64,000 bases of DNA from Candidatus Aminicenantes bacterium (GTDB lineage Bacteria; Acidobacteriota; Aminicenantia; Aminicenantales; UBA8522). A program made the translations under genes and the position numbers. Numbering within the stretch: the stretch's first letter is position 1; the number at the start of each line of letters is the position of its first letter. The notes under the pieces are model-generated. The model ran no database searches. It saw nothing but the letters and a program-made list of their open reading frames with translations, and was not told where the DNA came from. Below, piece by piece: positions 1-64,000 of this stretch. Location of the stretch: positions 25,494 through 89,493 of the forward strand of contig JBBILQ010000001.1 in NCBI GenBank assembly GCA_037444845.1. The letters run 5' to 3'.

Positions 1-197
1 TTGTGGCCATCGCCCAGAAATCTCTCCAGAAAAAGTTAGGGGCGAGGGGCCTGAGGACGATCATCGAGGATCTCATGCTTGATCTCATGTATGACCTCCC
101 CTCATCCAAGAAAGCGACCAAGATTGAGGTCTCAAGAAAAATGGTGGAAGAGGACGGACAGGCCTTCGAACGACTAAAAAGAGCAGTGGGAGAATAG
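1..197 (+). CDS. clpX: ATP-dependent Clp protease ATP-binding subunit ClpX, C-terminal fragment (gene starts upstream of window)
   Basis: Translation ...[23 protein letters not shown]... matches conserved ClpX C-terminus; sits directly upstream of lon as in the common clpX-lon arrangement; reading frame open from position 1. Confidence 0.8.
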
Positions 198-198
198 G

Positions 199-2628
199 AT
201 GAGCCATGAAATGAACAGCGGCACAGAAATGATCCGGAACATCCCGCTTATCCCGTTGCGAGACCTGGTCATCTTCCCTTCAACGTTGGTGCCGTTCATC
301 ATCGGGAGGCCGTCTTCTATCCAGGCGCTGGATAAAGCCGCAGAAAAAGATAAAATGATCTTCCTCTCCGCCCAAATGAATGCCTCATTGGACAACCCTT
401 CGCCCAAAGATATCTATTCCCTGGGAGTCACCGCCAAGATTATCCGGACGGTCAAATCCGACGAGAAGAATGTTAAGGTCATTGTCGAGGCGAAGAAAAG
501 GGCGCGGGTCATCGAGTACCTGAGCACTTTTCCGTATTATCAAGTCCTGGCAAAAGTCATCCGGGAAATAGAGGACAACAGCCCGGAAATAAAAGAACTC
601 CTGAAAAGGGTTCTGGCCTTGTTTGAGGATTACCTGAAAGTCAACCAGAATGCCAACATCGAGTCCATCATCCCTGCCTTGAGGGACACGACTCCGGAGA
701 GAACGAGTGATATCATCTCTTCCCATCTCTACCTGCCTCTCGAGGAAAAGCAGAACCTGTTGGAGACCATCAGCCCTCTCGAAAGGATCCGTCGTTTGAA
801 CTACCTTCTGGAGAACGAAATCCTGAAGATCCATTCAAAACTTCGGCGCGAGGGTTTCAAGCACGAGCGGCAGAAAGTCTCGGGCAAGGACAGCCGTCAG
901 AATATTTTCCCTGCCGGCCCCGGGTCGCGCAAAGAAGACCAGCCGAACGAAATCGAGGAACTCAAGCAAAAAGTCAAAAAGGCCAATATGCCTTCCGACG
1001 CCGAAGAAAAAGCCCTTAAGGAGATAGAAAGGCTGGAAACGATGCCGCCGATGTCGGCCGAGGCAACCGTCTGCCGGAACTACTTAGACTGGCTGATTTC
1101 CCTTCCGTGGAATAAAAAGAGTCGCGAGAAAAGAGACCTCAAGGAAGCCGAGAGGATTCTCGAAGAAGACCACTACGGGCTGGAAAAAGTCAAAGAAAGG
1201 ATCATAGAGTATCTTTCCATCAGGCAGTTAGTCAAGCATCCCAAGGGCGTCATCCTGGGACTCATTGGCCCGCCTGGAGTAGGGAAGAGTTCACTCGGCC
1301 GTTCGATTGCCCGGGCCACCGGCAGACAGTTCGTCCGGCTATCGCTTGGCGGCGTTCGCGACGAGGCTGAGATTCGGGGACACCGCCGGACTTATATCGG
1401 CGCTTATCCGGGCCGGATCATCCAGATGGTTAAAAGGGCCGGCACCAAAAATCCGGTGTTCCTGCTCGATGAAGTCGATAAGATGAGCATGGATTTCAGG
1501 GGCGACCCGGCGTCGGCCTTGATGGAAGTCCTCGACCCTGAGCAAAACAGCACATTTCTTGACCATTACATCGACACCGATTTCGACCTCTCTCAGGTCA
1601 TGTTTATCGTCACGGCCAACATGCTCGAGCCGATTCCTCGCCCTCTTGTCGACCGCATGGAAGTCATCCGCCTCCCAGGCTACACCGAGGATGAAAAGCT
1701 GCAGATCGCAAAGAAATTCTTGATTCCCAAACAGATGAAAGCGCACGGCCTGAAGCCCGCCAACTTGAAGATAATCGATCAGGCGCTCCAGAAGATCATC
1801 CGCGAGTACACGAGAGAGGCCGGGGTCCGAAACCTGGAAAGAGAGGTCACGTCGATCTGCCGCAAGCTCGTCAAGAAGGTTGTCCAAAAAGGTAAAGACC
1901 ACCGCGAAAGAGTCACGCCGAAGAACCTCGAAGCCTACCTGGGAATCCCCAGGTACAGGCGTTCAGAGATCGATAAGAAGGACGAAATCGGCGCCGCCAT
2001 CGGCATGGCCTGGACAGAGTTTGGCGGCGAGCTTTTGACCTTCGAATCAACCAAGGTCCACGGCAAGGGGAATTTCACGCTGACGGGGCAGTTGGGCGAA
2101 ATCATGCAGGAATCGGCCCAGGCTGCCTTCAGCTATGTCAGGGGAAAAATCTACGAGCTGAACATCGTCAAGGACCTCCACAAGAATTTTGATATTCATA
2201 TTCATGTCCCTGAAGGTTCCACGCCCAAAGAAGGGCCTTCAGCGGGAATCACCATCGCCACATCAATCATCTCCCTTCTGACCGAAATCCCGGTGAACAG
2301 AAGGATTGCCATGAGCGGGGAGATCACCCTCAAGGGGAGAGTCCTCCCTGTCGGCGGGATAAAAGAAAAACTCCTGGCGGCCCACAGGGAAGGAATCCGT
2401 GAAGCGATTATTCCCATCGATAATAAGCCGGACCTCAAGGATGTCCCCATGGTGATCAAAAAGGATTTGCGCATCCATCTCGTTGAAACGATGGACGAAG
2501 TCCTTAAGATAGTCCTGACCAAAGATCTTCCTCAGAAACCCCCAAAGGAGAAGATGATCTTGGCCCAGGAGCTTCCCCAGGAAGGGGAGGAGGGCAAGGG
2601 TCCGGCCGAACCTCCCTTCCCGCATTGA
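199..2628 (+). CDS. lon: ATP-dependent protease La (Lon)
   Basis: 809 aa; N-terminal LON domain, Walker A GPPGVGKSS, AAA+ core, C-terminal proteolytic domain with PKEGPSAGIT catalytic serine motif. Confidence 0.95.
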   Translation: MSHEMNSGTEMIRNIPLIPLRDLVIFPSTLVPFIIGRPSSIQALDKAAEKDKMIFLSAQMNASLDNPSPKDIYSLGVTAKIIRTVKSDEKNVKVIVEAKKRARVIEYLSTFPYYQVLAKVIREIEDNSPEIKELLKRVLALFEDYLKVNQNANIESIIPALRDTTPERTSDIISSHLYLPLEEKQNLLETISPLERIRRLNYLLENEILKIHSKLRREGFKHERQKVSGKDSRQNIFPAGPGSRKEDQPNEIEELKQKVKKANMPSDAEEKALKEIERLETMPPMSAEATVCRNYLDWLISLPWNKKSREKRDLKEAERILEEDHYGLEKVKERIIEYLSIRQLVKHPKGVILGLIGPPGVGKSSLGRSIARATGRQFVRLSLGGVRDEAEIRGHRRTYIGAYPGRIIQMVKRAGTKNPVFLLDEVDKMSMDFRGDPASALMEVLDPEQNSTFLDHYIDTDFDLSQVMFIVTANMLEPIPRPLVDRMEVIRLPGYTEDEKLQIAKKFLIPKQMKAHGLKPANLKIIDQALQKIIREYTREAGVRNLEREVTSICRKLVKKVVQKGKDHRERVTPKNLEAYLGIPRYRRSEIDKKDEIGAAIGMAWTEFGGELLTFESTKVHGKGNFTLTGQLGEIMQESAQAAFSYVRGKIYELNIVKDLHKNFDIHIHVPEGSTPKEGPSAGITIATSIISLLTEIPVNRRIAMSGEITLKGRVLPVGGIKEKLLAAHREGIREAIIPIDNKPDLKDVPMVIKKDLRIHLVETMDEVLKIVLTKDLPQKPPKEKMILAQELPQEGEEGKGPAEPPFPH

Positions 2629-2805
2629 TGAAAAGCCGAGATCGAGCACGCCAATTCGTTTCAGGACGATAAATGAAGCGACATCAGCTTGAATGACAGA
2701 ACAATAACCGAAGTTGAGGTTATCAGGACAAGAGAAAACCGGGACGCCCTGTGATGTCAATGTCATCGGGAAAAAACGAAAAAATGAGCCAAGGAGACGA
2801 ATGAG

Positions 2806-4086
2806 ATGAAAGAGTACAGTCTGGTTGAACTCGAAGAAAAAGAGAAGAAGGAGCTTCAAAAAATTGCAGGCCAAGCCGGCGTGGAAGATGAGGAAATTGA
2901 CGACGCCAGCAAGCACAACCTGATTTTCAGGATTCTTGAGGCCCAGGCCAAAAAGAATGGGCTGCTGTTTTCAGAGGGTGTGTTGGAATGTCTGGAAGAC
3001 GGGTTCGGCTTTCTCCGGGCGCCTGAGTTCAGTTATCTGCCGAGCCAGGACGACATCTACGTTTCTCCTTCGCAGATAAGGAAATTCCAGCTCCGCACGG
3101 GCGACACCATATCGGGCATCGTCCGGCCTCCAAAAAACGGCGAGAAATACTTCGCCCTGATCAAGATCGAAGCCATCAATTTCACTCACCCGGATGTTTT
3201 GCAGGACATGAGACGGAACGTTCACTTTGAGCACCTGACCCCGCTCTATCCCTTCGAGAAGATCAGCCTGGAAGACGGGAATGCCAAGAACATGAACGCC
3301 CGGATCATGGACCTCCTGACTCCGATTGGCAAGGGGCAGAGGGGGCTTATCGTCTCTCCGCCGCGGGCCGGGAAAACAACGCTGCTCAAGACGATCGCCA
3401 AGTCGATCGAGAAAAACCACCCCGAAATCTTCCTCATTGTCCTCCTCGTCGCAGAGCGACCGGAAGAAGTCACGGATTTTCAGAGAAGCGTTAACGGTGA
3501 AGTCGTCGCCTCGACTTTTGATGAGCCCCCGGCAAGAAACGCTCAAGTGGCGAATATCGTCCTCGAAAAAGCCAAGAGGCTGGTGGAAATAAAAAGAGAC
3601 GTTACCATTTTGCTCGACAGCGTGACCAGGTTGGCCAGAGCGCACAACGCCATCATCCCGCCATCGGGCAAGGTATTGTCAGGCGGAATCGACGCTAATG
3701 CGTTGAACAAACCTAAGAAATTCTTCGGTTCAGCCAGGAAAGTCGAGGAAGGGGGAAGCCTGACCATCGTGGCGACTGCCCTCGTTGATACAGGAAGCCG
3801 CATGGATGATGTCATTTTCGAAGAATTTAAGGGGACGGGGAACATGGAGATCAACCTGGACCGCAGGTTGGTGGACAAACGTCTTTTCCCGGCGATTGAC
3901 ATCAACAGGTCAGCCACGAGAAAAGAGGAGTTGCTCATCGAAGAAGCAGACCTCAACCGGATCTGGATTCTGAGGAAAGTCTTGAGCCAGCTCTCTGAAG
4001 TAGAAGCGATGGAGCTTTTGGTCGAAAAACTGGGTAAGACCAAGAAAAACTCGGACTTCCTGAACGCCATGAGCAAAGGGCTGTAA
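2806..4086 (+). CDS. rho: Transcription termination factor Rho
   Basis: 426 aa; N-terminal RNA-binding region (GFGFLR), Walker [11 protein letters not shown], typical Rho length; preceded by ~180 nt leader. Confidence 0.95.
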
Positions 4087-4161
4087 TTTCCCCAGAAACG
4101 AGGGGTGGCGCGGGCAAAGTCCGCGCCATATTTTGATTTTTCCCAAATAAATATTTGCTAG

Positions 4162-4315
4162 CCTGATCTATTCACAAAATGATACGATAAAACGCCCCCT
4201 CCCCTGGCGGGAGGGGATAGAGGGGAGGGGGAATCTTTGAATGATCCCCCTCACCCCGACCCTCTCCCACATGGGGAGAGGGGATTTTTTCCTTTCATTT
4301 CGTGAATAGTCCAGG
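4162..4315. mobile_element. 154-bp MITE-like element, copy 1 (imperfect terminal inverted repeats CCTGATCTATTCAC / GTGAATAGTCCAGG; flanked by CTAG direct repeat)
   Basis: 100% identical to 10112..10265; termini are reverse complements (12/14, extending to ~21 nt with ..AAATGA); CTAG at 4158-4161 and 4316-4319; internal GC-rich hairpins followed by T-runs on both strands; intergenic between convergent rho and parB. Confidence 0.65.
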
Positions 4316-4611
4316 CTAGTTTCTCTGCTATATAAGCTTGACATATTTGTAATCTAGGAATAGAAGCATAAACCGATAGAGGGAGCGGAAGGGTATTTTT
4401 GGGTAGATATCTCAAGAAAACGAACAAGAAAGACCAGAAACCGAAGAAAGAAGAGAAAAAGGAAAATAATATTGCGTCGCATAAGGGTTATTATGTCAAC
4501 TTTAATATTTTTTTACAAAAAGGCTACGCTTAATTCAGACAGAAGATACCATTCTTCTCAGGTTCTAGATTAATGACGCGAGATTCGCCCGCCTGCCTTT
4601 TGGGCGCCGCG

Positions 4612-5448
4612 CTAAGGTTTAGATTTCAATTTAGAAACAATATCTTCAAGAACCTTGATAATTTCTTCTTTGGTGACAGAATATTTCTTGAACTCAATGC
4701 GAAGATGATAATAATCGTTGTGTTGGGGGCTGTAACTAAATACGTAGGGCTTTCCTTTTTTGATTTTTCCTTTAATCTTCTTAGATAAATCGCGCGTATC
4801 TTCGCGGCGAAGCCCTCTTTGTCCGATTTCGTTGATGAGTCTTTCCATGTCTTCTTCTTTGTTTAGCTTTGCTATCTCTATGAGGGTGCTCCGGCTGGTG
4901 ATGTCGAACGACTGGCAAAGAGAGCGGAGATTTTTTGGAATTTTGGCTACGTTGATGATTTCCGTGATTGTTGACCGGGCTTTACCGATTTTTTCGGCAA
5001 GCTGGCCGTGGTTATAGCCATAAATATCGATAAGCGCATTCAAGCCGTCAGCTTCTTCGAACACATCCAGGTCTTTTCTTTGCAGGTTTTCAATAAGGGC
5101 AAGCTCAAGAGCTTCATTATCTTTCACGTTCATCTCAATACAGGGAATTTCGGTGAGGCCGGCATTTTTTGAGGCCACAAAGCGGCGCTCTCCAGCGATG
5201 ATTTCATAGCGGTCGTTCTTTGGACGAACAAGGATAGGTTCGAGGACTCCTTTGGCTCTTACAGAAGCGGTAAGCTCGTCAAGATTTCCCAATTCGTTGC
5301 GGGCCTGTTGAGGGTTGGGGTCAATTTTATTAAGAGAAATCATCCTGATGCGAGGCCCGGAAGCTCGTGAAGAAATAAGGTCGACAAAATGACCATCATG
5401 CCGCATGGCGATTGAATCAGGCAACCCGGAGCGTTTAGTTTTCTGCAC
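4612..5448 (-). CDS. parB: ParB/Spo0J-family chromosome partitioning protein (start codon uncertain; internal Met alternatives at ~5406)
   Basis: ParB N-terminal box LNKIDPNPQQAR, GERRFVASKNAGLTEIPC, HTH region; immediately downstream of parA on same strand. Confidence 0.85.
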   Translation of the reverse strand: MQKTKRSGLPDSIAMRHDGHFVDLISSRASGPRIRMISLNKIDPNPQQARNELGNLDELTASVRAKGVLEPILVRPKNDRYEIIAGERRFVASKNAGLTEIPCIEMNVKDNEALELALIENLQRKDLDVFEEADGLNALIDIYGYNHGQLAEKIGKARSTITEIINVAKIPKNLRSLCQSFDITSRSTLIEIAKLNKEEDMERLINEIGQRGLRREDTRDLSKKIKGKIKKGKPYVFSYSPQHNDYYHLRIEFKKYSVTKEEIIKVLEDIVSKLKSKP

Positions 5449-6200
5449 GTTGGATAATCTCCTCAGCTATTTTTCTGTATTGATAGGCTCCAACAGAATT
5501 GGGGGCATACGTGAATATGGATTCTTTATACGCAGGGCTTTCTTCAAGCTTAACGCTTTTAGAGACGAGCGTTTTGAAGACGAGATTGCCAAAGACTTTG
5601 CGAATTCTCTTGACGACGTCTTTTGAAATGTTGGTCCTCTTATCATGAAGCGTGATTAAAATCCCGAGGATGCGCAATTCCGGGTTGGCCACTCTTTTTA
5701 CTTTATCGACCGTCTCGATGAGGTCGTCCGTCCCTTCCAGGCAAAGATAGGAAGACTGGATGGGAATCAAAATATGAGTTGCAGCAACAAGAGAGTTGAG
5801 GGTGATGAGCCCGAGGGTCGGCGGGGTATCAATGACGATATGCGTATAATTTTCTCTTACCGGCTCAAGGATCTCCTTAAGGCGATAGTGACCGTCAATC
5901 TCGCCTAACAATGATGGCTCAAGCTTGGCCATTGAAATCTTTGAGATGGCGATATCAAGCCCGGGTATGGTTGACCTAGAAATGATCGTTTCGATGTTCT
6001 CTTCTTGGCGCATCATGACATCATAGAGAGATTTCGAGAAGCAGCTCGGGTCATTCAGGACGGATATTGTGCTGTGGGCCTGGGGGTCTGTGTCAACAAG
6101 AAGCATCTTTTGGCCCATCAAAGCGAGAGCGGCCGAAATGTTGAGAGCCGTCGTCGTCTTCCCTACTCCGCCTTTCTGATTCGTGATCGCAATAATCAAG
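5435..6200 (-). CDS. parA: ParA/Soj-family partitioning ATPase
   Basis: Deviant Walker A IIAITNQKGGVGKTTT; probable TTG start at 6200..6198 preceded by GGAGG RBS (ORF-track Met at 6265 gives an atypical hydrophobic extension). Confidence 0.9.
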
Positions 6201-6453
6201 AACAGCCTCCGTCCAGGGCGAGCGATTTTAAAAAATAGCATAATGAAAGAAAAAGAAAAAAGCAAGAAAATGAATAAGCAAAACTTGGAAGAAGTAGAAG
6301 AAATGTCGGCATGCCGACATTTAGTTAAATAGATGAAAATAAAGTAGTTATATTATTTTAGAACGAGATAGAAGGCATGTGTTATGAAACATAATGATTG
6401 AAAAAATAAATCGATTGAAGGGAAAAAAGCGATCAAGTATAATCGGAAAAATC

Positions 6454-7869
6454 ATCATGAACAAACGGGCAGAGAGCGGGTCAAAACCGAGGTTCATCCA
6501 GAAGATGAACCTTATGGATTCGGTATTCCTGGTAATGGGTGCAGTCATTGGTTCTGGGATTTTCATGACCACGGGGTTTATCGCGGAGTTCGTTCCATCC
6601 GCTTTCATGGTGTTGACCGTATGGCTGATAGGCGGAATAGTAACGCTTTGCGGCGCTTTATCCTTCGGTGAGCTGGGTTCGATGTTTCCTAAAGCAGGGG
6701 GGCAATTTGTTTACCTCAAAGAAGCTTACGGGGATTGGGCGGGATTCCTTTTTGGCTGGACATTTTTCTGGGTCATTGAGTGCGGCGGGATTGCCGCCCT
6801 GGCCGTCGGGTTTGCCGAATATGCGGGCTATTTCTTGCCCGGGCTCTCTCCCCAGGCCTCTTTAATAAAAGCAGAGATCGCGGGCATCCCATTGTCTCTT
6901 TCAGCTGGTCAATTCGTGGCGGTAGGGTCAATAGCAGTGCTTTCTGTCATAAATTATCTGGGGATAAAAAGCGGCATACTCGTCCAGAACTTCTTCACAT
7001 TCTTGAGAATCGGCTGTCTGGCGGCCATTGTCTTAGGCGGTTGGTTTATCGGCAGCAAATCAGGCGTCAAGGATCTGGGTCAATTTTTTGCCTCCTCAGG
7101 GCCTCTCGACGTCAAATTCATGGGGTTGGCCTTGTTCGCGGTGCTCTGGACCTATGACGGCTGGTATTCGGTTAGCTGCGCCGCCGAAGAGATAAAAAAC
7201 CCAAAGCGAAACATCCCGCTGAGTCTATTCCTGGGAACGGCAGCGGTTACGATTATTTATCTTCTAGTTAATATGGTCTATATCATGGCCGTGCCGATTG
7301 AACGGATGAAGGGAGTCGCCCGCGTCGGAGAGCTGGTCGCAACCTCCCTATTCGGTCATAAAGGGGCTTTTTTGATCGCTGCGGGCATCACGGTGACAAT
7401 ATTCGGTTGCCTTAGCGCCACGATTCTCTACGGGCCAAGGGTTTATTATGCAATGGCCAAGGAACGTCTATTTTTCAAGCGCATGAGCTTCATTCATCAG
7501 CGTTTTAGGGTCCCCACCACAGCTATTACCTTCCAGGCGGTTTGGTCTTCGCTTCTCTGTCTGTCAGGGACATACCAGACGCTTTATGAATATGTCATCT
7601 TTGCGCTTGTTTTATTTTTTGCGGCAACCGGAGCTGCCGTCATCATTCTCAGAATAACGCAGCCTGAGAAACCCAGGCCTTACAGAACCTGGGGGTATCC
7701 CATCATCCCGGCGGTGTTTATAATCGTCAACCTGGCCATATTCCTGAACAGCATCCTCTCGCAGCCTTTCGAATCTGCTCTCGGGCTGGCCATTATCCTG
7801 GCAGGTGTCCCGGCCTATATTTTCTGGAGAAAAAGAAAGACGGCGGCTGCAGGCCAAGAGAACATGTGA
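6454..7869 (+). CDS. Amino acid permease (APC superfamily)
   Basis: ~12 predicted TM segments, N-terminal GAVIGSGIF signature typical of APC transporters; start taken at MNKRAE.. (ORF track begins 6394). Confidence 0.8.
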   Translation: MMNKRAESGSKPRFIQKMNLMDSVFLVMGAVIGSGIFMTTGFIAEFVPSAFMVLTVWLIGGIVTLCGALSFGELGSMFPKAGGQFVYLKEAYGDWAGFLFGWTFFWVIECGGIAALAVGFAEYAGYFLPGLSPQASLIKAEIAGIPLSLSAGQFVAVGSIAVLSVINYLGIKSGILVQNFFTFLRIGCLAAIVLGGWFIGSKSGVKDLGQFFASSGPLDVKFMGLALFAVLWTYDGWYSVSCAAEEIKNPKRNIPLSLFLGTAAVTIIYLLVNMVYIMAVPIERMKGVARVGELVATSLFGHKGAFLIAAGITVTIFGCLSATILYGPRVYYAMAKERLFFKRMSFIHQRFRVPTTAITFQAVWSSLLCLSGTYQTLYEYVIFALVLFFAATGAAVIILRITQPEKPRPYRTWGYPIIPAVFIIVNLAIFLNSILSQPFESALGLAIILAGVPAYIFWRKRKTAAAGQENM

Positions 7870-8067
7870 AAAAGCCTATATCCTATCAAATCTATAAATT
7901 AGATAGGAAAAATAGGAAATTAAAGAGCGGCTGCGACGACAACCTCCCTTCGAGAAACGCCTCGTCCTCTTGGAGGAGAGCAAAGAGCGAAAAAGTCAAT
8001 GCGTTTTTTCCTTTTTTCAATTATAATATTTTTCAAGATTAAAGAACATACAAAAGGTGGCTCTGTC

Positions 8068-9210
8068 ATGAAAGAAACAAAACTCATTTTTATCATCTTT
8101 ATGTTGATTTCGACAGCATTGCGAGGCGAGAAGGTCATCACGATAGGCCAGGCGGGAACCGAAGGAGAGATCGCTTTCCCCAGGCAGGTGGCAGAAGGGC
8201 CTGACGGCAACATCTATGTCTATGACCAGGCGGATGCCTTGATCAAGGTCTATTCTTCGGCGGGCGATTATCTCCGGAAAATCGGCGGAAAAGGCCAGGG
8301 GCCGGGTGAAATTCAGCGGGCTGAGGGAGTTTCTTTCGGCTTCACGGCCGACGGCAGGCTCTTCTTCACCGAATTCTTCGGCGGACATCCCTGGATTACG
8401 GTGGTCAAGCTCGACGGCGAGCTCGATCGAGTGATTAAGCCTCAGGTCAAGGAATTTTTTGGCATATCCAGGGCAGTCGCGCTCCCGGGAGGGAACTTTC
8501 TGATTGAACTTGTCTTCCTCGGCCAGCCGGAAAAAGAAAAGGATTACTTCTACCATCGCTCTCTCCGCGAAATAGCGCTTCTCGATAGTGAAGGCAGGAT
8601 CCTATCCCGCATCAAGCAGACCAACCACATCACTCGGATTTCCTATGTCCATGATGGGGCCGACTCGCCCATCCCCTACACTCCGATGTTCCTCTGGTGT
8701 CCTTATGATGAGAGCTCCGTCCTTTTCTCGGAGGGGCTTGAGACCAACATCCAGGTGATCGACTACTCGGGGAAACTGGTCCGCAAAATCGAGACTTCTC
8801 TGCCAAAGGCGGAAAAGGTGACCAGCAAAGACTTGGATGAATGGAGAAAACGGCGCCGGGAAATGACCCAGAGCCGCGATCCTGACTGGTGGGCCCGCTT
8901 CGGTAAGGTCATTGAAAAATACAAGAAATCTATCTACCCCTATAAGCCTACTATCTGGGAGATCAATCGGACACCCCGGGGCCGTTTCCTGATCGCCTCA
9001 AGGAGAGAAAGTGATGACGCGCGGGCAAGATACTGGCTCATGGATAAGGATGGAAAACAGCTGCTCAAGGTTGACACATCAGTCTGGATCATGGGGATCT
9101 CGCCAAGTTTTATTTTTTTGGGGCAGGTAGACGAAGACGGCATTCCTTCGATCCGGGCTCTCCGGCGCCAGGGGAAGGAAGAAGAGGATCTTCTCAGGCT
9201 CTGTGACTGA
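8068..9210 (+). CDS. Secreted NHL-repeat-like beta-propeller protein (hypothetical)
   Basis: Signal peptide MKETKLIFIIFMLISTAL; repeats resembling NHL units (GNIYVYDQADALIKVYSSAGDYL..G.GPGEIQRAEGVSF); RBS AAGGTGG before ATG 8068. Confidence 0.5.
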   Translation: MKETKLIFIIFMLISTALRGEKVITIGQAGTEGEIAFPRQVAEGPDGNIYVYDQADALIKVYSSAGDYLRKIGGKGQGPGEIQRAEGVSFGFTADGRLFFTEFFGGHPWITVVKLDGELDRVIKPQVKEFFGISRAVALPGGNFLIELVFLGQPEKEKDYFYHRSLREIALLDSEGRILSRIKQTNHITRISYVHDGADSPIPYTPMFLWCPYDESSVLFSEGLETNIQVIDYSGKLVRKIETSLPKAEKVTSKDLDEWRKRRREMTQSRDPDWWARFGKVIEKYKKSIYPYKPTIWEINRTPRGRFLIASRRESDDARARYWLMDKDGKQLLKVDTSVWIMGISPSFIFLGQVDEDGIPSIRALRRQGKEEEDLLRLCD

Positions 9211-10848
9211 TGCACGAGGCGCCCTTCTGCTCCTTCGTTTCAATAAAATCGACCCCTCCCGGCTTAATCTCTTCCAATGCATAATCTCCGCTATCCTTTT
9301 TCACAACTCTCCAGGACTCATTGAGTTTCAAGATCCAGCCGTCCCCTTTGATTTCTTTTCCTTCAATAATCTGTGGTTCGGATACGGTAACCCGCCGCCA
9401 GTTTTTGTCAATCAACAAGCCTTTTTCCACTTCCAGGTTGCCCCATTTATCAATGATGTGCGCTGTCCTGTAAACGCTTCCGTATTCTTCCAGGGGAAAT
9501 ATCTCCTGCGGGTTAAAGCTAATGTTCATCTTGATCAAGTCTATTTTCAAACTGGGCTTGTCAATGAAAATGCTTTTGTACTCTTTGAGGAGCTGGTTTT
9601 GTTTGTCCTGAAATGCCCTTTCGGCTTTTATCAGCTCCTCGCCATCGTATTTATAGTATCTTCTCTCTGCTTCCGTTTTCAAATCGTCCGGCAACTGGAA
9701 AGAAAGGGCTTTTTCCATGATTTCGCCGAATTCGCTCGTGTTGTTTAAGCTACTTCTCCACTCAACCTTTAACTCATCTAAGAGTATCCCGTAGGCCGGC
9801 CCAGTTTGATAGGCAAATGACCAGTTAAAGGATATCTGCGCCTCTGCATTTTTTATTCGCCTTTCCATCTCTATCATCAGAGCCTCTGGCGGATACCCGC
9901 ATAATTTTGCGCCGGTATATTCTGCCAGTCCTTCGTGCATTTCAAATCTGCTCTCGTTCACGCGGGCAGATTGGAAAATTTTGTGTCTGCAATTCCTGAA
10001 AATCAAAGCATCCTCGATCGCTTCCAGCCTGTCGTGGTCGGCGGAAAGCAGAGCCTTTCTTAAGGCGCGCCATTCAAGCTTTAAATAGATTCTCCCGTCC
10101 AACGTATCCAGCCTGATCTATTCACAAAATGATACGATAAAACGCCCCCTCCCCTGGCGGGAGGGGATAGAGGGGAGGGGGAATCTTTGAATGATCCCCC
10201 TCACCCCGACCCTCTCCCACATGGGGAGAGGGGATTTTTTCCTTTCATTTCGTGAATAGTCCAGGTCAGATGGCTGTTGTCCGTATTCACAGGCGGAAAT
10301 CCGATGCCCTTCTGTATCCGGTGCCAGGATTCGTGCGCTAACAGCCAATTCCTGTCCTGTTTATTGTCCCTGGATAAATGATCCCAGATCACCATGGTCC
10401 ATTTTTCTCCATACAGGTCAGCTGCTGTATTGGCAGGATTAATCTCTTTCGCCAATTCCCCGATGAATACATTTCCCCTTTTTTTGAAAGTATTCAGCAT
10501 GTTTTGCTGATTGGCGACGACGGCTCTGGATGCGGGATCGACAAACAGCACTTTGCCGTAAAGGTTGACACGCCACAGCCTGCCATTGTCTTTTTCTGAT
10601 ATTTCTTTTAGTTCCTCGAAATATCGAGAAGCTAAATCAATATCAATGGATGCTTCCTGGCTTGCTCCGGCCTTCCCGGAAGGGAATGATCCGATACACA
10701 CGATCAGCATGATGAAAAAAGCGACTCGTTTCGGCATTGTCACAACTCCAATCATCATTACGGGTCTTCGCATAATAGTACGGATGAAATATCCAAAAGG
10801 TTTTCGAGAGAGAAAAGCGTGGCCTGATACTCCACTGAGCAGCAGCAA
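9194..10848 (-). pseudogene. Secreted HExxH zinc-metallopeptidase gene split by MITE insertion (N-terminal fragment 10848..10267, C-terminal fragment 10111..9194)
   Basis: N-fragment: signal peptide + LLAHESWHRIQ (HExxH); ORF runs 19 codons into the repeat then stops. C-fragment ORF has no ATG for its first 54 codons (track start is TTG). Removing element 10112..10265 plus one CAG repeat joins ...NSHL|DTLDGRIYLKLEW... in the same frame. C-fragment carries EMHEGLAEY, reminiscent of the M1 NEGFAxY third-ligand motif. Confidence 0.55.
10112..10265. mobile_element. 154-bp MITE-like element, copy 2, inserted within metallopeptidase coding sequence (flanked by CAG/CAG within cCAG...tCAG)
   Basis: Identical over all 154 nt to 4162..4315; same orientation; flanking sequence differs outside the element; 3-bp direct repeat CAG at 10109-10111 and 10267-10269. 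Confidence 0.65.
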
Positions 10849-11070
10849 GGCCAGGCCCTGGACTTCTTCTCCCCCGTCTCCCCTCCCCCATCGCTTTGTT
10901 CTGCGTGCAAGGCTGGAAGGCTCGTTACCCGCCTGACCGGCGAGCCTGCCCGTTTCATTGTCCTATTCGTGCTTTCGAGCGTGGCGTAGATACGTCCCCT
11001 TATCTTTTTCGATTTGCTAAGCGGAAAGAGGTGCTTCTGAAAATAACGGAGAGTCGGCATCGACAGCGCT

Positions 11071-12825
11071 TTAGCCTGTAAAATAGAGGTAAGCGGCAAG
11101 GATCAATAGAAGGACAATGGCTGAGGCGATGACGTCGCCGCGGCCCCAGCTGACGCGTGATTTCAACCGGTCTTCGGCAGTCCTGGTGGCATACGTCAGC
11201 CCGCTCATCCTTTCGTAAGAAGGTTCCTTGGTCAGGTAACTGACGACAATCATGACCACGACACAGACGATGAAAATGACCAGGCTGTAGTACTGGAAAA
11301 AGATATTGTTGATGACCCAGAAAAACGAGCCTTCCTGGTAGGAAAAGCCTTTCAATAATTTTACTGGCGTGTCCACCGCCAGGCGGAAAAGGCCAAGGGA
11401 AAAGCCTGTCACCAGAGCAGCCAGACATCCCTTGCTGTTCAACCTTTTCATGAAAACCCCGAAGAAAAAGACGACAAAGATCGGCGGCGCCAGATAAGCC
11501 TGGATTCCCTGGAGATAGTCATACAACCCCTTCCCCCCTCGAATGACCGGGATCCAGAAAAGACCGATGGCTACCATCACTGTCGTGGCCACCCTCCCCA
11601 TCCAGACGAGTTGCTGCTGTGTCGCTTTAGGCCGCATCCGCGAGTAAAAATCCATTGTGAAGAGCGCAGAGGAAGCGTTGAAAACCCCGGCCAAGGAGCT
11701 CATCAGGGCTGCTAAGAGTCCTGCCACCACCATTCCCCGCACACCGATGGGTAGAACATGGGCCACTAGAAGCGGAAAGGCCTTCTGAGCGTTATCCCGG
11801 AGGAGCTCCCCGCTGGGGCCAAAAAATTCCTGTTGGAGGATAGGCACCTGGCCGCTCTTGGCAAGGGCGAACGTAATCATCCCGGGGATGATGAAGATAA
11901 ATACCGGCAAAAGCTTAAAAAAGGACGCTGTGATTGACCCCCGCCTGGCTTCCCGCTCATCCCTGGCTCCTAGAGCTCGCTGGACGATGTACTGGTCGGT
12001 GCACCAGTACCACAAACCGATGATCGGGGCGCAGAAGAGCATCCCCAGCCAGGGATAGTTGTCATTGAAATACCAGGCCATTCGACCCGCTTCCTTGACT
12101 GGTTCCCAAGTTCCTTCTAACCCGGACGGAACCAACGGCTTCCATAGGTTGAACATCTCTGAGCCGGCGATGGAACGCAACGCTTCCCATCCTCCCAGCG
12201 CTTTGAGCCCGAACAGGGTCACGAGGATCGAGCCAAAAACCAGCACGATAGTCTGCATCGCTTCTGTGTAGGCAACGGCCCGTAACCCGCCGAGAATTGT
12301 ATAGACGCCCGTAAAGACAATGACCAGGATGGAGCCAATCCAGAAGCTGTCAAGGCCGAGGAATCGAACTTCCGGCAGCAGCACGCTGAAGACTATCCCG
12401 CCCGCAAAGATGCCGACGGCGATCTTCGTCAGGACGTAGGCGACCAGGGAGATGAGAGAAAGCACGGTCCTTGACGCCGGCGAGAACCGCCGCTCCAGGA
12501 ATTCCGGCATCGTGAAGACCTTCGAGCGCATGTAGAAAGGAACCATGACCCAGGCCAGGACCAGAAGACACCAGGCATGGAGCTCATAGTGCGCCATGGC
12601 CACCCCATCAGTCGCGCCCGAACCCGCCAGGCCGACCAGGTGTTCAGAGCCGATGTTGGAAGAGAAAATGGAAGCCCCGACGATGAACCAGCCCAGGTGG
12701 CGACCGGCCAGAAAATAATCCGTGGAGGTCTTCTGCCCCTGCCGGATGACCCACCAGGATATCCCCAGAATGACCAGGAAATAAAGAGCAATAATCATCC
12801 AGTCAATCGCCTGAAGTCCGCTCAT
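11071..12825 (-). CDS. Sodium:solute symporter family (SSF) transporter
   Basis: 584 aa, ~13-14 TM; N-terminal DYFLAGR motif and GxxxSxN region typical of SSF (SglT/PutP-like) transporters. Confidence 0.85.
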   Translation of the reverse strand: MSGLQAIDWMIIALYFLVILGISWWVIRQGQKTSTDYFLAGRHLGWFIVGASIFSSNIGSEHLVGLAGSGATDGVAMAHYELHAWCLLVLAWVMVPFYMRSKVFTMPEFLERRFSPASRTVLSLISLVAYVLTKIAVGIFAGGIVFSVLLPEVRFLGLDSFWIGSILVIVFTGVYTILGGLRAVAYTEAMQTIVLVFGSILVTLFGLKALGGWEALRSIAGSEMFNLWKPLVPSGLEGTWEPVKEAGRMAWYFNDNYPWLGMLFCAPIIGLWYWCTDQYIVQRALGARDEREARRGSITASFFKLLPVFIFIIPGMITFALAKSGQVPILQQEFFGPSGELLRDNAQKAFPLLVAHVLPIGVRGMVVAGLLAALMSSLAGVFNASSALFTMDFYSRMRPKATQQQLVWMGRVATTVMVAIGLFWIPVIRGGKGLYDYLQGIQAYLAPPIFVVFFFGVFMKRLNSKGCLAALVTGFSLGLFRLAVDTPVKLLKGFSYQEGSFFWVINNIFFQYYSLVIFIVCVVVMIVVSYLTKEPSYERMSGLTYATRTAEDRLKSRVSWGRGDVIASAIVLLLILAAYLYFTG

Positions 12826-13020
12826 CGTTTTCCATCCTTTTTTCTTCAGAAATAGGCATAAAGTTTATCAAAATATTCCTTGTCCTGACAACTCAAATCA
12901 TTGGCTCTATTCCGCTCCTCCTTCGATTGAAACGAGAATTCTTTCAAAACCGGAAAAAATGAGGGATGTGGCAAAGCGTCGAGGAGATTTAAAACGATGT
13001 TTCCCGCAGGTCGGGCTTGT

Positions 13021-13842
13021 TCAGTAACGGGCAGGAGCTTGCCGGGGAACAATTTCGCCGTCAATTCCGATGACCTGTTTCTGGATTTCGACCGGGGCGC
13101 CGGAGAGCGCGGCCGCTCGTTCGACGATCCGGCAGAGCCCTGAGCAGCAGGGAACGGTCATGATGGCGACGGTCAGGGAGCGCGGGTGGTTCTGGCGGAG
13201 GATCTCGGCCAGTTTCTCCGCGTAGCCCTCGGTCTCATCCAGCTTCGGGCAGGCGATGATGAGCTTTTTTCCCCGGAGAAGGTCCTGGTGAAAACTCCCT
13301 AATGCAAAAGCCGTGCAGTCGGCTGCGACAAGAAGGTCACTATCTTTAAAATACGGAGCATAGGGCGATACCAGATGGAGCTGGATCGGCCACTGGCGGA
13401 GTTCTGAAGCAGCCGAGACGGACCTCCCCTCTTCTCGGGCCTTTTCTTCAGGGATTTCGCAGGCTGCGCTTCCCGGGCAGCCCGAGAAGTTCATTTTCTG
13501 GCTTGCGAGGCCAGGCCGGGAACAGTCTTCATGAACAGGTTGCCGGGCCTCCCCGCCGATCCCATGCACGAGCCGCGCGGCCTTCGGCCCTCTTGTCCGC
13601 GCAACGTGTTCATAAGCAGCCAGGGGGTCGTAGTCTTCGCTTTCTCTTTCAATGATCTTGAGCGCACCTGTCGGGCAGACATCCAGGCAGGCGCCCATGC
13701 CGTCGCAATAGATTTCCTTCACGAGGACCGCCTTGTTCTCCTCGTCCAGGGCCAATGCGCCCTCGGCGCACGCTGTGGTGCAGAGGCCGCACCCGTCGCA
13801 TTTATCCCTGTCGATCTCGATGATTTTTCTTTTTGCCATTGT
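13021..13842 (-). CDS. 4Fe-4S dicluster ferredoxin-domain protein with C-terminal Cys-rich domain
   Basis: CDGCGLCTTAC and CDGMGACLDVCP two [4Fe-4S] motifs; start ATG 13842 preceded by AGGAG; additional CCSGLC motif near C-terminus; downstream of a Crp/Fnr gene. Confidence 0.7.
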   Translation of the reverse strand, partial: TMAKRKIIEIDRDKCDGCGLCTTACAEGALALDEENKAVLVKEIYCDGMGACLDVCPTGALKIIERESEDYDPLAAYEHVARTRGPKAARLVHGIGGEARQPVHEDCSRPGLASQKMNFSGCPGSAACEIPEEKAREEGRSVSAASELRQWPIQLHLVSPYAPYFKDSDLLVAADCTAFALGSFHQDLLRGKKLIIACPKLDETEGYAEKLAEILRQNHPRSLTVAIMTVPCCSGLCRIVERAAALSGAPVEIQKQVIGIDGEIVPRQAPARY

Positions 13843-13920
13843 CGGAACTCCTTCTCTATTAAATCCACTACCGAAACAATACCAGGAAGGTTCCAGGAAT
13901 TCCTTGACTTTGGTCAAAAA

Positions 13921-14541
13921 TTAACAGATGAGCTCTTCGCGCAGCCCCTGGCAGTTCTTTACCCGGATGCTCCGGCCTCTGACGTCGATCAGGCCGTCCT
14001 GCTTCATGTCCCGCAAGTTCCTTGATAGCGTCTCACTCGCCGTGCCCAGAAGCCTGGCCAGGTCGGCTTTCTTGATTTTCAGGTCGACAACGCAGCCCTT
14101 ATCGCCAGAGCAATGGGAAAGGAGGTACTGGGCGAGCCTCTGGCGGACCGTCCGAAGCCCGAGTGCCTCGATCCGCTCGTTGAGGATGAGGCACTTGCGG
14201 GCAAGGAGCCCGAGGAAAAAACGGGACAAGCCAGGGCTTTTTTCGAGCTTCCTGAAGAAAGCATCTCTCTCGAAGTAAAGAACCTCGGAATCTTTTGTTG
14301 TCTCGGCGAAGGCGGGAAACCGGCCGGCCGCAAAGACAGCCGCTTCGCCAAAAAAATCACCCGGCTGGAGCCTTACCACCTCGATTTCCCTGCCCTTCTC
14401 GTCCATCCTAAAGACACGGATTTCTCCCGATAGAACATAGAAGAAGCCACGCGCTTCCTCCCCTGCACTGAAGAGAAGCTCCTTTTTGCTGTGTTTCTTT
14501 TTGATGCCAAGGGTCTGGATTTGCTTGTCTAATATTTTCAT
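13921..14541 (-). CDS. Crp/Fnr-family transcriptional regulator
   Basis: N-terminal cNMP-binding beta-barrel (FFGEAAVF..), C-terminal HTH (ADLARLLGTASETLSRNLRDM). Confidence 0.85.
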   Translation of the reverse strand: MKILDKQIQTLGIKKKHSKKELLFSAGEEARGFFYVLSGEIRVFRMDEKGREIEVVRLQPGDFFGEAAVFAAGRFPAFAETTKDSEVLYFERDAFFRKLEKSPGLSRFFLGLLARKCLILNERIEALGLRTVRQRLAQYLLSHCSGDKGCVVDLKIKKADLARLLGTASETLSRNLRDMKQDGLIDVRGRSIRVKNCQGLREELIC

Positions 14542-14658
14542 GTGAGCTTTCCCTCCACGTTAGAGCAGGAAAGCCGCGCCAGTTTCACGCCTATCCTAAC
14601 TCATGATGCTGCCTCGTCAGGCTATTTGGCTTCAGGCCGGAATCTTATCTCTGGCATT

Positions 14659-15468
14659 TTATCCCCGCTCCACAGGCAGAATCAGGCAAGTCGGTCCTCC
14701 CCTCCCCTTCACGAACTCGGAAAGGTCGAGGAAATGAACCCTGTAATTAGCCTCCTTAAGAGCTCTGGCAGCGACCGTGTTCTTTTTCTCGGCGATGACC
14801 TCATTATTGCCCAGGGAGATGACATTGCCGCTTACGGAATGACCGCGGGATATCGTGATTGTCTCGAAGCCTGATAAGAAACCGCGGGGGAAAAGGCCGC
14901 CGCAGCACAGGACCGCCTTTGTCCCGACCAGACTCATGGCCCCTCCGATGTGGAGGTAAGGCGGCGGCAGGATGATGACGCGGACCTCATAGCCCATGGC
15001 CTCGAGAAGGCGGGAAAGCTGTTTTACGCCCGCGGAGTTTGTCCGCACGGACTGGCCGACGAAAGCGACATCGCCAGCCAGGATGACGTCACCGCCCTCG
15101 ACCGTCCCTGGAGGACGGATTTCGCCGGCGCAGGGAACGCCAACCGCATCAAGAGCAGCAGCCATCCAGTCTTCCTCGCCTCGGCGTGTCCGCAAGCCCA
15201 TCCTGAGTTTGATGTAGCCCTCTGGCGTAACCAGGCTCGAGTCCCGGGTAAACACAGAATTGGGATGGCCAGAAAGCTCCTTAAGACGGACGACGCGTGC
15301 TCCTGATTTCCTCAAGAGCGCGCAGAGGCGGCGGTGCTGTTCAATGGCTTTTGCCCTGACAGCCACTTGCTCGATGTTATGGGCTTGGGGGTCCCTCACG
15401 CTGAAGTACTCTTTTCGCGGCGGCGAAACGACGACGCGCCTCAGCCTGTCGCCTTCATTCCTTACCAT
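14659..15468 (-). CDS. Dimethylarginine dimethylaminohydrolase-like enzyme (amidinotransferase/arginine-deiminase fold)
   Basis: 269 aa; DDAH-like motifs incl. FTRDS and C-terminal active-site cysteine context GGPTCLILPVER. Confidence 0.7.
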   Translation of the reverse strand: MVRNEGDRLRRVVVSPPRKEYFSVRDPQAHNIEQVAVRAKAIEQHRRLCALLRKSGARVVRLKELSGHPNSVFTRDSSLVTPEGYIKLRMGLRTRRGEEDWMAAALDAVGVPCAGEIRPPGTVEGGDVILAGDVAFVGQSVRTNSAGVKQLSRLLEAMGYEVRVIILPPPYLHIGGAMSLVGTKAVLCCGGLFPRGFLSGFETITISRGHSVSGNVISLGNNEVIAEKKNTVAARALKEANYRVHFLDLSEFVKGRGGPTCLILPVERG

Positions 15469-15532
15469 GGCCGTATCCTTTGTTCCTGTTCTTTAGCCGT
15501 AGTTTTTAGCGTATCAATTCCCAACATACCAC

Positions 15533-17557
15533 CTACAAGTTTTCAAAATGAAGATTTTCGGCAAGCCGCCGGAGGATGTCCGGCGCGTCGGTTCCCTCGA
15601 CTTTCAAGATAAAGACCTCAATACCCCAGCAGACGGCGAGCGCTGCTCGTGAGTTCTCAGCATTGATAATGGCGAGCGCAGGCTGAGTGCTGGCGACTTC
15701 TATCTTGATCTCCTCACCTCCAGGTATAAGCGCGCTCAGCTTTTTCTGTGCTTCTTTTGCTGCGTCCTGCCATGGATAAACTTCATGCTGCTCCAAAGCA
15801 ATATGCTCACCCGAAGAGCCATCGCGGGCGCGTCCATGACCCTTGAGGGCAACAACCGTTCTGTCTGGCCAAACGGCATCGAGCTTTGTGAACTGGAAAT
15901 CGTCCGGTTTTTCCAGCGTGATACAGAGCCAGGGGTTTTGGTAACGGTTTCCCTCAATAAAAAAGGGTTTCCCGTCAGCCGGAACCATGCGGGTCTTGCC
16001 ATCGATCTCGTATTCCAGGATTTCGATATCGACCTGGCCGAAGACCTGCTGGGCCGCCCCCAGGCCAAGCTCACCCGGGCCTTCAGTCAGAGAAGACGCG
16101 AGGATGGCAATCCTGGTGGCGTCGGCGGCACCCTCGTTAACGATGGCTGCGTCCAGCGGCACCCATTCCTCTCCGGCCAGGACTTCTGTCCAGGCGTGGC
16201 CGCCAAACATGCCCAGAGCGTAGACATAGCCCAGAACAATTCTCGACGGGATGCCCGCAGCTCTGGTAAGTGTGGCCAAGAGAGTCGCGTACCCCATGCA
16301 TGTGCCCCGCCGGTCTTTAAAAATCTCCGTTGCCGGGGCGAAAACGAGCCCTAAATCAAAGGTCATGTTTTCTGTAACCCAGCGTTTGAGTCTGATAGCT
16401 GCCCGGAAAGCGTTTTTTTCCTGGCCGACAAGCTCGTCAGCGAGGCGCCTGATCTCTATGTCATCCGACTGGATATAAGCATTCGGCTCGAGGATGGCGC
16501 TATTTTGCTCGGTTAAAGCCACCGGGAAGAGCGTCTCTTTCCCGGGTTCTATCCTCGTAACTTCCAGGATGAGCATTTTTTCTGTTTTCTCGATAACTCT
16601 TTGGCCGGGCCGGGTCAGTTCCGGCCAGCCTAACTCCGGGTTTCGATGGGTCAGGCGGACTTTTAGCCGGTCGATTGGCTTAGCTCTTGGTAAACGGATA
16701 TTGGCCTTGACGATGGATCTTTCATATATTTCGACTGGCAATTCTCCGGCTGAGGCAGCGAGAAGCGCTCGTTCTCTGTCGGATCGGATGGCCTCGATGA
16801 GGCCGAACGGCCCGGGCTCTTGCTGCTTGATGATAAAGCCTTCCTCATCCAGCCAGAGCGTCCGTATAGTCGGCATATCTTTTAGAGTTTCTTCGATTCT
16901 GAGAGCTGTCACGCTTGCGCCGGCTATTTCAAGGTTCTCCCGGGCTTTGAGGGCGCGCGAGAGCATTGTAGCCAGAGAGGCTGCGCCGATGAATGTCGGA
17001 ACTGATACCGTATCGCCTATCTCTCTGAGCCCATGCCTCGACATCATCCTGATGCCTTCCGGGCCAAAAAGCTCGCCTTTGTACCCGAGCTTCCGGGTGT
17101 AAGACTTTCCGCCGGCTTCGCTCCGGAGCTCGATAATGCCTTCCTTAATAGACGCCTCTGTCACCGTTATTTGATTGGAAAGCTTCATTTCAACCCGAGT
17201 AGCCAGAAGGTGACCGCTGGGATCCTCCTCGGTGACCGAAAAAGACGTGAGTTCCACCCGGCTTCCCATCCGGTTGAGGACGAGGCGCATCTCTGTTTTG
17301 GTCTTAAAGCGTGTGGGACCGGCCGCGGTTTCTCCGGGGGAAGCACTCAAAAGGACCTCGCGAAGATAACCGGCCTCAATTCCCCCAATTCTCACCACAT
17401 ACCATAGCTCAGAAGCCCTTAGCCGGGCATTATGAGAGAGCTTTTGGAGGAGCGTCTGCCCTTGAAAGACCAGGTTCAAGCAAAGGAGCAGGATGATTGC
17501 TCTCAGGATTTTCAGCCGGCCAAAAGCGCTATTGAGATAACAAGCTTCTAACTTCAT
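15533..17557 (-). CDS. Secreted transglutaminase-like (cysteine-protease-fold) domain protein
   Basis: Signal peptide; core GTCMGYATL...GGHAWTEV...D matches the transglutaminase-like Cys-His-Asp triad; ~380 aa N-terminal domain of unknown function. Confidence 0.75.
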   Translation of the reverse strand: MKLEACYLNSAFGRLKILRAIILLLCLNLVFQGQTLLQKLSHNARLRASELWYVVRIGGIEAGYLREVLLSASPGETAAGPTRFKTKTEMRLVLNRMGSRVELTSFSVTEEDPSGHLLATRVEMKLSNQITVTEASIKEGIIELRSEAGGKSYTRKLGYKGELFGPEGIRMMSRHGLREIGDTVSVPTFIGAASLATMLSRALKARENLEIAGASVTALRIEETLKDMPTIRTLWLDEEGFIIKQQEPGPFGLIEAIRSDRERALLAASAGELPVEIYERSIVKANIRLPRAKPIDRLKVRLTHRNPELGWPELTRPGQRVIEKTEKMLILEVTRIEPGKETLFPVALTEQNSAILEPNAYIQSDDIEIRRLADELVGQEKNAFRAAIRLKRWVTENMTFDLGLVFAPATEIFKDRRGTCMGYATLLATLTRAAGIPSRIVLGYVYALGMFGGHAWTEVLAGEEWVPLDAAIVNEGAADATRIAILASSLTEGPGELGLGAAQQVFGQVDIEILEYEIDGKTRMVPADGKPFFIEGNRYQNPWLCITLEKPDDFQFTKLDAVWPDRTVVALKGHGRARDGSSGEHIALEQHEVYPWQDAAKEAQKKLSALIPGGEEIKIEVASTQPALAIINAENSRAALAVCWGIEVFILKVEGTDAPDILRRLAENLHFENL

Positions 17558-17849
17558 TCGTCCTCTTCAATGCCTTCTTTTCGTTCCTGCTCCCAGAAAA
17601 AGGGAAGTTATTATTCCTCAGTTGCGGCCTTTAGTCAAAAATGGAGCTGCTTGACAAAGTCCTCTTGAAGCGCTGATCTATCCTTCAATGTGCGGCTGCC
17701 TGCAAAAAACGTCTCCGGTTTCCTAACGCTTTGTATCTTATTCATACCCAATTAGATGTGTCAACTGCAAAATCCTTCTTGCCGCATTATCTTATTTGAG
17801 GTATTTTTTGAAGCCCTATACTTTCTTTAAAATAATGCAAGGAGGAATC

Positions 17850-20800
17850 ATGAGAAGAATAGCCACGATATTCTTAATTTGCATCCATTGCTTTTTCTTA
17901 GGTTTTCAAACCCTGGAAACCGTGGAAAGCGTTGGGGTCTGGGAGGATAAATTGATCATCCCGACCTACGAAGTATGTGCCGACAATCCGTATCCATGGT
18001 TCAATGAATGGAAAAGCGACGCGCCAATCTACCCTTATCCTTTCAAGGACTGTATGTCGTGGAAGAAGACCGAAAAAGAATACATCACGCTTGTCCTTGA
18101 AAACGAGTATCTTCGCGTTATTGTTTTGCCCGAAATTGGAGGTCACCTGTATCGGTTCGTTGACAAGGTCAACAACAGAGACATCATTTATACCAACCAT
18201 GTCATTAAGCCTGGTTACTTCGGTGTGCGCGGCGGGTGGTGCTCGGGAGGTTTTGAGTTCAACTTTCCAAAGGCACATTCTCCGACCACTATCTCACCTA
18301 TTGACTATGCCATACGGTCTAATCCTGACGGAAGTGCCTCTATTATCGTTGGGGACCTGGAAAGAATGTATCGAATGAAGTGGCAGGTTGTTCTGACTTT
18401 GCATCCAGGCAAGTGCTTTCTGGAGCAGGAGGTAACGCTGCACAATCGGACGCTTCTGCCGCACCGATATCACTGGTGGACAATTGTAGCAATGCACCCC
18501 AATGATAACACACAGGTCATATTTCCATCGGCGCGAATTATAAACCATCCCCAGGAATACATTATCACCTGGCCAATATGGATGGGGAGAGACAACAGCT
18601 TGTACAAGACTTTGCACCATCGTTTTGGCTCTGACTGGTCAATGCTCGAACCTTGGGATGGCTTCTTTTGTTATTATGACCATGGCATTGATGCTGGGCT
18701 GGTGCACGTCGCTAACAAACACGTGCTGGGAGGAACAAAGTACTTCTCGTATGGTAACACCACATCGGGAAGGTTCCATTCTGCCTACGTCATGTCGGAC
18801 GAGGACGGTCCCTACGACGAGATCGATAGTGGTCTCTTCTTGACTCAGGCCGACCACGAGATCTTCGAGCCTCTCGGTGTAAGGCACTGGCGTGAGTATT
18901 GGTATCCGGTGAATGGGACCCAAGGGCTCATAAAGGCCACAAGGGATGCCGCTTTGAATGGATGGAGAGATGGCGATCAGATCAATGTTGCATTGAACGT
19001 GAATTCCCTGCTGGAGGAGGGACGGATAATAGTTAAGACTGGTGAAGTGACGGCTATTGACGAGAGCTTTTCCCTCTCACCAGGAAAGGCCTATCAAAAG
19101 AAGGTCATGGCACCCTACGGTAGACTGTCGGTGGCTGTGACTGACTCCCAAGGCGAAGATATCTTGCGCTTCGCCGAGACTCCAATCGATGAAAGCAGCC
19201 TACCACCGGAAGGTCCGGTTTTAAAAAGGGAAAAAGATATCGAGGACATGAGCGTTGAAGAGGCTTGCCTGGCAGGGATATCTGCGCTGCGAGAGGAGAA
19301 ACCGTGGGAAGCACAGAAGTTTTTCAAGGGAGCCTTGAGGAAAGATCCTGGCCACTCTGCCGCACATTTGCAACTTGGTATTATCTACCTGAACCAGGGT
19401 TTGTGGAATGAGGCGGCGTCAGAGCTGAGGGCCGCGCTCAAGAGAAATCCCATGCAGGGCATGCCGCACTACTATCTGGGAGTGCTCCACAAGCTGATAG
19501 GCAACATGGGGCAGGCTGTTAACGACTTCTGGAAGGCAGCAAGATACACTGATGGGTACGGGAAAGCACACCATTGTCTCGGTCAAATCGCTCTTGCTGA
19601 AGCTGACTTTTTCAAAGCCATAGAGCATTTCCAAAACGCGCTTAAGGTAAACAGCCGCTCGGCAGAGACACAGGGATTTTTAGGGGCTGCGTACAGGAAA
19701 TCCGGCTGCTTCGAAGATGCTCAGGAAACAATCAAACTCATACTTCAAGACCAGCCCATTGATCACCTCGCGGCTTTCGAAGCATATCTACTTTCCAAGA
19801 AAGCCCACGAGAATGAAGAAGAGACGCTTGCGGCATTCCGTAAGCTGATGCGTGGCTGCGTCCACTCGTACATGGAGCTGTCGTGGACCTATGCAAATTG
19901 TGGGATGTATCAGGAGGCAATTGAGGTTTTGGATGACATTGTAAAAAGAGGTAAAGATGAACTCTATCCGATGTGTTACTATCAACTGGGCTATCTCTAC
20001 AGGAGAATCGGTGATGAGCAAAGAGCCGCAGTGCTGTATAGGATGGCGCGCTCAGCAAAAGATTGGCGATACGTATTTCCCAATCGTCTTGAGGAAATGT
20101 TGGTTCTGGAGGATGTGCTCAGCCATCAGCCAGATGACTACGGTGCGCGGTATGCCTTAGGGAACCTGCTGTCCTCTCGCTATCGATATCAGCACGCTAT
20201 AAAAGAGTGGGAAGCAGCCGCAGCATCAGCTGAAGCTGCAACAAAAGCCGATCGGCAGCGTCATGGCGCATGCCTGACCGCGCTTTATCGAAACCTTGCA
20301 TTTTTGCATTGGAAGAAAGAGAAAAAGATTGATAAGGCCATTTCCTATTATCGTGAAGCCATTGAATATGCACGCGGGCATTTCCAGTGCTGGGTAGAGC
20401 TTGCCCAGTTGTATAAGGAGGTAGAAGGTACCGACGAGGCTATCGCTGTGCTTGAATCTGGTCTGCGTGGGGTGACAAGACCGGCGGAGTTGGCTCTGGC
20501 ATTAGCTCCCCTGTATTTCGAGAGGAAGCAATACGACCGGATCATCGATATGCTGCCGAAGTACAAAAATGATGATTGGAAATCGCTGGAGGCACAGCGA
20601 TGGGTAAGGCGGGCGCGTCTTGAGAAAGGCAAGGCCTCCTTCAAGGCAGGTAAATTCGAGCAAGCGCTGAAAGAATTCTCAAAGGCAACAAAGATTTGCC
20701 GGGAGAACATACCCGTGCAAAACCTGCTGGTGCGCGAATTTGCCGAGATCCACTGGTGGGCGGGAAACACATATGCCAAGATGGGCAAACCCGATGAGGC

Positions 20801-21140
20801 AAGGAAGTGTTGGGCAGAAGTTGAGCTGGAGTGGCATGAACAGATATCACCTCTCAACTTCTACAAGGCAAAATGCCTCCAGGCTATTGGAAAGCATGCC
20901 GAGGCCGAGAAATTGCTCCGGGAGATGCTATTCTTTGGTGGAATGTATGCAAATCGCTACCCCCACAAGGGAGAAGATGCTAAGACGAGAATTGGCATGT
21001 ATAAATACCTGCAGGCACTCGCATACGAAGGGTTAGGCATGCAAGATGAAGCCACCAGACTCTATAACGAAGTATTGCAACTGATACCTGAACACGAGGA
21101 GGCCAAGGAGAAATTGCAAGTGGAAGCGCTAAAGAAGTAG
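17850..21140 (+). CDS. Large secreted protein: N-terminal mutarotase-like/DUF5107-type domain plus multiple C-terminal TPR repeats
   Basis: RBS GGAGG at 17841; signal peptide MRRIATIFLICIHCFFLGF; C-terminal half rich in TPR-like 34-aa repeats (e.g. AAHLQLGIIYLNQGLWNEAASELRAALKRNP). Confidence 0.65.
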   Translation: MRRIATIFLICIHCFFLGFQTLETVESVGVWEDKLIIPTYEVCADNPYPWFNEWKSDAPIYPYPFKDCMSWKKTEKEYITLVLENEYLRVIVLPEIGGHLYRFVDKVNNRDIIYTNHVIKPGYFGVRGGWCSGGFEFNFPKAHSPTTISPIDYAIRSNPDGSASIIVGDLERMYRMKWQVVLTLHPGKCFLEQEVTLHNRTLLPHRYHWWTIVAMHPNDNTQVIFPSARIINHPQEYIITWPIWMGRDNSLYKTLHHRFGSDWSMLEPWDGFFCYYDHGIDAGLVHVANKHVLGGTKYFSYGNTTSGRFHSAYVMSDEDGPYDEIDSGLFLTQADHEIFEPLGVRHWREYWYPVNGTQGLIKATRDAALNGWRDGDQINVALNVNSLLEEGRIIVKTGEVTAIDESFSLSPGKAYQKKVMAPYGRLSVAVTDSQGEDILRFAETPIDESSLPPEGPVLKREKDIEDMSVEEACLAGISALREEKPWEAQKFFKGALRKDPGHSAAHLQLGIIYLNQGLWNEAASELRAALKRNPMQGMPHYYLGVLHKLIGNMGQAVNDFWKAARYTDGYGKAHHCLGQIALAEADFFKAIEHFQNALKVNSRSAETQGFLGAAYRKSGCFEDAQETIKLILQDQPIDHLAAFEAYLLSKKAHENEEETLAAFRKLMRGCVHSYMELSWTYANCGMYQEAIEVLDDIVKRGKDELYPMCYYQLGYLYRRIGDEQRAAVLYRMARSAKDWRYVFPNRLEEMLVLEDVLSHQPDDYGARYALGNLLSSRYRYQHAIKEWEAAAASAEAATKADRQRHGACLTALYRNLAFLHWKKEKKIDKAISYYREAIEYARGHFQCWVELAQLYKEVEGTDEAIAVLESGLRGVTRPAELALALAPLYFERKQYDRIIDMLPKYKNDDWKSLEAQRWVRRARLEKGKASFKAGKFEQALKEFSKATKICRENIPVQNLLVREFAEIHWWAGNTYAKMGKPDEARKCWAEVELEWHEQISPLNFYKAKCLQAIGKHAEAEKLLREMLFFGGMYANRYPHKGEDAKTRIGMYKYLQALAYEGLGMQDEATRLYNEVLQLIPEHEEAKEKLQVEALKK

Positions 21141-21223
21141 GTCAAAGGGTCGGCAAAACGCGGGTCGGAGCGCACGTGGTCGAATCCGGCGCTCAAAACG
21201 CGCTGATGCTCTGAGAAAGGAGT

Positions 21224-21802
21224 TTATCTTCGGTATTTCCCCATGAGCTGGCCCTGGGCCAGGATGTGCCCTTCCATGGCTTTGAGGAGCTCAGCTTTGG
21301 TTGCGCCGGCCGGAAGGTTGAGGACAGCGTCCAGAGCATACAGCTTGAAAAAATACCGGTGCGTTCCGCCCGGCGGACAGGGGCCGCCATAACCAATACG
21401 GCGAAAGTCGTTCCGGCCTTGTTTAGCGCCGTTCTTGAGTTCCCTGTCTGGCGGGATTGCTTCGGGAAGCCCTTTCTCAGTTGCCGGCAGGTTGAAAAGC
21501 ACCCAGTGGACCCAGGTGCCCATGGGTGCGTCCGGGTCATCGGAGATAAGAGCAATCGTCTCGGCACCTTCCGGCACTCCTGTCCAGGAAAGTGGCGGAG
21601 AGACATCCTCGCCGTCACACGTGTATTTGCGGGGAATCATCCCGCCTTCCTCAAATGCCGTGCTCGTGATTTTAATGTCCATGTTGCCTCCTCCCATTAA
21701 AAGAGAACCCCTGATTATCCCTTCCTCGGGCGAAGCCATGGCTTGAGCCATGATGCCAGAGAGGAAGAGTACCAAAAAAAGAATCGGTCGGCTTAACTTC
21801 AT
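21224..21802 (-). CDS. YbhB/YbcL-family (PEBP / Raf-kinase-inhibitor-like) periplasmic protein
   Basis: Signal peptide; SPPLSW, DPDAP..GTWVHWVLFN and YGGPCPPGGTHRYFFKLYALD motifs typical of bacterial PEBP. Confidence 0.85.
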   Translation of the reverse strand: MKLSRPILFLVLFLSGIMAQAMASPEEGIIRGSLLMGGGNMDIKITSTAFEEGGMIPRKYTCDGEDVSPPLSWTGVPEGAETIALISDDPDAPMGTWVHWVLFNLPATEKGLPEAIPPDRELKNGAKQGRNDFRRIGYGGPCPPGGTHRYFFKLYALDAVLNLPAGATKAELLKAMEGHILAQGQLMGKYRR

Positions 21803-21924
21803 CTCGGACCTCTTGCTTGGAGTCTGTTAACCTAAGGTCTCTTTTCTATTTTCTCACTCTCTGTAAAGGGCGTCAATGACATCTTGTAAAAAATGAGGCA
21901 AAATACTAACCTATTAGAGAATTT

Positions 21925-23700
21925 TTGGCGGTGAGCATGGCCTGCACGATCAGAGTTCCCTCGCACCGAAAGACGATCCTCGCCCAGAAAGGTGAGGTGC
22001 TGGCAGAGGTTCTCCGGCGGGCGGGCATCCCCCTTGTTCTTTTCTGCAACCAGCGCGGCCTGTGCGGAAAATGCTCTGTCGAGGTCATCAAAGGCAAGCT
22101 GCCCGCGCCCGCAGAAAAAGAAAAATTCTTGTGGAAACAAAAGATCCTCTCAAGGAATCAGCGGCTCTCCTGCCTGTTTGAAATCAAAAGCGACCTCGAA
22201 ATCGGCGTTCCTTTTCGCTCGACAGTCCAGGAAGTGCCGATCCTCCCCGCCCTTAAGCGAACCTCCGTCTCGATCTACCCGGCTGTGAAAAAGTATGTCC
22301 TCGGGATACCCCGGCCTCGAATCTCCTCCCCAGAGTCTCTTTTTGAGCTTCTTCTCGACGGCCTTGGTGAGAAACACTTGAAGGTTTCGCCATCGCTGCT
22401 CGGAGAGCTCGCTTCGATGCTGGAAAAAGCGAAATACAAAGTGGTTGTTATCATTCACCGCGATAAAGAAATCATTGACCTCCGGCCAGCAACAGAAGAC
22501 TCCCCCATCTTCGGTCTGGCCATTGACGCAGGGACGACGACTCTGGTCATGGAACTTGTCGAGCTCGACAGCGGAAAAACAGTGGACAGCCAGGCCGCTT
22601 TTAACGCACAGGCGAGCCGCGGGGCGGATGTCATCTCCAGGATAACCTATGCCCTGTCCGGACAAGAGAAGGCAGGAGAGCTCAGGACTCTGGTCCTGAA
22701 CACTCTCAACCGCATGATCAGCCAGGTTCTCGAGAGAAATAATATTTTGCCCTCCTCCGTCTATGAAATCGTCGTCTCCGGGAACACGGTCATGAATCAT
22801 CTCCTCCTGGGCGTTCCAGTCCATTCTCTCGCTGTGGCGCCCTATCAGGCTGTTTTTTCCCGTCTCCCCTATTTCTCAGCTCAGGAGACCGGTTTCGCTG
22901 TCCACCCCGAGGCCAGAGTTTATGTCTCTCCTAATGTTAAAAGCTTTGTCGGAGGCGATATAGCCTCAGGCCTCTTGGCTTCGCGATTGGACAGACTGAA
23001 GGGAAATTTTCTGTTCATCGACCTGGGCACGAACGGAGAGATCGCGCTCAAGACAGGCAAGAGTCTTATCGCCACCTCAACAGCCGCCGGGCCGGCGTTT
23101 GAAGGGATGAACATCAGTTGCGGCATGCCGGCTCTGGCCGGAGCCGTTTATAAGGTAGAGGACGTTTCTGGTAAACTCAAACTCCGCGCTTTGGCCGGCA
23201 AGCCGGCCCGGGGAGTCTGCGGGACTGGCCTCATTGACCTCATCGCCATCTTCCTCAAAAGAGGAGAGATTTCCCCTCGGGGAGCCATCCTGAACAGAGA
23301 GAAGCGGCTTCATATCGCCAAGGGGATTTCTCTCACTCAGGATGATATCCGGCAGGTTCAGCTTGCTTGCGCCGCCATCAAGACCGGCATCCGGCTAATG
23401 CTCAAACGGAATGGCCTCCGGGAAGCTGAGCTTGACGGCGTTTACATCGCCGGCGCTTTCGGCAATTACCTCAACATCGAGAACAGCATGAGGATCGGAC
23501 TCCTGCCAAGCATCGAGGAGCGCAGGGTTATATTCGTCGGGAATTCTTCTCTGGCTGGAGCCAGGCAATTGCTTGTTTCCTTGAAGGAACGGGAAAGAGT
23601 GGAATCGCTGATCAAGAAAGTCAGCTATCGAACGTTAGCCTCCGACCCGCTTTTTCAGGATCATTTTGTCAAAGCCCTTGAGTTGAAGAGCTGGCCGTAA
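21925..23700 (+). CDS. RACo-type corrinoid reductive activase (2Fe-2S ferredoxin domain + ASKHA/DUF4445 ATPase domain)
   Basis: N-terminal plant-type [2Fe-2S] motif CNQRGLCGKCSV (C-x4-C-x2-C...C), long ASKHA-like C-terminal domain; immediately upstream of corrinoid protein and MttB-family genes. Confidence 0.75.
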   Translation: MAVSMACTIRVPSHRKTILAQKGEVLAEVLRRAGIPLVLFCNQRGLCGKCSVEVIKGKLPAPAEKEKFLWKQKILSRNQRLSCLFEIKSDLEIGVPFRSTVQEVPILPALKRTSVSIYPAVKKYVLGIPRPRISSPESLFELLLDGLGEKHLKVSPSLLGELASMLEKAKYKVVVIIHRDKEIIDLRPATEDSPIFGLAIDAGTTTLVMELVELDSGKTVDSQAAFNAQASRGADVISRITYALSGQEKAGELRTLVLNTLNRMISQVLERNNILPSSVYEIVVSGNTVMNHLLLGVPVHSLAVAPYQAVFSRLPYFSAQETGFAVHPEARVYVSPNVKSFVGGDIASGLLASRLDRLKGNFLFIDLGTNGEIALKTGKSLIATSTAAGPAFEGMNISCGMPALAGAVYKVEDVSGKLKLRALAGKPARGVCGTGLIDLIAIFLKRGEISPRGAILNREKRLHIAKGISLTQDDIRQVQLACAAIKTGIRLMLKRNGLREAELDGVYIAGAFGNYLNIENSMRIGLLPSIEERRVIFVGNSSLAGARQLLVSLKERERVESLIKKVSYRTLASDPLFQDHFVKALELKSWP

Positions 23701-23741
23701 AGCCGGTTGGGCCGGCCCCCAGTTTAAAAGGAGGACTCAGG

Positions 23742-24404
23742 ATGAAGGAAGAAATGTTGGAAAAAATGGCCAGGGCCATTGTAGACGGGCAAAGAGCAGA
23801 AGCTGAATCCCTGGCCAGAGAAGCCGTTATGAACCGTCTGGACCTTCTTGAGGTCATCGAGAGAGGTTTTGTGCCCGGCATTCAGAAAGTCGGCGAACTA
23901 TGGGAAAAAGGAGACTATTTTCTGCCCGAGCTCATCAGCTCGGCCGAAAGCATGAAAGCCGCCATGGCCGTCATCCAGCCTGAGCTGCGCCGCGCCAAAA
24001 TCGACGCGCCATCCAAAGGAAAAGCAGTCATTGGAACAGTTGAAGGTGACATCCATGACATCGGCAAGAACCTCGTCGCTTCCATGCTCCAGGCCCACGG
24101 GTTTGAGGTCCATGACCTTGGCGCAGATATCAAGTTGGGAAAATTCATCGATAAGGCGCAGGAGACCAGGGCCGACTTTATCTGCCTGTCCGCGCTCCTG
24201 ACGACGACCATGCTCGGCCAGAAAAGGCTCATCGAGATGCTCAAAGCCTCAGGCCTGAGGGAACAGTTCATGGTGCTTGTCGGCGGAGCGCCTGTCACCC
24301 AGAGCTGGGCGGATGATATCGAAGCTGACGGCTACGCCGAGAACGCACTGGCTGCTGTCAGTCTTGCCGTCCGGCTGATGGAAAGGAAGCGGGCAAAAAA
24401 ATAA
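23742..24404 (+). CDS. Cobalamin-binding corrinoid protein (methyltransferase cognate, MtxC-like)
   Basis: 220 aa; B12-binding DxHxxG motif (GDIHDIGKN), N-terminal helical cap; typical size of MtmC/MtbC/MttC/MtgC. Confidence 0.85.
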   Translation: MKEEMLEKMARAIVDGQRAEAESLAREAVMNRLDLLEVIERGFVPGIQKVGELWEKGDYFLPELISSAESMKAAMAVIQPELRRAKIDAPSKGKAVIGTVEGDIHDIGKNLVASMLQAHGFEVHDLGADIKLGKFIDKAQETRADFICLSALLTTTMLGQKRLIEMLKASGLREQFMVLVGGAPVTQSWADDIEADGYAENALAAVSLAVRLMERKRAKK

Positions 24405-24419
24405 AGCAAGGGGAAAGCC

Positions 24420-25877
24420 ATGATCAAGCCAAAAAGACCGAAGCTCGAGCTTTTGACCAAGTCTTTTATCCAAAAAATCGTCGATGAGGCCTTTCTTCTT
24501 CTGGGAAGGCACGGGGTCTTTGTGGAAAACGAGGCGGCTCTGACTCTCCTTCGAGAAGGAGGAGCGGAAATAAACGAAACCACAAGACGCGTAAGATTAA
24601 GCGGTGGCCTGATTGAGGAGTGCCTTTCTTCCGCTCCCTCCACCATCACACTTTATGATAGGGCAGGCGAGAAGGAGTTTGTCGTCGGAGGGGATCAGGT
24701 TCATTTTGACCCCGGGTCAGCGGCCGTGACGATCCTCGACCATGCCACCGGGGCAGAAAGGAAGGCAGTGACTGATGACCTTGTCAAATTCTCCCGGTTG
24801 ACCGACTTGCTCACACATTTCCACTTCCAGAGCACGGGGCTTGTGAGCTCGGACGTGCCGGAAGAAATTGCCGATGTCTATCGCCTTTACATTTGCCTTC
24901 AGTATTCGTCCAAGCCCGTGGTCACCGGGACGTTTCGGGTGGAAGGATTCAAACCCATGTTCGACACGCTCGTGGCCATCAGGGGGAGCGAGGCAAACTT
25001 GGCTGAGAAGCCTTTGGCCATTTTCGACGCCTGCCCCTCCCCTCCCCTCAAATGGAGCAACCTCACAGCCCAGAGCCTCGTTGATTGCTGCCGCGCGGGA
25101 ATTCCCTCTGAGCTGATTTCTATGGGCATGACTGGTGCGACTTCGCCAGTGACGATAGCCGGTACGCTGGTCCAGCATGTCGCTGAAAACCTTTCCGGCC
25201 TGGTTATCGCTCAACTGGCCAAACCCGGCGCTCGTGTTATCTTCGGCGGCTCTCCCTCGAGCTTTGACATGCGGCGCGGCACGACACCCATGGGCGCTAT
25301 AGAGACGATGATGATCGATGTGGCCTATGCCCAGATCGGAAAATTCCTGAACTTGCCGACTCATGCGTACATGGGACTGAGCGACTCCAAGGTCAACGAT
25401 TTTCAGGCCGGGTTGGAAACCGGGATAGGCGCTGTGCTGGCTGCCCTTGCCGGCATTAACGTCGTCTCAGGACCCGGGATGCTCAATTTCGAGAGCTCGC
25501 AGAGCCTGGAAAAGCTGGTCATCGATAACGAAACCTGCGGCCTCGCTTATCGGCTTGCCGAGGGCATCTCCCAGCGCGACGAGCCGCTGGCTCTTGAGCT
25601 TTTTGATTCTCTGGGCAAGGAGATGCAGTTCCTGACTCTCCCCCACACGCGAAAATGGTACCGCCTCGAACATACGTTTCCGGCAGTTACCGACCGCGAG
25701 ACTTACGATGCCTGGGTGGCCATGGGCAAGAAAACAATGGCCGACCGTGCCGCTGAACGCGTCGAACAGCTTTTAAGAGAGAATCCGCCAGCCCTCCCCG
25801 ATCCAGCGATCGTCCAGGAGCTTCAGAAGATCATGCTCGTGGAAGCGCGAAAAGCCGGCCTCGAAAGACTCCCCTGA
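24420..25877 (+). CDS. MttB-superfamily (trimethylamine methyltransferase-like) substrate:corrinoid methyltransferase, non-pyrrolysine type
   Basis: 485 aa TIM-barrel-size protein with MttB-family similarity along length; ORF is uninterrupted (no in-frame amber), as in quaternary-amine (glycine betaine/proline betaine/carnitine) MttB homologs. Confidence 0.8.
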   Translation: MIKPKRPKLELLTKSFIQKIVDEAFLLLGRHGVFVENEAALTLLREGGAEINETTRRVRLSGGLIEECLSSAPSTITLYDRAGEKEFVVGGDQVHFDPGSAAVTILDHATGAERKAVTDDLVKFSRLTDLLTHFHFQSTGLVSSDVPEEIADVYRLYICLQYSSKPVVTGTFRVEGFKPMFDTLVAIRGSEANLAEKPLAIFDACPSPPLKWSNLTAQSLVDCCRAGIPSELISMGMTGATSPVTIAGTLVQHVAENLSGLVIAQLAKPGARVIFGGSPSSFDMRRGTTPMGAIETMMIDVAYAQIGKFLNLPTHAYMGLSDSKVNDFQAGLETGIGAVLAALAGINVVSGPGMLNFESSQSLEKLVIDNETCGLAYRLAEGISQRDEPLALELFDSLGKEMQFLTLPHTRKWYRLEHTFPAVTDRETYDAWVAMGKKTMADRAAERVEQLLRENPPALPDPAIVQELQKIMLVEARKAGLERLP

Positions 25878-26009
25878 TGTAAAAATTACTCAGCCGTCTT
25901 CAAGGATCGTCCGGCTGTTGAATATTTTATCTCTATTATGGTAATCATATTTTGAAACTCAACGTGTGAGTTCGAGTCTTTTTGGTCTGACCGGCCTGAC
26001 GAGGAACAG

Positions 26010-28661
26010 ATGAGAATCATGAAGAACAAAAACTTAGTGATTCTATGGCTCCTTGTTGGAATCGGGTTTGTGTTGAGGATATGGGGAACAGCCGGCGTCT
26101 ACATAAGAGGCGATGACTATATGCAGATCCACCAGGCAGGCATTGCGTACAATGAGTATGTTGACGCTGACGTTGGCTATCCTGTGTTTTATCAATACGT
26201 CGGCGGATTTATCCTTAAGGCGTTGAATAAGTTTCTTTACGTGATGGGGGCGATTGAAAAGGGGCACAAAAAAGAATGGAGCTACGATGAAGTCGCCATC
26301 ATCATGAGAATTCTTTCCGGTTTTTATGGAGCCATTTCTATTCTGTTGGTTTATCTTATTGCGAAGAAACTTTACGATGAGAAAGCCGCTCTTCTTTCCT
26401 CATTCTTTCTCACGTTCACCTTCTTTCACATTTTGACCGGGCATACGGCCCTTCTGGACAATCAGATGGGCTTTTTTATTCTTCTTGGCTTCCTGTTCAT
26501 GGTTGGCATAGCGAAAGAAGGAAAAACCCATCACTACCTTCTTGCCGGGTTGATGACGGGGTTTGCTATCTCTTCCAAATACAATGCCGTCTTTCTGGTT
26601 TTCACATTGCTTATCTCTCACATCATCCGCGTGTTTAAGAAAAAGAGGTTCTGGAAAATACTTTTTGATAAAAACATCATCCTTTCAGGACTCCTCCTCA
26701 TTTTTGGTTTCTTCCTGGGCAATCCTCCGGCCTGGATGGCGTTTAAAAAGTGGTCCAGTGGCATAGTTCAACTCGGTCGCATCATCCGCCAGCCAGACGC
26801 CTGGATGGTGACGTTTACTTTTTCCAATGTGTGGGATTTTTTGAAATACAACAAATACACGGGGGCAATTCTCAAGATTCACTACTCAATAAAAATCTCG
26901 TTGCTTCTATTGTTATTCTTAGGGCTTTTCATATTGATAAAAAGGCATAAAAAGGAAGACATTCTGCTTCTTTCATTCCCTTTCTTTTATGTCATCTTGG
27001 GACTTGGAATTTATGAGATCATAAGAGAAAGAGATCATTTCGCCCTCATCCCTTTCTATCTCATGATCGCCTCTGTCGCGTTTTTATGGCTCATCGAGGT
27101 GACAAAGAAACGTGTGCCTTCTCGAAAGATTCATTTTCTCATGTTTCTAATCCTGCTTATTCTTGCTTCTTATCCTTCTCTAAAAAACGCGGTGGACATC
27201 GCGTCCATTTTTCATGAAAGAGATACACTTGAATACGGGGAAGAATGGATTTATGAGAATATTCCGCCGAAGAGCACGAACGTATTCGAGATGTACACGC
27301 CCTTCGTTTATACTCCCATGGAGAAATATCAGTCCATTTTTCCGAACAGATTCCGACTGATGTTCTACTTCATCATGGGAAGATGGCTTAGAGAAAATCC
27401 TTTTGATTCCTTGAGAAAAGATGGCAGGTTTGTTCACGTATCGAACTTGAACCCCCGGAGGTTTATCGGGATAGAAAAATTTTATGCGAAAGAGCTGAGC
27501 TTTTATAAAAGGATTTTTAGAGAGTTTAAAGTGGTTAAAAAATTTTCACTGAGAGAGGTCGAATCAAAGAGTCCAACCCTATACATCTTTACGACGAAAA
27601 GACTTCCCCTTCGAGAAATCCCCTTGCTCTTTCCCGAACAACTCTCCTTGAATCAAAGGGAAACGGATATCTTTTTTGATGATCCGGGAATTTACGGCAA
27701 GAGCAATCTTATTTTTGTCCTGGAAGGAAGAGGTGCTGCTGAAAGGAGAATCCTTTCGCGGAAAGGGATCAAAGAGTTCGTTGTTTTCCTTTACGGAAAC
27801 GGCGGGGAAGAAGTCAAGATATTGGAGAAAAGGACGACCCTTGGACAATCGGGGTTTGCGTTTGTCCGTCTCCGTCTGCCCAAAAAAACTTATCCCTTCT
27901 CAGAACCCACGTATCGCATTCATATCAAGTCTCTTGCTGACCATCCAGTCCTGGTGAAGGTCCATCACGATCCGCTAAAAATTGGTTACGAGTTCTTCAA
28001 GAACGGCATGTTTGAAGAAGCGTCCAGGTTTTTTTCAGCAGCGAGAGAAGAAAATCCCGACAACCCAGACGCCTTGTTGTACCTTCGCGAAACACGGACA
28101 CGAATGGGAAAGGAAATCGAAAAGCTTTCGGCCAGGGATGCAGATAGAATCCATTCCATTTTCAACCTCCAGAATATGGAGAATTGGATGAAAAGGATGG
28201 AAAAGATGACGGGAATCGACGTGGAATTTCTCATCGATTCGCTTTCTCTTTACCTCGAGGTTGAGGATCTTTCCGGGGATGATCCCGTTGTCCACGATCC
28301 AAAGTTTTTGAACCGCAAGGCGCTGCTGGCCGCCAAGCCTTCCCGCATCGAACTTCCCTTCTTTCTTCCGCAATCCTATGTGGCGACGATAAAGGCTTCT
28401 AACCCGGAAGGCCCGTTAACCTCCGACCTCAAGATTTTTTCCGCGGGACGCTTCTGGGCCCCAACGAAGGTTGATCGTGGTGGAGATTTATTCTGGTGTA
28501 TCGAGATTCCTTTCCAAAAAGACATGGACACCGCTTCTCTTGACATCGATGTCAAGGATTCTTTTCTCCTCCTCGACAGCATCTGGATAAGGCCGGATAT
28601 CAGAAATTTCTTCGTGGAGAAAAAAGGAGACCTTTCCTTTCTCTCCCCTCACGAGAGGTAA
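26010..28661 (+). CDS. GT-C-fold (ArnT/PMT-like) membrane glycosyltransferase-like protein with large C-terminal soluble domain
   Basis: ~12 TM N-terminal half with acidic DD motif in first extracytoplasmic loop (IRGDDYMQIH), aromatic-rich loops; C-terminal ~450 aa soluble with TPR-like segment; visibly AT-richer than flanking genes. Confidence 0.5.
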   Translation: MRIMKNKNLVILWLLVGIGFVLRIWGTAGVYIRGDDYMQIHQAGIAYNEYVDADVGYPVFYQYVGGFILKALNKFLYVMGAIEKGHKKEWSYDEVAIIMRILSGFYGAISILLVYLIAKKLYDEKAALLSSFFLTFTFFHILTGHTALLDNQMGFFILLGFLFMVGIAKEGKTHHYLLAGLMTGFAISSKYNAVFLVFTLLISHIIRVFKKKRFWKILFDKNIILSGLLLIFGFFLGNPPAWMAFKKWSSGIVQLGRIIRQPDAWMVTFTFSNVWDFLKYNKYTGAILKIHYSIKISLLLLLFLGLFILIKRHKKEDILLLSFPFFYVILGLGIYEIIRERDHFALIPFYLMIASVAFLWLIEVTKKRVPSRKIHFLMFLILLILASYPSLKNAVDIASIFHERDTLEYGEEWIYENIPPKSTNVFEMYTPFVYTPMEKYQSIFPNRFRLMFYFIMGRWLRENPFDSLRKDGRFVHVSNLNPRRFIGIEKFYAKELSFYKRIFREFKVVKKFSLREVESKSPTLYIFTTKRLPLREIPLLFPEQLSLNQRETDIFFDDPGIYGKSNLIFVLEGRGAAERRILSRKGIKEFVVFLYGNGGEEVKILEKRTTLGQSGFAFVRLRLPKKTYPFSEPTYRIHIKSLADHPVLVKVHHDPLKIGYEFFKNGMFEEASRFFSAAREENPDNPDALLYLRETRTRMGKEIEKLSARDADRIHSIFNLQNMENWMKRMEKMTGIDVEFLIDSLSLYLEVEDLSGDDPVVHDPKFLNRKALLAAKPSRIELPFFLPQSYVATIKASNPEGPLTSDLKIFSAGRFWAPTKVDRGGDLFWCIEIPFQKDMDTASLDIDVKDSFLLLDSIWIRPDIRNFFVEKKGDLSFLSPHER

Positions 28662-28668
28662 AAACGGC

Positions 28669-30948
28669 ATGGGGATTTTTTCGCGCGAAACCCGGAAAAG
28701 GAGGGATCTTTTCATTGTGATTCTTTTGGCCGGGTTTTTCTTGAGGTTCTGGGGATTGTCTTCCGACCTCATGAGAACAGATGATGCCGCCGTTGCTCAA
28801 ACGATCCTGGCGGTCTACCACGGTGTTTTTAACGAAGATTCGATCCTCCAGAGCTCGTTTTTTTTCACCTTTTTTCCTGCCCTTGTGATGAAAGGAATCT
28901 CCGTTTTTCTGTCGACGATTTTTTTTCATAAAGAAGCCTCTGTTTATCCCTTCACGTTGAGCCAGACTATTTTCCTCTCAAGAGTCGTCATCGCATTCAT
29001 GGGATTTCTGAGCATTCCCGTTCTCTATCTTTCCATGAAGAGGCTGGCCCGGGAACAGACAGCTCTTTTGGGAACATTCCTCTTTTCCATCTCCTTTGTT
29101 CACATCTTCCACAGCCACAGACTTGCCCCCGACATTCCAGCCGCTTTCTTCGTGCTTTTGTGCCTGTATTGTTCCCTGGCCATCTATGAATCTGGAAGAT
29201 GGCACAATTATTTTCTTGCGGGAGTCTTTGCCGGGCTCGCAGCATTGTCGAAGCCCGCTGCGGGTTTAGCCGTGCTTGTCATCGTTTGTGCCCATTTTCT
29301 GAGATGGCAAAGAGGAAAACCGTTGTTCCCAACCGTTTTTAGCCTCAAGCTGTTCCTTGGCGTTTTTTCGTTTCTTCTGGGACTGGTGATGGGCCATTGT
29401 GTGTTCATTAAAAAATTTCCCTCCTTGACGCGATCGATGTCACTTCTTTTTAGGCTTGAGCCTCAGCCAGAAAATATTTCATTGACGATGAAGCCAGCAG
29501 GAATCGTTGGACAGATGCTTACAACCAAGCATGGCCAGGCATTTGCTCATGTCTTCTCCGTAGAGGGCGCGATTTTTTTCTTTTTGATCGTCTTCGGCGT
29601 TGTCATGATTTTTTTTCTCAAGAGAAAAAAAGAAACCCTGCTTTTTTTTGCCTTTCCCATCCTCTATCTGGCCGCTATCTCGCTCATCGGCATGCGTTCG
29701 CTCAGAGACCTTGTATTCCTCTCTCCCTTTTATTCTTCTGTTGCGGCGCTGGGATTATTTTTTCTGGTCGATCGAAGATGGAAGAAACGTGGAAGAACAA
29801 CCGCTCGTGCGGTCGTCGCCCTACTGCTCATCGCGATTTTTGGCCGCGCTGTCTGCAACGGATACTTGATCTGGGATGATGATACATCCGAGATTTCTCA
29901 TAGATGGATGCTCAGGAATATGAGCGAAGAAACACGAAACAAAACCTCCCTCTCCGCGGATCTTCAAGAGCATGGGTGCGTCAAGGAGTTCTTTCTCAAA
30001 GAAATTGAATCCAAAAATGCTCCGATAAAGATTTACAGAGGAACAAATATGAAGACGCAGAAAATGCGCCTTCCGCTTCCTGACGTTCCCTATCAGAAAA
30101 AGATTCCGAGAGAGTTTGAGATTCTGGACGGGAGTCCATACGGGAAGGAGACCAAAAGTTTCTGGATTGAAGAAGGGGATAGAATTGAAAGAATATTCAT
30201 ATCCAGAAAGCCTTTAAGAGGAATTGCTATATTTTTTCTCAGCAATGAATCGGATGGCTCTGTCGCAATAAGGAATTCCGTCCAGAAGAAGACAATCAAG
30301 CTGGAAAAAGGAAAAAACACGCGCATCGTCATGAAGCCTTTTTTGTCCTTTCCCTACCATAAATATCGCTACAGCATAAGGATAGAGGGAAAGAAAGGAC
30401 TAAGGGGCTCGTTCGTAAGAGTTGTCCCTGATCAAATCGAAGCGGGACGTCCATTCCCTGACGATGGGTTGGACAAGGAAGCCAGACAGGAAACAAGCAT
30501 CGACCCCGATTTTTTTGCCGAATCCAAAAGCATAAAGCTTCAGGCAGAAGACATGGAACAGAAAAGTTCCCAGCTCGTCGAATCTGATTCTTTTTCCGGC
30601 GGAAAGGGAATGATGTTCATGAAAGACGGAGAGGAGGGGCAGCTTTCTTCCTCCCGGTTAATCCTGTATCCAGGAAAATACAGCCTTCAGCTGAACGTGA
30701 TATTTCTGGGCGCACAAAAATCAATTCATTCCTCCATTGCCTTTATTCAAGGCAATCGGAAAACGGAATACCGGATATCTCCTGAAAACTCGTCTTTTTC
30801 TGAGAATATGGCCAAGATTGACCTTGCCTTCGATATATCCGAGTTGAAACCTTTCTCCATACATATCGCAATCAAAGAAAGGGATACTTTTATCCTTGAT
30901 TATTTAAAAATCTCTCCTTCTTTGGATGGGCTCTTTTTGGAAAAATAA
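28669..30948 (+). CDS. GT-C-fold (ArnT/PMT-like) membrane glycosyltransferase-like protein, paralog of upstream gene
   Basis: Same architecture (LRFWGL..MRTDDAAVAQT first-loop DD motif, multi-TM N-terminus, soluble C-terminus); starts 8 nt after previous stop. Confidence 0.5.
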   Translation: MGIFSRETRKRRDLFIVILLAGFFLRFWGLSSDLMRTDDAAVAQTILAVYHGVFNEDSILQSSFFFTFFPALVMKGISVFLSTIFFHKEASVYPFTLSQTIFLSRVVIAFMGFLSIPVLYLSMKRLAREQTALLGTFLFSISFVHIFHSHRLAPDIPAAFFVLLCLYCSLAIYESGRWHNYFLAGVFAGLAALSKPAAGLAVLVIVCAHFLRWQRGKPLFPTVFSLKLFLGVFSFLLGLVMGHCVFIKKFPSLTRSMSLLFRLEPQPENISLTMKPAGIVGQMLTTKHGQAFAHVFSVEGAIFFFLIVFGVVMIFFLKRKKETLLFFAFPILYLAAISLIGMRSLRDLVFLSPFYSSVAALGLFFLVDRRWKKRGRTTARAVVALLLIAIFGRAVCNGYLIWDDDTSEISHRWMLRNMSEETRNKTSLSADLQEHGCVKEFFLKEIESKNAPIKIYRGTNMKTQKMRLPLPDVPYQKKIPREFEILDGSPYGKETKSFWIEEGDRIERIFISRKPLRGIAIFFLSNESDGSVAIRNSVQKKTIKLEKGKNTRIVMKPFLSFPYHKYRYSIRIEGKKGLRGSFVRVVPDQIEAGRPFPDDGLDKEARQETSIDPDFFAESKSIKLQAEDMEQKSSQLVESDSFSGGKGMMFMKDGEEGQLSSSRLILYPGKYSLQLNVIFLGAQKSIHSSIAFIQGNRKTEYRISPENSSFSENMAKIDLAFDISELKPFSIHIAIKERDTFILDYLKISPSLDGLFLEK

Positions 30949-33900
30949 CTAAAGCTTGACCTCTGCCGGCGCCTTGATGGGCTTCTGTCCCGATTCCTCA
31001 AGCGCCCTGTTCAGAGCCGGCAGGTCCTCTCGGATGAGCCTGTTGAGTTTTTCGACCAGGGCATCGACTTTCCTGGATATATCTTCGAGCTGCGCGAGGT
31101 CTGTCTTGGTCGGGGCAGAAGGATGACCGGCAATAGATGTCCCCAAGGTTAGAAGCATCTGGTTCAAGGACCCTCCCCGCAGGACATCTTCACGCGTCCG
31201 CTGCGCCGTGATATCGCCGGGAACAATTGCTTTTTCAACAGGATGGAATTTTTCCTCAAAGGTTTTTAAGGCGATGGCCAACGACTCAGGCTGCTTCTCT
31301 TCCTTCTTGAGGTCCTTCATCAGGCCTTCCGCCTCCCTGCGGATATTCGTGGCTGCTGTTATGGATAATCCCATTTTTTTCGAAAGAATCAACAGCTCAG
31401 CGATGGCTTCGTGCTGTTCTTTTATCTCCTCTGTAGATACCTGAAACCTTGGATCGGCCAGGACAGCGGCCTGAGATTTGAATTTCTGGCCGTCCACGTT
31501 GAGCTCAACCGTGAATTCACCCGGTTCGACGAGCGGCAAGGAGGCAAACCCTATGGCAGGCGGAGTGACTTTGGTCCCATCTTTTGATTTGGGCGCAGTC
31601 TGGAGACTCCAGTATTCTCTCTGGAGGCCCTCCTGGATGGCCAGGTTGAGCTCAAAAACCGTCTCGCCGTCTTTGTTGAAAATGGTTACCTTAGGCTTTT
31701 CCTTGGGCTTAGCCAGAAGATGAGCGGTGATGGCCATCCCATAGGCTGGGTTTTTCGCGGCAAAAACGGGTTTTGTCCAGGATTCCCGGCGCGAGGACAT
31801 GTGATAAGCGAACGTCGGCCGGATGCTAAACATGCGGGCCGGAGCCGAAAGGACTTCTGGGCGCATCTCCTGGAGGAAGGAAATGTCGTCCAGAATCCAT
31901 ATCCCGCGGCCGTGGGTGCCGATAATCAGGTCATTGTCGCGGGGGTGGATGGCAATATCGTGGACGGCCACGGTCGGGAGGTTGTTCTTCAAGGAAAACC
32001 AGGAGGCGCCGCCGTCGAGAGAGGCAAAAACGCCGAACTCGGTGCCGACAAAGAGGAGATTCTTGTTCTTCACATCCTCGCGGATGACGTTGACCCAGCC
32101 GAACGGCAGGTTGCTCTTGATGGATTTCCAGGTTTTTCCGAAGTCCGTCGTCTTGAAGACGTACGTGCCATAATCATCGTGGCGGTGGCCGTCAAAAGCG
32201 GCGTATGCCGTGCCCGCTTCAAAACGCGAAGCCTCTACCCTGGAACACCAGGTTCCGGTAGGGAGTCCCGGGATGCGGCGGACGACATTTTCCCAGGTTT
32301 TGCCGTTGTCCCGGGTAAGTTGGAGGTTGCCGTCGTCCGTGCCGCACCAGATCACGCCCCTTTCTACGGGAGACTCGGAGATGGCCGTGATTGTGCAGTG
32401 GCTTTCCGCGCCCGTGTTATCGAGAGTGATCGGCCCGCCCGAATCTTTCTGCTTGGCCTGGTCATTGGTCGTCAGGTCTGGGCTGATGATCTCCCAGGAG
32501 GATCCCCTGTCTTGTGTCCTGAAAAGGTAATTTCCGCCGGTGTAGACAGTCGCGGAGTCGTGGGGCGAGATGTGGATGGGCGAGTTCCAATTGAACCGGT
32601 AAGGAGGGTCACTTAGTCCTCCGATCGGTTTTATCATTTTACTCTTACCGATCCGCCAGTCGTAGCGGTAGAGGTTGTTGACCTGCCAGTTGCTGTAAAC
32701 TGTGTTCGGGTCATTCGGGTCGGGCTGAGCAAAAAACCCGTCTCCGCCTCCGATGCTCGTCCAGTCGTCGTTGGCGATGCCAGCGCTGTCCGTAGTGGCG
32801 CTCGGGCCGGCCCAGCTGCCGTTGTCCTGAAGCCCGCAGTAGACGTAATACGGTTGCCGCATGTCGTACCCGACCTGGTAGACCTGGGCCAGGTCCATGC
32901 TCTGGACCGGAAGCCAGCTCTTTCCTCCGTCGTAAGAGATATCGATCCCGCCGTCATTGCCCTCGATGAGATGGAGCGGGTTGGAGGGGTTGATCCAGAG
33001 AGCATGGTGGTCCGGGTGGATGCCAAAACCGATGGACCTGAATTTCTGGCCGCCGTCCGTGGAGACGTGAAGCCCGGTTGAGAGCACGTAGACGACCTTG
33101 TCGTTTGTCGGGTCAACGCGGATATGGCTGTAGTAGAACGGCCGCGTGTTGACCCGCCTATACGTCTGGACGTCACACATCCTTTTCCACGTCTCTCCAT
33201 GGTCTTCTGAGCGCCAGATTCCGCCGTCCTTGTGCTCGATGAGAGCATAGACGACCCCGGGAGCGCTCCTGGCCACATCAATTCCAATCCGGCCCATGAT
33301 GCCCTCGGGCAGGTCTTTGGTCAGGTGCTTCCAGGTTTCGCCGCCGTCTGTCGTTTTATAAAGGCCGCTTCCCGGGCCGCCAGAGGAAAAATGATAAGGA
33401 AGCCGGCGGTGTTCGTAGGCGGCCGCATAGAGGATGAGGCTGTCGCCGGGGTCCATGGCCAAGTCGGCAAACCCCGTATCGGCGTTGACGTAAAGGACTT
33501 TTTTCCAGGTTTTGCCGCCGTCGATGGTTTTATAAATCCCCCTCTCTTCGTTCGGCCCCCACAAATGGCCCATGGCCGCGACATAGATTATATTGGGATC
33601 GCCGGGGTTAATGATGATGCGGCGGATATGTCGTGTTTCCTTGAGGCCCATATTCTGCCAGGTTTTGCCGCCGTCCACAGATTTGTAAACGCCATCGCCG
33701 ATGGTGACGCTGTTGCGGCAGGTGGCCTCCCCTGTCCCGACCCAGACGATGTCCGGATGAGACGGCGCGATAGTGACGTCGCCGACAGAGACAGTCGCTT
33801 CCTTATGGAACACAGGGCTCCAGGTGACGCCGCTGTTCTCCGACTTCCAGACGCCGCTCGGGCCGATGGCGGCGTATATGATCCACGGCTTCTCCGCGAC

Positions 33901-34080
33901 GGCGTCGATGTCGACTGTTCGGCCTCCCATCACGGCAGGGCCCAAAGCCCTCCAGGAGAATTTTTCGTAGAGCTTTCCGACCTTGTCTGCGCTCTGAGCC
34001 TGGACGAGCAAAGGGAAGAGCGCAAGAGAAACAAGCGGCCAAAGCCATTTTCCGGATAACCCGGCAGACAATCTGGACAT
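30949..34080 (-). CDS. Secreted BNR/Asp-box-repeat tandem beta-propeller protein (Sortilin-Vps10/GH74-like)
   Basis: Start ATG 34080 (GGAGG RBS), signal peptide; >=10 Asp-box repeats S/T-x-D-x-G-x-T-W (SVDGGKTW, TIDGGKTW, TTDGGETW, SEDHGETW, TRDNGKTW, TTDFGKTW...). Confidence 0.75.
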   Translation of the reverse strand: MSRLSAGLSGKWLWPLVSLALFPLLVQAQSADKVGKLYEKFSWRALGPAVMGGRTVDIDAVAEKPWIIYAAIGPSGVWKSENSGVTWSPVFHKEATVSVGDVTIAPSHPDIVWVGTGEATCRNSVTIGDGVYKSVDGGKTWQNMGLKETRHIRRIIINPGDPNIIYVAAMGHLWGPNEERGIYKTIDGGKTWKKVLYVNADTGFADLAMDPGDSLILYAAAYEHRRLPYHFSSGGPGSGLYKTTDGGETWKHLTKDLPEGIMGRIGIDVARSAPGVVYALIEHKDGGIWRSEDHGETWKRMCDVQTYRRVNTRPFYYSHIRVDPTNDKVVYVLSTGLHVSTDGGQKFRSIGFGIHPDHHALWINPSNPLHLIEGNDGGIDISYDGGKSWLPVQSMDLAQVYQVGYDMRQPYYVYCGLQDNGSWAGPSATTDSAGIANDDWTSIGGGDGFFAQPDPNDPNTVYSNWQVNNLYRYDWRIGKSKMIKPIGGLSDPPYRFNWNSPIHISPHDSATVYTGGNYLFRTQDRGSSWEIISPDLTTNDQAKQKDSGGPITLDNTGAESHCTITAISESPVERGVIWCGTDDGNLQLTRDNGKTWENVVRRIPGLPTGTWCSRVEASRFEAGTAYAAFDGHRHDDYGTYVFKTTDFGKTWKSIKSNLPFGWVNVIREDVKNKNLLFVGTEFGVFASLDGGASWFSLKNNLPTVAVHDIAIHPRDNDLIIGTHGRGIWILDDISFLQEMRPEVLSAPARMFSIRPTFAYHMSSRRESWTKPVFAAKNPAYGMAITAHLLAKPKEKPKVTIFNKDGETVFELNLAIQEGLQREYWSLQTAPKSKDGTKVTPPAIGFASLPLVEPGEFTVELNVDGQKFKSQAAVLADPRFQVSTEEIKEQHEAIAELLILSKKMGLSITAATNIRREAEGLMKDLKKEEKQPESLAIALKTFEEKFHPVEKAIVPGDITAQRTREDVLRGGSLNQMLLTLGTSIAGHPSAPTKTDLAQLEDISRKVDALVEKLNRLIREDLPALNRALEESGQKPIKAPAEVKL

Positions 34081-34192
34081 CTTGCCTCCTTCTTTCTTTA
34101 CATCTTCAAGGAAATTCATTATAAGATACGTCCTTGATAAAATATAGTTTTCCCTCAGCTTAACATGAAGATTTTGCAGGAAGGAGGATGGA

Positions 34193-36244
34193 ATGACGCG
34201 CGGGATGTCGGTTTTTCTTTCTGTTGGCCTCGGCCTTGGCATCGCCTGTGCGGCGGCCTGGGCTGCAGATATTTCTTTTAGCCAGTATCATAAACCCGAA
34301 GAAGTCAACGCCCTGCTCAAGTCCCTGGCTTCACAGAAGCGGCAACTGGCCAGGTTCATCAGCCTGGGTAAATCGAGCGCCGGCACAGAAATCGCAGCGC
34401 TCCGGCTGGCTGCTCAGCCCAAGGGTAGCACAGACCCGGATTCCCGGCCGGCGGTGTTCATCTCCGCCAACCTGGAGGGCATTCACCTGGTCGGAACCGA
34501 AGCCGCCTTGAAGCTGGCCGAAAAGTTGATCAAAGGTTATGGCTCCGATAAGTTGGTCACCGGGCTGTTAGATACAAGAACAATATATGTGGCGCCGCTC
34601 CTCAACCCGGACGCAGCGCAAGCCTATTTCTCTTCGCCACGCTTTGAGAAGGTGACGAACAGCCGGCCCATCGACGACGACCTGGATATGAAGACTGACG
34701 AGGACGGTCCGGATGACCTGAACAACGACGGCCTGATCACCCAGATGCGGGTCAAGGACCCCGAGGGAAAATGGATTGCCGACCCGGCCGAGCCCAGGCT
34801 CATGCGCCTCGCTGACCCGAAAAAGGGGGAGAAAGGTGTCTATACGCTTTACACGGAAGGCCTGGATAATGACAGCGACGGCGAGTTCAATGAGGACCCG
34901 CCGGGCGGAGTCGCCATCAACCGCAATTTCCCTCATGATTTCGAGTACAATACACGGATCGCGGGACTGTGGCCAGTCTCTGAAGAAGAAACGCTGGCCC
35001 TGGTCAGGTTTCTTGTTACGCATCGCCATATCGCTATGGTCCTGAACTTTTCTACTGAGAACACCATCCTTAATCTGCAGCAGACAGGACAGGCCCGGGC
35101 GGGCGCAGACAGAGTCAGAGTCCCTCGCCAGTTTGCTTCCTTCCTCGGCCTCGAACCCGACCAGGAATACACCCTCAAGGAGATTGCCGAAGCAGCAAGA
35201 GCCTCGGGCATGGGAGGCGGCATGGAAATCACCGAAGACATGGTGGCCTCTTTCCTCGGGTTGGGCCCGGCCGTGACCATCGACCGCCAGGACATGCCCT
35301 TTCTCGAGGCGATCCAGAAGGAATATAAGGACGCGCTCAAAGAGGCCAAAGTCGATTATCCAGAAAAAAGGGCTAAGGGCGTGGGCAAGGGCTCTTTTGT
35401 CGCCTACTGCTATTATCAGTACGGCGTTCCTGTCTTCTCTGTCGATTTATGGTCGGTGCCAGAGCCGAAAAAGGAACCGGCCAAGGACGCCCTCACAGAG
35501 GAAAAGTTGAAATCTATGTCCTCCGAAGAGTTCCTGGCGCTCGGAGAGGACAGGATTTCGGCTTTCCTCAAAGAGCAGGGAGCTCCGCCGAATTTCAGCG
35601 CCGAGATGCTCATCAAAATGGTCAAGTCCGGCCAGGTAACGCCGCCGCGGATGGCCGATATGATGGCAAAAATGCCCCGGCGGCCCCAACCAGATGGCGA
35701 TGAGCACCCGGACCTCTACATCCTGAAATGGGCCGACGAAGCCTGGAAAGGCAAGGGCTTTGTGCCCTGGACGCCGTTTAAGCACCCGACCTTAGGAGAA
35801 GTGGAAATTGGCGGGTTTATTCCCCTCCTTAAGATTAATCCTGCGCCCGAAGAGATGGAAAAGACGCTCGCGGTCCATGCTGATTTTTACGTCAGACTGA
35901 TGACAAAACTTCCTGAGCTTCAGGTTCGGGAGGCAAAGGTCGAGGCTCTTAGCCAGGAGCTTTACCAGGTTACGGTCTTCCTGACCAATGAGGGCTGGTT
36001 CCCGACGTCTACTGCCCAGGGCCAGCGGGCCCAAACTGCCTGGCCGATTAGAGTGACTCTGAAAACGGAACCGGGGCAAAGCGTCTTTTCAGGACGACCT
36101 GTCGAGACAATTCCTTTTCTCGGCGGGAGTGGCGGCACCAAAAAAGTAGAATGGACAGTCAGGGGAAAGAAAGGCTCCCGCCTGACCGTTACCGCGGGCT
36201 CGCCGAAGTTAGGCACGGTCACGGCGACGATTATCCTGGAGTAA
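34193..36244 (+). CDS. M14 carboxypeptidase-family paralog with non-canonical zinc motif (ExxH instead of HxxE) - possible pseudo-enzyme
   Basis: Signal peptide; aligns with downstream M14 paralog along length incl. Asp-rich insert (DDDLDMKTDEDGPDDLNNDG); where paralog has NIHGNEIQGAE this protein has NLEGIHLVGTE. Confidence 0.65.
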   Translation: MTRGMSVFLSVGLGLGIACAAAWAADISFSQYHKPEEVNALLKSLASQKRQLARFISLGKSSAGTEIAALRLAAQPKGSTDPDSRPAVFISANLEGIHLVGTEAALKLAEKLIKGYGSDKLVTGLLDTRTIYVAPLLNPDAAQAYFSSPRFEKVTNSRPIDDDLDMKTDEDGPDDLNNDGLITQMRVKDPEGKWIADPAEPRLMRLADPKKGEKGVYTLYTEGLDNDSDGEFNEDPPGGVAINRNFPHDFEYNTRIAGLWPVSEEETLALVRFLVTHRHIAMVLNFSTENTILNLQQTGQARAGADRVRVPRQFASFLGLEPDQEYTLKEIAEAARASGMGGGMEITEDMVASFLGLGPAVTIDRQDMPFLEAIQKEYKDALKEAKVDYPEKRAKGVGKGSFVAYCYYQYGVPVFSVDLWSVPEPKKEPAKDALTEEKLKSMSSEEFLALGEDRISAFLKEQGAPPNFSAEMLIKMVKSGQVTPPRMADMMAKMPRRPQPDGDEHPDLYILKWADEAWKGKGFVPWTPFKHPTLGEVEIGGFIPLLKINPAPEEMEKTLAVHADFYVRLMTKLPELQVREAKVEALSQELYQVTVFLTNEGWFPTSTAQGQRAQTAWPIRVTLKTEPGQSVFSGRPVETIPFLGGSGGTKKVEWTVRGKKGSRLTVTAGSPKLGTVTATIILE

Positions 36245-36256
36245 GAGGAGGAAACG

Positions 36257-38026
36257 ATGCGTAGAATCGTTAAAAAGATATCAGACCTTCTCGTCATCAT
36301 GGTTTTCCTGGCCGGTCTCGGGCCGGGAAATCTTTTTTCAGCGGAGGTTGAGCTTTCCTTCGACCGTTTCTACGACCATGCAGAGCTTACGCGCGCTCTC
36401 AAAACCCTGCAGGGCGCTTACCCCGAACTCATGACCCTTAAGTCCATCGGCAAATCTTTCCAGGGAAGGGACATCTGGGTAGCGGTCCTGACCAACCCCC
36501 GCACTGGCCCGGCAGAGCGCAAACCCGGCTACTACATCGACGGCAACATCCACGGCAACGAAATCCAGGGAGCGGAGGTCGCCCTTTACGCCGTCTCGTA
36601 TCTCCTGAAAAACCAAGGAAAAACCGAGCTGGCCACGCGCCTTCTTGATGAAAGGGTTTTTTACGTTGTTCCCACCATGAACCCGGACGGCCGCGATTAC
36701 TACATCAACCAGGCCTCTGACCCGAACTCGCCGCGTTCCGGGCTCATGCCCTACGATTCCGACCGGGATGGCCTCGCCGATGAGGACGGGCCCGAAGACC
36801 TGGACGGCGACGGCTCGATCACGATGATGCGCAAGAAAGACCCGAACGGCACGCACAAGCCCCATCCGGAAGACCCCCGCATCCTCCTCCCCGTCAAACC
36901 CGGGGAAAAAGGGGAATACATCCTGCTTGGCCAGGAAGGGATCGACAATGACGGCGACGGCCTCATCAACGAAGATGGCCTGGGCGGCTATGACATGAAC
37001 CGCAACTACGGCTACAACTGGCAGCCGGCTTACGTCCAGCGGGGAGCCGGAGACTATCCCTTCTGTTTTCCAGAGACCCAGGCAGTCCGCGATTTTCTGT
37101 TAGCCCATCCGAACATCGCCGGCGCCCAGAATTTCCACAATTTCGGAGGCATGATCCTGCGCGGCCCGGGCGCGAAGAACATGGGCGAATACAACCCCGC
37201 CGACAGGCGCGTTTATGATACGATCGGGAAAAAGGGCGAAAAAATCCTGCCCGGTTACCGGTATTTAACCGTTTATAAAGATATGTACACGGTTTACGGC
37301 GGGAGCATCGATTACCTCTATTGCGTCCTGGGCATTTTCACGTTTTCCAACGAGCTCGACATGGACCCGCTGGCAGAGCAGAGGCAGCGCGGTGGAAGGG
37401 GCGGCGAAGAGGAGGATGAGGACGTCATGGCCATGCTCTTTCGGGAAGGAAGGCTGGAGGAAATGGTCTACCATGATCTGGTCCTCCTGGGCGAGCAGTT
37501 CAGCGAGTGGAAGCCTTACCAGCATCCTCTTTACGGAGAAATCGAGATCGGCGGCGTCAAGAAGTTCGCCCGCCGCGTCCCTCCCCTCTTCAAGCTGGCA
37601 GAAACCTGCCACCGCAACGCTGCCTTCTGCCTCTACCACGCCGACCAGCTGGCCCGTCTGGAAATTGAAAAAACAGAAGTGACCAGGCTAAAAGATGACC
37701 TTTATCAAGTCGACGTAACAGTAGCCAACAGCAGGCCGACGCCCTCGATGTCTGTCGTGGCGGCCCAGAACAAGCTTCATCGTGCCGACCAGTTCAAGGT
37801 TACAGGCTCCAAAGTTGAGCTTGTCGCCGCCGGTCAGATTGTGGACAGATTTCGCGGCCTCACAAGAAAAATAAAAACCCGGGATAATGCCTTTTGGGTG
37901 GAAAGCGGCGTACCCGGATTCGGGCGTCTGGAATTCCGGCTTCTCCTAAATGGCCAGGGTCAGGTTGAGCTTGTTTTTAACTCCTTAAAGGGAGGCTATA
38001 AAACGAAATCGCTTACCCTGAAATAA
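36257..38026 (+). CDS. M14-family zinc carboxypeptidase
   Basis: Signal peptide; canonical HxxE zinc motif (GNIHGNEIQGAE), Asp-rich insert DSDRDGLADEDGPEDLDGDG, NRNYGYNW; begins 13 nt after previous gene. Confidence 0.8.
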   Translation: MRRIVKKISDLLVIMVFLAGLGPGNLFSAEVELSFDRFYDHAELTRALKTLQGAYPELMTLKSIGKSFQGRDIWVAVLTNPRTGPAERKPGYYIDGNIHGNEIQGAEVALYAVSYLLKNQGKTELATRLLDERVFYVVPTMNPDGRDYYINQASDPNSPRSGLMPYDSDRDGLADEDGPEDLDGDGSITMMRKKDPNGTHKPHPEDPRILLPVKPGEKGEYILLGQEGIDNDGDGLINEDGLGGYDMNRNYGYNWQPAYVQRGAGDYPFCFPETQAVRDFLLAHPNIAGAQNFHNFGGMILRGPGAKNMGEYNPADRRVYDTIGKKGEKILPGYRYLTVYKDMYTVYGGSIDYLYCVLGIFTFSNELDMDPLAEQRQRGGRGGEEEDEDVMAMLFREGRLEEMVYHDLVLLGEQFSEWKPYQHPLYGEIEIGGVKKFARRVPPLFKLAETCHRNAAFCLYHADQLARLEIEKTEVTRLKDDLYQVDVTVANSRPTPSMSVVAAQNKLHRADQFKVTGSKVELVAAGQIVDRFRGLTRKIKTRDNAFWVESGVPGFGRLEFRLLLNGQGQVELVFNSLKGGYKTKSLTLK

Positions 38027-38091
38027 AGAGAGCTTGGCCGTGATTTCTTTATGCTTTTCGAGAGAAGCCATTTTTTCTTCCGAAGAGACGG

Positions 38092-39492
38092 CTACGCCCA
38101 ACCCCATGTTTCCCGATAAGCGGGTACATCAACATTCCAGCCCTTCTGTCTCACGATAACATCCATAAGGCTCTGAGAGACGTTTTTTTCTCCGTGAGTC
38201 AGGAAGACCTGAGGGTAAGGGATGGTGAAATTGCCCAGCCATTTGAGAAGGCCCGTTCTGCCGGCGTGGCCTGAGAAACCCTGGATTTGCCTGACTTGAG
38301 CCCTAACCGGATGCTGCTGGCCGAAGATCCGCACTTCCGGCTGGCCATCCAGGATCTGCCTTCCGAGCGTTCCTGTAGCCTGGTATCCAACAAACAGGAT
38401 GGTCGGCTCAGGCCGTGAGATATTCTGGACCAGGTGATGTTTGATCCGGCCAGCCGTGCACATGCCTGAGCCGGCCATGATCAGGCAGGGACGGCGGAAG
38501 GAATTAATGGCCTTGGATTCTTCCTTGGTCCGGGTGAATATGAGGCCTGAGAACTTGAACGGCGACGCGCCAGAACGGAATAGGCCCGTCGTTTCTTCGT
38601 CCAGGCACTCGTGATGGTGGAGAAAAACCTCGGTCACATTTGTGGCCATCGGGCTGTCCAGGAAGACAGGCAGGCGCGGAATTCGTTTCTGTCTCACCAG
38701 ACGGCTCAGATGAAAAAGGAGCTCCTGAGCCCTCTCCACGGCGAAAACTGGTATGACCACGTTTCCCCCTGCCCTGACTGTCTCGCTGATGATGTCAGCG
38801 AGCATGGTTTCTTCGTCGGACGGGTCTTCGTGATCCCGGTCTCCGTACGTTGATTCCATGATTACAGCGTCGGCTCGCTCGAACATGGAAGGGTCCCGAA
38901 CCAAAGGTTTCTTCCATTGGCCTATATCGCCCGTGAAGATGATGATGCGGTGCCGATTCATCTCCTTGATCGTGAGCTCGATCATGCTCGACCCCAGAAT
39001 ATGGCCGGCATCGCAAAAACGGACCTGGAGCGTCTTGCTCAAAGGAATTGCTTTTTCGTAGGGCGCCGTTCTGACAAGCTTCAGGGCTTTCTCTACCTCG
39101 GCCTCGGTGTAAAGCGGTATTTCAGGGTGAGGTCCGTGCCGGCCTTCCTTCTTGTGGCGTTTTTTCTTGTACTCGGCGTCTTCTACTTGGATTCTCGCAG
39201 CGTCGCAGAGGACGATCGGAAGGAGCTCGGCTGTGGCCGGAGTGGCTATGATTTTTCCGCGATAACCTTCCCGGACAATCTTCGGGATGAGCCCAGAATG
39301 GTCCAGGTGGACATGGGTGAGAAGCAGGCATTCGATTGTCTCGGGAGGGACCGGGAAAGGCGCCCAGTTGCGATCAAGATAGGCCCTTTCCTGGTAGAGG
39401 CCGCAGTCGATGAGAAACCGCTGATTATCGGTCTCCACAAGATAGCAGGAACCTGTGACTTGTTGGTTGGCGCCCAAGAATTGGATTCGCAA
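38092..39492 (-). CDS. MBL-fold beta-CASP ribonuclease (RNase J/CPSF-like)
   Basis: HxHxDH motif (LTHVHLDHSG) in N-terminal metallo-beta-lactamase domain followed by beta-CASP and RNA-specificity C-terminal region. Confidence 0.85.
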   Translation of the reverse strand: MRIQFLGANQQVTGSCYLVETDNQRFLIDCGLYQERAYLDRNWAPFPVPPETIECLLLTHVHLDHSGLIPKIVREGYRGKIIATPATAELLPIVLCDAARIQVEDAEYKKKRHKKEGRHGPHPEIPLYTEAEVEKALKLVRTAPYEKAIPLSKTLQVRFCDAGHILGSSMIELTIKEMNRHRIIIFTGDIGQWKKPLVRDPSMFERADAVIMESTYGDRDHEDPSDEETMLADIISETVRAGGNVVIPVFAVERAQELLFHLSRLVRQKRIPRLPVFLDSPMATNVTEVFLHHHECLDEETTGLFRSGASPFKFSGLIFTRTKEESKAINSFRRPCLIMAGSGMCTAGRIKHHLVQNISRPEPTILFVGYQATGTLGRQILDGQPEVRIFGQQHPVRAQVRQIQGFSGHAGRTGLLKWLGNFTIPYPQVFLTHGEKNVSQSLMDVIVRQKGWNVDVPAYRETWGWA

Positions 39493-39557
39493 CAGGCTGT
39501 CTTTCCAGATTAAAATAGGAACAGCCAGTTTACTAATTTTTCCGGCGGCCGGTCAAA

Positions 39558-40049
39558 TCAAGGTTTCATTTTACCAAGACGAAATTCGGCGGGAAACCGC
39601 TCTTCGAGAATCTCCTGCCACGCTCTCCGCCGCGGAAAAAAGATGAATTCCAGGACAAGAGAGACGAACAGGAGATAATAGAAATTCCTGCTTGACCCGG
39701 TCAGGAGAAAGAGGACGAAGCCGAGCAATGCCGGGATTTCAGCCACGACAGCCGTGATCACAGCCGCCCGGCTGAGCCTGAGGGTTCTTTCCTCGGGGCG
39801 GTCGCCAGATATTCCCTTCATCAAGCTCCGGTTGAGAATCCTCGTAAGAAGGATAGCGACAATGGCGAGGCCGTAAAAAATAAACACCAACAGGCGGGCG
39901 TGCGAGGGCCTGGATAGGCCTGAGAAAAAGCCCATCCGCGACTTCACTAATTCGACGATAAGGGCGTAGAGGAAAATGCCGGCGATGATAGCGCCGCAAA
40001 CCAGCGTTGTCGTCCGGAAAACCTTCTTCCAATCGGCCACGTCCACCAT
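39558..40049 (-). CDS. Hypothetical small membrane protein (4 predicted TM)
   Basis: ORF with hydrophobic segments; same strand and directly upstream of beta-CASP RNase gene; no recognisable motifs. Confidence 0.4.
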   Translation of the reverse strand: MVDVADWKKVFRTTTLVCGAIIAGIFLYALIVELVKSRMGFFSGLSRPSHARLLVFIFYGLAIVAILLTRILNRSLMKGISGDRPEERTLRLSRAAVITAVVAEIPALLGFVLFLLTGSSRNFYYLLFVSLVLEFIFFPRRRAWQEILEERFPAEFRLGKMKP

Positions 40050-40131
40050 TCCTGCCGCCTCCTTGTTCTTATCCTAACAGAACCAGGGGGAGAGACGCAA
40101 CACGTTGTCGCTCGCCAACCAATAAGCCGAG

Positions 40132-40515
40132 TTATCTGTTCTCCTCCTCGATGACATCGTGGAGTTGCTTAAGAAAATCGGGGGTCGCCGAGGTGACGCG
40201 GTTCCAGTTCGGTATCAGCGGGGAGTACAGGGGGTTTTCCAGGAATTCGCGGCCGGCGATCTGGATGGCCTGGGTAAAGGCCTCGACCGTGATGGTCTCC
40301 TGGTGGCGGTCGAAAAAGAGACCGTTCAGGGCAGCGTCGTCATTGTACCGCTTGATCGTGTCCTGGGCAGTGCGAAGATAATTGATGACGAGGGTGTTGA
40401 GGATGCTCTCGCTGACGCAGGCGCCCTCGATGGCCAGGTTGCGAAAAACGGCCTTGGCAATATCGATGGATATCTTCTTCAGGCTATAGAATTGCATCAT
40501 CTTCAACGATGCCAT
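40132..40515 (-). CDS. Hypothetical protein
   Basis: 127-aa ORF, no recognisable motif; positioned at head of the minus-strand unit ending in the beta-CASP RNase. Confidence 0.35.
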   Translation of the reverse strand: MASLKMMQFYSLKKISIDIAKAVFRNLAIEGACVSESILNTLVINYLRTAQDTIKRYNDDAALNGLFFDRHQETITVEAFTQAIQIAGREFLENPLYSPLIPNWNRVTSATPDFLKQLHDVIEEENR

Positions 40516-40571
40516 TTAAATGTTTAAGCCAGCTGACCCCTTAGCGCTCGTTATGCTATAATCGTGAAACT

Positions 40572-42020
40572 ATGAAAATCGCGATGTTGAGCTCGGAGGT
40601 TGTGCCTTATGCCAAGACCGGCGGTCTGGCGGATGTCACGGGGGCATTACCCAAGTACCTGAGCGAAGCAGGAGCGGAGGTGCGGGTTTTCCTGCCGCTC
40701 TACAGAGAGACGAAAAAAAAGAACCTGCCCCTCGAGAAGGTGGTCGATGGCCTCAAGCTCGAATGGGCCGGAAAAACCGAGCTGTACTCAATTTGGGAAC
40801 ACCGCCAGAATTCCCTCTCTTTTCTCTTTGTCGAGAAGGACGCCTATTTCGACCGGGATTATCTTTATGGAAACACGCAAGGAGATTATCCTGATAACGG
40901 CGAGCGATTCGCCTTTTTCTGCCGGGCGGCGCTCGAGACTCTGAAAGTCCTGGGGTTTCAACCCGATATCCTCCACAGCCACGACTGGCAGGCGGCTATG
41001 ACGCTGGCCTATCATAAGCTTGGATATGCGGATGACACGTTTTTTTCTTCCGCTCGTTCTCTCTTTACCATTCACAACCTGGCCTACCAGGGAATTTTCG
41101 AACGGGAGGTGCTCGGCAGGATCGGACTTCCTGATGCCCTCTTCAATATGGAGGACCTCGAGTTTTATGGCAAAGTAAACTTCCTCAAGGCGGGTGTCTT
41201 ATACTCCACAGCCGTTAGCACGGTCAGCCCCCGTTATAGCCAGGAAATCCAGACGCCCGAGTTCGGGCATCGCTTGGACGGGTTGCTGAGAAAACGCCAC
41301 TACGACCTCTACGGTATCCTGAACGGTGTCGATTATTCCGAATGGAATCCAGCCACCGACAGGTTCATCGCCAGGAATTTTGACGCCGACAGCCTGACCG
41401 GAAAGGAAGAATGCAAGAAAGATCTGCTTCAATCTTTTTCTCTGCCGCCTGAAGCTGAGAAGGAGCCGGTCGTGGGTATGGTGTCGCGTCTGGCGGGCCA
41501 AAAGGGCTTTGACCTTCTCACACAGGCCGTCGAGGAGATTTTCCGAAGCGGAGCCAATCTCATCATCCTGGGGACGGGCGAGGAGGTATACCAGCACGCG
41601 CTCCAGGCGGTCCAGAAGCAGCATCCCCGGCGCTTTGGCCTGAAGATTGCTTTTGATGAGGGTCTGGCTCATAAAGTCTATGCCGGGAGCGATATCTTCC
41701 TCATCCCTTCCCGTTATGAGCCCTGCGGCCTGACCCAGATGTACAGCCTTCGCTACGGGACGGTGCCGGTGGTCCGGGCGACCGGCGGCCTGGAGGACAC
41801 CATCCGGGAATTCAACCCGGAAAAACAGGCCGGCAATGGGTTCAAGTTTGTTGAGTACGAGAAGACCGCCCTCGTCAACGCTGTCCGGAGGGCTTTGGCT
41901 GTTTACCAGGATAAGGAAAAATGGCAGACTCTCATGAAGAACGCCATGGCATGCGATTTTTCCTGGGAGCGGTCAGCCCGCGAGTATATCCGCCTTTACA
42001 AACGCCTTTTATCACCCTGA
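40572..42020 (+). CDS. glgA: Glycogen (starch) synthase, ADP-glucose type
   Basis: N-terminal E-x7-KTGGLADV motif (SSEVVPYAKTGGLADV), GT5 architecture, 482 aa. Confidence 0.9.
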   Translation: MKIAMLSSEVVPYAKTGGLADVTGALPKYLSEAGAEVRVFLPLYRETKKKNLPLEKVVDGLKLEWAGKTELYSIWEHRQNSLSFLFVEKDAYFDRDYLYGNTQGDYPDNGERFAFFCRAALETLKVLGFQPDILHSHDWQAAMTLAYHKLGYADDTFFSSARSLFTIHNLAYQGIFEREVLGRIGLPDALFNMEDLEFYGKVNFLKAGVLYSTAVSTVSPRYSQEIQTPEFGHRLDGLLRKRHYDLYGILNGVDYSEWNPATDRFIARNFDADSLTGKEECKKDLLQSFSLPPEAEKEPVVGMVSRLAGQKGFDLLTQAVEEIFRSGANLIILGTGEEVYQHALQAVQKQHPRRFGLKIAFDEGLAHKVYAGSDIFLIPSRYEPCGLTQMYSLRYGTVPVVRATGGLEDTIREFNPEKQAGNGFKFVEYEKTALVNAVRRALAVYQDKEKWQTLMKNAMACDFSWERSAREYIRLYKRLLSP

Positions 42021-42055
42021 AGGCATCTAACCTGTCATTTTGCGAATAATCCGGG

Positions 42056-43081
42056 CTAACTTGAGCTTCGCATGAAACCGGCTGCGGTCTCTGGCGGCAC
42101 GGGGTTGATGTAAAAACCCGTTCCCCACTCGAACCCCGCCACCCGTGTAAGAACAGGGATAATCTCGAGGTGCCAGTGGAAGCTCTCTCTCAGGTTGGCC
42201 CAACCTTCGTGAGGCAAATTGGGATTGGGCGCCTGGTGGATGTAAAAATTAAAAGGGGGGTCGGAGAGGATGACCTTGAGTTTCCCCAGGGTCGTCTTTA
42301 TCGTCCTGGCCAGCCAGAGGGATTCGACTTTGGTCAGGCACGTGTACCAGGCGGAGTGCCGCAGCGGATAGATTCGCATTTCAAAGGGGAAGCGTGGGGC
42401 AAAAGGAGCCATGACGCAAAAATGTTCGTTGCGCAGGATGAGCCGCTCGCCCTCGCTCGTCTCATCGCGGATGATACGGCAGATGATGCATTCGCCGTGC
42501 TGCCGATGAAGCCTCTCGCAACCATAAAGCTCCTCGTTGACCTTCTTGGGGATGATGGGAGTGGCCACAATCTGGGAATGCGGATGGCTGAGGGATGCGC
42601 CGGCCTCCCGTCCTTTGTTCTTGAAAACATGGACATACTTGTACTGGAACTCCTTCTCGATACTGAGCACGCGCTTCTTATAGGTCTCCAGCACTTGTTG
42701 GATGTGGTAAAGGGGCAGGTCGGGAAGCTCCCTGTCGTGGTCGGGAGTTTCGATGACGACCTCGTGCACGCCCACGCCGTCCATCCAGCGGAATATCCCG
42801 TCCTCATGCTGGACAGGGGGCATACCCCTTGTCAGAGCCGGGAATTTGTTGGGAACGACCCGAACCAGCCACCCCGGTTTATTAGGCCGCGTTCCGTTTT
42901 TCCGCAGCGCGTAGACCTCGCGGGGGGTTTTGGATTCGTTACCCTCGCAGAAAGGGCAAAAGCCTGCCGGTTCCTTTTTTTTCTCCGTCGGAGCGGGCCT
43001 GAAGTCATCCGGCCTTTTGCCCCTTTCGGCGGCGATGATGACCCAGCGGCCGCTGATGATATCCTTCCGTAACTGGGACAT
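42056..43081 (-). CDS. GalT-like HIT-family hexose-1-phosphate nucleotidyltransferase (galactose-1-P uridylyltransferase or ADP-glucose phosphorylase-type)
   Basis: Zinc-knuckle CPFCEGNE and active-site HPHSQ motif; last gene of the alpha-glucan operon. Confidence 0.8.
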   Translation of the reverse strand: MSQLRKDIISGRWVIIAAERGKRPDDFRPAPTEKKKEPAGFCPFCEGNESKTPREVYALRKNGTRPNKPGWLVRVVPNKFPALTRGMPPVQHEDGIFRWMDGVGVHEVVIETPDHDRELPDLPLYHIQQVLETYKKRVLSIEKEFQYKYVHVFKNKGREAGASLSHPHSQIVATPIIPKKVNEELYGCERLHRQHGECIICRIIRDETSEGERLILRNEHFCVMAPFAPRFPFEMRIYPLRHSAWYTCLTKVESLWLARTIKTTLGKLKVILSDPPFNFYIHQAPNPNLPHEGWANLRESFHWHLEIIPVLTRVAGFEWGTGFYINPVPPETAAGFMRSSS

Positions 43082-43084
43082 TTT

Positions 43085-43444
43085 CTACCCGATGAGCTCC
43101 TTGATTTTAGATTTGAGCTCGTCTAGGGAGGCGGATTTGACGATGTACGCGTCTGCCGCCCAGGTCATGAAATCGTGCTTGTAGCTCTGGTAGGCGGTAT
43201 TGATGATGATGGGGATGTCCTTGCGGAGAGCCATGATCTGGGTGATGAGCTCGATCCCGTTCTTGACCGGCATCCGGATGTCCGTGACGATGAGGTCAAA
43301 CGGCTGCTTATTGATCTGCTGCACGGCCGTTTCGGCGTCTGAGACGGCGATCACTTTGTACCCCTCCCGTGTCAGCTCTTCGCGGTAGAGCAGACAGAGG
43401 TTTTTTTCGTCCTCGACGATGAGGAGTTTTTTCTTTTTTTTCAT
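43085..43444 (-). CDS. Single-domain response regulator (CheY-like receiver only)
   Basis: 119 aa; receiver motifs LLIVEDE, phospho-acceptor D in DLIVTDIRMP, conserved T/K; 4-nt overlap with upstream kinase gene. Confidence 0.85.
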   Translation of the reverse strand: MKKKKKLLIVEDEKNLCLLYREELTREGYKVIAVSDAETAVQQINKQPFDLIVTDIRMPVKNGIELITQIMALRKDIPIIINTAYQSYKHDFMTWAADAYIVKSASLDELKSKIKELIG

Positions 43445-44781
43445 CCCCCTCCCCCTGTTCTAAAATACAGTTTAAAAGTTGTCCCCTGCCCTTCCTGGCT
43501 TTCAACGACAATCTTTCCGTCGCAGGCCTCCATGAATCTCTTGACATAGGCTAGGCCGAGCCCGATTCCCTTTTCCTTGGTCGAGACAAAGGTCTCGAAT
43601 ATTTTTCCTTTGACCGATTCCGGAATGCCCTGGCCATCGTCCTCGACCGAGATGACCACCCAGTCGTTATTTTCACGGTAGGCACGGAGGAGGACATGTC
43701 CCCCGTCCTCGAGGGCATCCAGGGCGTTTTCTACGACATTCCGCAACGCCTCTCCTAAGTGGATCGGGTCGCAAAGAATGCTGACCAGGCCGTCTTCGAT
43801 TTCTGTCTTCAAAACGACCTTTCGGCCCACGATGAGCGGCTTGACGGCGTCTTTGACCAGCTTGAAGGTCTCCCTGATGTTGACTGAGACCTTCTCCTTG
43901 ATATCGACGCGGAAGAAGCGCGTCAGGCGGAGCATGATTCGCTCCAGGCGCGCGATTTCCTTCCGGATGATCTTGAAATTCCTCTTCTTTTTCCGCTCGG
44001 TTGTCCGCGGATCGAGCAACTGGTCGATGAACCCGCCCATCGTCACGAGGGGGGTGCGAAGCTGGTGGGTGACGAACATGGCCATCTCTCCGAACGCCGC
44101 CCGCCTCCTCATTTCTACAGCCCTTCTCTGGAGCTTGGTCACGTAGATGTAGTTTCCCGCCGCCAGCCCGCAGATGCTCGCCAGCTCGATGTCCTGCCTC
44201 TCTATGGGGCGGCGAGTGATGGCGTTGTCGAGGATGATTTCGCCGAATATTTCCTCCTGGGAGAGCAAAGGAATGCAGAGAAACTCATCGGTTCCGATGA
44301 CATCCAGAAAATGCCTGTCCACCAGAGGCTCTCTGGTTGCTTCCCGGACCAGGATTATTTCTCTGGATGAAGCGGCCAATGCGGGAATGACGGGATTCCT
44401 CGAATGAAGAGGAAAGGAGATTTTTTTTACATTCTGAACGAGCGGGTTGGTCTCGCTGGCGAGGAGGGCCCGGTTGTGCTCGATGATCTCGGTATACCCG
44501 ACCCCGGGGGTGGAGAGGACTTCCCAGATGTCAGCGGCTTCTTCCGGAGAGGCGGGTCCGAGCCAGAACTCACCTTTCAAGCTGGCATTATCGGCGAGGA
44601 AAAGCATCGCCCGGTTGAAGCCCAGGCCGGGACCCGCAGTCAGCGCCGTCAGGATGACGAGCAAGTTGTCCATGAGCGAAAAAGGCTGGAAAAAGCTCTG
44701 GGCGAGGATAGAGAATATCTGAAGCTCTTTCGAGACACCGCGGGGAAGTTCGTGAAGGAAAGGGTGATACTTTTCGATCAT
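43441..44781 (-). CDS. GAF-domain sensor histidine kinase (cytoplasmic)
   Basis: Two GAF-like N-terminal regions, HisKA H-box (VTHQLRTPL), HATPase_c G-boxes (GIGLGLAYVKRF...GQGTTFKLYF); no TM segments. Confidence 0.85.
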   Translation of the reverse strand: MIEKYHPFLHELPRGVSKELQIFSILAQSFFQPFSLMDNLLVILTALTAGPGLGFNRAMLFLADNASLKGEFWLGPASPEEAADIWEVLSTPGVGYTEIIEHNRALLASETNPLVQNVKKISFPLHSRNPVIPALAASSREIILVREATREPLVDRHFLDVIGTDEFLCIPLLSQEEIFGEIILDNAITRRPIERQDIELASICGLAAGNYIYVTKLQRRAVEMRRRAAFGEMAMFVTHQLRTPLVTMGGFIDQLLDPRTTERKKKRNFKIIRKEIARLERIMLRLTRFFRVDIKEKVSVNIRETFKLVKDAVKPLIVGRKVVLKTEIEDGLVSILCDPIHLGEALRNVVENALDALEDGGHVLLRAYRENNDWVVISVEDDGQGIPESVKGKIFETFVSTKEKGIGLGLAYVKRFMEACDGKIVVESQEGQGTTFKLYFRTGGGG

Positions 44782-45959
44782 TCAAGTCTCCAGTTTTTGG
44801 GCACGACGCGGATGTCCCCCTGGCTGATGAAGTGCTTCCTGTCCTCTTTGATGTCGTGTCCGATCGCGAAACGGTCAGGAATCCGGGAGAATTTATCGAC
44901 GATGGCCCGGCGCAGCCGGGCTCCTTTTCCGACCTGAACTCCTTCAAAGAGGATGGAATCCTGGACGCGGGCTCGGGGGGCGATTGTTACACCGGGCGAG
45001 ATGATTGAATTCTGAACCGTTCCGCCGTCAAAGCGACAGCCTGCGCTGATGATGGACTTTTTGATATCGCTCCGCTGGACGAGGGTTGGGCCATGCTGGG
45101 CTTTGTAGGTCCTGATCGGCCAGGAACTATCGTCCAGAGAAAAGGGCGGCCTGGAAGAGAGAAAGGCCATGTTGGCCTTCCAGTAGGCGCCGATCGTACC
45201 GATGTCTTCCCAGTATCCATCAAAGAGATAGCCGAAGACCCGGGCTTTGTGAATCAGCCGCGGGATGATGTCTCTTCCAAAGTCGTGGCTGCTGGAACGG
45301 TCCTTGGCGTCCTGGATGAGCGCTTTGATCAGGATGGGCGTCCGAAAAAGATAGACGCCCATGGAAATAAGAGATGATTTTTTATCCCATGGTAAGAAAG
45401 GAGGTTGAGGGGGTTTTTCCAGGAATTCATTGATTCTATGGTCATTGTCCACGGCCACGACGCCGAAACGGCTGGCCTCAGCAAGGGGAACAACCTTGGC
45501 CAGGATCACGGCATCCGCCTTTTTTTCAATGTAGAATTTGATGATTTTTCGGTAATCGGCACGATAAACATGGTCGCCTGAAAGGACCAGAATGACCTCG
45601 GGATTTTCCTGCTGGATGGTGTAGATATTCTGGAAGACGGCGTCCGCCGTTCCCTCGTACCAGTGTTCGCTTACCCTTCCTTGGGCGGGCAGCGAGATAA
45701 TATAGCCTCCGCTCTCCGCATGAAAAATGTTCCAGCCGTAAAGAATATGCCTTTCCAGGGATAAGGATTTATACTGGGTCAGCAGGGCAATCTTGCGCAG
45801 CCCCGAGTTCAGAGAATTGGAAAGGCTGAAATCGATGATCCGGTAGCTGCCCAGGAAGGGGACGGATGGCTTGGCCCGGTGCTTGGTCAAAGGGTAGAGC
45901 CTCTCCCCTTTTCCTCCACAGAGGATCATGACCAGAATTTTTTCAGATAAGGTCACCAT
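44778..45959 (-). CDS. glgC: Glucose-1-phosphate adenylyltransferase
   Basis: GGKGERLYPLTKHRAKPSVPFLGSYRIIDF nucleotidyltransferase motif, left-handed beta-helix C-terminus. Confidence 0.9.
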   Translation of the reverse strand: MVTLSEKILVMILCGGKGERLYPLTKHRAKPSVPFLGSYRIIDFSLSNSLNSGLRKIALLTQYKSLSLERHILYGWNIFHAESGGYIISLPAQGRVSEHWYEGTADAVFQNIYTIQQENPEVILVLSGDHVYRADYRKIIKFYIEKKADAVILAKVVPLAEASRFGVVAVDNDHRINEFLEKPPQPPFLPWDKKSSLISMGVYLFRTPILIKALIQDAKDRSSSHDFGRDIIPRLIHKARVFGYLFDGYWEDIGTIGAYWKANMAFLSSRPPFSLDDSSWPIRTYKAQHGPTLVQRSDIKKSIISAGCRFDGGTVQNSIISPGVTIAPRARVQDSILFEGVQVGKGARLRRAIVDKFSRIPDRFAIGHDIKEDRKHFISQGDIRVVPKNWRLE

Positions 45960-47595
45960 CGGGCGTCACGATCGCAGCGAATACGCTATCCTCTTCTTCC
46001 CAGGTAGCCAGATGCTTCTGTTCGTCCTGGCTGAGCGGGTCATTCCTTTTCAGCCAATCGACGAGCGTTTTAGCTCTTTGGAAGTGCTCAGCGGCCCTGT
46101 TTTCTGCGTAATCGCGGGCTGTCCAGGTTGAAATGAGAAAAGGCCAGTCCGAGCTCTCCAGGAGAAACTTTTCACGGATGAATTGCCTGTACAGCTCAGG
46201 TTTTTTTTTGGCCAGAGAAAGCGGCAGCCGCTGGTCTTCCTCCTCCACCCAATAGATTTTTTCCCATATCCAGGCCGTGTCATCGTTGAACCAGATCCAG
46301 TGGAATCCCCCTGTTCCCCACGAGCCTTCGGGGAGGCTGACGAGGACATGAGGGCGGAGCGCCTCTAAGCAATCGGTTGCCTTGTGAGGTTTCACTTCCC
46401 TCTCGTAAAATTTTTTTATCACTAAATAAAGCCATTCTGGGCCCTCGAACCACCAGTGACCAAAAAGCTCTGTATCATAGAGCGCGGCGACCGCGCCCTC
46501 GTCCTGTCCGTTCAGGCTGGCCGCAACAGAATCCACGAAATGCGCGGCATTTTCGTCTAGCCTCTCTTGAATCCTGCCCGGGTCGTAGGGTTGTTTATCG
46601 CCGAGGTCGGCGTCGCTTGAAGTAATCCGCCAGTAGCGCATGCCGCCCGGGAAATGTTTTTTGTGAAATTCAAGATACCAGCCGTCGCCGGGGTAGCCTG
46701 ACTTTCCGCTCCAAACCTGCACTCCCGATTTATCGTCCCGGACAAAAAACGGGACTCGCGAAGGATCAGCCAGGTAAGGAAAGTAGGGCGAGCCAGCAGC
46801 TTGTTTTCCGGTCTCGTAGCCCTTCCTGAATTTCTCCCAGAGAAGCTTGAGAGCCGGAAAGCGGTCGAGGTAGACGCCCCTGACCTCTCCGCCGCTGAGA
46901 AGGTGAGTGTCAACAAAGAAATAGCCCAACCCTTCTTCCCCCAAGATTTCGTCAACCCCCAGCCTGGGCACAGAACCGCCGCTCCCGATAGGCCGTTTCC
47001 AGGCGTACCGCGGCCGGTAGGCGCATTCAGGGAGCCAGAATCCTTGCGGGTCACGGCCGAAGTGCTGGCGGTAGACCGACTTTCCCTGGCGAACCTGCCG
47101 CCGGAGGCTTTCGTCCCGGGAAAGGAGGGGGAAGTAGGCGTGCGTGGCCGCTGAGGTCAGGACCTCAATCAGGCCTTCATCCTGCAGTTTCCGGAACCCT
47201 CCCAGGATGTCCTCCTTCCAGGTGTTGGTAAAAGCATCGCAGACCTTTTGATACCATGATTCCCAGTAAAAGGTCAGCGAGAGCAGAGTCCTGTTTCCTG
47301 TTTTCTCGAAATACGCCCTGTCCTGGCGAGCGATATCGATTTTCATCTGGAGATAATTTTTAAACCCTGAAGCAAAGCTTCTGCTTTTAAGCTGCTCCAT
47401 CAGCACGGGCGTGAAGGAGATGTTGACGTTGGGAGCAAAACCTTCATCTTTGAGGCGGTAGAAAACGTCTAACAGCGGCAGGTAGCTCTCTGCCGCCGCC
47501 TCGTGGAGCCAGTCCACCCCGTGAGGCCAATTCCCGTGAGCCAGGACATAGGGAATGTGACTGTGGAGGACTAAAGAGAAAAATTTAGACGCCAC
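45943..47595 (-). CDS. GH57-family 1,4-alpha-glucan branching enzyme-like
   Basis: N-terminal LVLHSHIPYV motif typical of GH57 branching enzymes; ~550 aa. Confidence 0.8.
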   Translation of the reverse strand: MASKFFSLVLHSHIPYVLAHGNWPHGVDWLHEAAAESYLPLLDVFYRLKDEGFAPNVNISFTPVLMEQLKSRSFASGFKNYLQMKIDIARQDRAYFEKTGNRTLLSLTFYWESWYQKVCDAFTNTWKEDILGGFRKLQDEGLIEVLTSAATHAYFPLLSRDESLRRQVRQGKSVYRQHFGRDPQGFWLPECAYRPRYAWKRPIGSGGSVPRLGVDEILGEEGLGYFFVDTHLLSGGEVRGVYLDRFPALKLLWEKFRKGYETGKQAAGSPYFPYLADPSRVPFFVRDDKSGVQVWSGKSGYPGDGWYLEFHKKHFPGGMRYWRITSSDADLGDKQPYDPGRIQERLDENAAHFVDSVAASLNGQDEGAVAALYDTELFGHWWFEGPEWLYLVIKKFYEREVKPHKATDCLEALRPHVLVSLPEGSWGTGGFHWIWFNDDTAWIWEKIYWVEEEDQRLPLSLAKKKPELYRQFIREKFLLESSDWPFLISTWTARDYAENRAAEHFQRAKTLVDWLKRNDPLSQDEQKHLATWEEEDSVFAAIVTPDGDLI

Positions 47596-49750
47596 TTTTT
47601 GCTCTCAAGATGACGTTGAAAGAAAAGCTTTGCTTCTGGTCCAGGATGATATGCCAATGCGGCAGGAAACACATGCCCTGATGAATTATATCATAACCCT
47701 CTTCGGATTGGGAGAGCGTCTGAAGCGGAAAATGCCAAATCTCTGGCGCAGGGGCAAATTCGAGCTCGAGCCTTCCGCCGAGAACGATCAGTTTTCCCGT
47801 TTTTTCCTCCCACTCATCGGCCAGCAGATAAAGATTCCATTCCGAGCCGAAAAGCAAAGAGAGTTCCATGGAGGAATCGGTGCTGACCACACAGGTGATG
47901 CTGACTTGCCCATCTCGGGGCTCAATTTCTTTTTTGACGAGGATGGGCGCCCTCTCTCCATCAACCCAGACATGTCCGTGCCTCTTGAGGAGGAGACGGC
48001 CCTGTCTAAGCTCTGGTTCGTATTCCTGGTTAACGAAATCTCCCTGTTCGCCATAGGTAATCCGGCGAAAGTCCTCCAGGCTCGTGCGGGGATGAAGAAA
48101 ATGGTCAAGGAGTGAAAACCGCGGATGCCAGTCATAACGGAGAAGAGCTTCGGCTTCGAGAGGAATCTTTTTGGCCAGCTCGTGGATACTTTTCCCCTCT
48201 CCGGGCTCCTCCTGTGCGCGGTGGTAGGATTCTTCCCTGCGGGAGAGGACATTCGAAAGGTTTCGGGAAAGCGGCCTGAAGTCGATCTCGACCAGGCTGC
48301 CTCCGAACGACGGCTTGGCCAGCAAGCCGAAGAAGGCATCGCGGTAAAAAAACTCCTCCCTGCCGTCGAGGTCATAGTCTGTTTTTTCCCAGCCCGGCCG
48401 GAGTCTTGCTTTCTTTTCCGCCTCTAAAAGATGGAAATAGGCCGCTTGCCGGAGATGAGGAAGGTAGAGACCACCGAAAACGCCATGCCAGTAGGCGTCG
48501 TTGCACTGGCCTCGATAAAGTTCCCGTGCCGCTTCCGGGATAGAGGGTCTCTGTTGTCCGACCGCTCGCGAAAGGAAGAGCATGCGCTTGTGGAGGTGGT
48601 TGCTTTCAGGGTACTTGACGAAAAATTCCCTGAAGAAGCCCCCCCTGAGAAGCCTTCGGGATTCGGGCGAGCTTTCTTTCTTGAGTTCCTTGAGCCGGCG
48701 GTAGTCTTCAGGTTCGAGAATCCACTCCATCATCTCCTCATAGGAAGCGGGCGGGATGTAAACCAGGCTGAAGGATGGGCCTGTATCCAGGTATTCCGAA
48801 TAGGTCATGGTCTGGATTGATTCTCTTTCAAGATATTCAAGAAAAGTCCTCAGCCACCTCTCCTCATAAACCCACTGCCTTGTGCCCGGCCAGAGGCCAA
48901 ACTTCTCGCCATCATCGGCGAGGATGGCCAGGCCGCCTCCAGCCTCGATTTCTTTGAAATAGGGGTTGATGTCATTGATCTGGCGGAAGGGAATGAGGTA
49001 GCGGAGTTTTTTGTCGATAGGAAAGAGGACCAAGGAATTTCCTTCCTCTTCTGTCATGTACGGACAGTGGATATCCCTTACTCCAGCATAATGAAAATGT
49101 TCTTCATCGAGAAGCGTGTACTCGATTCCAGCCAGAGCTAGGGTCTTGGCCAGCTGAGGTTCCCAGACTCTTTCAGTCAGCCAAGCGCCGCGCGGCCTGA
49201 CGCCGAAGTTCTCCTCCAGGAATTGGCGCATCAACCGGAGCTGGCCCTGCCGGTCTTCTTCAGGAATGACGGATAGGACGGGTTCGTAGAACCCGCCCCC
49301 TAAAAGCTCGGCCTGGCCCCGGCAGGCCATCTCTTTGACCAAGTCCCAGCATGATTTTTCATGGGATTCCATGTATTCCCACAGCGGCCCAGAGATGTGA
49401 AGGGCAAATTTGATACCCGGGTGTTCGGCCATTTCCTCGAGGAAAGGCCGGTAACAGTCGCGGAAAGCCTTCTTGAAGACGGCGGGAAAATTCCCCACCG
49501 GTTGATGGTTGTGAACGCCGAAAAGAAAAATTAAATCACTCACCGCGGGAATCCTTTCCTCCTTGCCGTTGAGCTCTTCGCAGGTAACCATCGAACAGGG
49601 CCGCGAATTCGGCCACTCCGGCCGCGTCGTCTTCACCAAACCACCAGAACCAGTCCGAACCCTCGGCCACATAAATCTCTTCCGAGGGACCGCATTCTTG
49701 CCTGGCCAGGGAAAGCCTTTCCCAGGCCGCGTTCTTGGCCGGATGGCCAA
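47585..49750 (-). CDS. GH57-family alpha-amylase/4-alpha-glucanotransferase-like (true start probably downstream of ORF-track Met, near ~49591 or a non-ATG start)
   Basis: GH57 region I LFGVHNHQPVGNF; long C-terminal domain; ORF-track N-terminus overlaps upstream gene by >200 nt so start is uncertain. Confidence 0.75.
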   Translation of the reverse strand: MAIRPRTRPGKGFPWPGKNAVPRKRFMWPRVRTGSGGLVKTTRPEWPNSRPCSMVTCEELNGKEERIPAVSDLIFLFGVHNHQPVGNFPAVFKKAFRDCYRPFLEEMAEHPGIKFALHISGPLWEYMESHEKSCWDLVKEMACRGQAELLGGGFYEPVLSVIPEEDRQGQLRLMRQFLEENFGVRPRGAWLTERVWEPQLAKTLALAGIEYTLLDEEHFHYAGVRDIHCPYMTEEEGNSLVLFPIDKKLRYLIPFRQINDINPYFKEIEAGGGLAILADDGEKFGLWPGTRQWVYEERWLRTFLEYLERESIQTMTYSEYLDTGPSFSLVYIPPASYEEMMEWILEPEDYRRLKELKKESSPESRRLLRGGFFREFFVKYPESNHLHKRMLFLSRAVGQQRPSIPEAARELYRGQCNDAYWHGVFGGLYLPHLRQAAYFHLLEAEKKARLRPGWEKTDYDLDGREEFFYRDAFFGLLAKPSFGGSLVEIDFRPLSRNLSNVLSRREESYHRAQEEPGEGKSIHELAKKIPLEAEALLRYDWHPRFSLLDHFLHPRTSLEDFRRITYGEQGDFVNQEYEPELRQGRLLLKRHGHVWVDGERAPILVKKEIEPRDGQVSITCVVSTDSSMELSLLFGSEWNLYLLADEWEEKTGKLIVLGGRLELEFAPAPEIWHFPLQTLSQSEEGYDIIHQGMCFLPHWHIILDQKQSFSFNVILRAKSGV

Positions 49751-50882
49751 CCCACCGGGAAAAACTCCCCAGCCAGGTGCCGGGGACCAACTCGACCTCT
49801 TCCCGCGGAGGATTGAGTTCCAAATAATCCTTAAGGAGGATGGGCGTTAGGCCGTCTTTTGCCATGAGCCGGCCGTAGAGCTCACGGAGGAAAGAAACCC
49901 CGTTATCCCTGTAGCCAGCCCAGGGATTTTCTCCGTCCAGGGCAATCACACAGATGCCCTGGTTTGCCTGGGCTCTCATCCGCTCGTCCAGCTTGCTCTC
50001 AAAATGGCTGACCGCGTTTTTTGCATCCCAGCGCTGGTATTCGAAACTGATGAGGTCCGAGAGCTCCCGGTCGCGGAAAAAAATGGCCAAGTCCTGGCAG
50101 GAGTAAGGTTTTGTCAGCAAAGCTCTGTCTGGAGCCTTTTTCAGGCTTTGCCACAGGAGGTTTTCGTCTGTGACGGCGTAAGAAAAGCCTTCCCTGGCGA
50201 CCGCCCTGGCCACGTCCAGGCTTATGCCGCCTTCTGAGGGCCAGAACCCCCTCGCGCAGCGGCTGAAGACCTCATTGAAGTACTTTCTGCCTTTCGAGAT
50301 CTGCGCTTTCCCATCCTCCGGGTGTTTGAAAGGAAGAGCCGGCATGATTGGCTCGTTTCCGACACCAAGGTCAAAAAGAAGAGGAAGGAGGGGGTGATAA
50401 TACGCCGATGTCGTGAGTTCGGCTTTGTCCTCCAGCCAGAGCCTTTTATAGAAGGGTATCACTTTCTTGTGGACATCTTTTTGAAGGCTGAGCAGGGAAT
50501 CTTTCTCTTGTCCCGCCTGAATGACGGGCGAAAAGATCGACCGAAGAACTCGAAGTTGAAGTTCCTTGTTATCCGTTTCTTTTTCTCCCCGAGGCATGAA
50601 TCCGGAAAGCAAGACTACATCAGAAGCCGCCAACTCCTGCGGGTTTTTTTCCAAAGCCTCCTTGAGAGAATCACGAGCTCCTCCCCGGCTGTAATCCTCA
50701 GCCTGCTCGAGGAGGCAGGGAACGAGGTTAAAAACACACGGAAATCCTGATTCCTCCGCTAAGTAGGCCATCTGATAATAGTTCTTAGTCAGGTGGTAGT
50801 TCACATAAGGAAGGAGGTATCGGCTGTTCCCTGGGTCCCTGTAAATGGGTTGGTGATGGTGCCAGAGGATGGATAAATACAT
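49536..50882 (-). CDS. GH57-like glycoside hydrolase family protein (third paralog)
   Basis: N-terminal ILWHHHQPIYRD (GH57 HQP signature); heads the minus-strand alpha-glucan operon. Confidence 0.65.
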   Translation of the reverse strand: MYLSILWHHHQPIYRDPGNSRYLLPYVNYHLTKNYYQMAYLAEESGFPCVFNLVPCLLEQAEDYSRGGARDSLKEALEKNPQELAASDVVLLSGFMPRGEKETDNKELQLRVLRSIFSPVIQAGQEKDSLLSLQKDVHKKVIPFYKRLWLEDKAELTTSAYYHPLLPLLFDLGVGNEPIMPALPFKHPEDGKAQISKGRKYFNEVFSRCARGFWPSEGGISLDVARAVAREGFSYAVTDENLLWQSLKKAPDRALLTKPYSCQDLAIFFRDRELSDLISFEYQRWDAKNAVSHFESKLDERMRAQANQGICVIALDGENPWAGYRDNGVSFLRELYGRLMAKDGLTPILLKDYLELNPPREEVELVPGTWLGSFSRWVGHPAKNAAWERLSLARQECGPSEEIYVAEGSDWFWWFGEDDAAGVAEFAALFDGYLRRAQRQGGKDSRGE

Positions 50883-51021
50883 CGAGAGTTTTTCTCGCTT
50901 TCAGGCATCGGCCTTTGGGGAAGACTTGCTTTCCCAGACCTTGAGGATGTCAGCTCTGTCGATTTCTTCGATCCGCTTGGCCGTGTACGCGCGAAGGGCT
51001 GTGACGTAATTCATCAACTCA

Positions 51022-51189
51022 GGTTTCTTCTTTTCTTCTTTTCTCCGCATTTTTCCAGTAATCCAGGCAGCTCGTATCGCAGAAATGCAGGACATAATCC
51101 TGCCCTTCGGCGTGCAGAGCAGCGGCCTTAGGGATCATTTTCTGACAAACATGGCAGGCGATTTTCTCGCTTTTTCCTTTTTTTTTCAT
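51022..51189 (-). CDS. Small YHS/TRASH-type metal-binding zinc-ribbon protein (55 aa, not in ORF track)
   Basis: MKKKGKSEKIACHVCQKMIPKAAALHAEGQDYVLHFCDTSCLDYWKNAEKRRKEET: C-x2-C...C-x3-C pattern of YHS/TRASH domains; own consensus promoter and AAAGGA RBS. Confidence 0.45.
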
Positions 51190-51227
51190 CTTCTGGTCCT
51201 TTCAGGAAAACCTATTTTTTTATTATT

Positions 51228-51256
51228 ATTATAGTGAAGGTTTCCACGCAAAGCAA
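51228..51256 (-). promoter_or_regulatory. Sigma70-like promoter for the small YHS gene: TTGCTT -17 nt- TATAAT
   Basis: On minus strand -35 TTGCTT (51256..51251), 17-nt spacer, -10 TATAAT (51233..51228), ~35 nt upstream of ATG 51189. Confidence 0.45.
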
Positions 51257-51374
51257 AAAGGCCCGTCCGTTGGGTTTGTCATCCTTCGCCCAATTCCCTC
51301 GGCTCGCCCAAGGCGCCTTCAGGACGGCCCTTTGCGCCGGTCATAAAAATCAGGTGTTAGTATTCTTCCCTGTC

Positions 51375-52496
51375 TCAACGATGGAGAAAGCTCCGCTCGC
51401 ATTCTGTCTCGTCGGGGCGGCGCGTGACGATCATGGCCAGTCCCAGCACATTGGCCCTGTCAATGACCTCCTGATCACGGACGGAACCAAGGGGATAGAT
51501 GATCGCTGTGATGCCGTTCGCGGCGGCGAGTTCCACGACATCGGGGAAAGGCATGAAGGCATCCGAGGCCAGGACGCAGTTTTCCGGGCCGTAGCCGCGC
51601 CGCGAAAACCGGATGGCGCAATCCGCGGCGTCGATCCGGCTGCGCTGTCCAGACCCGATGCCATGAACCTTGTCCTTCTGCCCGATGACAACCGCGTTGG
51701 AGCGGGTGAAACAGGCGACGATCCAGTTGAACACCGCTGCGTCAAGCTCGTCTGCTGTGGGCCGCCGGTCGGAGACGACATCGACGTCCTGGATGAACCG
51801 GATCCTGGAATCAAACCTTTTCTGGACGAGCAGGCCGCCGGCAACCCGCTTGAATTCCAGACCGTTATCTGTCGCCTCCCTATCCACGGGGCTTCCCATT
51901 CTGACAACACGCAGGGTCTTCCTTGCGGCCAATACCTCTAAGGCTTCTGGCGCGTAATCGGGCGCGTAGACGACCTCGATATTTCTCTGGCTTTCCACCA
52001 AAAGCCGGGCGAGGGGATCCGTAACACGGCCACTGAAGACATCGACACTCCCGAAATTGGAGAGAGGGTCGCTACCCCAGGCTTTGTCGAATGCCTCTTC
52101 GACTGTCTCCGCGACAGCCACTCCAGCGGGCATCTCGTGCTTGATCAACGCGCAGCTCGTTTGGTGAGGCCTTATTTCAGCCAGTTTCCGGACGATTCTT
52201 TGCCCCAGGTCCATGTCACCCATGTTGATATAGCTCAGCCCTTTGCTCCCTTCCTGCAGGACGCTCAGGGTAGCCATGTTCGGTCCAGTCGCGCCCTCTT
52301 CTGTATAGAAAGCGGCTGGATACCCGGGATTCTCGCCGTAGCGCATGGAAATTTTCTTGCGGAATTCCTGGCCGCCGAACGCGAGCTTTTCCGGAAAATC
52401 CTCCTCGACTTTCCTGGAATACTGAAGCCGGGCTGACTTGTCTATTTTTTCCATGGGCTTTACTTTACCTCTCGTTTTTATTGATGATGTGAACAT
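51375..52496 (-). CDS. purH: AICAR transformylase-domain-only PurH (no MGS-like IMP cyclohydrolase domain); start may be at Met 52454
   Basis: C-terminal ASDAFMPFPD motif and AICARFT-domain similarity throughout; ~360 aa instead of ~510 aa bifunctional PurH; directly follows purO. Confidence 0.8.
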   Translation of the reverse strand: MFTSSIKTRGKVKPMEKIDKSARLQYSRKVEEDFPEKLAFGGQEFRKKISMRYGENPGYPAAFYTEEGATGPNMATLSVLQEGSKGLSYINMGDMDLGQRIVRKLAEIRPHQTSCALIKHEMPAGVAVAETVEEAFDKAWGSDPLSNFGSVDVFSGRVTDPLARLLVESQRNIEVVYAPDYAPEALEVLAARKTLRVVRMGSPVDREATDNGLEFKRVAGGLLVQKRFDSRIRFIQDVDVVSDRRPTADELDAAVFNWIVACFTRSNAVVIGQKDKVHGIGSGQRSRIDAADCAIRFSRRGYGPENCVLASDAFMPFPDVVELAAANGITAIIYPLGSVRDQEVIDRANVLGLAMIVTRRPDETECERSFLHR

Positions 52497-53196
52497 CGAA
52501 CTTCAGATAATCTCGGCTTGACGCGTAGACACAGGCCACGGCGACCCGGTAGTCTCTGTCAGGGTCTTTGGGTTTGAGGGCTGAGTAGATGGCCTCGGCC
52601 ATGGTGGCCGCGTCCATCGCCTTGATTTCCACGGCCAGGGGATCGCCAAAGAACGAAGGGAGGGGTGTTGCCTCTTTGCCGGTATAAGTGGTGATTATCC
52701 TCCCTTTTCCAGGCTCAAGACCATAAGGAAAGAACAGTTTTTCTGATGTGCCATTGCCGGCTCTCTTGATGATACTCAAACAAGCCCGTCCGCTGGGGCA
52801 AGCGCAGCCGCTGATCCTCGGGGTAAAATGAGGAGCATCTGGCTCATAGGACCAGTTGCTTAGGGCTTGTCTCAAGACATCCTCGGGGTCTTTTCTTTTC
52901 CCGAAAGCTCTTACGATTTCTTCTGTATGCCGTCCGTTGGAGATGGCAATGCCTTGGCCGATAGCAATGGCCCTGTAAATGAGAAGCTCAGCCTGATCCT
53001 TTTTTATGGCTTCTTCGTCTGAAGGTTCGGTCCAGATGTTGCCGGCTTCGAGCTTCAGCCTCCTGGCCTGGCTGGAGGGCGACCTGCCGGTGATGGCGTA
53101 TCCAGCAATAACGTGCTCGGCAGTCCTGTCGAGGCCGATCAAGATAACCCGGCCGGGATAAGTCATGCCCTCCAGCACGGCCAGAGATTTGGTCAT
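52465..53196 (-). CDS. purO: Archaeal-type IMP cyclohydrolase PurO
   Basis: ~240 aa with PurO-family similarity (N-terminal GRVILIG..AGYAITGRS region); paired with IMPCH-less PurH. Confidence 0.7.
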   Translation of the reverse strand: MTKSLAVLEGMTYPGRVILIGLDRTAEHVIAGYAITGRSPSSQARRLKLEAGNIWTEPSDEEAIKKDQAELLIYRAIAIGQGIAISNGRHTEEIVRAFGKRKDPEDVLRQALSNWSYEPDAPHFTPRISGCACPSGRACLSIIKRAGNGTSEKLFFPYGLEPGKGRIITTYTGKEATPLPSFFGDPLAVEIKAMDAATMAEAIYSALKPKDPDRDYRVAVACVYASSRDYLKFDVHIINKNER

Positions 53197-53284
53197 CTCA
53201 TTTCCTCTTCATGGACGCTCCATTGATAGCATAGAGAGGGGGTGAAGTCAAAGCTGCGCGCCTGGGGTCGCCGGGAGACGGGGC

Positions 53285-54073
53285 TTGAGCCATCCGCGGG
53301 AATGCGGTAGAATGACGGTTCTGGAAACGAGGAGAGCAATGGAAAAGAAAATAGCGCCGCCCGAGATCGCTTACAAGAACATGGAGTTTCTCGAGTCCGA
53401 GGAGGCCCGGACGATCAGGATTCTGAGTGAAATCCTCGAACCGATGTACCGGCTGTCCAAATACAGAGTCCATACGACTGTGCTCTTCCTCGGCTCCTCC
53501 CGCGTCGAGCCTCAAAAGAAGACTTCTCCCCTGCTGAAATACTACTGGGATGCGGAAGAGCTGGCTTTTCGGCTGGCCACTTGGGCCATCAAGTTGAAGC
53601 CCAAGGGCAAGAATTTCGTCATCTGCACGGGCGGCGGACCGGGCATCATGGAGGCTGCCAACCGCGGCGCGTCCAGGGCTGGAGGCAAGTCGATCGGCAT
53701 GAATATTTCGCTCCCCCTGGAGCAGGCTCCTAACCTCTACATTTCTCCCGAGCTCTCGTTCCTTTTCTATTATTTCTTCACTCGCAAGTTCTGGCTGATC
53801 AACAAGGCCAAGGCTGTCGTTGCTTTTCCGGGAGGGTTCGGCACCCTGGATGAGCTGTTTGAGACGTTGACCCTGATCCAGACAGAGAAAATCTCGAAAG
53901 AGGACCTGTTCATCATCCTCTACGGGAAAGAATACTGGCAGAAGGCGATCAATTTCGATGCCCTTATCGACATGGGCACAATCTCGCCGGAAGACGCCAG
54001 GCTTTTCTGTTTTTGCTCGACGCCGCGGGAAGCATTTGCCCTGCTGAGGGCAAGGCTCAGGAAATTCCTGTAG
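53285..54073 (+). CDS. LOG-family protein (cytokinin riboside 5'-monophosphate phosphoribohydrolase / nucleotide 5'-monophosphate nucleosidase-like)
   Basis: GGGPGIMEA and PGGFGTLDELFE motifs characteristic of LOG/TIGR00730 Rossmann proteins. Confidence 0.8.
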   Translation: MSHPRECGRMTVLETRRAMEKKIAPPEIAYKNMEFLESEEARTIRILSEILEPMYRLSKYRVHTTVLFLGSSRVEPQKKTSPLLKYYWDAEELAFRLATWAIKLKPKGKNFVICTGGGPGIMEAANRGASRAGGKSIGMNISLPLEQAPNLYISPELSFLFYYFFTRKFWLINKAKAVVAFPGGFGTLDELFETLTLIQTEKISKEDLFIILYGKEYWQKAINFDALIDMGTISPEDARLFCFCSTPREAFALLRARLRKFL

Positions 54074-54506
54074 CCGGACCTGACTGCGAGCGTTTTCTTT
54101 TCTGGTAGAAAGCCAAGAAAACAAGAACTCCGGCTGCTGCGCCTAACGCGTCAGCCAGGAGGTCAAAAAGCTCAACCTCTCGTCCCGGCACAAAATATTG
54201 GTGAAACTCATCCAGGGCACCAAGACCGATCGTGACAAAGAAGGAGAGGATGGTTTTCATCCTGAGAGACAGGGTTGAGGCCTTAAAAAAGCCCAGGGAC
54301 AGGAGAAAAGCCAGGATGGCAAACTCGATGAAATGGGCAGCTTTATCCACAAGGTGGATATCAATGGGAATGTCGTAGTCCTTTGAGGAGAGGAAAAAAA
54401 TCAGCGAATAGTAGATCGCGGCGGGCAGGAAGGCAGCGTATTTTCTCATCGGCTCCGTGACAGAAGACGTATTGTAATGAAAAGCTCCTTGCGAGTCCAG
54501 AATCAT
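54057..54506 (-). CDS. VanZ-like family membrane protein
   Basis: 149 aa, 4 TM, conserved LDEFHQYFVPGR motif of VanZ family. Confidence 0.7.
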   Translation of the reverse strand: MILDSQGAFHYNTSSVTEPMRKYAAFLPAAIYYSLIFFLSSKDYDIPIDIHLVDKAAHFIEFAILAFLLSLGFFKASTLSLRMKTILSFFVTIGLGALDEFHQYFVPGREVELFDLLADALGAAAGVLVFLAFYQKRKRSQSGPATGIS

Positions 54507-54547
54507 TTGCCAGAAGCCGGGAAGATTGAGATAATAATTGCGGTGGC

Positions 54548-55204
54548 ATGGAAAACAGAAGATACAGGCAGGTGGACGGTCCTCGGTCCCCCCTGATTTT
54601 CATCTGCCTTGGCCTTGTCCTTGTTTCGGGATGCCGGGTACGACAGCACTATTTTCCTGAAGGGAACATCCAGACGGGTGAAGCCTCCTGGTACGGCGCT
54701 GAATTCCACGGAAAGCCCACCTCAAGCCGCGAGATCTACGACATGAACGACCTCACCGCTGCTCATAACACTCTGCCCCTCGGGACCGTTGTGATTGTTA
54801 CGAACTTGAGCAACGGCAAGTCGGTTGTCGTCAGGATCAACGACCGCGGTCCGTTTGTGAAGGGCAGGGTCATCGACCTCTCTTACGCGGCGGCAAGAGC
54901 CCTGGACATGATTGGGCCGGGCACAGCCCGGGTGCGGATCGAGGTCCTGCCTGAGGTCTCCCCTCCCCCTTCGGTGCCAAAATTTTCCGTCCAGGTCGGC
55001 TCCTTCATCCTCAAAAAAAATGCCGAAGCTCTTCGTCGCGAATTGGAGAAGAACATGGCCGGTGTTTATATCACTCCCTTCATGACGACGCAACAGGTTT
55101 ATTACAGAGTGCGCATCAGGGCTAAAACAAGGTTAGCCGCTCAGGAATTAGCCTCGGAGCTTTCTGCCAGAGGTTACACAGCCATCATCTTCGAAGACGA
55201 GTAG
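54548..55204 (+). CDS. rlpA: RlpA-family septal ring lytic transglycosylase (DPBB domain) with C-terminal SPOR domain
   Basis: Lipoprotein signal (LVLVSGC); DPBB motifs ASWYG..HGKPTSS..TAAH..LPLGT..V.V.N..NGKSVVVRINDRGPF; C-terminal SPOR-like region. Confidence 0.8.
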   Translation: MENRRYRQVDGPRSPLIFICLGLVLVSGCRVRQHYFPEGNIQTGEASWYGAEFHGKPTSSREIYDMNDLTAAHNTLPLGTVVIVTNLSNGKSVVVRINDRGPFVKGRVIDLSYAAARALDMIGPGTARVRIEVLPEVSPPPSVPKFSVQVGSFILKKNAEALRRELEKNMAGVYITPFMTTQQVYYRVRIRAKTRLAAQELASELSARGYTAIIFEDE

Positions 55205-56273
55205 GCTGGCTATCCTTTCTTTTGAAAAGGTAAGCCGAGTCCCGCAGTTTTTTATCGCTTCCGTCGTGGACAGCGAACCGCGACCCGCTCCACATGCTGG
55301 CTGAGCCGTACTGCCCTTTTTTATTGATGGCATAAAAGCTTAGCCCGAACCGTGGCCGGCCTTCGCTGTCAACGAGATGAGGCTGGAGTTTCGTTTTTTC
55401 GGCAATCTTTTGAAGCGCCTTGAGGCAGGCTTCTTCGGGAGAAGACCCCAGTCCCATGAAATTGACCACCATGTGGCTTCCGCAGGTGAGGATGTTGGCC
55501 TCTCCCCTCCCCGTTGACCCTGCTGCTCCGATGTCGTTATCCACATAAAGGCCAGCGCCAATAATGGGTGAATCGCCGACGCGGCCGGGGATTTTAAAGG
55601 CCAGGCCGGAGGTCGTGGTTACGCCCGCCAAGTTGGTTGCTCCATCGATGGCGATGCAGTTGATCGTGCCGTAGGAAGAGATGTAAGGCCGAAGCTCTTC
55701 GCCCAGCTTGTCCATTTTCGGGGGGAACCAGTTATCCCTCTCGGAAAGTGTTTCTTTCCAGCGAAGCCAGATTTGTCTGGCTTTGTCGGTGAGGAGATTT
55801 TCTTCTTTAAAGCCATGAGATAGTGCAAATTTTAACGCGCCTTCACCCGCGAGGAGCGCATGGTCGGTCCTTTCCATGACCAGTTTAGCCACCTTCGAGG
55901 GTGTTTTGATATTCCTCAGGCTGGCTACGGCGCCAGCATTATGGGTCGGGCCGTGCATTACCGAAGCGTCGAGCTCAACCGTACCCTCCTCGTTGGGCAG
56001 GCCTCCGTAACCTACGGACATGTCTTCGGGGTCTTCTTCGACAAGGTTGACACCGGCGATGACCGCATCGAGCGGATCACGACCGCTGCGGATCATCTCC
56101 AACGCTTTTTCTACAGCCTCGAGGCCGTTGCTGCTGGCTACAACACAGGGCCCTGCCCTAAGAGATCCGCCACTCTGGGTGCTGGAGAGGAGATCTTTTG
56201 TTCCCGCCAGGAAAGATGCCGCGCTCAGACTCACCCCTGTTTTCAAAAATCTTCTCCTTGTTACTCTGTGCAT
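55185..56273 (-). CDS. Periplasmic Ntn-hydrolase asparaginase-2 family enzyme (isoaspartyl peptidase / glycosylasparaginase-like), Tat-secreted
   Basis: Tat motif RRRFLKTG; autoproteolytic site GTINCIAID (Thr nucleophile) and GAGLYVDNDIGAAGSTGRGE motifs. Confidence 0.8.
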   Translation of the reverse strand: MHRVTRRRFLKTGVSLSAASFLAGTKDLLSSTQSGGSLRAGPCVVASSNGLEAVEKALEMIRSGRDPLDAVIAGVNLVEEDPEDMSVGYGGLPNEEGTVELDASVMHGPTHNAGAVASLRNIKTPSKVAKLVMERTDHALLAGEGALKFALSHGFKEENLLTDKARQIWLRWKETLSERDNWFPPKMDKLGEELRPYISSYGTINCIAIDGATNLAGVTTTSGLAFKIPGRVGDSPIIGAGLYVDNDIGAAGSTGRGEANILTCGSHMVVNFMGLGSSPEEACLKALQKIAEKTKLQPHLVDSEGRPRFGLSFYAINKKGQYGSASMWSGSRFAVHDGSDKKLRDSAYLFKRKDSQPTRLRR

Positions 56274-56386
56274 CACGTCGCCTCCTCGCAAAATCTTATG
56301 GGCATTACATTACTCAACTTTATCTCAACATGCAATATCAGGCGGGAGTTTGACAAGCCCAGACCTTTAAGTTAAAAGGGTCTCCC

Positions 56387-57559
56387 GTGACCAAAGAAAG
56401 ACAAATCCTCATCTCCGCCTCTCTCTTCCATGCCCTCAACGATGCGGCTACTGTAGCCGTGCCGATGATCTTTCCCCTCCTCTACAGCCAACAGTTTATC
56501 ATCCGCAGCTATTCTCAAATCGGGGTTCTGTCGAACCTCGGCCTGCTGACGACCTTTTTTTTTCAAATCCTCGTCGTCCAGGCGTCCCGAAGGCTCGGGT
56601 ACAAATCCTTTCTCTGCCTGAGTTTTATCGGCATCTCTCTCACCTTGCTCCTGATCTCTTGGGCGGCAGGGTTTGCGGCACTCCTTTTTCTTTACCTGCT
56701 TTTTCGCGCTTTTGATAGCTTCTATCACACGCTCGGCCTGGCCTGGGTCTCTCGGTCTCATCCCAGCCAGGGCATCGACCTGGCCATGGGAGTTCAGAGC
56801 GGGTCGGGCAACTTCGGCGTCTTTTTGGCTTTCATTTCCACGGGCTACCTGGCCCAGAGATTCGGCTGGCAGGTTCCGCTTCAATCCTGGTCGGCAGCTT
56901 GCCTCCTGCTCGGCCTGATGAGTTTCTTTCTTATCCGGAAAATCTCGTTTGCCTCCGATGACCTTGATTCCCTGGACTGGGCATCGTGGCGCCAGACCGT
57001 GGGCCGGGTCCGGGTCTATCTGGCCGGGTTCGTCTTCGGAGGAGCGTGTTGGGGCATAACCGTCTATTTCGCGCCGTCGCTCCTGCACCACAAGTTCCAT
57101 ATCTCTATGGGTAAGACCGGTGTTTTCATGGCCTTCTGGATTGGCCTTGGAACGCTCATGACCTATCTTTTCGGCTCGTTGAGCCGCAAGCTCGGCAGGT
57201 CCAGGGTTTATGAGATGGGGATCGTGGGCGCTTCTTTTTCCCTCCTCATTCTCGGCCTCGCGCCAAAACCAGCGCTGGCCGCGTTCGGGCTGCTTTCGCT
57301 CGGGACGTTCCTCTTCCTCATCTACCCAGCTCTGCAGTCCTACGTGGGGAATGCCGTGCCCGCCTCAAACCAGGCGCAGGCCTTCAGCATCGTTTCGAAC
57401 ATCCAGATGATCTCGGGCGCGGCCGCTTCCCTTGTTGCCGGCTTCCTGTCAGACCGGTTCGGGATCAGCTCGCCCTTCCTCTTGATGGGCTGTCTGGGCG
57501 CAGCCGCGGCGCTCTTCTCTGCCCTGCCCCGCTTGTCCGCAGCTAAATTCAAAACTTAG
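56387..57559 (+). CDS. MFS transporter
   Basis: 390 aa, 12 predicted TM helices in 6+6 arrangement. Confidence 0.75.
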   Translation: MTKERQILISASLFHALNDAATVAVPMIFPLLYSQQFIIRSYSQIGVLSNLGLLTTFFFQILVVQASRRLGYKSFLCLSFIGISLTLLLISWAAGFAALLFLYLLFRAFDSFYHTLGLAWVSRSHPSQGIDLAMGVQSGSGNFGVFLAFISTGYLAQRFGWQVPLQSWSAACLLLGLMSFFLIRKISFASDDLDSLDWASWRQTVGRVRVYLAGFVFGGACWGITVYFAPSLLHHKFHISMGKTGVFMAFWIGLGTLMTYLFGSLSRKLGRSRVYEMGIVGASFSLLILGLAPKPALAAFGLLSLGTFLFLIYPALQSYVGNAVPASNQAQAFSIVSNIQMISGAAASLVAGFLSDRFGISSPFLLMGCLGAAAALFSALPRLSAAKFKT

Positions 57560-57607
57560 CAAACAATGGCCTAATAATGCCAAAAGCAAGAAAGAAAGGA
57601 GATTGCC

Positions 57608-59263
57608 ATGCTTAAAGACAAAATACTGAGAAGGGATTTCTTGACGGCGATGCTAGCCGGGATTCCCGCTCTATCTCTTGACTGGGACTCGTTTCCCACG
57701 GGCCGACAACCCGGGTCAGCCAAAGACCAATGGGATGCTATCATCATCGGTGCTGGCCTTGGCGGGCTAAGCTGCGCCGCTGGGTTTGCCCGTCAGGGAT
57801 TCAAGCCGCTTGTCCTGGAGCAGCATTCCATCCCCGGCGGATATGCGACAACATTCAAACGTCCCGGCGGGTTTGAGTTTGATGTTTCATTGCACTCGAC
57901 CACCGTGAATGAGCGCAACGGTTTCCGCAACCTTATTCCTGGTTTTCCCGAGATCAAAGACATTGAATTTGTGCCGCATAAAGGCCTTTATCGAGCCATT
58001 TTCCCGGATTACGATATCAGAGTGCCGCAAAAAGATATCGCCGGCTACATCAAAATCCTGACCGGATACTTTCCTGAAGAAAAAGACGGCACTCAAAGGC
58101 TCTTCCAGGCAATGGAAGGCCTGGCTGCCGACCTCAACAAGTATTCGGGAATGGGTGGCAAGGTGGATATGTCCGCTTTTCCGCGCGATTTTCCTTATCT
58201 TTTCAAGAGCATAACCAGCACGTGGGGACAATTCCAGGATGCCTATATCAAAGATTCCAAGCTCAAAGCTGTCATCTCCTCGCTCTGGGGATATTTTGGG
58301 CTTCCGCCTTCCAGGCTCGCCAGTATCTATTATGCCCTTCCCCTTGCAGCCTATCTCGCCGAAGGCGGGTATTACCCGATCGGCAAATCTCAAAAGATCA
58401 GCAACACTCTTGCCAGGTTCATCGAGGAGCGGGGCGGAAAAGTTGTGCTTAAGGCTCGTGTGGAAAAGATCCTCGTCAAAGACCGTGCCGCTTATGGAGT
58501 CAAAACGGCTGACGGGACAGAATTTACAGGGAGAGTCATTGTCTCCAACGCCAACGCCTACGACACTTTCCATAAGATGATAGACAAGAAAGAATTCCTC
58601 AAGGATTATCTGGCCAGGATGGATCGCTTCAGCGTCAGTCTTTCCTCTTTTCAGATCTTCCTGGGATTGAAGAAGGACCTGATCGGGGAGTTGGGAATTG
58701 CTGATACTGAGATCTTCTATGAGCCGGGCTATGATCATGAGGCAGGCTACGAGGCTGCCCTCAAGGCAGACGTTGAAAACAGCGGTTTCGGCCTGACTCT
58801 TTACGATAACCTCTATCCCGGGTATTCTCCAGAAGGAAAGAACACACTGAACATCATCGTCCTTCAAGGATATGAGTCCTGGAAAAAATACGAGGCCGAC
58901 TATTTTGCTGGCCAAAAAGACATGTACCGGGCAGAGAAAGAACGGCTGGCGAGTGTCCTGATCAGGAAAGTCGAAGATATGCTCCTGCCCGGACTGGCAA
59001 AGGCCATTGAAGTGAAGGAAATCGGGACGCCTTTAACCAACGTCCGCTACACAAGCAACTACCGCGGAGCGATTTATGGCTGGGACCAGACCCTGGATAA
59101 TTCCATGCCGAGACGGCTCCCTCACAAGACCCCAGTCAAAAACCTTTATCTTGCCGGAGCCTGGACCCAACCTGGCCATGGCTATGGCGCCGTCATCCCC
59201 AGCGGCCTGGAGTGCTTCGGCGAGATAATGAGGGAGTGGCATCGGGACGACGCCAAAGAATGA
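57608..59263 (+). CDS. Tat-secreted FAD/NAD(P)-dependent oxidoreductase (phytoene desaturase/CrtI-like amine oxidase superfamily)
   Basis: Tat motif RRDFLT; dinucleotide-binding GxGxxG (IIGAGLGGL...LEQH..PGG) immediately after signal. Confidence 0.75.
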   Translation: MLKDKILRRDFLTAMLAGIPALSLDWDSFPTGRQPGSAKDQWDAIIIGAGLGGLSCAAGFARQGFKPLVLEQHSIPGGYATTFKRPGGFEFDVSLHSTTVNERNGFRNLIPGFPEIKDIEFVPHKGLYRAIFPDYDIRVPQKDIAGYIKILTGYFPEEKDGTQRLFQAMEGLAADLNKYSGMGGKVDMSAFPRDFPYLFKSITSTWGQFQDAYIKDSKLKAVISSLWGYFGLPPSRLASIYYALPLAAYLAEGGYYPIGKSQKISNTLARFIEERGGKVVLKARVEKILVKDRAAYGVKTADGTEFTGRVIVSNANAYDTFHKMIDKKEFLKDYLARMDRFSVSLSSFQIFLGLKKDLIGELGIADTEIFYEPGYDHEAGYEAALKADVENSGFGLTLYDNLYPGYSPEGKNTLNIIVLQGYESWKKYEADYFAGQKDMYRAEKERLASVLIRKVEDMLLPGLAKAIEVKEIGTPLTNVRYTSNYRGAIYGWDQTLDNSMPRRLPHKTPVKNLYLAGAWTQPGHGYGAVIPSGLECFGEIMREWHRDDAKE

Positions 59264-59269
59264 TGACTT

Positions 59270-59614
59270 TTATGGGTTCGCGATTTTTTCTTTTTTAGCG
59301 AACTCGAGATTTCTCACGCGGCTGGTATCCAGAAGAAAGCTGGCTACCTTTCCCGCCGCGTCGCGCTTGAACGTGAGATTCCAGATGCCCAGGACAAATC
59401 TGTCTTCAAGTGTGGGTTGCAGGGCTCCCGGAGGGGCGTTTCTATGGACGAAGCAGAGCTTCCCTTCTCTTAAATCAAGTCTGAAGGTTACGCCGAGTTC
59501 GTCGCTGGTGTAATCGCCTTCGTATTCTCTTGGTATTTTAGGGAAGCGCGAATACTGATCTGTTCTCAGGATTGCTTGAGCTTGAGGACGCGTCCAGGAA
59601 GCTGGCCGTTCCAC
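59270..59614 (-). CDS. Hypothetical protein (overlaps 3' end of upstream amidohydrolase gene by 49 nt)
   Basis: 114-aa ORF, no recognisable motifs; low confidence that it is expressed. Confidence 0.3.
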   Translation of the reverse strand: MERPASWTRPQAQAILRTDQYSRFPKIPREYEGDYTSDELGVTFRLDLREGKLCFVHRNAPPGALQPTLEDRFVLGIWNLTFKRDAAGKVASFLLDTSRVRNLEFAKKEKIANP

Positions 59615-61395
59615 CGCCCTTTCTCTATTACGATCTTTCCATTGACGAGAAGATACTCCACGCCCCGGCTGTGTTGATGTGGGTTGGAGATTGACGTTGG
59701 GGTCTTGATGTTGTTGAGGTCGAGGACAACGATGTCGGCCTTATAGCCTTCTCTGATCCATCCGCGATCGCTCCAGTTCATGATAGCGGCCGGCAGGGAC
59801 GTCTGGGAGCGGATGACGTGGGCAAGCGGGACGGCCTTCCGTTCGAGGGCGTATTTCTTGATTTTGTGGAGGAAAGTCGAATAGGACCGGATGTGGAGCA
59901 GGCCGATTCCATAGAAGGGCGCTGTGCCGTCGCTTCCCGTCCCGACGTAATCTTTCTTCATGATGCGCTCAATGTCTTCCTCGCTCATCTGGAGCGGGAT
60001 GCATTTGGCGCCCATGAGGTCGAGCTCGATGGCTGCGTCCTCGATGCTCTTTCCTTTGATCGCCGCCACCTCGGCCAGGGTTTTCCCTTCGAGGTTTTTC
60101 TCGACCGCAATCCCGACGACGATGTTTTCTGCGCCGACAGATTCCTCGATGCTCTGGCGGACCAGGCGTCGGATCCTCTCAACCTCAGCAGGGTCGCGAA
60201 GCCGGTCGATGAAGAAGCCTCTTTCCCGGGCGCTTTCAGGCCCCCGGAACGAATCCAGGTCAACAAGGCTTCGCGCCACAAGGCTAATCAGGCGCTGCCG
60301 CGGCAGGTCGGCCAGAAATCGCTCATGGCTGGGCGAGAGCGGGAAGAACGGCGTCATCTTTTTGTAAAGGTCGAGGAGCTCGGCGTCGCGGAGATAGCCG
60401 AGGATATTCGTCACGTCCTCTGCCCTCAGCCCCTGGGCTGCTTTCTCTCCCAGCCAGGCCTCTCGCGGGATGAGCGGCCGGTACGGATAGCCGCTGGGAA
60501 ACCTGTAGGGGTACTGGTCAGCCGTGATCGTTAACCCTCTGGCTTGAGCGTCTTCGATGAGCTGGCAGGCTTCTTTGGACAGGCCCCAGTTGGATTTGCC
60601 GAGCACTTTGAAATGCGAGATGTGGGCCCGCACTCCCGTCTTTTCCGAGATCTCCACTGTTTCCCTGATCGCTTCGAGCAGCTTCTCCCTCTCGTCCCGC
60701 ATATGGGTATGGTAGATTCCCTTATAAGGAGCAACGACTTTGACGAGCTCGATGACTTCATCGGTCTTGGCAAATGAGCCAGGGACATAAATCAACCCGG
60801 TTGAGATTCCGTTTGCTCCTTGCTCCATGGCCTCTTTGACCAGCGCTTTCATTTGATCAAGCTCGGAAGCTGTCGGCTCGCGGTTGTCCATACCCATGAC
60901 GATCTGCCGAACCTGGCCGTGGCCGACGAGAAGCGCGGCGTTCGGCCCGATTCCTTCGTCTGTCCATGTTTTGATAAGGTCATCAGCTTTCTCGAAAATC
61001 GGCCAGGCGCTGCCCCCGCATTGGCCGACGACGACTGTGGTGACACCCTGGAGGAGGTAGTTAAGACATGACCGGTTCTCCCGAAAATACATGCCCTCAT
61101 CCACATGGGTGTGGAGGTCAATGAAACCGGACGTCACATGACGACCGCGGGCATCGATGATTGCGGCAGCGCGGCCCTTGATTGACGGAGCCACTTTGAC
61201 GATGGTGTCCCCTTTGATTGCGACCTCCGTGGCCTTTGCCGGCCCGCCGGAGCCGTCGAAGACCAGCCCGTTCTTGATCAAGAGGTCATAATCAGGCGAG
61301 CCCGCCTGCTGTTGTCCCCGCGGAGCGGATCCGCCAGTTAGGAAAAAAGCTATGGCCGACGCCAGGATCATCCCCAAGAATGTCCTTTTTTTCAT
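59566..61395 (-). CDS. Secreted N-acyl-D-amino-acid deacylase (D-aminoacylase)-family amidohydrolase
   Basis: Signal peptide; metal-binding GFIDLHTHVD (HxH) and downstream His/Asp motifs of amidohydrolase superfamily; 609 aa. Confidence 0.8.
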   Translation of the reverse strand: MKKRTFLGMILASAIAFFLTGGSAPRGQQQAGSPDYDLLIKNGLVFDGSGGPAKATEVAIKGDTIVKVAPSIKGRAAAIIDARGRHVTSGFIDLHTHVDEGMYFRENRSCLNYLLQGVTTVVVGQCGGSAWPIFEKADDLIKTWTDEGIGPNAALLVGHGQVRQIVMGMDNREPTASELDQMKALVKEAMEQGANGISTGLIYVPGSFAKTDEVIELVKVVAPYKGIYHTHMRDEREKLLEAIRETVEISEKTGVRAHISHFKVLGKSNWGLSKEACQLIEDAQARGLTITADQYPYRFPSGYPYRPLIPREAWLGEKAAQGLRAEDVTNILGYLRDAELLDLYKKMTPFFPLSPSHERFLADLPRQRLISLVARSLVDLDSFRGPESARERGFFIDRLRDPAEVERIRRLVRQSIEESVGAENIVVGIAVEKNLEGKTLAEVAAIKGKSIEDAAIELDLMGAKCIPLQMSEEDIERIMKKDYVGTGSDGTAPFYGIGLLHIRSYSTFLHKIKKYALERKAVPLAHVIRSQTSLPAAIMNWSDRGWIREGYKADIVVLDLNNIKTPTSISNPHQHSRGVEYLLVNGKIVIEKGRWNGQLPGRVLKLKQS

Positions 61396-61456
61396 CTCAC
61401 TCTCTCCTTTGTTTTTTTAGTTGGCAGCATTCTTTATTTCTACAGATCGGCGCCGC

Positions 61457-62758
61457 TTATTTTTTCTCTTTGTTTCTCGGTTTGTATTTTTCCAGGAGCT
61501 CGGTGTAGATGCTGGATAGGTCAACTTCCTGGCCGTCTATAAAAACTCGGCTGATCGTGGTCCGGAGCTCGAGGATGTCGCCGTTGGCCAGGACGATGTT
61601 GGCGAGCTTCCCTTTCTCCAGGCTTCCCATGATGTCGGCGACTCCTAATATCTCTGCCGGGTTGATGGTCACAGCCCTGAGCGCCTCGCGCTTATCGAGG
61701 CCGAAAGCTGCCGCCTTTGCGGCATGATAGGGAAGGTCTTTGGCCAGGCTGGCGCTCTGGGAGGAAAAGGCGATCTTTACTCCTGCCTTCTGGAGCGCTG
61801 CCGGGTTTCGGTAGAGGGCGTCGTATCCATCTTCCCAGCTCGGCGGCATGTCGTAGAGAGAGCCGATAACTGCGGGAATTCCGGCCTCGGCAATTTCCTC
61901 TGCAACTTTCCATCCCTGAGTCACGCCAAAGAAGATGGCTTTTATTTTTTCTTCCTGGACAAACTTGATGGCCGCCCGGATATCCTTATCCGCGTAAACC
62001 GAGATCATCAGGGGCAACTCACCGTCGACCACCGGCAGGAGGAAATCGAGTTTTTCATCAAACTCCGGCATAGGAAGGAGCAGGTTCTTTGCTGCTGTCT
62101 CCCTCCTCTTCTGATAAAACCGGGCCTTGTTCAGCCAGTCTTTGAGCTCGATCACTTGCTTGGAAGCTTCTTCCTGGGGCGCCTGTTCTCGCTGGAAGCC
62201 ACGCCTGCTGATTGACGGAAATTCCACGTGCATGGCCACAGGGCTCTTGATGACCATCTCACCCGGGGTCCAGCCGGTGAGCCTGATGAGCCCGCTCTGG
62301 CCAGCGATAAGCCCGCCCGAAGGAACGACCAGAGCGGCCGTGATGCCGTTGGATCTGGTAATCGGGATGTGCATCGAATCAGGCCTCAGGGCTTCCGTCG
62401 ACCTGAGCTGCGGGTTGATTCTTCCTGTTTCCCGGTGGTCGATCGTCGCCGGGATGGAGCTGATTTCAGAAAGACCGAGAAAGCAGTAACTGTCGATCAT
62501 CCCAGGATAGGCGTAAAACCCGGCACCGTCCACGATCCTGGCGCCGACCGGGATCACGATGTCCTTACCGATGGCTTCAATAAATTTATCCTTAATGAGG
62601 ATGGTCCCGGCGGGAATATCGTCCCCGACCACGGGGACAATGTGGACGTTTTTGACAGCCGTGTACGGTTTGGTCTCATTCTGGCCGAAGACGAGCGAAG
62701 CCACAATGAAGAGGATTGAAAAGAGTATCAGGATGTGTTTTTTCATGTTTGACCTCAC
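61457..62758 (-). CDS. Secreted amidohydrolase-fold protein with degenerate active site (likely non-catalytic paralog)
   Basis: Signal peptide; where paralog has PGIIDSHSH this protein has PGMIDSYCF (HxH lost) and FSSQS instead of NSDS (catalytic Asp lost); 4-nt overlap with upstream intact paralog. Confidence 0.7.
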   Translation of the reverse strand: MRSNMKKHILILFSILFIVASLVFGQNETKPYTAVKNVHIVPVVGDDIPAGTILIKDKFIEAIGKDIVIPVGARIVDGAGFYAYPGMIDSYCFLGLSEISSIPATIDHRETGRINPQLRSTEALRPDSMHIPITRSNGITAALVVPSGGLIAGQSGLIRLTGWTPGEMVIKSPVAMHVEFPSISRRGFQREQAPQEEASKQVIELKDWLNKARFYQKRRETAAKNLLLPMPEFDEKLDFLLPVVDGELPLMISVYADKDIRAAIKFVQEEKIKAIFFGVTQGWKVAEEIAEAGIPAVIGSLYDMPPSWEDGYDALYRNPAALQKAGVKIAFSSQSASLAKDLPYHAAKAAAFGLDKREALRAVTINPAEILGVADIMGSLEKGKLANIVLANGDILELRTTISRVFIDGQEVDLSSIYTELLEKYKPRNKEKK

Positions 62759-64000
62759 CCCTTTTTCGGTTCCTTTTTTTGCTTGGCCGCTTCTTCCCGC
62801 TCGCTGAGATACTGGCTCCGGTCGAAATAAACCTCTCCCTCGATGATCGTCATTTCGCAGCGGGTGTAGGCGCTCAGAGGATGTTCGTTGAAGATGGCCA
62901 CGTCGCCGTGCTTGCCCGCTTCGAGGCTGCCGGCGATTTTCTCAACGCCGAGCTGGATGGCCGGGTTGAGCGTGACGAGTTTGAGCGCTTCTTCTTCGGG
63001 AAGGCCTCCGTACTTGATGGCCTTTGCAGCGTCGTTGAAGAGCCGGCGAATCCGCTCGGCGCTATCGGAGTTGATGGAGACGAGAATTCCGTTCTGGGCG
63101 CAATAGGCGGCCATCGGCGCGATGCCTTCTGCCGCCTCGACTTTGTAAGCCCAGTTGTCGAGGAAGATAGAAATGCCGATGCCTTCCCCGGCGAGCTCGG
63201 GCACGATCTTGTAGGCCTCGGGAATGTGTTCGAAACAGGCAATCTTGAAGCCGAATTCCTTGGACAGGTTGATGAACTCCAGGGTCTCGTCGGCCCTGTA
63301 AGAGTGGCAACGGGCGACGAGGTTCCCACGCAACAGCTCAGCCAGAGTATCGAGCCTCAGGTCTCGCCGCGGGGGCAGCAGCGTTTTCGGAGGACTCTTG
63401 GATTTGCTGACCTCGTTGTACCGATCCCATTGGCTCATGTATGTCCTGGCTCTGAGGAGTTCTCTCCGGATGATGGCGTTGACGCCCATCCGGGAGACTG
63501 GATAACGCGGCGGGCCGGTTGCGCCTATCCGGTTGGCCTGCTTGGGATTTTCTCCAAGGGCAAACTTGAGGGCTTTGTAAGCCTGGGGAACGACGAGCTC
63601 ATCGGACGGACGGCCTCTTTTTAGCTTCAAAGTCACGTTCCGGCCGCCGATCGGGTTCGCTGAGCCGTGCATCGTGTGGACCATGGTCACGCCGCCGCTC
63701 AAAGCGGTAAAAATGGACAGGTCCTCGGCGTCAATGACGTCGGCCATGTCAACCTCAGCGGTGATGACGTCGCCGGTTTCGTTCGTTCCTGAGAGCGCAA
63801 TGTGCGAATGCGAATCGATGATCCCGGGCAGGACAAACTTTCCGGAAGCGTCGATGACCTGAACTCCAGGAGGAGCTTGGATATTTTCCCCGATCTGCTT
63901 GATGATTCCTCCCATGATCAGGATGTCACCCCTGGGGATGACGCCCTTTGTTACGGTCAGGATTGTCCCGTTTTTGACCAGCAGGCTCCCGCCCGGCCAG
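62755..64000 (-). CDS. Amidohydrolase-family enzyme with intact metal-binding motifs (N-terminus lies beyond window end)
   Basis: PGIIDSHSHIA (HxH), later His and NSDS Asp motif; frame stays open upstream of the internal Met at 63915 through position 64000 (..LLVKNGTILTV..GDILIMGG). Confidence 0.75.
   Translation of the reverse strand, partial: WPGGSLLVKNGTILTVTKGVIPRGDILIMGGIIKQIGENIQAPPGVQVIDASGKFVLPGIIDSHSHIALSGTNETGDVITAEVDMADVIDAEDLSIFTALSGGVTMVHTMHGSANPIGGRNVTLKLKRGRPSDELVVPQAYKALKFALGENPKQANRIGATGPPRYPVSRMGVNAIIRRELLRARTYMSQWDRYNEVSKSKSPPKTLLPPRRDLRLDTLAELLRGNLVARCHSYRADETLEFINLSKEFGFKIACFEHIPEAYKIVPELAGEGIGISIFLDNWAYKVEAAEGIAPMAAYCAQNGILVSINSDSAERIRRLFNDAAKAIKYGGLPEEEALKLVTLNPAIQLGVEKIAGSLEAGKHGDVAIFNEHPLSAYTRCEMTIIEGEVYFDRSQYLSEREEAAKQKKEPKKG

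Follow-up and report, generated by a model that had tools for sequence, protein, structure and literature searches.

Two adjacent genes, here called A and B, form an AT-rich island in a genome of the Aminicenantes, abundant uncultured bacteria of the subsurface and of sediments, whose envelopes are uncharacterized. What kind of enzymes do they encode, did the pair arrive from another genome, and what would its products do at the envelope? The features that frame these questions, all within the 64-kb stretch of DNA that was analyzed (the window), are the following, the intergenic stretch being delimited by reading of the sequence and by a composition step, and the genes by ORF calls.

25878..26009, + strand: AT-rich intergenic stretch, from the mttB stop codon to gene A
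26010-28661, + strand: gene A, an ORF of 883 aa for a predicted GT-C glycosyltransferase with the family motifs all present
28669-30948, + strand: gene B, an ORF of 759 aa for a predicted GT-C paralog of A

The two genes are separated by 7 nt on the same strand. The intergenic stretch is the left boundary of the low-GC segment; in it a GAGGA ribosome-binding site lies 4 nt upstream of the ATG of gene A. No consensus promoter was found on its + strand, the search for promoters and terminators at the borders of the low-GC island yielded nothing above chance, and an Rfam gathering scan of the whole window returned nothing. At the other end B and a BNR gene are convergent, their stop codons facing each other, and so are not co-transcribed. 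An earlier note on this DNA had tied the pair functionally to the adjoining BNR and M14 genes. The convergent arrangement speaks against that tie, as does the finding that orthologous pairs in other genomes adjoin MacAB or Fer4/CdhD genes instead; the BNR/M14 neighborhood is not conserved past a close sister genome. The check that the note had proposed, a search for glycosylation sequons in the neighboring secreted proteins, also failed to bear the tie out: counts of the known sequons D-S/T-hydrophobic, D/E-x-N-x-S/T and N-x-S/T show no enrichment in the BNR, M14 and TPR proteins.

Fold, motifs and periplasmic modules

That A and B are tandem paralogs with large soluble C-terminal domains, as first noticed by eye, is agreed on by BLASTP, hydropathy and AF2 models: the membrane halves are 25% identical over 430 aa (E=5e-34), the C-terminal halves 28% identical over 196 aa. 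The assignment to the GT-C-type membrane glycosyltransferases is equally well borne out. Pfam PMT_2 (PF13231) and PMT (PF02366) match A with 54.0 and 52.7 bits and B with 48.4 and 35.3 bits, in each case above the gathering cut-off (26.1 bits for PMT_2, 22.7 for PMT), and Foldseek places the models of both proteins with solved GT-C enzymes (STT3, AglB, PglB, Pmt4, EmbB and ArnT) at probability 1.0; the matches of the B model include Pmt4 (TM 0.52), AglB, STT3 and PglB. A profile of the A family matches Pmt4 (9i5k, E=8e-7) and Pmt1 structures. A single-sequence search of the PDB returns TPR matches only for A and none for B, so that a profile search is required to reach the PMT structures. In NCBIfam nothing usable covers A, B has just a match to Agl23 that lies below threshold, and the ArnT model is matched by neither. 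STT3 has no Pfam match in A or B and WWDYG occurs in neither sequence; directly after the last TM helix stand I-W-D-D-D-T in B and E-R-D-T in A.

By hydropathy and by the helices of the AF2 models, each protein has 11 TM segments. The earlier count of about 12 is thus one too high, while the accompanying description, a polytopic N-terminal half followed by a soluble C-terminal half, stands. Nothing hydrophobic occurs beyond residue ~403, which makes the C-terminal half soluble, and the positive-inside rule places it in the periplasm. The AF2 models, which are of moderate confidence (mean pLDDT 70 for A and 68 for B, with residues 399-533 of A unmodelled), and the homolog alignments delimit the following parts.

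26010..27215, + strand: membrane domain of A (residues 1-402), 11 TM helices, N-terminus inside, C-terminus outside
26106..26117, + strand: R33-G-D35-D36 motif of A in the first extracytoplasmic loop, from the homolog alignment
27663..27965, + strand: first beta-sandwich of A (residues 552-652), AF2 strands, pLDDT ~75-91
27972..28244, + strand: TPR-like helical insert of A (residues 655-745), AF2 helices, pLDDT ~85-94
28248..28595, + strand: second beta-sandwich of A (residues 747-862), CBM6/35/36-like
28774..28785, + strand: R36-T-D38-D39 motif of B in the first extracytoplasmic loop, from the alignment
30109..30426, + strand: first beta-sandwich of B (residues 481-586), AF2 strands
30532..30918, + strand: second beta-sandwich of B (residues 622-750), CBM-like by Foldseek

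The R-x-D-D motif follows TM1 and is conserved in both alignments, which confirms the DD motif that had been read in the first extracytoplasmic loop. Among 16 homologs of A, R33 and D36 never vary, and D35 is kept in 90% or more; D36 (A numbering) is invariant throughout A, B and the single-copy relatives, and D39 of B is invariant in 16 B-type sequences. R33-G-D35-D36 of A is the putative catalytic acidic pair. Other motifs conserved on the outer face of the family are H-x4-D, K-Y-N and R-x-R-D.

The C-terminal modules of A and B are modeled as two CBM-like beta-sandwiches, a match at the level of the jelly-roll fold; CBM families of Pfam have no match in A or B. Residues 504-690 of A are homologous to residues 433-614 of B (BLASTP), a span that covers the first sandwich of each. 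For the second sandwich of B, Foldseek finds CBM35, tandem CBM22, the Xyn30D CBM and the beta-sandwich domains of Cry toxins. In A a TPR-like hairpin bundle sits between the two sandwiches, with a weak Pfam TPR_19 match and profile matches to consensus TPR proteins at 660-711. The sandwich-TPR-sandwich arrangement is rare: only 17 matches (E<=0.001) were found among 1.84 billion representative proteins. A and B are assigned as anciently duplicated members of a small PMT_2/ArnT-like GT-C family that so far occurs almost only in Aminicenantes-type (Acidobacteriota) genomes. A literature search on Aminicenantes together with ArnT found nothing relevant.

Divergence of B and origin of the pair

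The subtrees of A and B are congruent in an NJ gene tree (100% bootstrap). Gene A, with a dN/dS of 0.20, is intact and under purifying selection. The alignments show that B retains R-x-D-D, H..D, R-D and W-D-D-D-T and has neither K-Y-N nor the EL4 motif H-x-T-E-W; a linker segment of ~64 aa and the TPR insert are also absent from it. When the window is compared with L006, A shows 54% identity and B no more than 40%; within the low-GC clade A stands at ~72% and B at 72-80%. In L013, the sister genome, B is missing after about codon 35, a loss of uncertain extent that adjoins a run of 98 N and may be an assembly gap or masking. The notion that B is a decaying pseudogene-to-be has had to be softened: its orthologs in L006 and L010 are even poorer in motifs and have a dN/dS of 0.20, the same as A, so that B-type proteins are not simply decaying. 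In this lineage the catalytic function of B is probably impaired, or B has taken on another role, such as that of a partner that binds glycan.

The GC content of A is 0.439 and that of B 0.453, against 0.55-0.57 in the flanking genes and ~0.54-0.55 in the window; the pair is indeed AT-richer than both flanks. Neither of the observations that the earlier note had set against itself, a GC content in the resident range and the lack of a GT-C fold, was made. Together with ParB, with which they tie, A and B have the lowest GC among the 44 genes of the window. The 1114-aa gene at 17850..21140, which had likewise been seen as AT-richer, is mildly so (GC 0.494, GC3 observed-minus-expected -0.09); it is a TPR/DUF5107 gene.

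Does this composition record a transfer? The reading that we prefer, on circumstantial grounds, is that the pair would have entered the ancestor of the window genome and L013 from a lower-GC relative and would not yet have ameliorated. A substantial though lesser chance goes to the alternative that the AT-richness is that of hydrophobic, Lys/Phe/Ile-rich proteins, combined with a relaxation of codon selection in resident genes of low expression. GC3 is 0.53 in A and 0.51 in B (window mean 0.645), and recoding with the codon usage of the window gives an expected GC of 0.487 for A and 0.509 for B; about half of the GC deficit is therefore a matter of amino-acid composition, as the alternative has it, and about half of synonymous codon choice. 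Family members also lie 2-6 GC points under their neighbors in nearly every genome, and GC3 observed-minus-expected, at -0.115 for A (z -1.65) and -0.131 to -0.137 for B (z -1.95 for the latter value), is as low or lower in four other genes, the resident-looking ParA, ParB, 10201-10848 and 53198-54124. The marks of mobility are likewise wanting: there is no tRNA gene in the 64-kb window, no significant flanking repeat around the pair and no integrase, transposase or other mobility gene next to it. The dS of A between the window and L013 is 0.39, within the range of the neighboring genes, so that acquisition, if any, is older than the split of these two genomes. Against residence stands the fact that the synonymous deficit (dGC3 -0.12 to -0.16) is confined to the window and L013 (85% identical), whereas 14 other family members have, with one exception, GC3 within ~0.05 of their neighbors; a deficit limited in this way fits an old transfer. 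The composition step, moreover, matches the borders of the gene pair exactly, and the pair is found in three unrelated genomic contexts across lineages. Of the horizontal acquisition originally proposed, the lineage-specific GC3 deficit and the three contexts are what remains in its favor; no mobility marks accompany it, and it would not be recent.

Operons of homologs and a proposed mechanism

What the pair might do is suggested by its relatives. In 13 related loci a single-copy homolog lies near the end of a cassette with the order GT2, DUF2304, (EamA), Acetyltransf_6, MT, (Polysacc_deac_1), GT-C, MT. The GT2 of this cassette is GacI/PpgS-like, its DUF2304 protein is of the GacJ type and its flippase resembles ArnE/F; the other products are SAM methyltransferases, a deacetylase of the polysaccharide type and a FemAB-like transferase of acyl or aminoacyl groups. 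The nearest NCBIfam models are PpgS/AglJ/ArnC, ArnF/ArnE, pepcterm_femAB and the XrtA-system deacetylase. The best NCBIfam score of the GT2 is with the HexNAc-P-polyprenol synthase PpgS, not with ArnC. DUF2304 proteins are the GacJ/Rv3632 components that stimulate the Und-P-HexNAc synthases GacI and PpgS, and GacL and Rv3779 are GT-C transferases (bioRxiv 10.1101/180810; PMC9671496). Judged by its gene content, the 13-locus cassette represents a lipid-linked amino-sugar pathway. The low-GC relatives have Acetyltransf_6 and MT genes between A and B (the cassette orthologs are 41%, 43% and 30% identical).

The window itself holds two transferases only; the cassette GT2 and flippase are seen next to the single-copy homologs. 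Searches of the 64-kb window (tblastn and Pfam) turned up neither a donor synthase nor a flippase, and no gene for a deacetylase or a FemAB-like protein; arn genes do not occur in it either. Any donor must therefore be made elsewhere in the genome, and the pathway is extrapolated from relatives with only 25-32% identity to A and B.

From single-copy relatives in such an operon, and by analogy with three-component systems, a mechanism can be proposed that strikes us as reasonably likely: A and B would be a lipid-carrier-dependent GT-C pair in which A moves a polyprenyl-P-linked sugar to an envelope glycan and B is probably impaired or repurposed, the pair probably deriving from a lower-GC relative. 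A would draw its sugar, probably a hexosamine derivative, from a polyprenyl-monophosphate carrier on the outer side of the inner membrane and pass it on to an acceptor in the envelope. This acceptor would most likely be a polysaccharide or an LPS-type glycan, held by the CBM-like domains. A role in modifying proteins or glycans at the envelope had been thought plausible from the first, and the operon context of the homologs backs one on an envelope glycan or glycoconjugate.

That A and B are instead ArnT/LgmB-type transferases of an amino sugar to lipid A or the LPS core, serving adaptation to cationic peptides or of envelope charge, is a reading we consider unlikely. LgmABC is the lipid A glucosamine pathway of Bordetella. 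The NCBIfam ArnT model, which A and B do not match, scores the cassette GT-C at 19.5 bits (cut-off 567), the PpgS-like GT2 argues in the same direction, and the ArnT structure matched has 541 residues, far fewer than A and B. Lipid A transferases such as ArnT are not known to carry large CBM-like modules. In contrast, GT-C enzymes have been described that carry a CBM after TM11 and bind the acceptor backbone with it, and the CBM-carrying Emb, AftD and GT136 enzymes act on polysaccharides (PMC11127046). That A and B are PMT/TMTC-like protein O-glycosyltransferases whose substrates are secreted, the neighboring BNR and M14 products for instance, is improbable, given a Pfam search for MIR that matched neither protein, the convergent and poorly conserved BNR/M14 neighborhood, the lack of sequon enrichment, and homolog operons whose amino-sugar tailoring resembles the decoration of glycans or lipids.

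The lipid-carrier-dependent reading invites an extension that is rather improbable as a whole: a new GT-C family would equip an envelope glycan of the Aminicenantes with a hexosamine that had been deacetylated and then N-acylated or aminoacylated as well as methylated, and A as the catalytic subunit would form a complex with B, a still-selected, CBM-bearing pseudo-enzyme that holds the acceptor.

Taken together, the locus and its relatives delineate a GT-C family that is restricted to this lineage and has an unusual module in the periplasm; in the relatives they also delineate a full operon for a lipid-linked amino sugar with tailoring steps. This offers a testable way into one surface decoration of the phylum. 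It also adds to the examples of GT-C enzymes that bear CBMs and of paralogs paired with a partner that has shed conserved motifs. In the window, the locus is the stripped-down end of this series; its direct value is modest and the result is not surprising. The loss of motifs from B, the absence of donor-synthesis genes from the window and the CBM-like C-terminal sandwiches had all escaped the earlier note.

Comparison with known systems

The three-component systems considered are GtrA/GtrB/Gtr*, GacI-GacJ-GacK-GacL of Streptococcus pyogenes, PpgS-Rv3632-Rv3779 of mycobacteria, and ORF15/14/12 (GT136) of Citrobacter. Their GT-C enzyme uses a polyprenyl-P-sugar, and in the operon of the A/B relatives the gene for a GacI/PpgS-like GT2 precedes those for a DUF2304 protein of the GacJ type and a small flippase; the GT136 enzyme ORF12 and the Emb enzymes share with A and B the placement of CBM or CBM-like domains after TM11. 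The differences are that the window has GT-C genes only, and two of them, that the operon of the relatives adds a FemAB-like protein, a deacetylase and 2-3 methyltransferases, all lacking from these systems, and that its flippase is ArnE/F-like and not GtrA, Wzx or MATE. Relative to ArnT (GT83) and the Arn system, A and B miss the ArnT model and are 200-340 residues longer owing to the CBM-like domains; no Arn-type gene for sugar-nucleotide synthesis lies near them.

At the level of sequence, the best relatives of A and B are the GT39 PMTs (Pmt1/2/4 and the actinobacterial Pmt), with which they share the acidic pair in loop 1 and the 11 TM helices, and the pairing of A with B resembles the Pmt1-Pmt2 heterodimer. 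Unlike the PMTs, however, A and B have no luminal-loop MIR domain: their TM7-TM8 loop has ~44 residues, and the soluble domain is C-terminal and made of CBM-like beta-sandwiches. Their homolog operons, too, point to amino-sugar decoration and not to mannose. In layout A and B come close to the mycobacterial arabinosyltransferases EmbA/B/C and AftD, in which a GT-C domain is joined to extracytoplasmic, acceptor-binding CBMs; Foldseek matches EmbA and EmbB, and embCAB are, like A and B, tandem paralogs; the arabinosyltransferases work as hetero- or homodimers. No relationship to Emb or AftD was found at the sequence level, however; their donor is decaprenyl-P-arabinose, and the matched Emb chains (1037-1078 residues) and AftD (1264 residues) are much larger than A and B. 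The proposed enzyme/pseudo-enzyme pair of A and B would be comparable to Pmt1-Pmt2 or EmbA-EmbB, except that one of the two subunits would have ceased to be catalytic.

Fold, motifs and C-terminal module of the gene pair

The paired genes to which the earlier note drew attention are real, and their fold was correctly classified as GT-C:

26010-28661: gene A, same strand as B, 883-aa ORF
28669-30948: gene B, same strand as A, 759-aa ORF

The proteins A and B each score above the gathering thresholds of the Pfam families PMT_2 and PMT, a profile of A (16 sequences) matches solved Pmt4 (E=8e-7) and also Pmt1, and the AlphaFold2 models of both retrieve STT3, AglB, PglB, Pmt4, EmbA/B, ALG9 and ArnT in Foldseek, all at probability 1.0. 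Mean pLDDT of these models is 70 (A) and 68 (B), with the membrane domains and beta-sandwiches mostly at 75-94; residues 399-533 of A are unmodelled. The genes are separated by 7 nt. Identical proteins are encoded on a MAG contig of 132 kb (GCA_964548295.1) and again in an assembly from an independent read set, and the ORFs are thus not assembly artefacts. Judged by sequence comparison, A and B are paralogs, with 25% identity over 430 aa (E=5e-34) and, between their C-terminal halves, 28% over about 190 aa.

The modelled helices, together with hydropathy and the charges of the loops, give 11 TM helices; the N-terminus is inside, and the entire C-terminal half lies outside the membrane, on the periplasmic side. 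The family motifs, read from alignments of A-type, B-type and single-copy relatives, lie without exception on loops predicted to face the outside:

R-x-D-D: after TM1 (A: R33, D35, D36; B: R36, D38, D39)
H-x4-D: after TM3
K-Y-N: between TM5 and TM6
Trp-containing segment: in the long TM7-TM8 loop
R-x-R-D: between TM9 and TM10
W-[DE]-D-D-T: directly past the last TM (B residues 401-406, window 29869-29886)

The last of these is family-wide, in a position analogous to that of the oligosaccharyltransferase WWDYG motif. A keeps all the family motifs except this one, for which it has E-R-D-T, as do A-type proteins. The window's B retains R-x-D-D, H..D, R-D and W-D-D-D-T; K-P-A replaces K-Y-N, and the H-x-T-E-W (EL4) motif, a ~64-residue linker segment and the TPR-like insert are absent. 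Both proteins carry CBM-like domains in a C-terminal module built as follows:

A 552-652: first beta-sandwich
A 655-745: TPR-like helical bundle
A 747-862: second beta-sandwich
B 481-586 and 622-750: beta-sandwiches

Only 17 proteins among 1.84 billion representatives match A residues 535-883 at E<=0.001 (HMMER). Of nine scanned against Pfam, four are full-length (810-1077 aa) with PMT_2, and the other five are shorter, with TPR only or nothing; several weaker matches are confined to the TPR stretch. With so few matches, the module is lineage-specific. A and B belong to a lineage-restricted GT-C family whose periplasmic module is unusual; the window holds a stripped-down pair from it, one member motif-depleted.

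Relatives and their operon

Of 185,579 genomes scanned, about 15 species-level genomes contain full-length relatives, a lower bound set by scanning with peptide patterns; many of these bear the label Aminicenantes, Aminicenantia or Aminicenantales, several others that of Clostridia, Clostridiales or Eubacteriales. Single-copy relatives share the architecture of A and B at 25-32% identity, are nearer to B than to A, and form the last part of a conserved operon in 13 loci (operon loci are designated L055-L057, L014-L025 and L038). The cassette comprises:

GT2, about 232-247 aa
DUF2304 protein, GacJ-like
small EamA protein, ArnE/F-like, in 9 loci
Acetyltransf_6, FemAB-like
SAM methyltransferase, before the deacetylase
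Polysacc_deac_1/DUF3473 deacetylase, in 7 loci
GT-C and then methyltransferase, the closing genes

In NCBIfam placements that always fall below the curated cut-offs, the GT2 is nearest to PpgS, AglJ, dolichyl-P-hexose transferase, PgfS and ArnC, the EamA protein to ArnF and ArnE, the acyltransferase to the PEP-CTERM-associated FemAB family, and the deacetylase to the XrtA-system deacetylase. The Acetyltransf_6 and MT genes that lie between A and B in low-GC genomes are cassette orthologs (41%, 43% and 30% identity), so that the A/B loci are reduced derivatives of the operon. None of the accessory cassette genes was found within the 64-kb window.

Three A/B arrangements are known across genomes: (MT), A, Acetyltransf_6, MT, B, adjoining MacAB-type genes, at 35% GC; a short, motif-poor B directly after A, with Fer4/CdhD/MarR genes adjoining, at 59% GC; and, in the window, A and B between MttB and BNR. 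Here a cassette of RACo, corrinoid protein and MttB and then an AT-rich spacer of 132 nt lie 5' of A, and the BNR/sortilin-type gene (1097 aa) is convergent with B, stop against stop. The function once guessed from the BNR and M14 neighbours does not hold up, given this convergence and the other contexts elsewhere.

The BNR/sortilin-type protein (30949-34242, minus strand) has only 1 N-x-S/T site, where shuffling gives an expectation of 5.6. The start of its ORF overlaps that of the M14 gene; the real start is probably an internal Met ahead of the signal-peptide-like MSRLSAGLSGKWLWPLV. Elsewhere, a glycogen metabolism cluster (40572-49750) contains a GT5 glycogen synthase, a GalT-like protein, a response regulator, a histidine kinase, a GlgC-type nucleotidyltransferase and two GH57 enzymes. 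Three consecutive amidohydrolase-family paralogs occupy 59566-63915 (minus strand); in the sister genome L013 another amidohydrolase gene adjoins the MttB cassette, an extra gene at 6412-7839, between MttB and A.

History of the pair and its base composition

A and B form separate clades in a neighbour-joining tree, each with 100% bootstrap. Within both the topology is congruent, ((window, L013), L006) versus (L001, L003, L009), which implies that the duplication is old and that the two genes travelled together. Conservation of the two genes is equal in the low-GC clade (A 71-73% and B 72-80% identity; dN/dS 0.13 and 0.14). When the window is compared with L006, identity is 54% for A but only 40% for B, and B of L006 and L010 has lost nearly all motifs. 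A premature stop in L010 (10001-11734, GCA_033549365.1) leaves 577 aa versus 696 aa in L006, removing the final beta-sandwich; between these two loci dN/dS is nevertheless 0.20 for B (49 synonymous, 30 non-synonymous differences) and 0.18 for A. On these sequences, B of the sub-clade has shed conserved motifs yet is not simply a pseudogene. Only codons 9-35 of B can be recognised in L013. They are followed by a 98-N run (10753-10850) with GGAAATTCGGGGGA on both flanks, after which an unrelated AT-rich stretch, interrupted by stops in every frame, extends for ~310 nt to the BNR stop. B appears dispensable in at least this one genome, the extent of its loss being uncertain since the N run may stand for a gap or for masked sequence.

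The horizontal acquisition proposed for the pair is plausible but unproven. GC is 0.439 (A) and 0.453 (B), against 0.55-0.57 in flanking genes, and the step matches the borders of the pair. Recoding with window codon usage predicts 0.487 and 0.509, so about half of the deficit is amino-acid composition. The remainder is synonymous: GC3 is 0.53 (A) and 0.51 (B) against 0.65 expected (z -1.65 and -1.95). The AT-richness may have an origin other than transfer: ParB, ParA, 10201-10848 and 53198-54124 have equally low or lower GC3, and no tRNA, integrase or flanking repeat was found at the A/B borders. Family members at 16 loci typically have total GC 2-6 points lower than their neighbours, with GC3 at parity, the exceptions being the window (-0.115, -0.131), L013 (-0.158, z -4.8) and a lone outlier, L015. 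In L013, which has the same MttB...BNR context, A is 85% identical (dS 0.39, dN/dS 0.20), inside the range of its neighbours (dS 0.37-0.68, dN/dS 0.06-0.24); with the deficit shared, the low-GC state is older than the window/L013 split and has persisted. The case for an old transfer of the pair from a lower-GC relative is circumstantial.

The TPR protein, also described as AT-richer, is mildly so (GC 0.494). This DUF5107 and multi-TPR protein (17796-21140, plus strand; true start likely the ATG at 17850) has GC3 0.556 versus 0.647 expected. A second AT-rich patch, about 4-11 kb, with GC3 as low as that of A/B (0.46-0.56), holds ParB, ParA and two ORFs without Pfam match (302, 215 aa) at 4612-6265 and 9194-10848. 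Codon positions are unusual in the 308-aa ORF at 53198-54124 (minus strand), with GC1 at 0.69 and GC3 at 0.50 (GC3 observed minus expected -0.154); this ORF, too, lacks a Pfam match.

A candidate function

The operon context of the family predicts a tailored, as yet undescribed, lipid-linked amino sugar, and the 13-locus Aminicenantes operon would be worth its own study. A would draw a hexosamine-type sugar from polyprenyl phosphate at the periplasmic face and pass it on to an envelope glycan that its CBM-like module holds; B would be an impaired or repurposed paralog, and the donor would be made by genes elsewhere in the genome. The acceptor may instead be lipid A or core, as with ArnT and LgmB, or protein, as with PMT and TMTC. 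GacJ and Rv3632, both small membrane proteins, belong to the DUF2304 family. They bind GacI and PpgS, the synthases of Und-P-GlcNAc and polyprenyl-P-GalNAc, and stimulate these enzymes; the GT-C enzymes GacL and Rv3779 then consume the lipid-linked sugars, in the mycobacterial case after deacetylation (bioRxiv 10.1101/180810; PMC9671496). Extracytoplasmic CBMs hold the glycan acceptor in the GT-C enzymes EmbA/B/C, AftD and the GT136 founder ORF12, in which the CBM comes after TM11 (PMC11127046).

Follow-up and report, generated by a model that had tools for sequence, protein, structure and literature searches.

A soluble sensor histidine kinase (HK) and a receiver-only response regulator (RR) are encoded beside glycogen genes in all Aminicenantes genomes examined and in at least three other phyla. 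This association points to a so far undescribed signalling switch in the glycogen storage of bacteria, and we favour, with a probability of roughly 0.55, a reading in which the pair senses a metabolite and acts, as a post-translational switch, on the ADP-glucose node. The pair lies in the window, the whole 64-kb stretch of Aminicenantes DNA that was analysed, within seven tightly packed minus-strand ORFs at 42056-50882. Judged by its sequences, the cluster is a predicted GH57-type glycogen operon of an Aminicenantes bacterium with glgA on the opposite strand. The features of the region are as follows.

51228..51256, minus strand: putative operon promoter 5' of the cluster, TTGCTT-17 nt-TATAAT, read by eye and below the scan threshold
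51019..51189, minus strand: 56-aa Cys-rich DUF3330 ORF (Pfam PF11809, E 3.3e-9)
49536..50882, minus strand: GH57 paralog 1, short and amylopullulanase-like, 448 aa (Pfam GH57 only, E 1.3e-47)
47585..49546, minus strand: GH57 paralog 2, predicted 4-alpha-glucanotransferase, 653 aa (Pfam GH57, AmyA-A_glucT_m and AmyA-gluTrfs_C; PF03065 E 2e-52)
45943..47595, minus strand: GH57 paralog 3, predicted branching enzyme, 550 aa (Pfam GH57, E 4e-36, and BE_C, 59.6 bits)
44778..45959, minus strand: glgC, glucose-1-phosphate adenylyltransferase, 393 aa (TIGR02091 438.6 bits, cutoff 424.9)
43441..44781, minus strand: soluble sensor HK, 446 aa (Pfam GAF 29.9 bits, cutoff 22.4; HisKA 27.7 bits, cutoff 26.9; HATPase_c 83.8 bits)
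44107-44781, minus strand: N-terminal GAF-type sensor of the HK, aa 1-225 (Pfam GAF, AF2 model)
44065-44067, minus strand: phospho-His H239 of the HK, in HisKA (residues 233-290) and followed by Q240
43085..43444, minus strand: single-domain RR, 119 aa (Pfam Response_reg, E 1.7e-23, residues 8-115)
43280-43282, minus strand: RR phospho-acceptor D55 (receiver alignment)
42056..43081, minus strand: GalT-like HIT-family nucleotidyltransferase, 341 aa (GalP_UDP_transf; TIGR00209 110.7 bits, cutoff 102.1)
40572..42020, plus strand: glgA, ADP-glucose-type glycogen synthase, 482 aa (TIGR02095 589.6 bits, cutoff 328.45)
40533-40562, plus strand: promoter-like CTGACC-18-TATAAT with TG extension, ahead of glgA (consensus scan)

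Pfam and NCBIfam scans gave a domain content in agreement with the gene identities that a preliminary description had assigned to all seven ORFs, and the convergent glgA that it had placed just downstream is found there, 35 nt from the stop of the GalT-like gene. The same description had all junctions of the cluster overlapping by 4–17 nt. The first five do overlap, by 11, 11, 17, 4 and 4 nt in order, whereas a 3-nt spacer lies between the RR and GalT-like genes, so that the last junction has no overlap; the tight coupling of the cluster genes holds. The glgC stop overlaps the HK start as ATGA, an arrangement repeated in 64 of 70 related loci. The seven-gene layout is not due to chance, because 80 species-level genomes share the HK-RR-GalT-like core. 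A consensus scan yielded no strong internal minus-strand promoter or convincing terminator in the cluster, a scan that is uninformative as the promoter rules of the phylum are not established, and an Rfam scan of the whole window returned no riboswitch or other RNA family. Twenty Aminicenantes loci have a homologue of the DUF3330 ORF directly 5' of their first GH57 gene, and this small ORF may be the one that opens the transcription unit.

GlgC combines the Pfam domains NTP_transferase and Hexapep_GlmU/LbH_GLGC, the latter corresponding to the left-handed beta-helix, and matches E. coli GlgC (PDB ID: 5L6S) with an E value of 1.2e-94. In our alignment the activator-site residue K39 of the E. 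coli enzyme falls on H27, which K26 adjoins. Known control of GlgC is either allosteric (FBP, AMP and the like) or transcriptional/post-transcriptional (CsrA, PhoP). The gene for the synthase, glgA, is located downstream in 65 of 80 related loci, either strand counted. The seventh gene had been described as GalT-like, and its assignment to the HIT-family GalT type stands but can be refined. Its product is much closer to Arabidopsis At5g18200 (structures 1Z84 and 2H39; E 1.3e-68, 235 bits, residues 3-339), its best solved relative and one matched over the full length, than to E. coli GalT (E 3.6e-26, 95 bits). The two-domain GalT fold carries the nucleotidyl-transfer motif HxHxQ as SHPHSQ, aligned with SHSHSQ of 1Z84. 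At5g18200 has been named ADP-glucose phosphorylase (bioRxiv 10.64898/2026.09.13.751320), an activity that the neighbouring ADP-glucose enzymes would fit, and the GalT-like protein is thus a probable ADP-glucose phosphorylase. A Leloir GalT role is less likely given this closer relationship and the absence of galK and galE from the 64-kb window. Because its score lies narrowly over the NCBIfam galT cutoff, automated annotation will call the protein GalT.

The three GH57 paralogs all match PF03065 (E 1e-47, 2e-52 and 4e-36), and domain searches on each, as had been suggested, resolved them into an amylopullulanase-like protein, a 4-alpha-glucanotransferase and a branching enzyme. The nearest solved structure to paralog 1 is Aquifex aeolicus AaApu (E 2.5e-72), and its residues E217 and D316 align with E256 and D352 of that enzyme, which are the nucleophile and the acid/base, respectively (PMC12106739). 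Paralog 1 is accordingly listed as a candidate debranching enzyme or endo-amylase. Paralog 2 matches the Thermococcus litoralis 4-alpha-glucanotransferase (PDB ID: 1K1W) with an E value of 3.2e-155 over residues 5-629 and is predicted to have the same activity. It contains the segments WLTERVWEP and DDGEKFG, which we take to be the catalytic motifs. Its start is the GTG at 49546, preceded by the Shine-Dalgarno sequence AAGGAGG, and for this reason the TTG start at 49750 in a mechanical ORF list was dropped. Paralog 3 matches the branching enzymes 3N8T, 5WU7 and 1UFA nearly over its full length (E 8e-119 to 3e-110), and its segments WLPECAY and YDTELFGHWW align with the TK1436 branching enzyme. 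The NCBIfam branching-enzyme models scored 460 and 450 bits, under their lineage-specific equivalog cutoffs of 1000 and 920, as expected for a protein from a different phylum, and paralog 3 is a predicted GH57-type glycogen branching enzyme. GH13 and GlgP had been reported as missing from view, which agrees with Pfam scans of 46 ORFs in which GlgP, GH13, GlgX and PGM were found nowhere in the 64-kb window.

The N-terminal 225 residues of the HK were modelled by AF2 with a pLDDT of 84 and matched GAF structures in Foldseek with E values of about 1e-6 and TM scores of about 0.75 relative to the targets. The top matches (3TRC, 3CI6, 2ZMF, 3DBA and 8JRC; E about 1e-6 to 6e-5) include GAF domains from PtsP (EI-Ntr), cyclic-nucleotide phosphodiesterases and NifA, all of which sense small molecules within proteins of metabolic signalling. 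The HK sensor has this fold in common with them but differs by its own motif (TAGxGxGFNRA, GP, W86, DN) and, in the model, by a three-helix insertion at about residues 79-119. A ligand could not be deduced from the fold, as identity to these structural neighbours is only 11-18%. Orthologues and outgroups all carry the signature TAGxGLGFNRA...GP...W...DNA unchanged, and their alignments show no invariant His or Cys hinting at haem or bilin. In the catalytic part, H239 is invariant in 15 orthologues and outgroups, and the ATP-binding domain is intact in its N, G1, F and G2 boxes, with N348, N352, D381, G383, G385, G405, G407 and G409 all invariant.

The AF2 model of the RR shows a canonical (beta-alpha)5 fold (pLDDT 81) with the key residues E11/D12, D55, T83, Y100 and K103 at the ends of beta1, beta3, beta4 and beta5. 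In alignments of 11 and 20 family members D12, D55, Y100 and K103 are invariant, and position 83 is Thr or Ser. The family is marked by the signature [ST]AY..Y...F..W..DAY..KS, whose invariant aromatic residues Y85, Y88 and W95 lie on the alpha4-beta5 face, through which receivers usually give their output. The RR is also the best conserved protein of the cluster in Aminicenantes loci, with a median identity of 76% versus 53% for the HK and 58-66% for the enzymes. The best 120 family members are 116-133 aa long with PF00072 as the sole functional domain (a few have a weak overlapping PF23198), and none of them is fused to an output domain or enzyme. The lack of a DNA-binding output claimed earlier is thus a property of the family, and the action through protein-protein contact or phosphotransfer that had been proposed follows from it as an inference. 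Hybrid kinases of the wider GAF family were rejected as RR fusions; their N-terminal receiver belongs to another type, which has KPF and lacks the aromatic alpha4 signature. In the loci examined, the RR family occurs only beside glycogen genes, and its signature was found in 0/80 control loci. Among the Aminicenantes loci that carry annotation, and among eight of the nine outgroup loci described below, none has an annotated Hpt gene or DNA-binding RR; the remaining outgroup locus (L088) has an extra REC-HD-type RR gene about 1.6 kb downstream. JGI pipelines label some members of the RR family 'stage 0 sporulation protein F'.

Peptide patterns specific to the sensor retrieved the genomes in which conservation of the linkage was assessed, 80 from Aminicenantes at species level; 127 further genome matches were left out. 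The RR gene adjoins and follows the HK gene in 75 of 77 assessable loci, the GalT-like gene follows the RR gene in 73/74, and glgC precedes the HK gene in 72/79. Adjacent glgC is absent from five loci (plus L002) and the GalT-like gene from one, which means that none of the enzymes is obligatory beside the pair. GH57 paralog 1 was found in only 30 of the 80 loci, and the full GH57 trio in only 13 of 58 that are fully visible. The invariant core is glgC-HK-RR-GalT-like, and the GH57 trio is not part of it. Upstream of the cluster purine genes (purH-like, IMP cyclohydrolase) are also syntenic, with no obvious functional link.

Outside the clade, nine kinases that have this GAF sensor in common (sensor identity about 27-42%) were chosen on source name or length of contig, independently of gene context, three of them from named Nitrospinae, Nitrospirota and Latescibacteria MAGs. 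All nine have an adjoining RR of the same family, 117-131 aa long, beside glgC and/or GalT-like-glgA. Their arrangements, with GalTl for the GalT-like gene, are:

one outgroup locus: glgA-GH57-GH57-glgC-HK-RR
two outgroup loci: HK-RR-glgC
one outgroup locus: glgP-HK-RR-glgC-glgP
one outgroup locus: GH57-GalTl-glgA-HK-RR
one outgroup locus: GH57-PFK-GalTl-glgA-HK-RR-glgC
Nitrospinae MAG: GalTl-glgA-HK-RR-PFK
Nitrospirota MAG: GalTl-glgA-HK-RR
Latescibacteria MAG: HK-RR-glgC

Every arrangement holds at least one ADP-glucose-handling enzyme. As a control, 80 kinases sharing the kinase core only were collected with the generic pattern PFF[TS]TK, taken from the outgroup kinase alignment, in a metagenome scan; 33 of them are on loci of at least 8 kb. 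None of the 80 has glgC, glgA, a GalT-like gene or GH57 nearby, and none carries the sensor or RR signature. The difference in linkage (9/9 in the outgroup versus 0/33 in the control) is significant by Fisher's exact test, with p about 2e-9. Hence the placement of the pair is clearly not unique to this genome and not a recent insertion, an outcome by which the preliminary description would have been refuted; profiled across related genomes, the pair stays with the glycogen genes and the GH57 trio varies.

In the switch that we favour, the GAF domain of the soluble kinase would sense an intracellular metabolite reporting carbon or energy status, and the HK would set the phosphorylation state of the co-translated 119-aa RR. 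Phosphorylated RR would then bind a co-encoded enzyme that makes, uses or destroys ADP-glucose (GlgC, GlgA or the GalT-like protein), and this binding would switch flux between glycogen synthesis and glycolysis/degradation post-translationally. Which ligand is bound, in which direction control runs and which protein is targeted are matters of inference, and adjacency alone cannot separate GlgC, GlgA, the GalT-like protein, or none of these, as the target of the RR.

Single-domain receivers are known as phosphorelay intermediates or phosphate sinks, and the RR could have such a role (Spo0F-like or CheY-sink-like), with a transcriptional output through an unlinked Hpt protein and a DNA-binding regulator controlling the operon or a wider carbon-storage regulon. 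The sporulation-protein label given to some family members agrees with this, and the pair, being encoded inside the operon, might autoregulate it. However, with the exception of L088 no Hpt or output regulator is annotated beside the pair, and the adjacency to enzymes is kept across phyla despite changing gene order and together with the glgC coupling, which is more typical of physical partners. The conserved aromatic alpha4 face likewise suggests a conserved partner, although Hpt could be that partner. A relay or sink role is therefore judged possible but rather unlikely. That the pair is instead a passenger, fixed in the operon of an ancestor with no functional tie to glycogen, is already strongly disfavoured and hardly credible: shared ancestry could account for the synteny within Aminicenantes alone, where the purine genes are syntenic as well, but in other phyla the pair of distantly related organisms still lies by glycogen genes, in at least six gene orders, and none of the 80 control kinases is found beside such genes.

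The residue following the phospho-His bears on the direction of phosphate flow. Unexpectedly, 79/80 Aminicenantes loci have Gln there, as does the window (Q240), in place of an acidic residue, versus HE in eight of nine outgroup kinases, the ninth (L089) not being resolved by motif search. HisKA kinases that have been tested need an acidic residue at this position for their kinase activity (PMC3510030), so normal kinase-to-RR signalling is not assured in Aminicenantes. The phosphatase residue at His+4 is T243 in the window and Asn in most orthologues. The Aminicenantes HK might thus be mainly a ligand-gated phosphatase, with acetyl phosphate or a different kinase charging the RR; the module would then report acetyl-phosphate/energy overflow. 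Full conservation of the N, G1, F and G2 boxes in the clade argues for continued nucleotide use, however, and the published mutants were to Ala, so that Gln may keep partial function; this alternative is considered unlikely. Equally doubtful is a composite in which a GAF kinase and receiver-only RR gate the ADP-glucose node in several phyla and the Glu-to-Gln kinase of Aminicenantes acts as a metabolite-gated phosphatase of an acetyl-phosphate-charged RR. If true, fermentative overflow and glycogen storage would be directly coupled, with no transcriptional step.

Textbook control of bacterial glycogen synthesis consists of allosteric GlgC effectors and global regulators. If the favoured post-translational switch exists, it would be a third layer, in which phosphorylation-dependent contacts between proteins control a storage polymer, and single-domain RRs and GAF kinases of a large orphan family would gain a function. 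The carriers belong to uncultured but abundant anaerobes and to phyla related to nitrifiers (Aminicenantes, Nitrospirota, Nitrospinota, Latescibacterota). As a probable ADP-glucose phosphorylase travels with the module, ADP-glucose may be controlled in these carriers by balancing its synthesis against its phosphorolysis. To our knowledge, a two-component pair is not part of any glycogen operon described so far, and a literature search on glycogen genes with HK, RR, GAF, GH57 and Aminicenantes found no published description of such a glycogen switch.

The glycogen pathway with a GH57-type branching enzyme is known already. Among known systems the Aminicenantes cluster resembles GH57-type sets of the Thermus/Thermococcus kind and classical glgBXCAP operons: it has GlgC, GlgA and a GH57 branching enzyme, and the predicted 4-alpha-glucanotransferase (1K1W) and the amylopullulanase-like GH57 (AaApu) likewise belong to the resemblance. 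The RR shares its fold and phospho-acceptor chemistry with CheY, Spo0F, DivK, CpdR and MrrA but belongs to a distinct family, with the aromatic alpha4 face (AY..Y...F..W) and K-S for the usual K-P after beta5. A precedent for the proposed mode of action is EpsW of Myxococcus xanthus, a single-domain regulator which in its phosphorylated form activates a polysaccharide-pathway enzyme, EpsZ, by direct binding (PMC12802240). It is receiver-only, as is the RR, and acts at a polysaccharide step consuming a nucleotide-sugar, by the kind of post-translational contact that is proposed for the RR. EpsW, however, targets a membrane phosphoglycosyl transferase, serves an exported polysaccharide and is coupled to a CheA-type chemosensory kinase (PMC12802240), whereas the proposed Aminicenantes switch would serve cytosolic glycogen under a soluble GAF-HisKA kinase.

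The preliminary description placed a seven-gene operon on the minus strand at 42056-50882, with glgA convergent just downstream. All seven open reading frames were recovered, with exactly the domain content listed there in Pfam and NCBIfam searches, and glgA has the claimed orientation.

Genes of the operon and the adjoining glgA (position; strand; assignment)
49536-50882; minus; GH57 no. 1, 448 aa, GH57 domain only (Pfam)
47585-49546; minus; GH57 no. 2, GH57 plus middle and C-terminal domains of alpha-amylase/4-alpha-glucanotransferases (Pfam)
45943-47595; minus; GH57 no. 3, GH57 plus branching-enzyme C-terminal domain (Pfam)
44778-45959; minus; GlgC, TIGR02091 438.6 bits, cutoff 424.9 (NCBIfam)
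43441-44781; minus; GAF-HisKA-HATPase_c kinase (Pfam)
43085-43444; minus; receiver-only response regulator, 119 aa (Pfam)
42056-43081; minus; GalT-like HIT enzyme (Pfam, NCBIfam)
40572-42020; convergent with the operon; glgA, TIGR02095 589.6 bits

The gene set is tightly packed and probably co-translated. The overlaps claimed earlier hold for five junctions (11, 11, 17, 4, and 4 nt, both 4-nt overlaps reading ATGA in the sequence), but the last junction is a 3-nt spacer. A TTG start at 49750 for GH57 no. 2, given by a mechanical ORF list, was rejected, as it would create a 215-nt overlap with GH57 no. 1; the sensible start is the GTG at 49546 with AAGGAGG just upstream. Pfam searches with the window's 46 substantial ORFs detected no GlgP, GH13, GlgX, or phosphoglucomutase, so the statement that neither GH13 nor GlgP is in view is correct for these 64 kb. 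An Rfam search found no structured RNA across the window.

Comparison with solved structures separated the three GH57 paralogs, as the preliminary description had proposed, into an amylopullulanase-like protein, a 4-alpha-glucanotransferase, and a branching enzyme. AaApu, an amylopullulanase of Aquifex aeolicus, is the nearest solved structure to GH57 no. 1 (E 2.5e-72), and its nucleophile E256 and acid/base D352 align with E217 and D316. GH57 no. 2 aligns along its full length with the Thermococcus litoralis 4-alpha-glucanotransferase (E 3e-155), and GH57 no. 3 matches the GH57 branching enzymes of Thermococcus, Pyrococcus, and Thermus (E 8e-119 to 3e-110). GlgC is a canonical relative of the E. 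coli enzyme (E 1e-94). E. coli GalT is a far more distant match to the GalT-like protein (E 3.6e-26) than Arabidopsis At5g18200 (1Z84/2H39; E 1.3e-68), which is termed ADP-glucose phosphorylase (bioRxiv 10.64898/2026.09.13.751320). Because neither galK nor galE lies near the GalT-like gene, and its constant neighbors are ADP-glucose enzymes, the protein most likely catalyzes ADP-glucose + Pi <-> glucose-1-P + ADP, judged from similarity and context.

A protein on CAZJPZ010000001.1 (assembly GCA_964548295.1) has the same sequence as the window kinase (100% identity), and the named relatives of this kinase all come from Candidatus Aminicenantes/Aminicenantales MAGs (NCBI phylum Candidatus Aminicenantota). 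One genome per GTDB species was scanned with two sensor-domain peptide patterns, FSI[LI]AQSFF and [PSH]G[LV]GFNRAM. This yielded 207 relatives, and the window proteins were mapped onto the loci of the best 80 (kinase identity 46-83%). Among these best 80, the regulator gene directly follows the kinase in 75 of the 77 loci extending far enough, the GalT-like gene directly follows the regulator in 73 of 74, and glgC directly precedes the kinase in 72 of 79, with an ATGA overlap between glgC and kinase in 64 of 70. In the seven exceptions, either the branching-enzyme gene abuts the kinase (five loci) or the glgC matches are fragmented (two). Downstream glgA is found in 65 of the 80 loci. GH57 content is variable: only 13 of 58 fully visible loci have the full layout of the window, and the commonest layout (27/58) lacks GH57 no. 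1. Since the GH57 genes vary while glgC, kinase, regulator, and GalT-like gene stay, these four constitute the conserved core. The kinase/receiver linkage is thus conserved, and its placement is clearly not peculiar to this genome, as the preliminary description had allowed it might be. That the operon and its conserved two-component pair are real is virtually certain.

This leads to the question of how far the linkage extends outside Aminicenantes. The sensor domain alone (residues 1-225) was searched against 1.84 billion cluster representatives. Only seven fell below E 1e-30, together making up the orthologue group of Aminicenantes; another 533 below E 1e-10, with approximately 30-40% identity, occur in kinases of many architectures. 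Nine distant kinases with this sensor were picked because their contigs were long, because their architecture matched or contrasted, or because a taxon name was given, and not by their neighbors; three of the loci carry a taxon label.

Gene order at the nine distant loci (HK, kinase; RR, receiver-only regulator; GalTl, GalT-like; PFK, phosphofructokinase)
L085; glgA-GH57-GH57-glgC-HK-RR
L086; HK-RR-glgC
L090; HK-RR-glgC and divergent PFK
L087; glgP-HK-RR-glgC-glgP
L088; GH57-GalTl-glgA-HK-RR
L089; GH57-PFK-GalTl-glgA-HK-RR-glgC
L171; GalTl-glgA-HK-RR-PFK; Nitrospinae MAG
L172; GalTl-glgA-HK-RR; Nitrospirota MAG
L173; HK-RR-glgC; Latescibacteria MAG

All nine have a receiver-only gene of 117-131 aa immediately 3' of the kinase and glycogen genes alongside, so that the linkage to ADP-glucose enzymes spans several phyla. 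The controls were 80 kinases lacking the sensor, drawn from a metagenome scan to a generic kinase-core motif, with 33 of the 80 loci at least 8 kb long. No glgC, glgA, GalT-like, or GH57 gene was found near any control kinase (0/80), and neither sensor nor regulator signatures occurred in the control loci (0/80). By our own arithmetic, 9/9 distant loci against 0/33 controls of at least 8 kb gives a Fisher exact p of ~2e-9. The glycogen linkage is therefore a property of this sensor/regulator family, and it has outlived extensive gene reshuffling. Every linked locus encodes at least one enzyme making, using, or probably phosphorolysing ADP-glucose. Phosphofructokinase and glucan phosphorylase are further neighbors of the pair in some lineages: phosphofructokinase is found near it in three distant loci (L089, 4408-5433; L090, 3870-5192; L171, 10852-11880), and a DUF3417-type glucan phosphorylase lies beside it in one (L087, 6200-7726 and 11034-13205). 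These neighbors suggest a module placed where glycogen metabolism and glycolysis branch, and not one tied to a single fixed enzyme.

Several further features were observed around the cluster.

Other features of the window (position; strand; description)
21925-25877; plus; RACo-like corrinoid reductive activase, B12-binding corrinoid protein, and MttB-family methyltransferase in a row
26010-30948; plus; two adjoining PMT_2/PMT-family (dolichyl-phosphate-mannose-type) glycosyltransferase paralogs, 883 and 759 aa
39558-40049; minus; 163-aa ORF, no Pfam match
40132-40515; minus; 127-aa stand-alone ORF divergent from glgA, no Pfam match
50901-51050; 49-aa ORF in the gap upstream of GH57 no. 1
51019-51189; minus; 56-aa Cys-rich (CxxC...CxxxC) DUF3330 ORF in the same 490-nt gap
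51375-53196; minus; split purine genes, AICAR formyltransferase-only PurH (373 aa) overlapping an archaeal-type IMP cyclohydrolase
53198-54124; minus; 308-aa ORF, the longest there, no Pfam match
53285-54073; plus; LOG/lysine-decarboxylase-family gene, as publicly annotated on the identical contig

In 20 related loci a DUF3330 homologue immediately precedes the first GH57 gene, so the operon may in fact begin with this ORF. The 49-aa ORF is doubtful; besides the public copy of the contig (L003), it is conserved in only one species-level locus (L006). The 127-aa ORF corresponds to just the C-terminal ~115 residues (284-398 of 402, E 7e-24) of the model NF040724, a methanogen-type glucosyl-3-phosphoglycerate synthase, and is conserved in the closest relatives only (L003-L007). 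Related Aminicenantes loci, 54 in number, have a counterpart of the 163-aa ORF a few kb past glgA, at 33-75% identity. In most Aminicenantes loci the purine pair, whose cyclohydrolase call (PF07826) comes from the L003 annotation, is syntenic on the upstream side of the glycogen cluster; in the clade without glgC it is found downstream, on the opposite strand. The minus-strand ORF at 53198-54124 overlaps the LOG-family gene and is probably spurious. The three genes at 21925-25877 make up a methylamine/quaternary-amine demethylation cassette of the non-pyrrolysine MttB type; L089 also has an MTTB/B12-binding cassette, ~2.4 kb downstream of its glycogen/two-component cluster. GC content around the PMT paralogs is 0.42-0.48 compared with ~0.55 elsewhere.

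The kinase lacks membrane segments. Residues 1-225, modeled with AlphaFold (pLDDT 84), adopt a GAF fold that carries an insertion of three helices. In structure they come closest to the GAF domains of PtsP, cyclic-nucleotide phosphodiesterases, and NifA, at identities of only 11-18%, too low to name a ligand from them. An invariant motif shared by orthologues and distant kinases (TAGxGxGFNRA, GP, W86, D185-N186) argues for one common ligand. The model of the regulator (pLDDT 81) has the canonical (beta-alpha)5 receiver fold with D12, D55, T83, Y100, and K103, and its phospho-acceptor chemistry is intact as judged from these residues. In its family signature, [ST]AY..Y...F..W..DAY..K[SC], the invariant aromatic residues map to the beta4-alpha4/alpha4 surface in alignments and model, and K-S stands where usual receivers have K-P. 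The signature occurs in 75/80 Aminicenantes loci, 9/9 distant loci, and 0/80 controls. The regulator is the best-conserved protein of the cluster (median identity 76%; kinase 53%, enzymes 58-66%), and no further functional domain was found in its 120 best family members, all of 116-133 aa, in a 5.8-billion-protein collection.

A passenger pair with no functional link to glycogen is strongly disfavored, and a pair functionally dedicated to glycogen/ADP-glucose metabolism is our main reading (probability about 0.8). How it would act is a more tentative matter, and direct enzyme binding is given slightly less than an even chance. On the best-supported reading, the GAF domain would sense a cytoplasmic metabolite signal and set the phosphorylation state of the regulator, which would then bind one co-encoded enzyme and redirect flux, toward glycogen synthesis or toward degradation or glycolysis. 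A receiver serving as phosphorelay member or phosphate sink, with remote transcriptional output, is a less likely but plausible reading; the loci with annotation show neither an Hpt gene nor a DNA-binding regulator close to the pair, apart from L088, which has an additional REC-HD-type regulator gene ~1.6 kb downstream.

In Aminicenantes the pair may also be a phosphatase-centered variant. In the H-box, the residue after the phospho-accepting H239 is Gln, and not Glu or Asp, in 79/80 loci (Q240; H239-Q240 codons at 44062-44067, minus strand), whereas the distant kinases have HE in 8/9, L089 being unreadable by motif search. Despite this Gln, the +4 Thr/Asn phosphatase residue is kept and the ATP-binding boxes and domain are fully conserved, and the enzyme may be a weak kinase or phosphatase-biased.

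A GH57-type glycogen pathway is already known, and all components of the operon belong to known families. In the openly accessible full-text literature, no description was found of a two-component pair as a conserved part of glycogen gene clusters. What is rated as new on this basis is the association of the regulatory pair with glycogen genes, together with a distinct family of single-domain regulators, and not a new kind of machine. For the proposed binding of the regulator to an enzyme, EpsW~P-EpsZ, in which a receiver-only regulator switches on a polysaccharide-pathway enzyme, is a direct precedent (PMC12802240).
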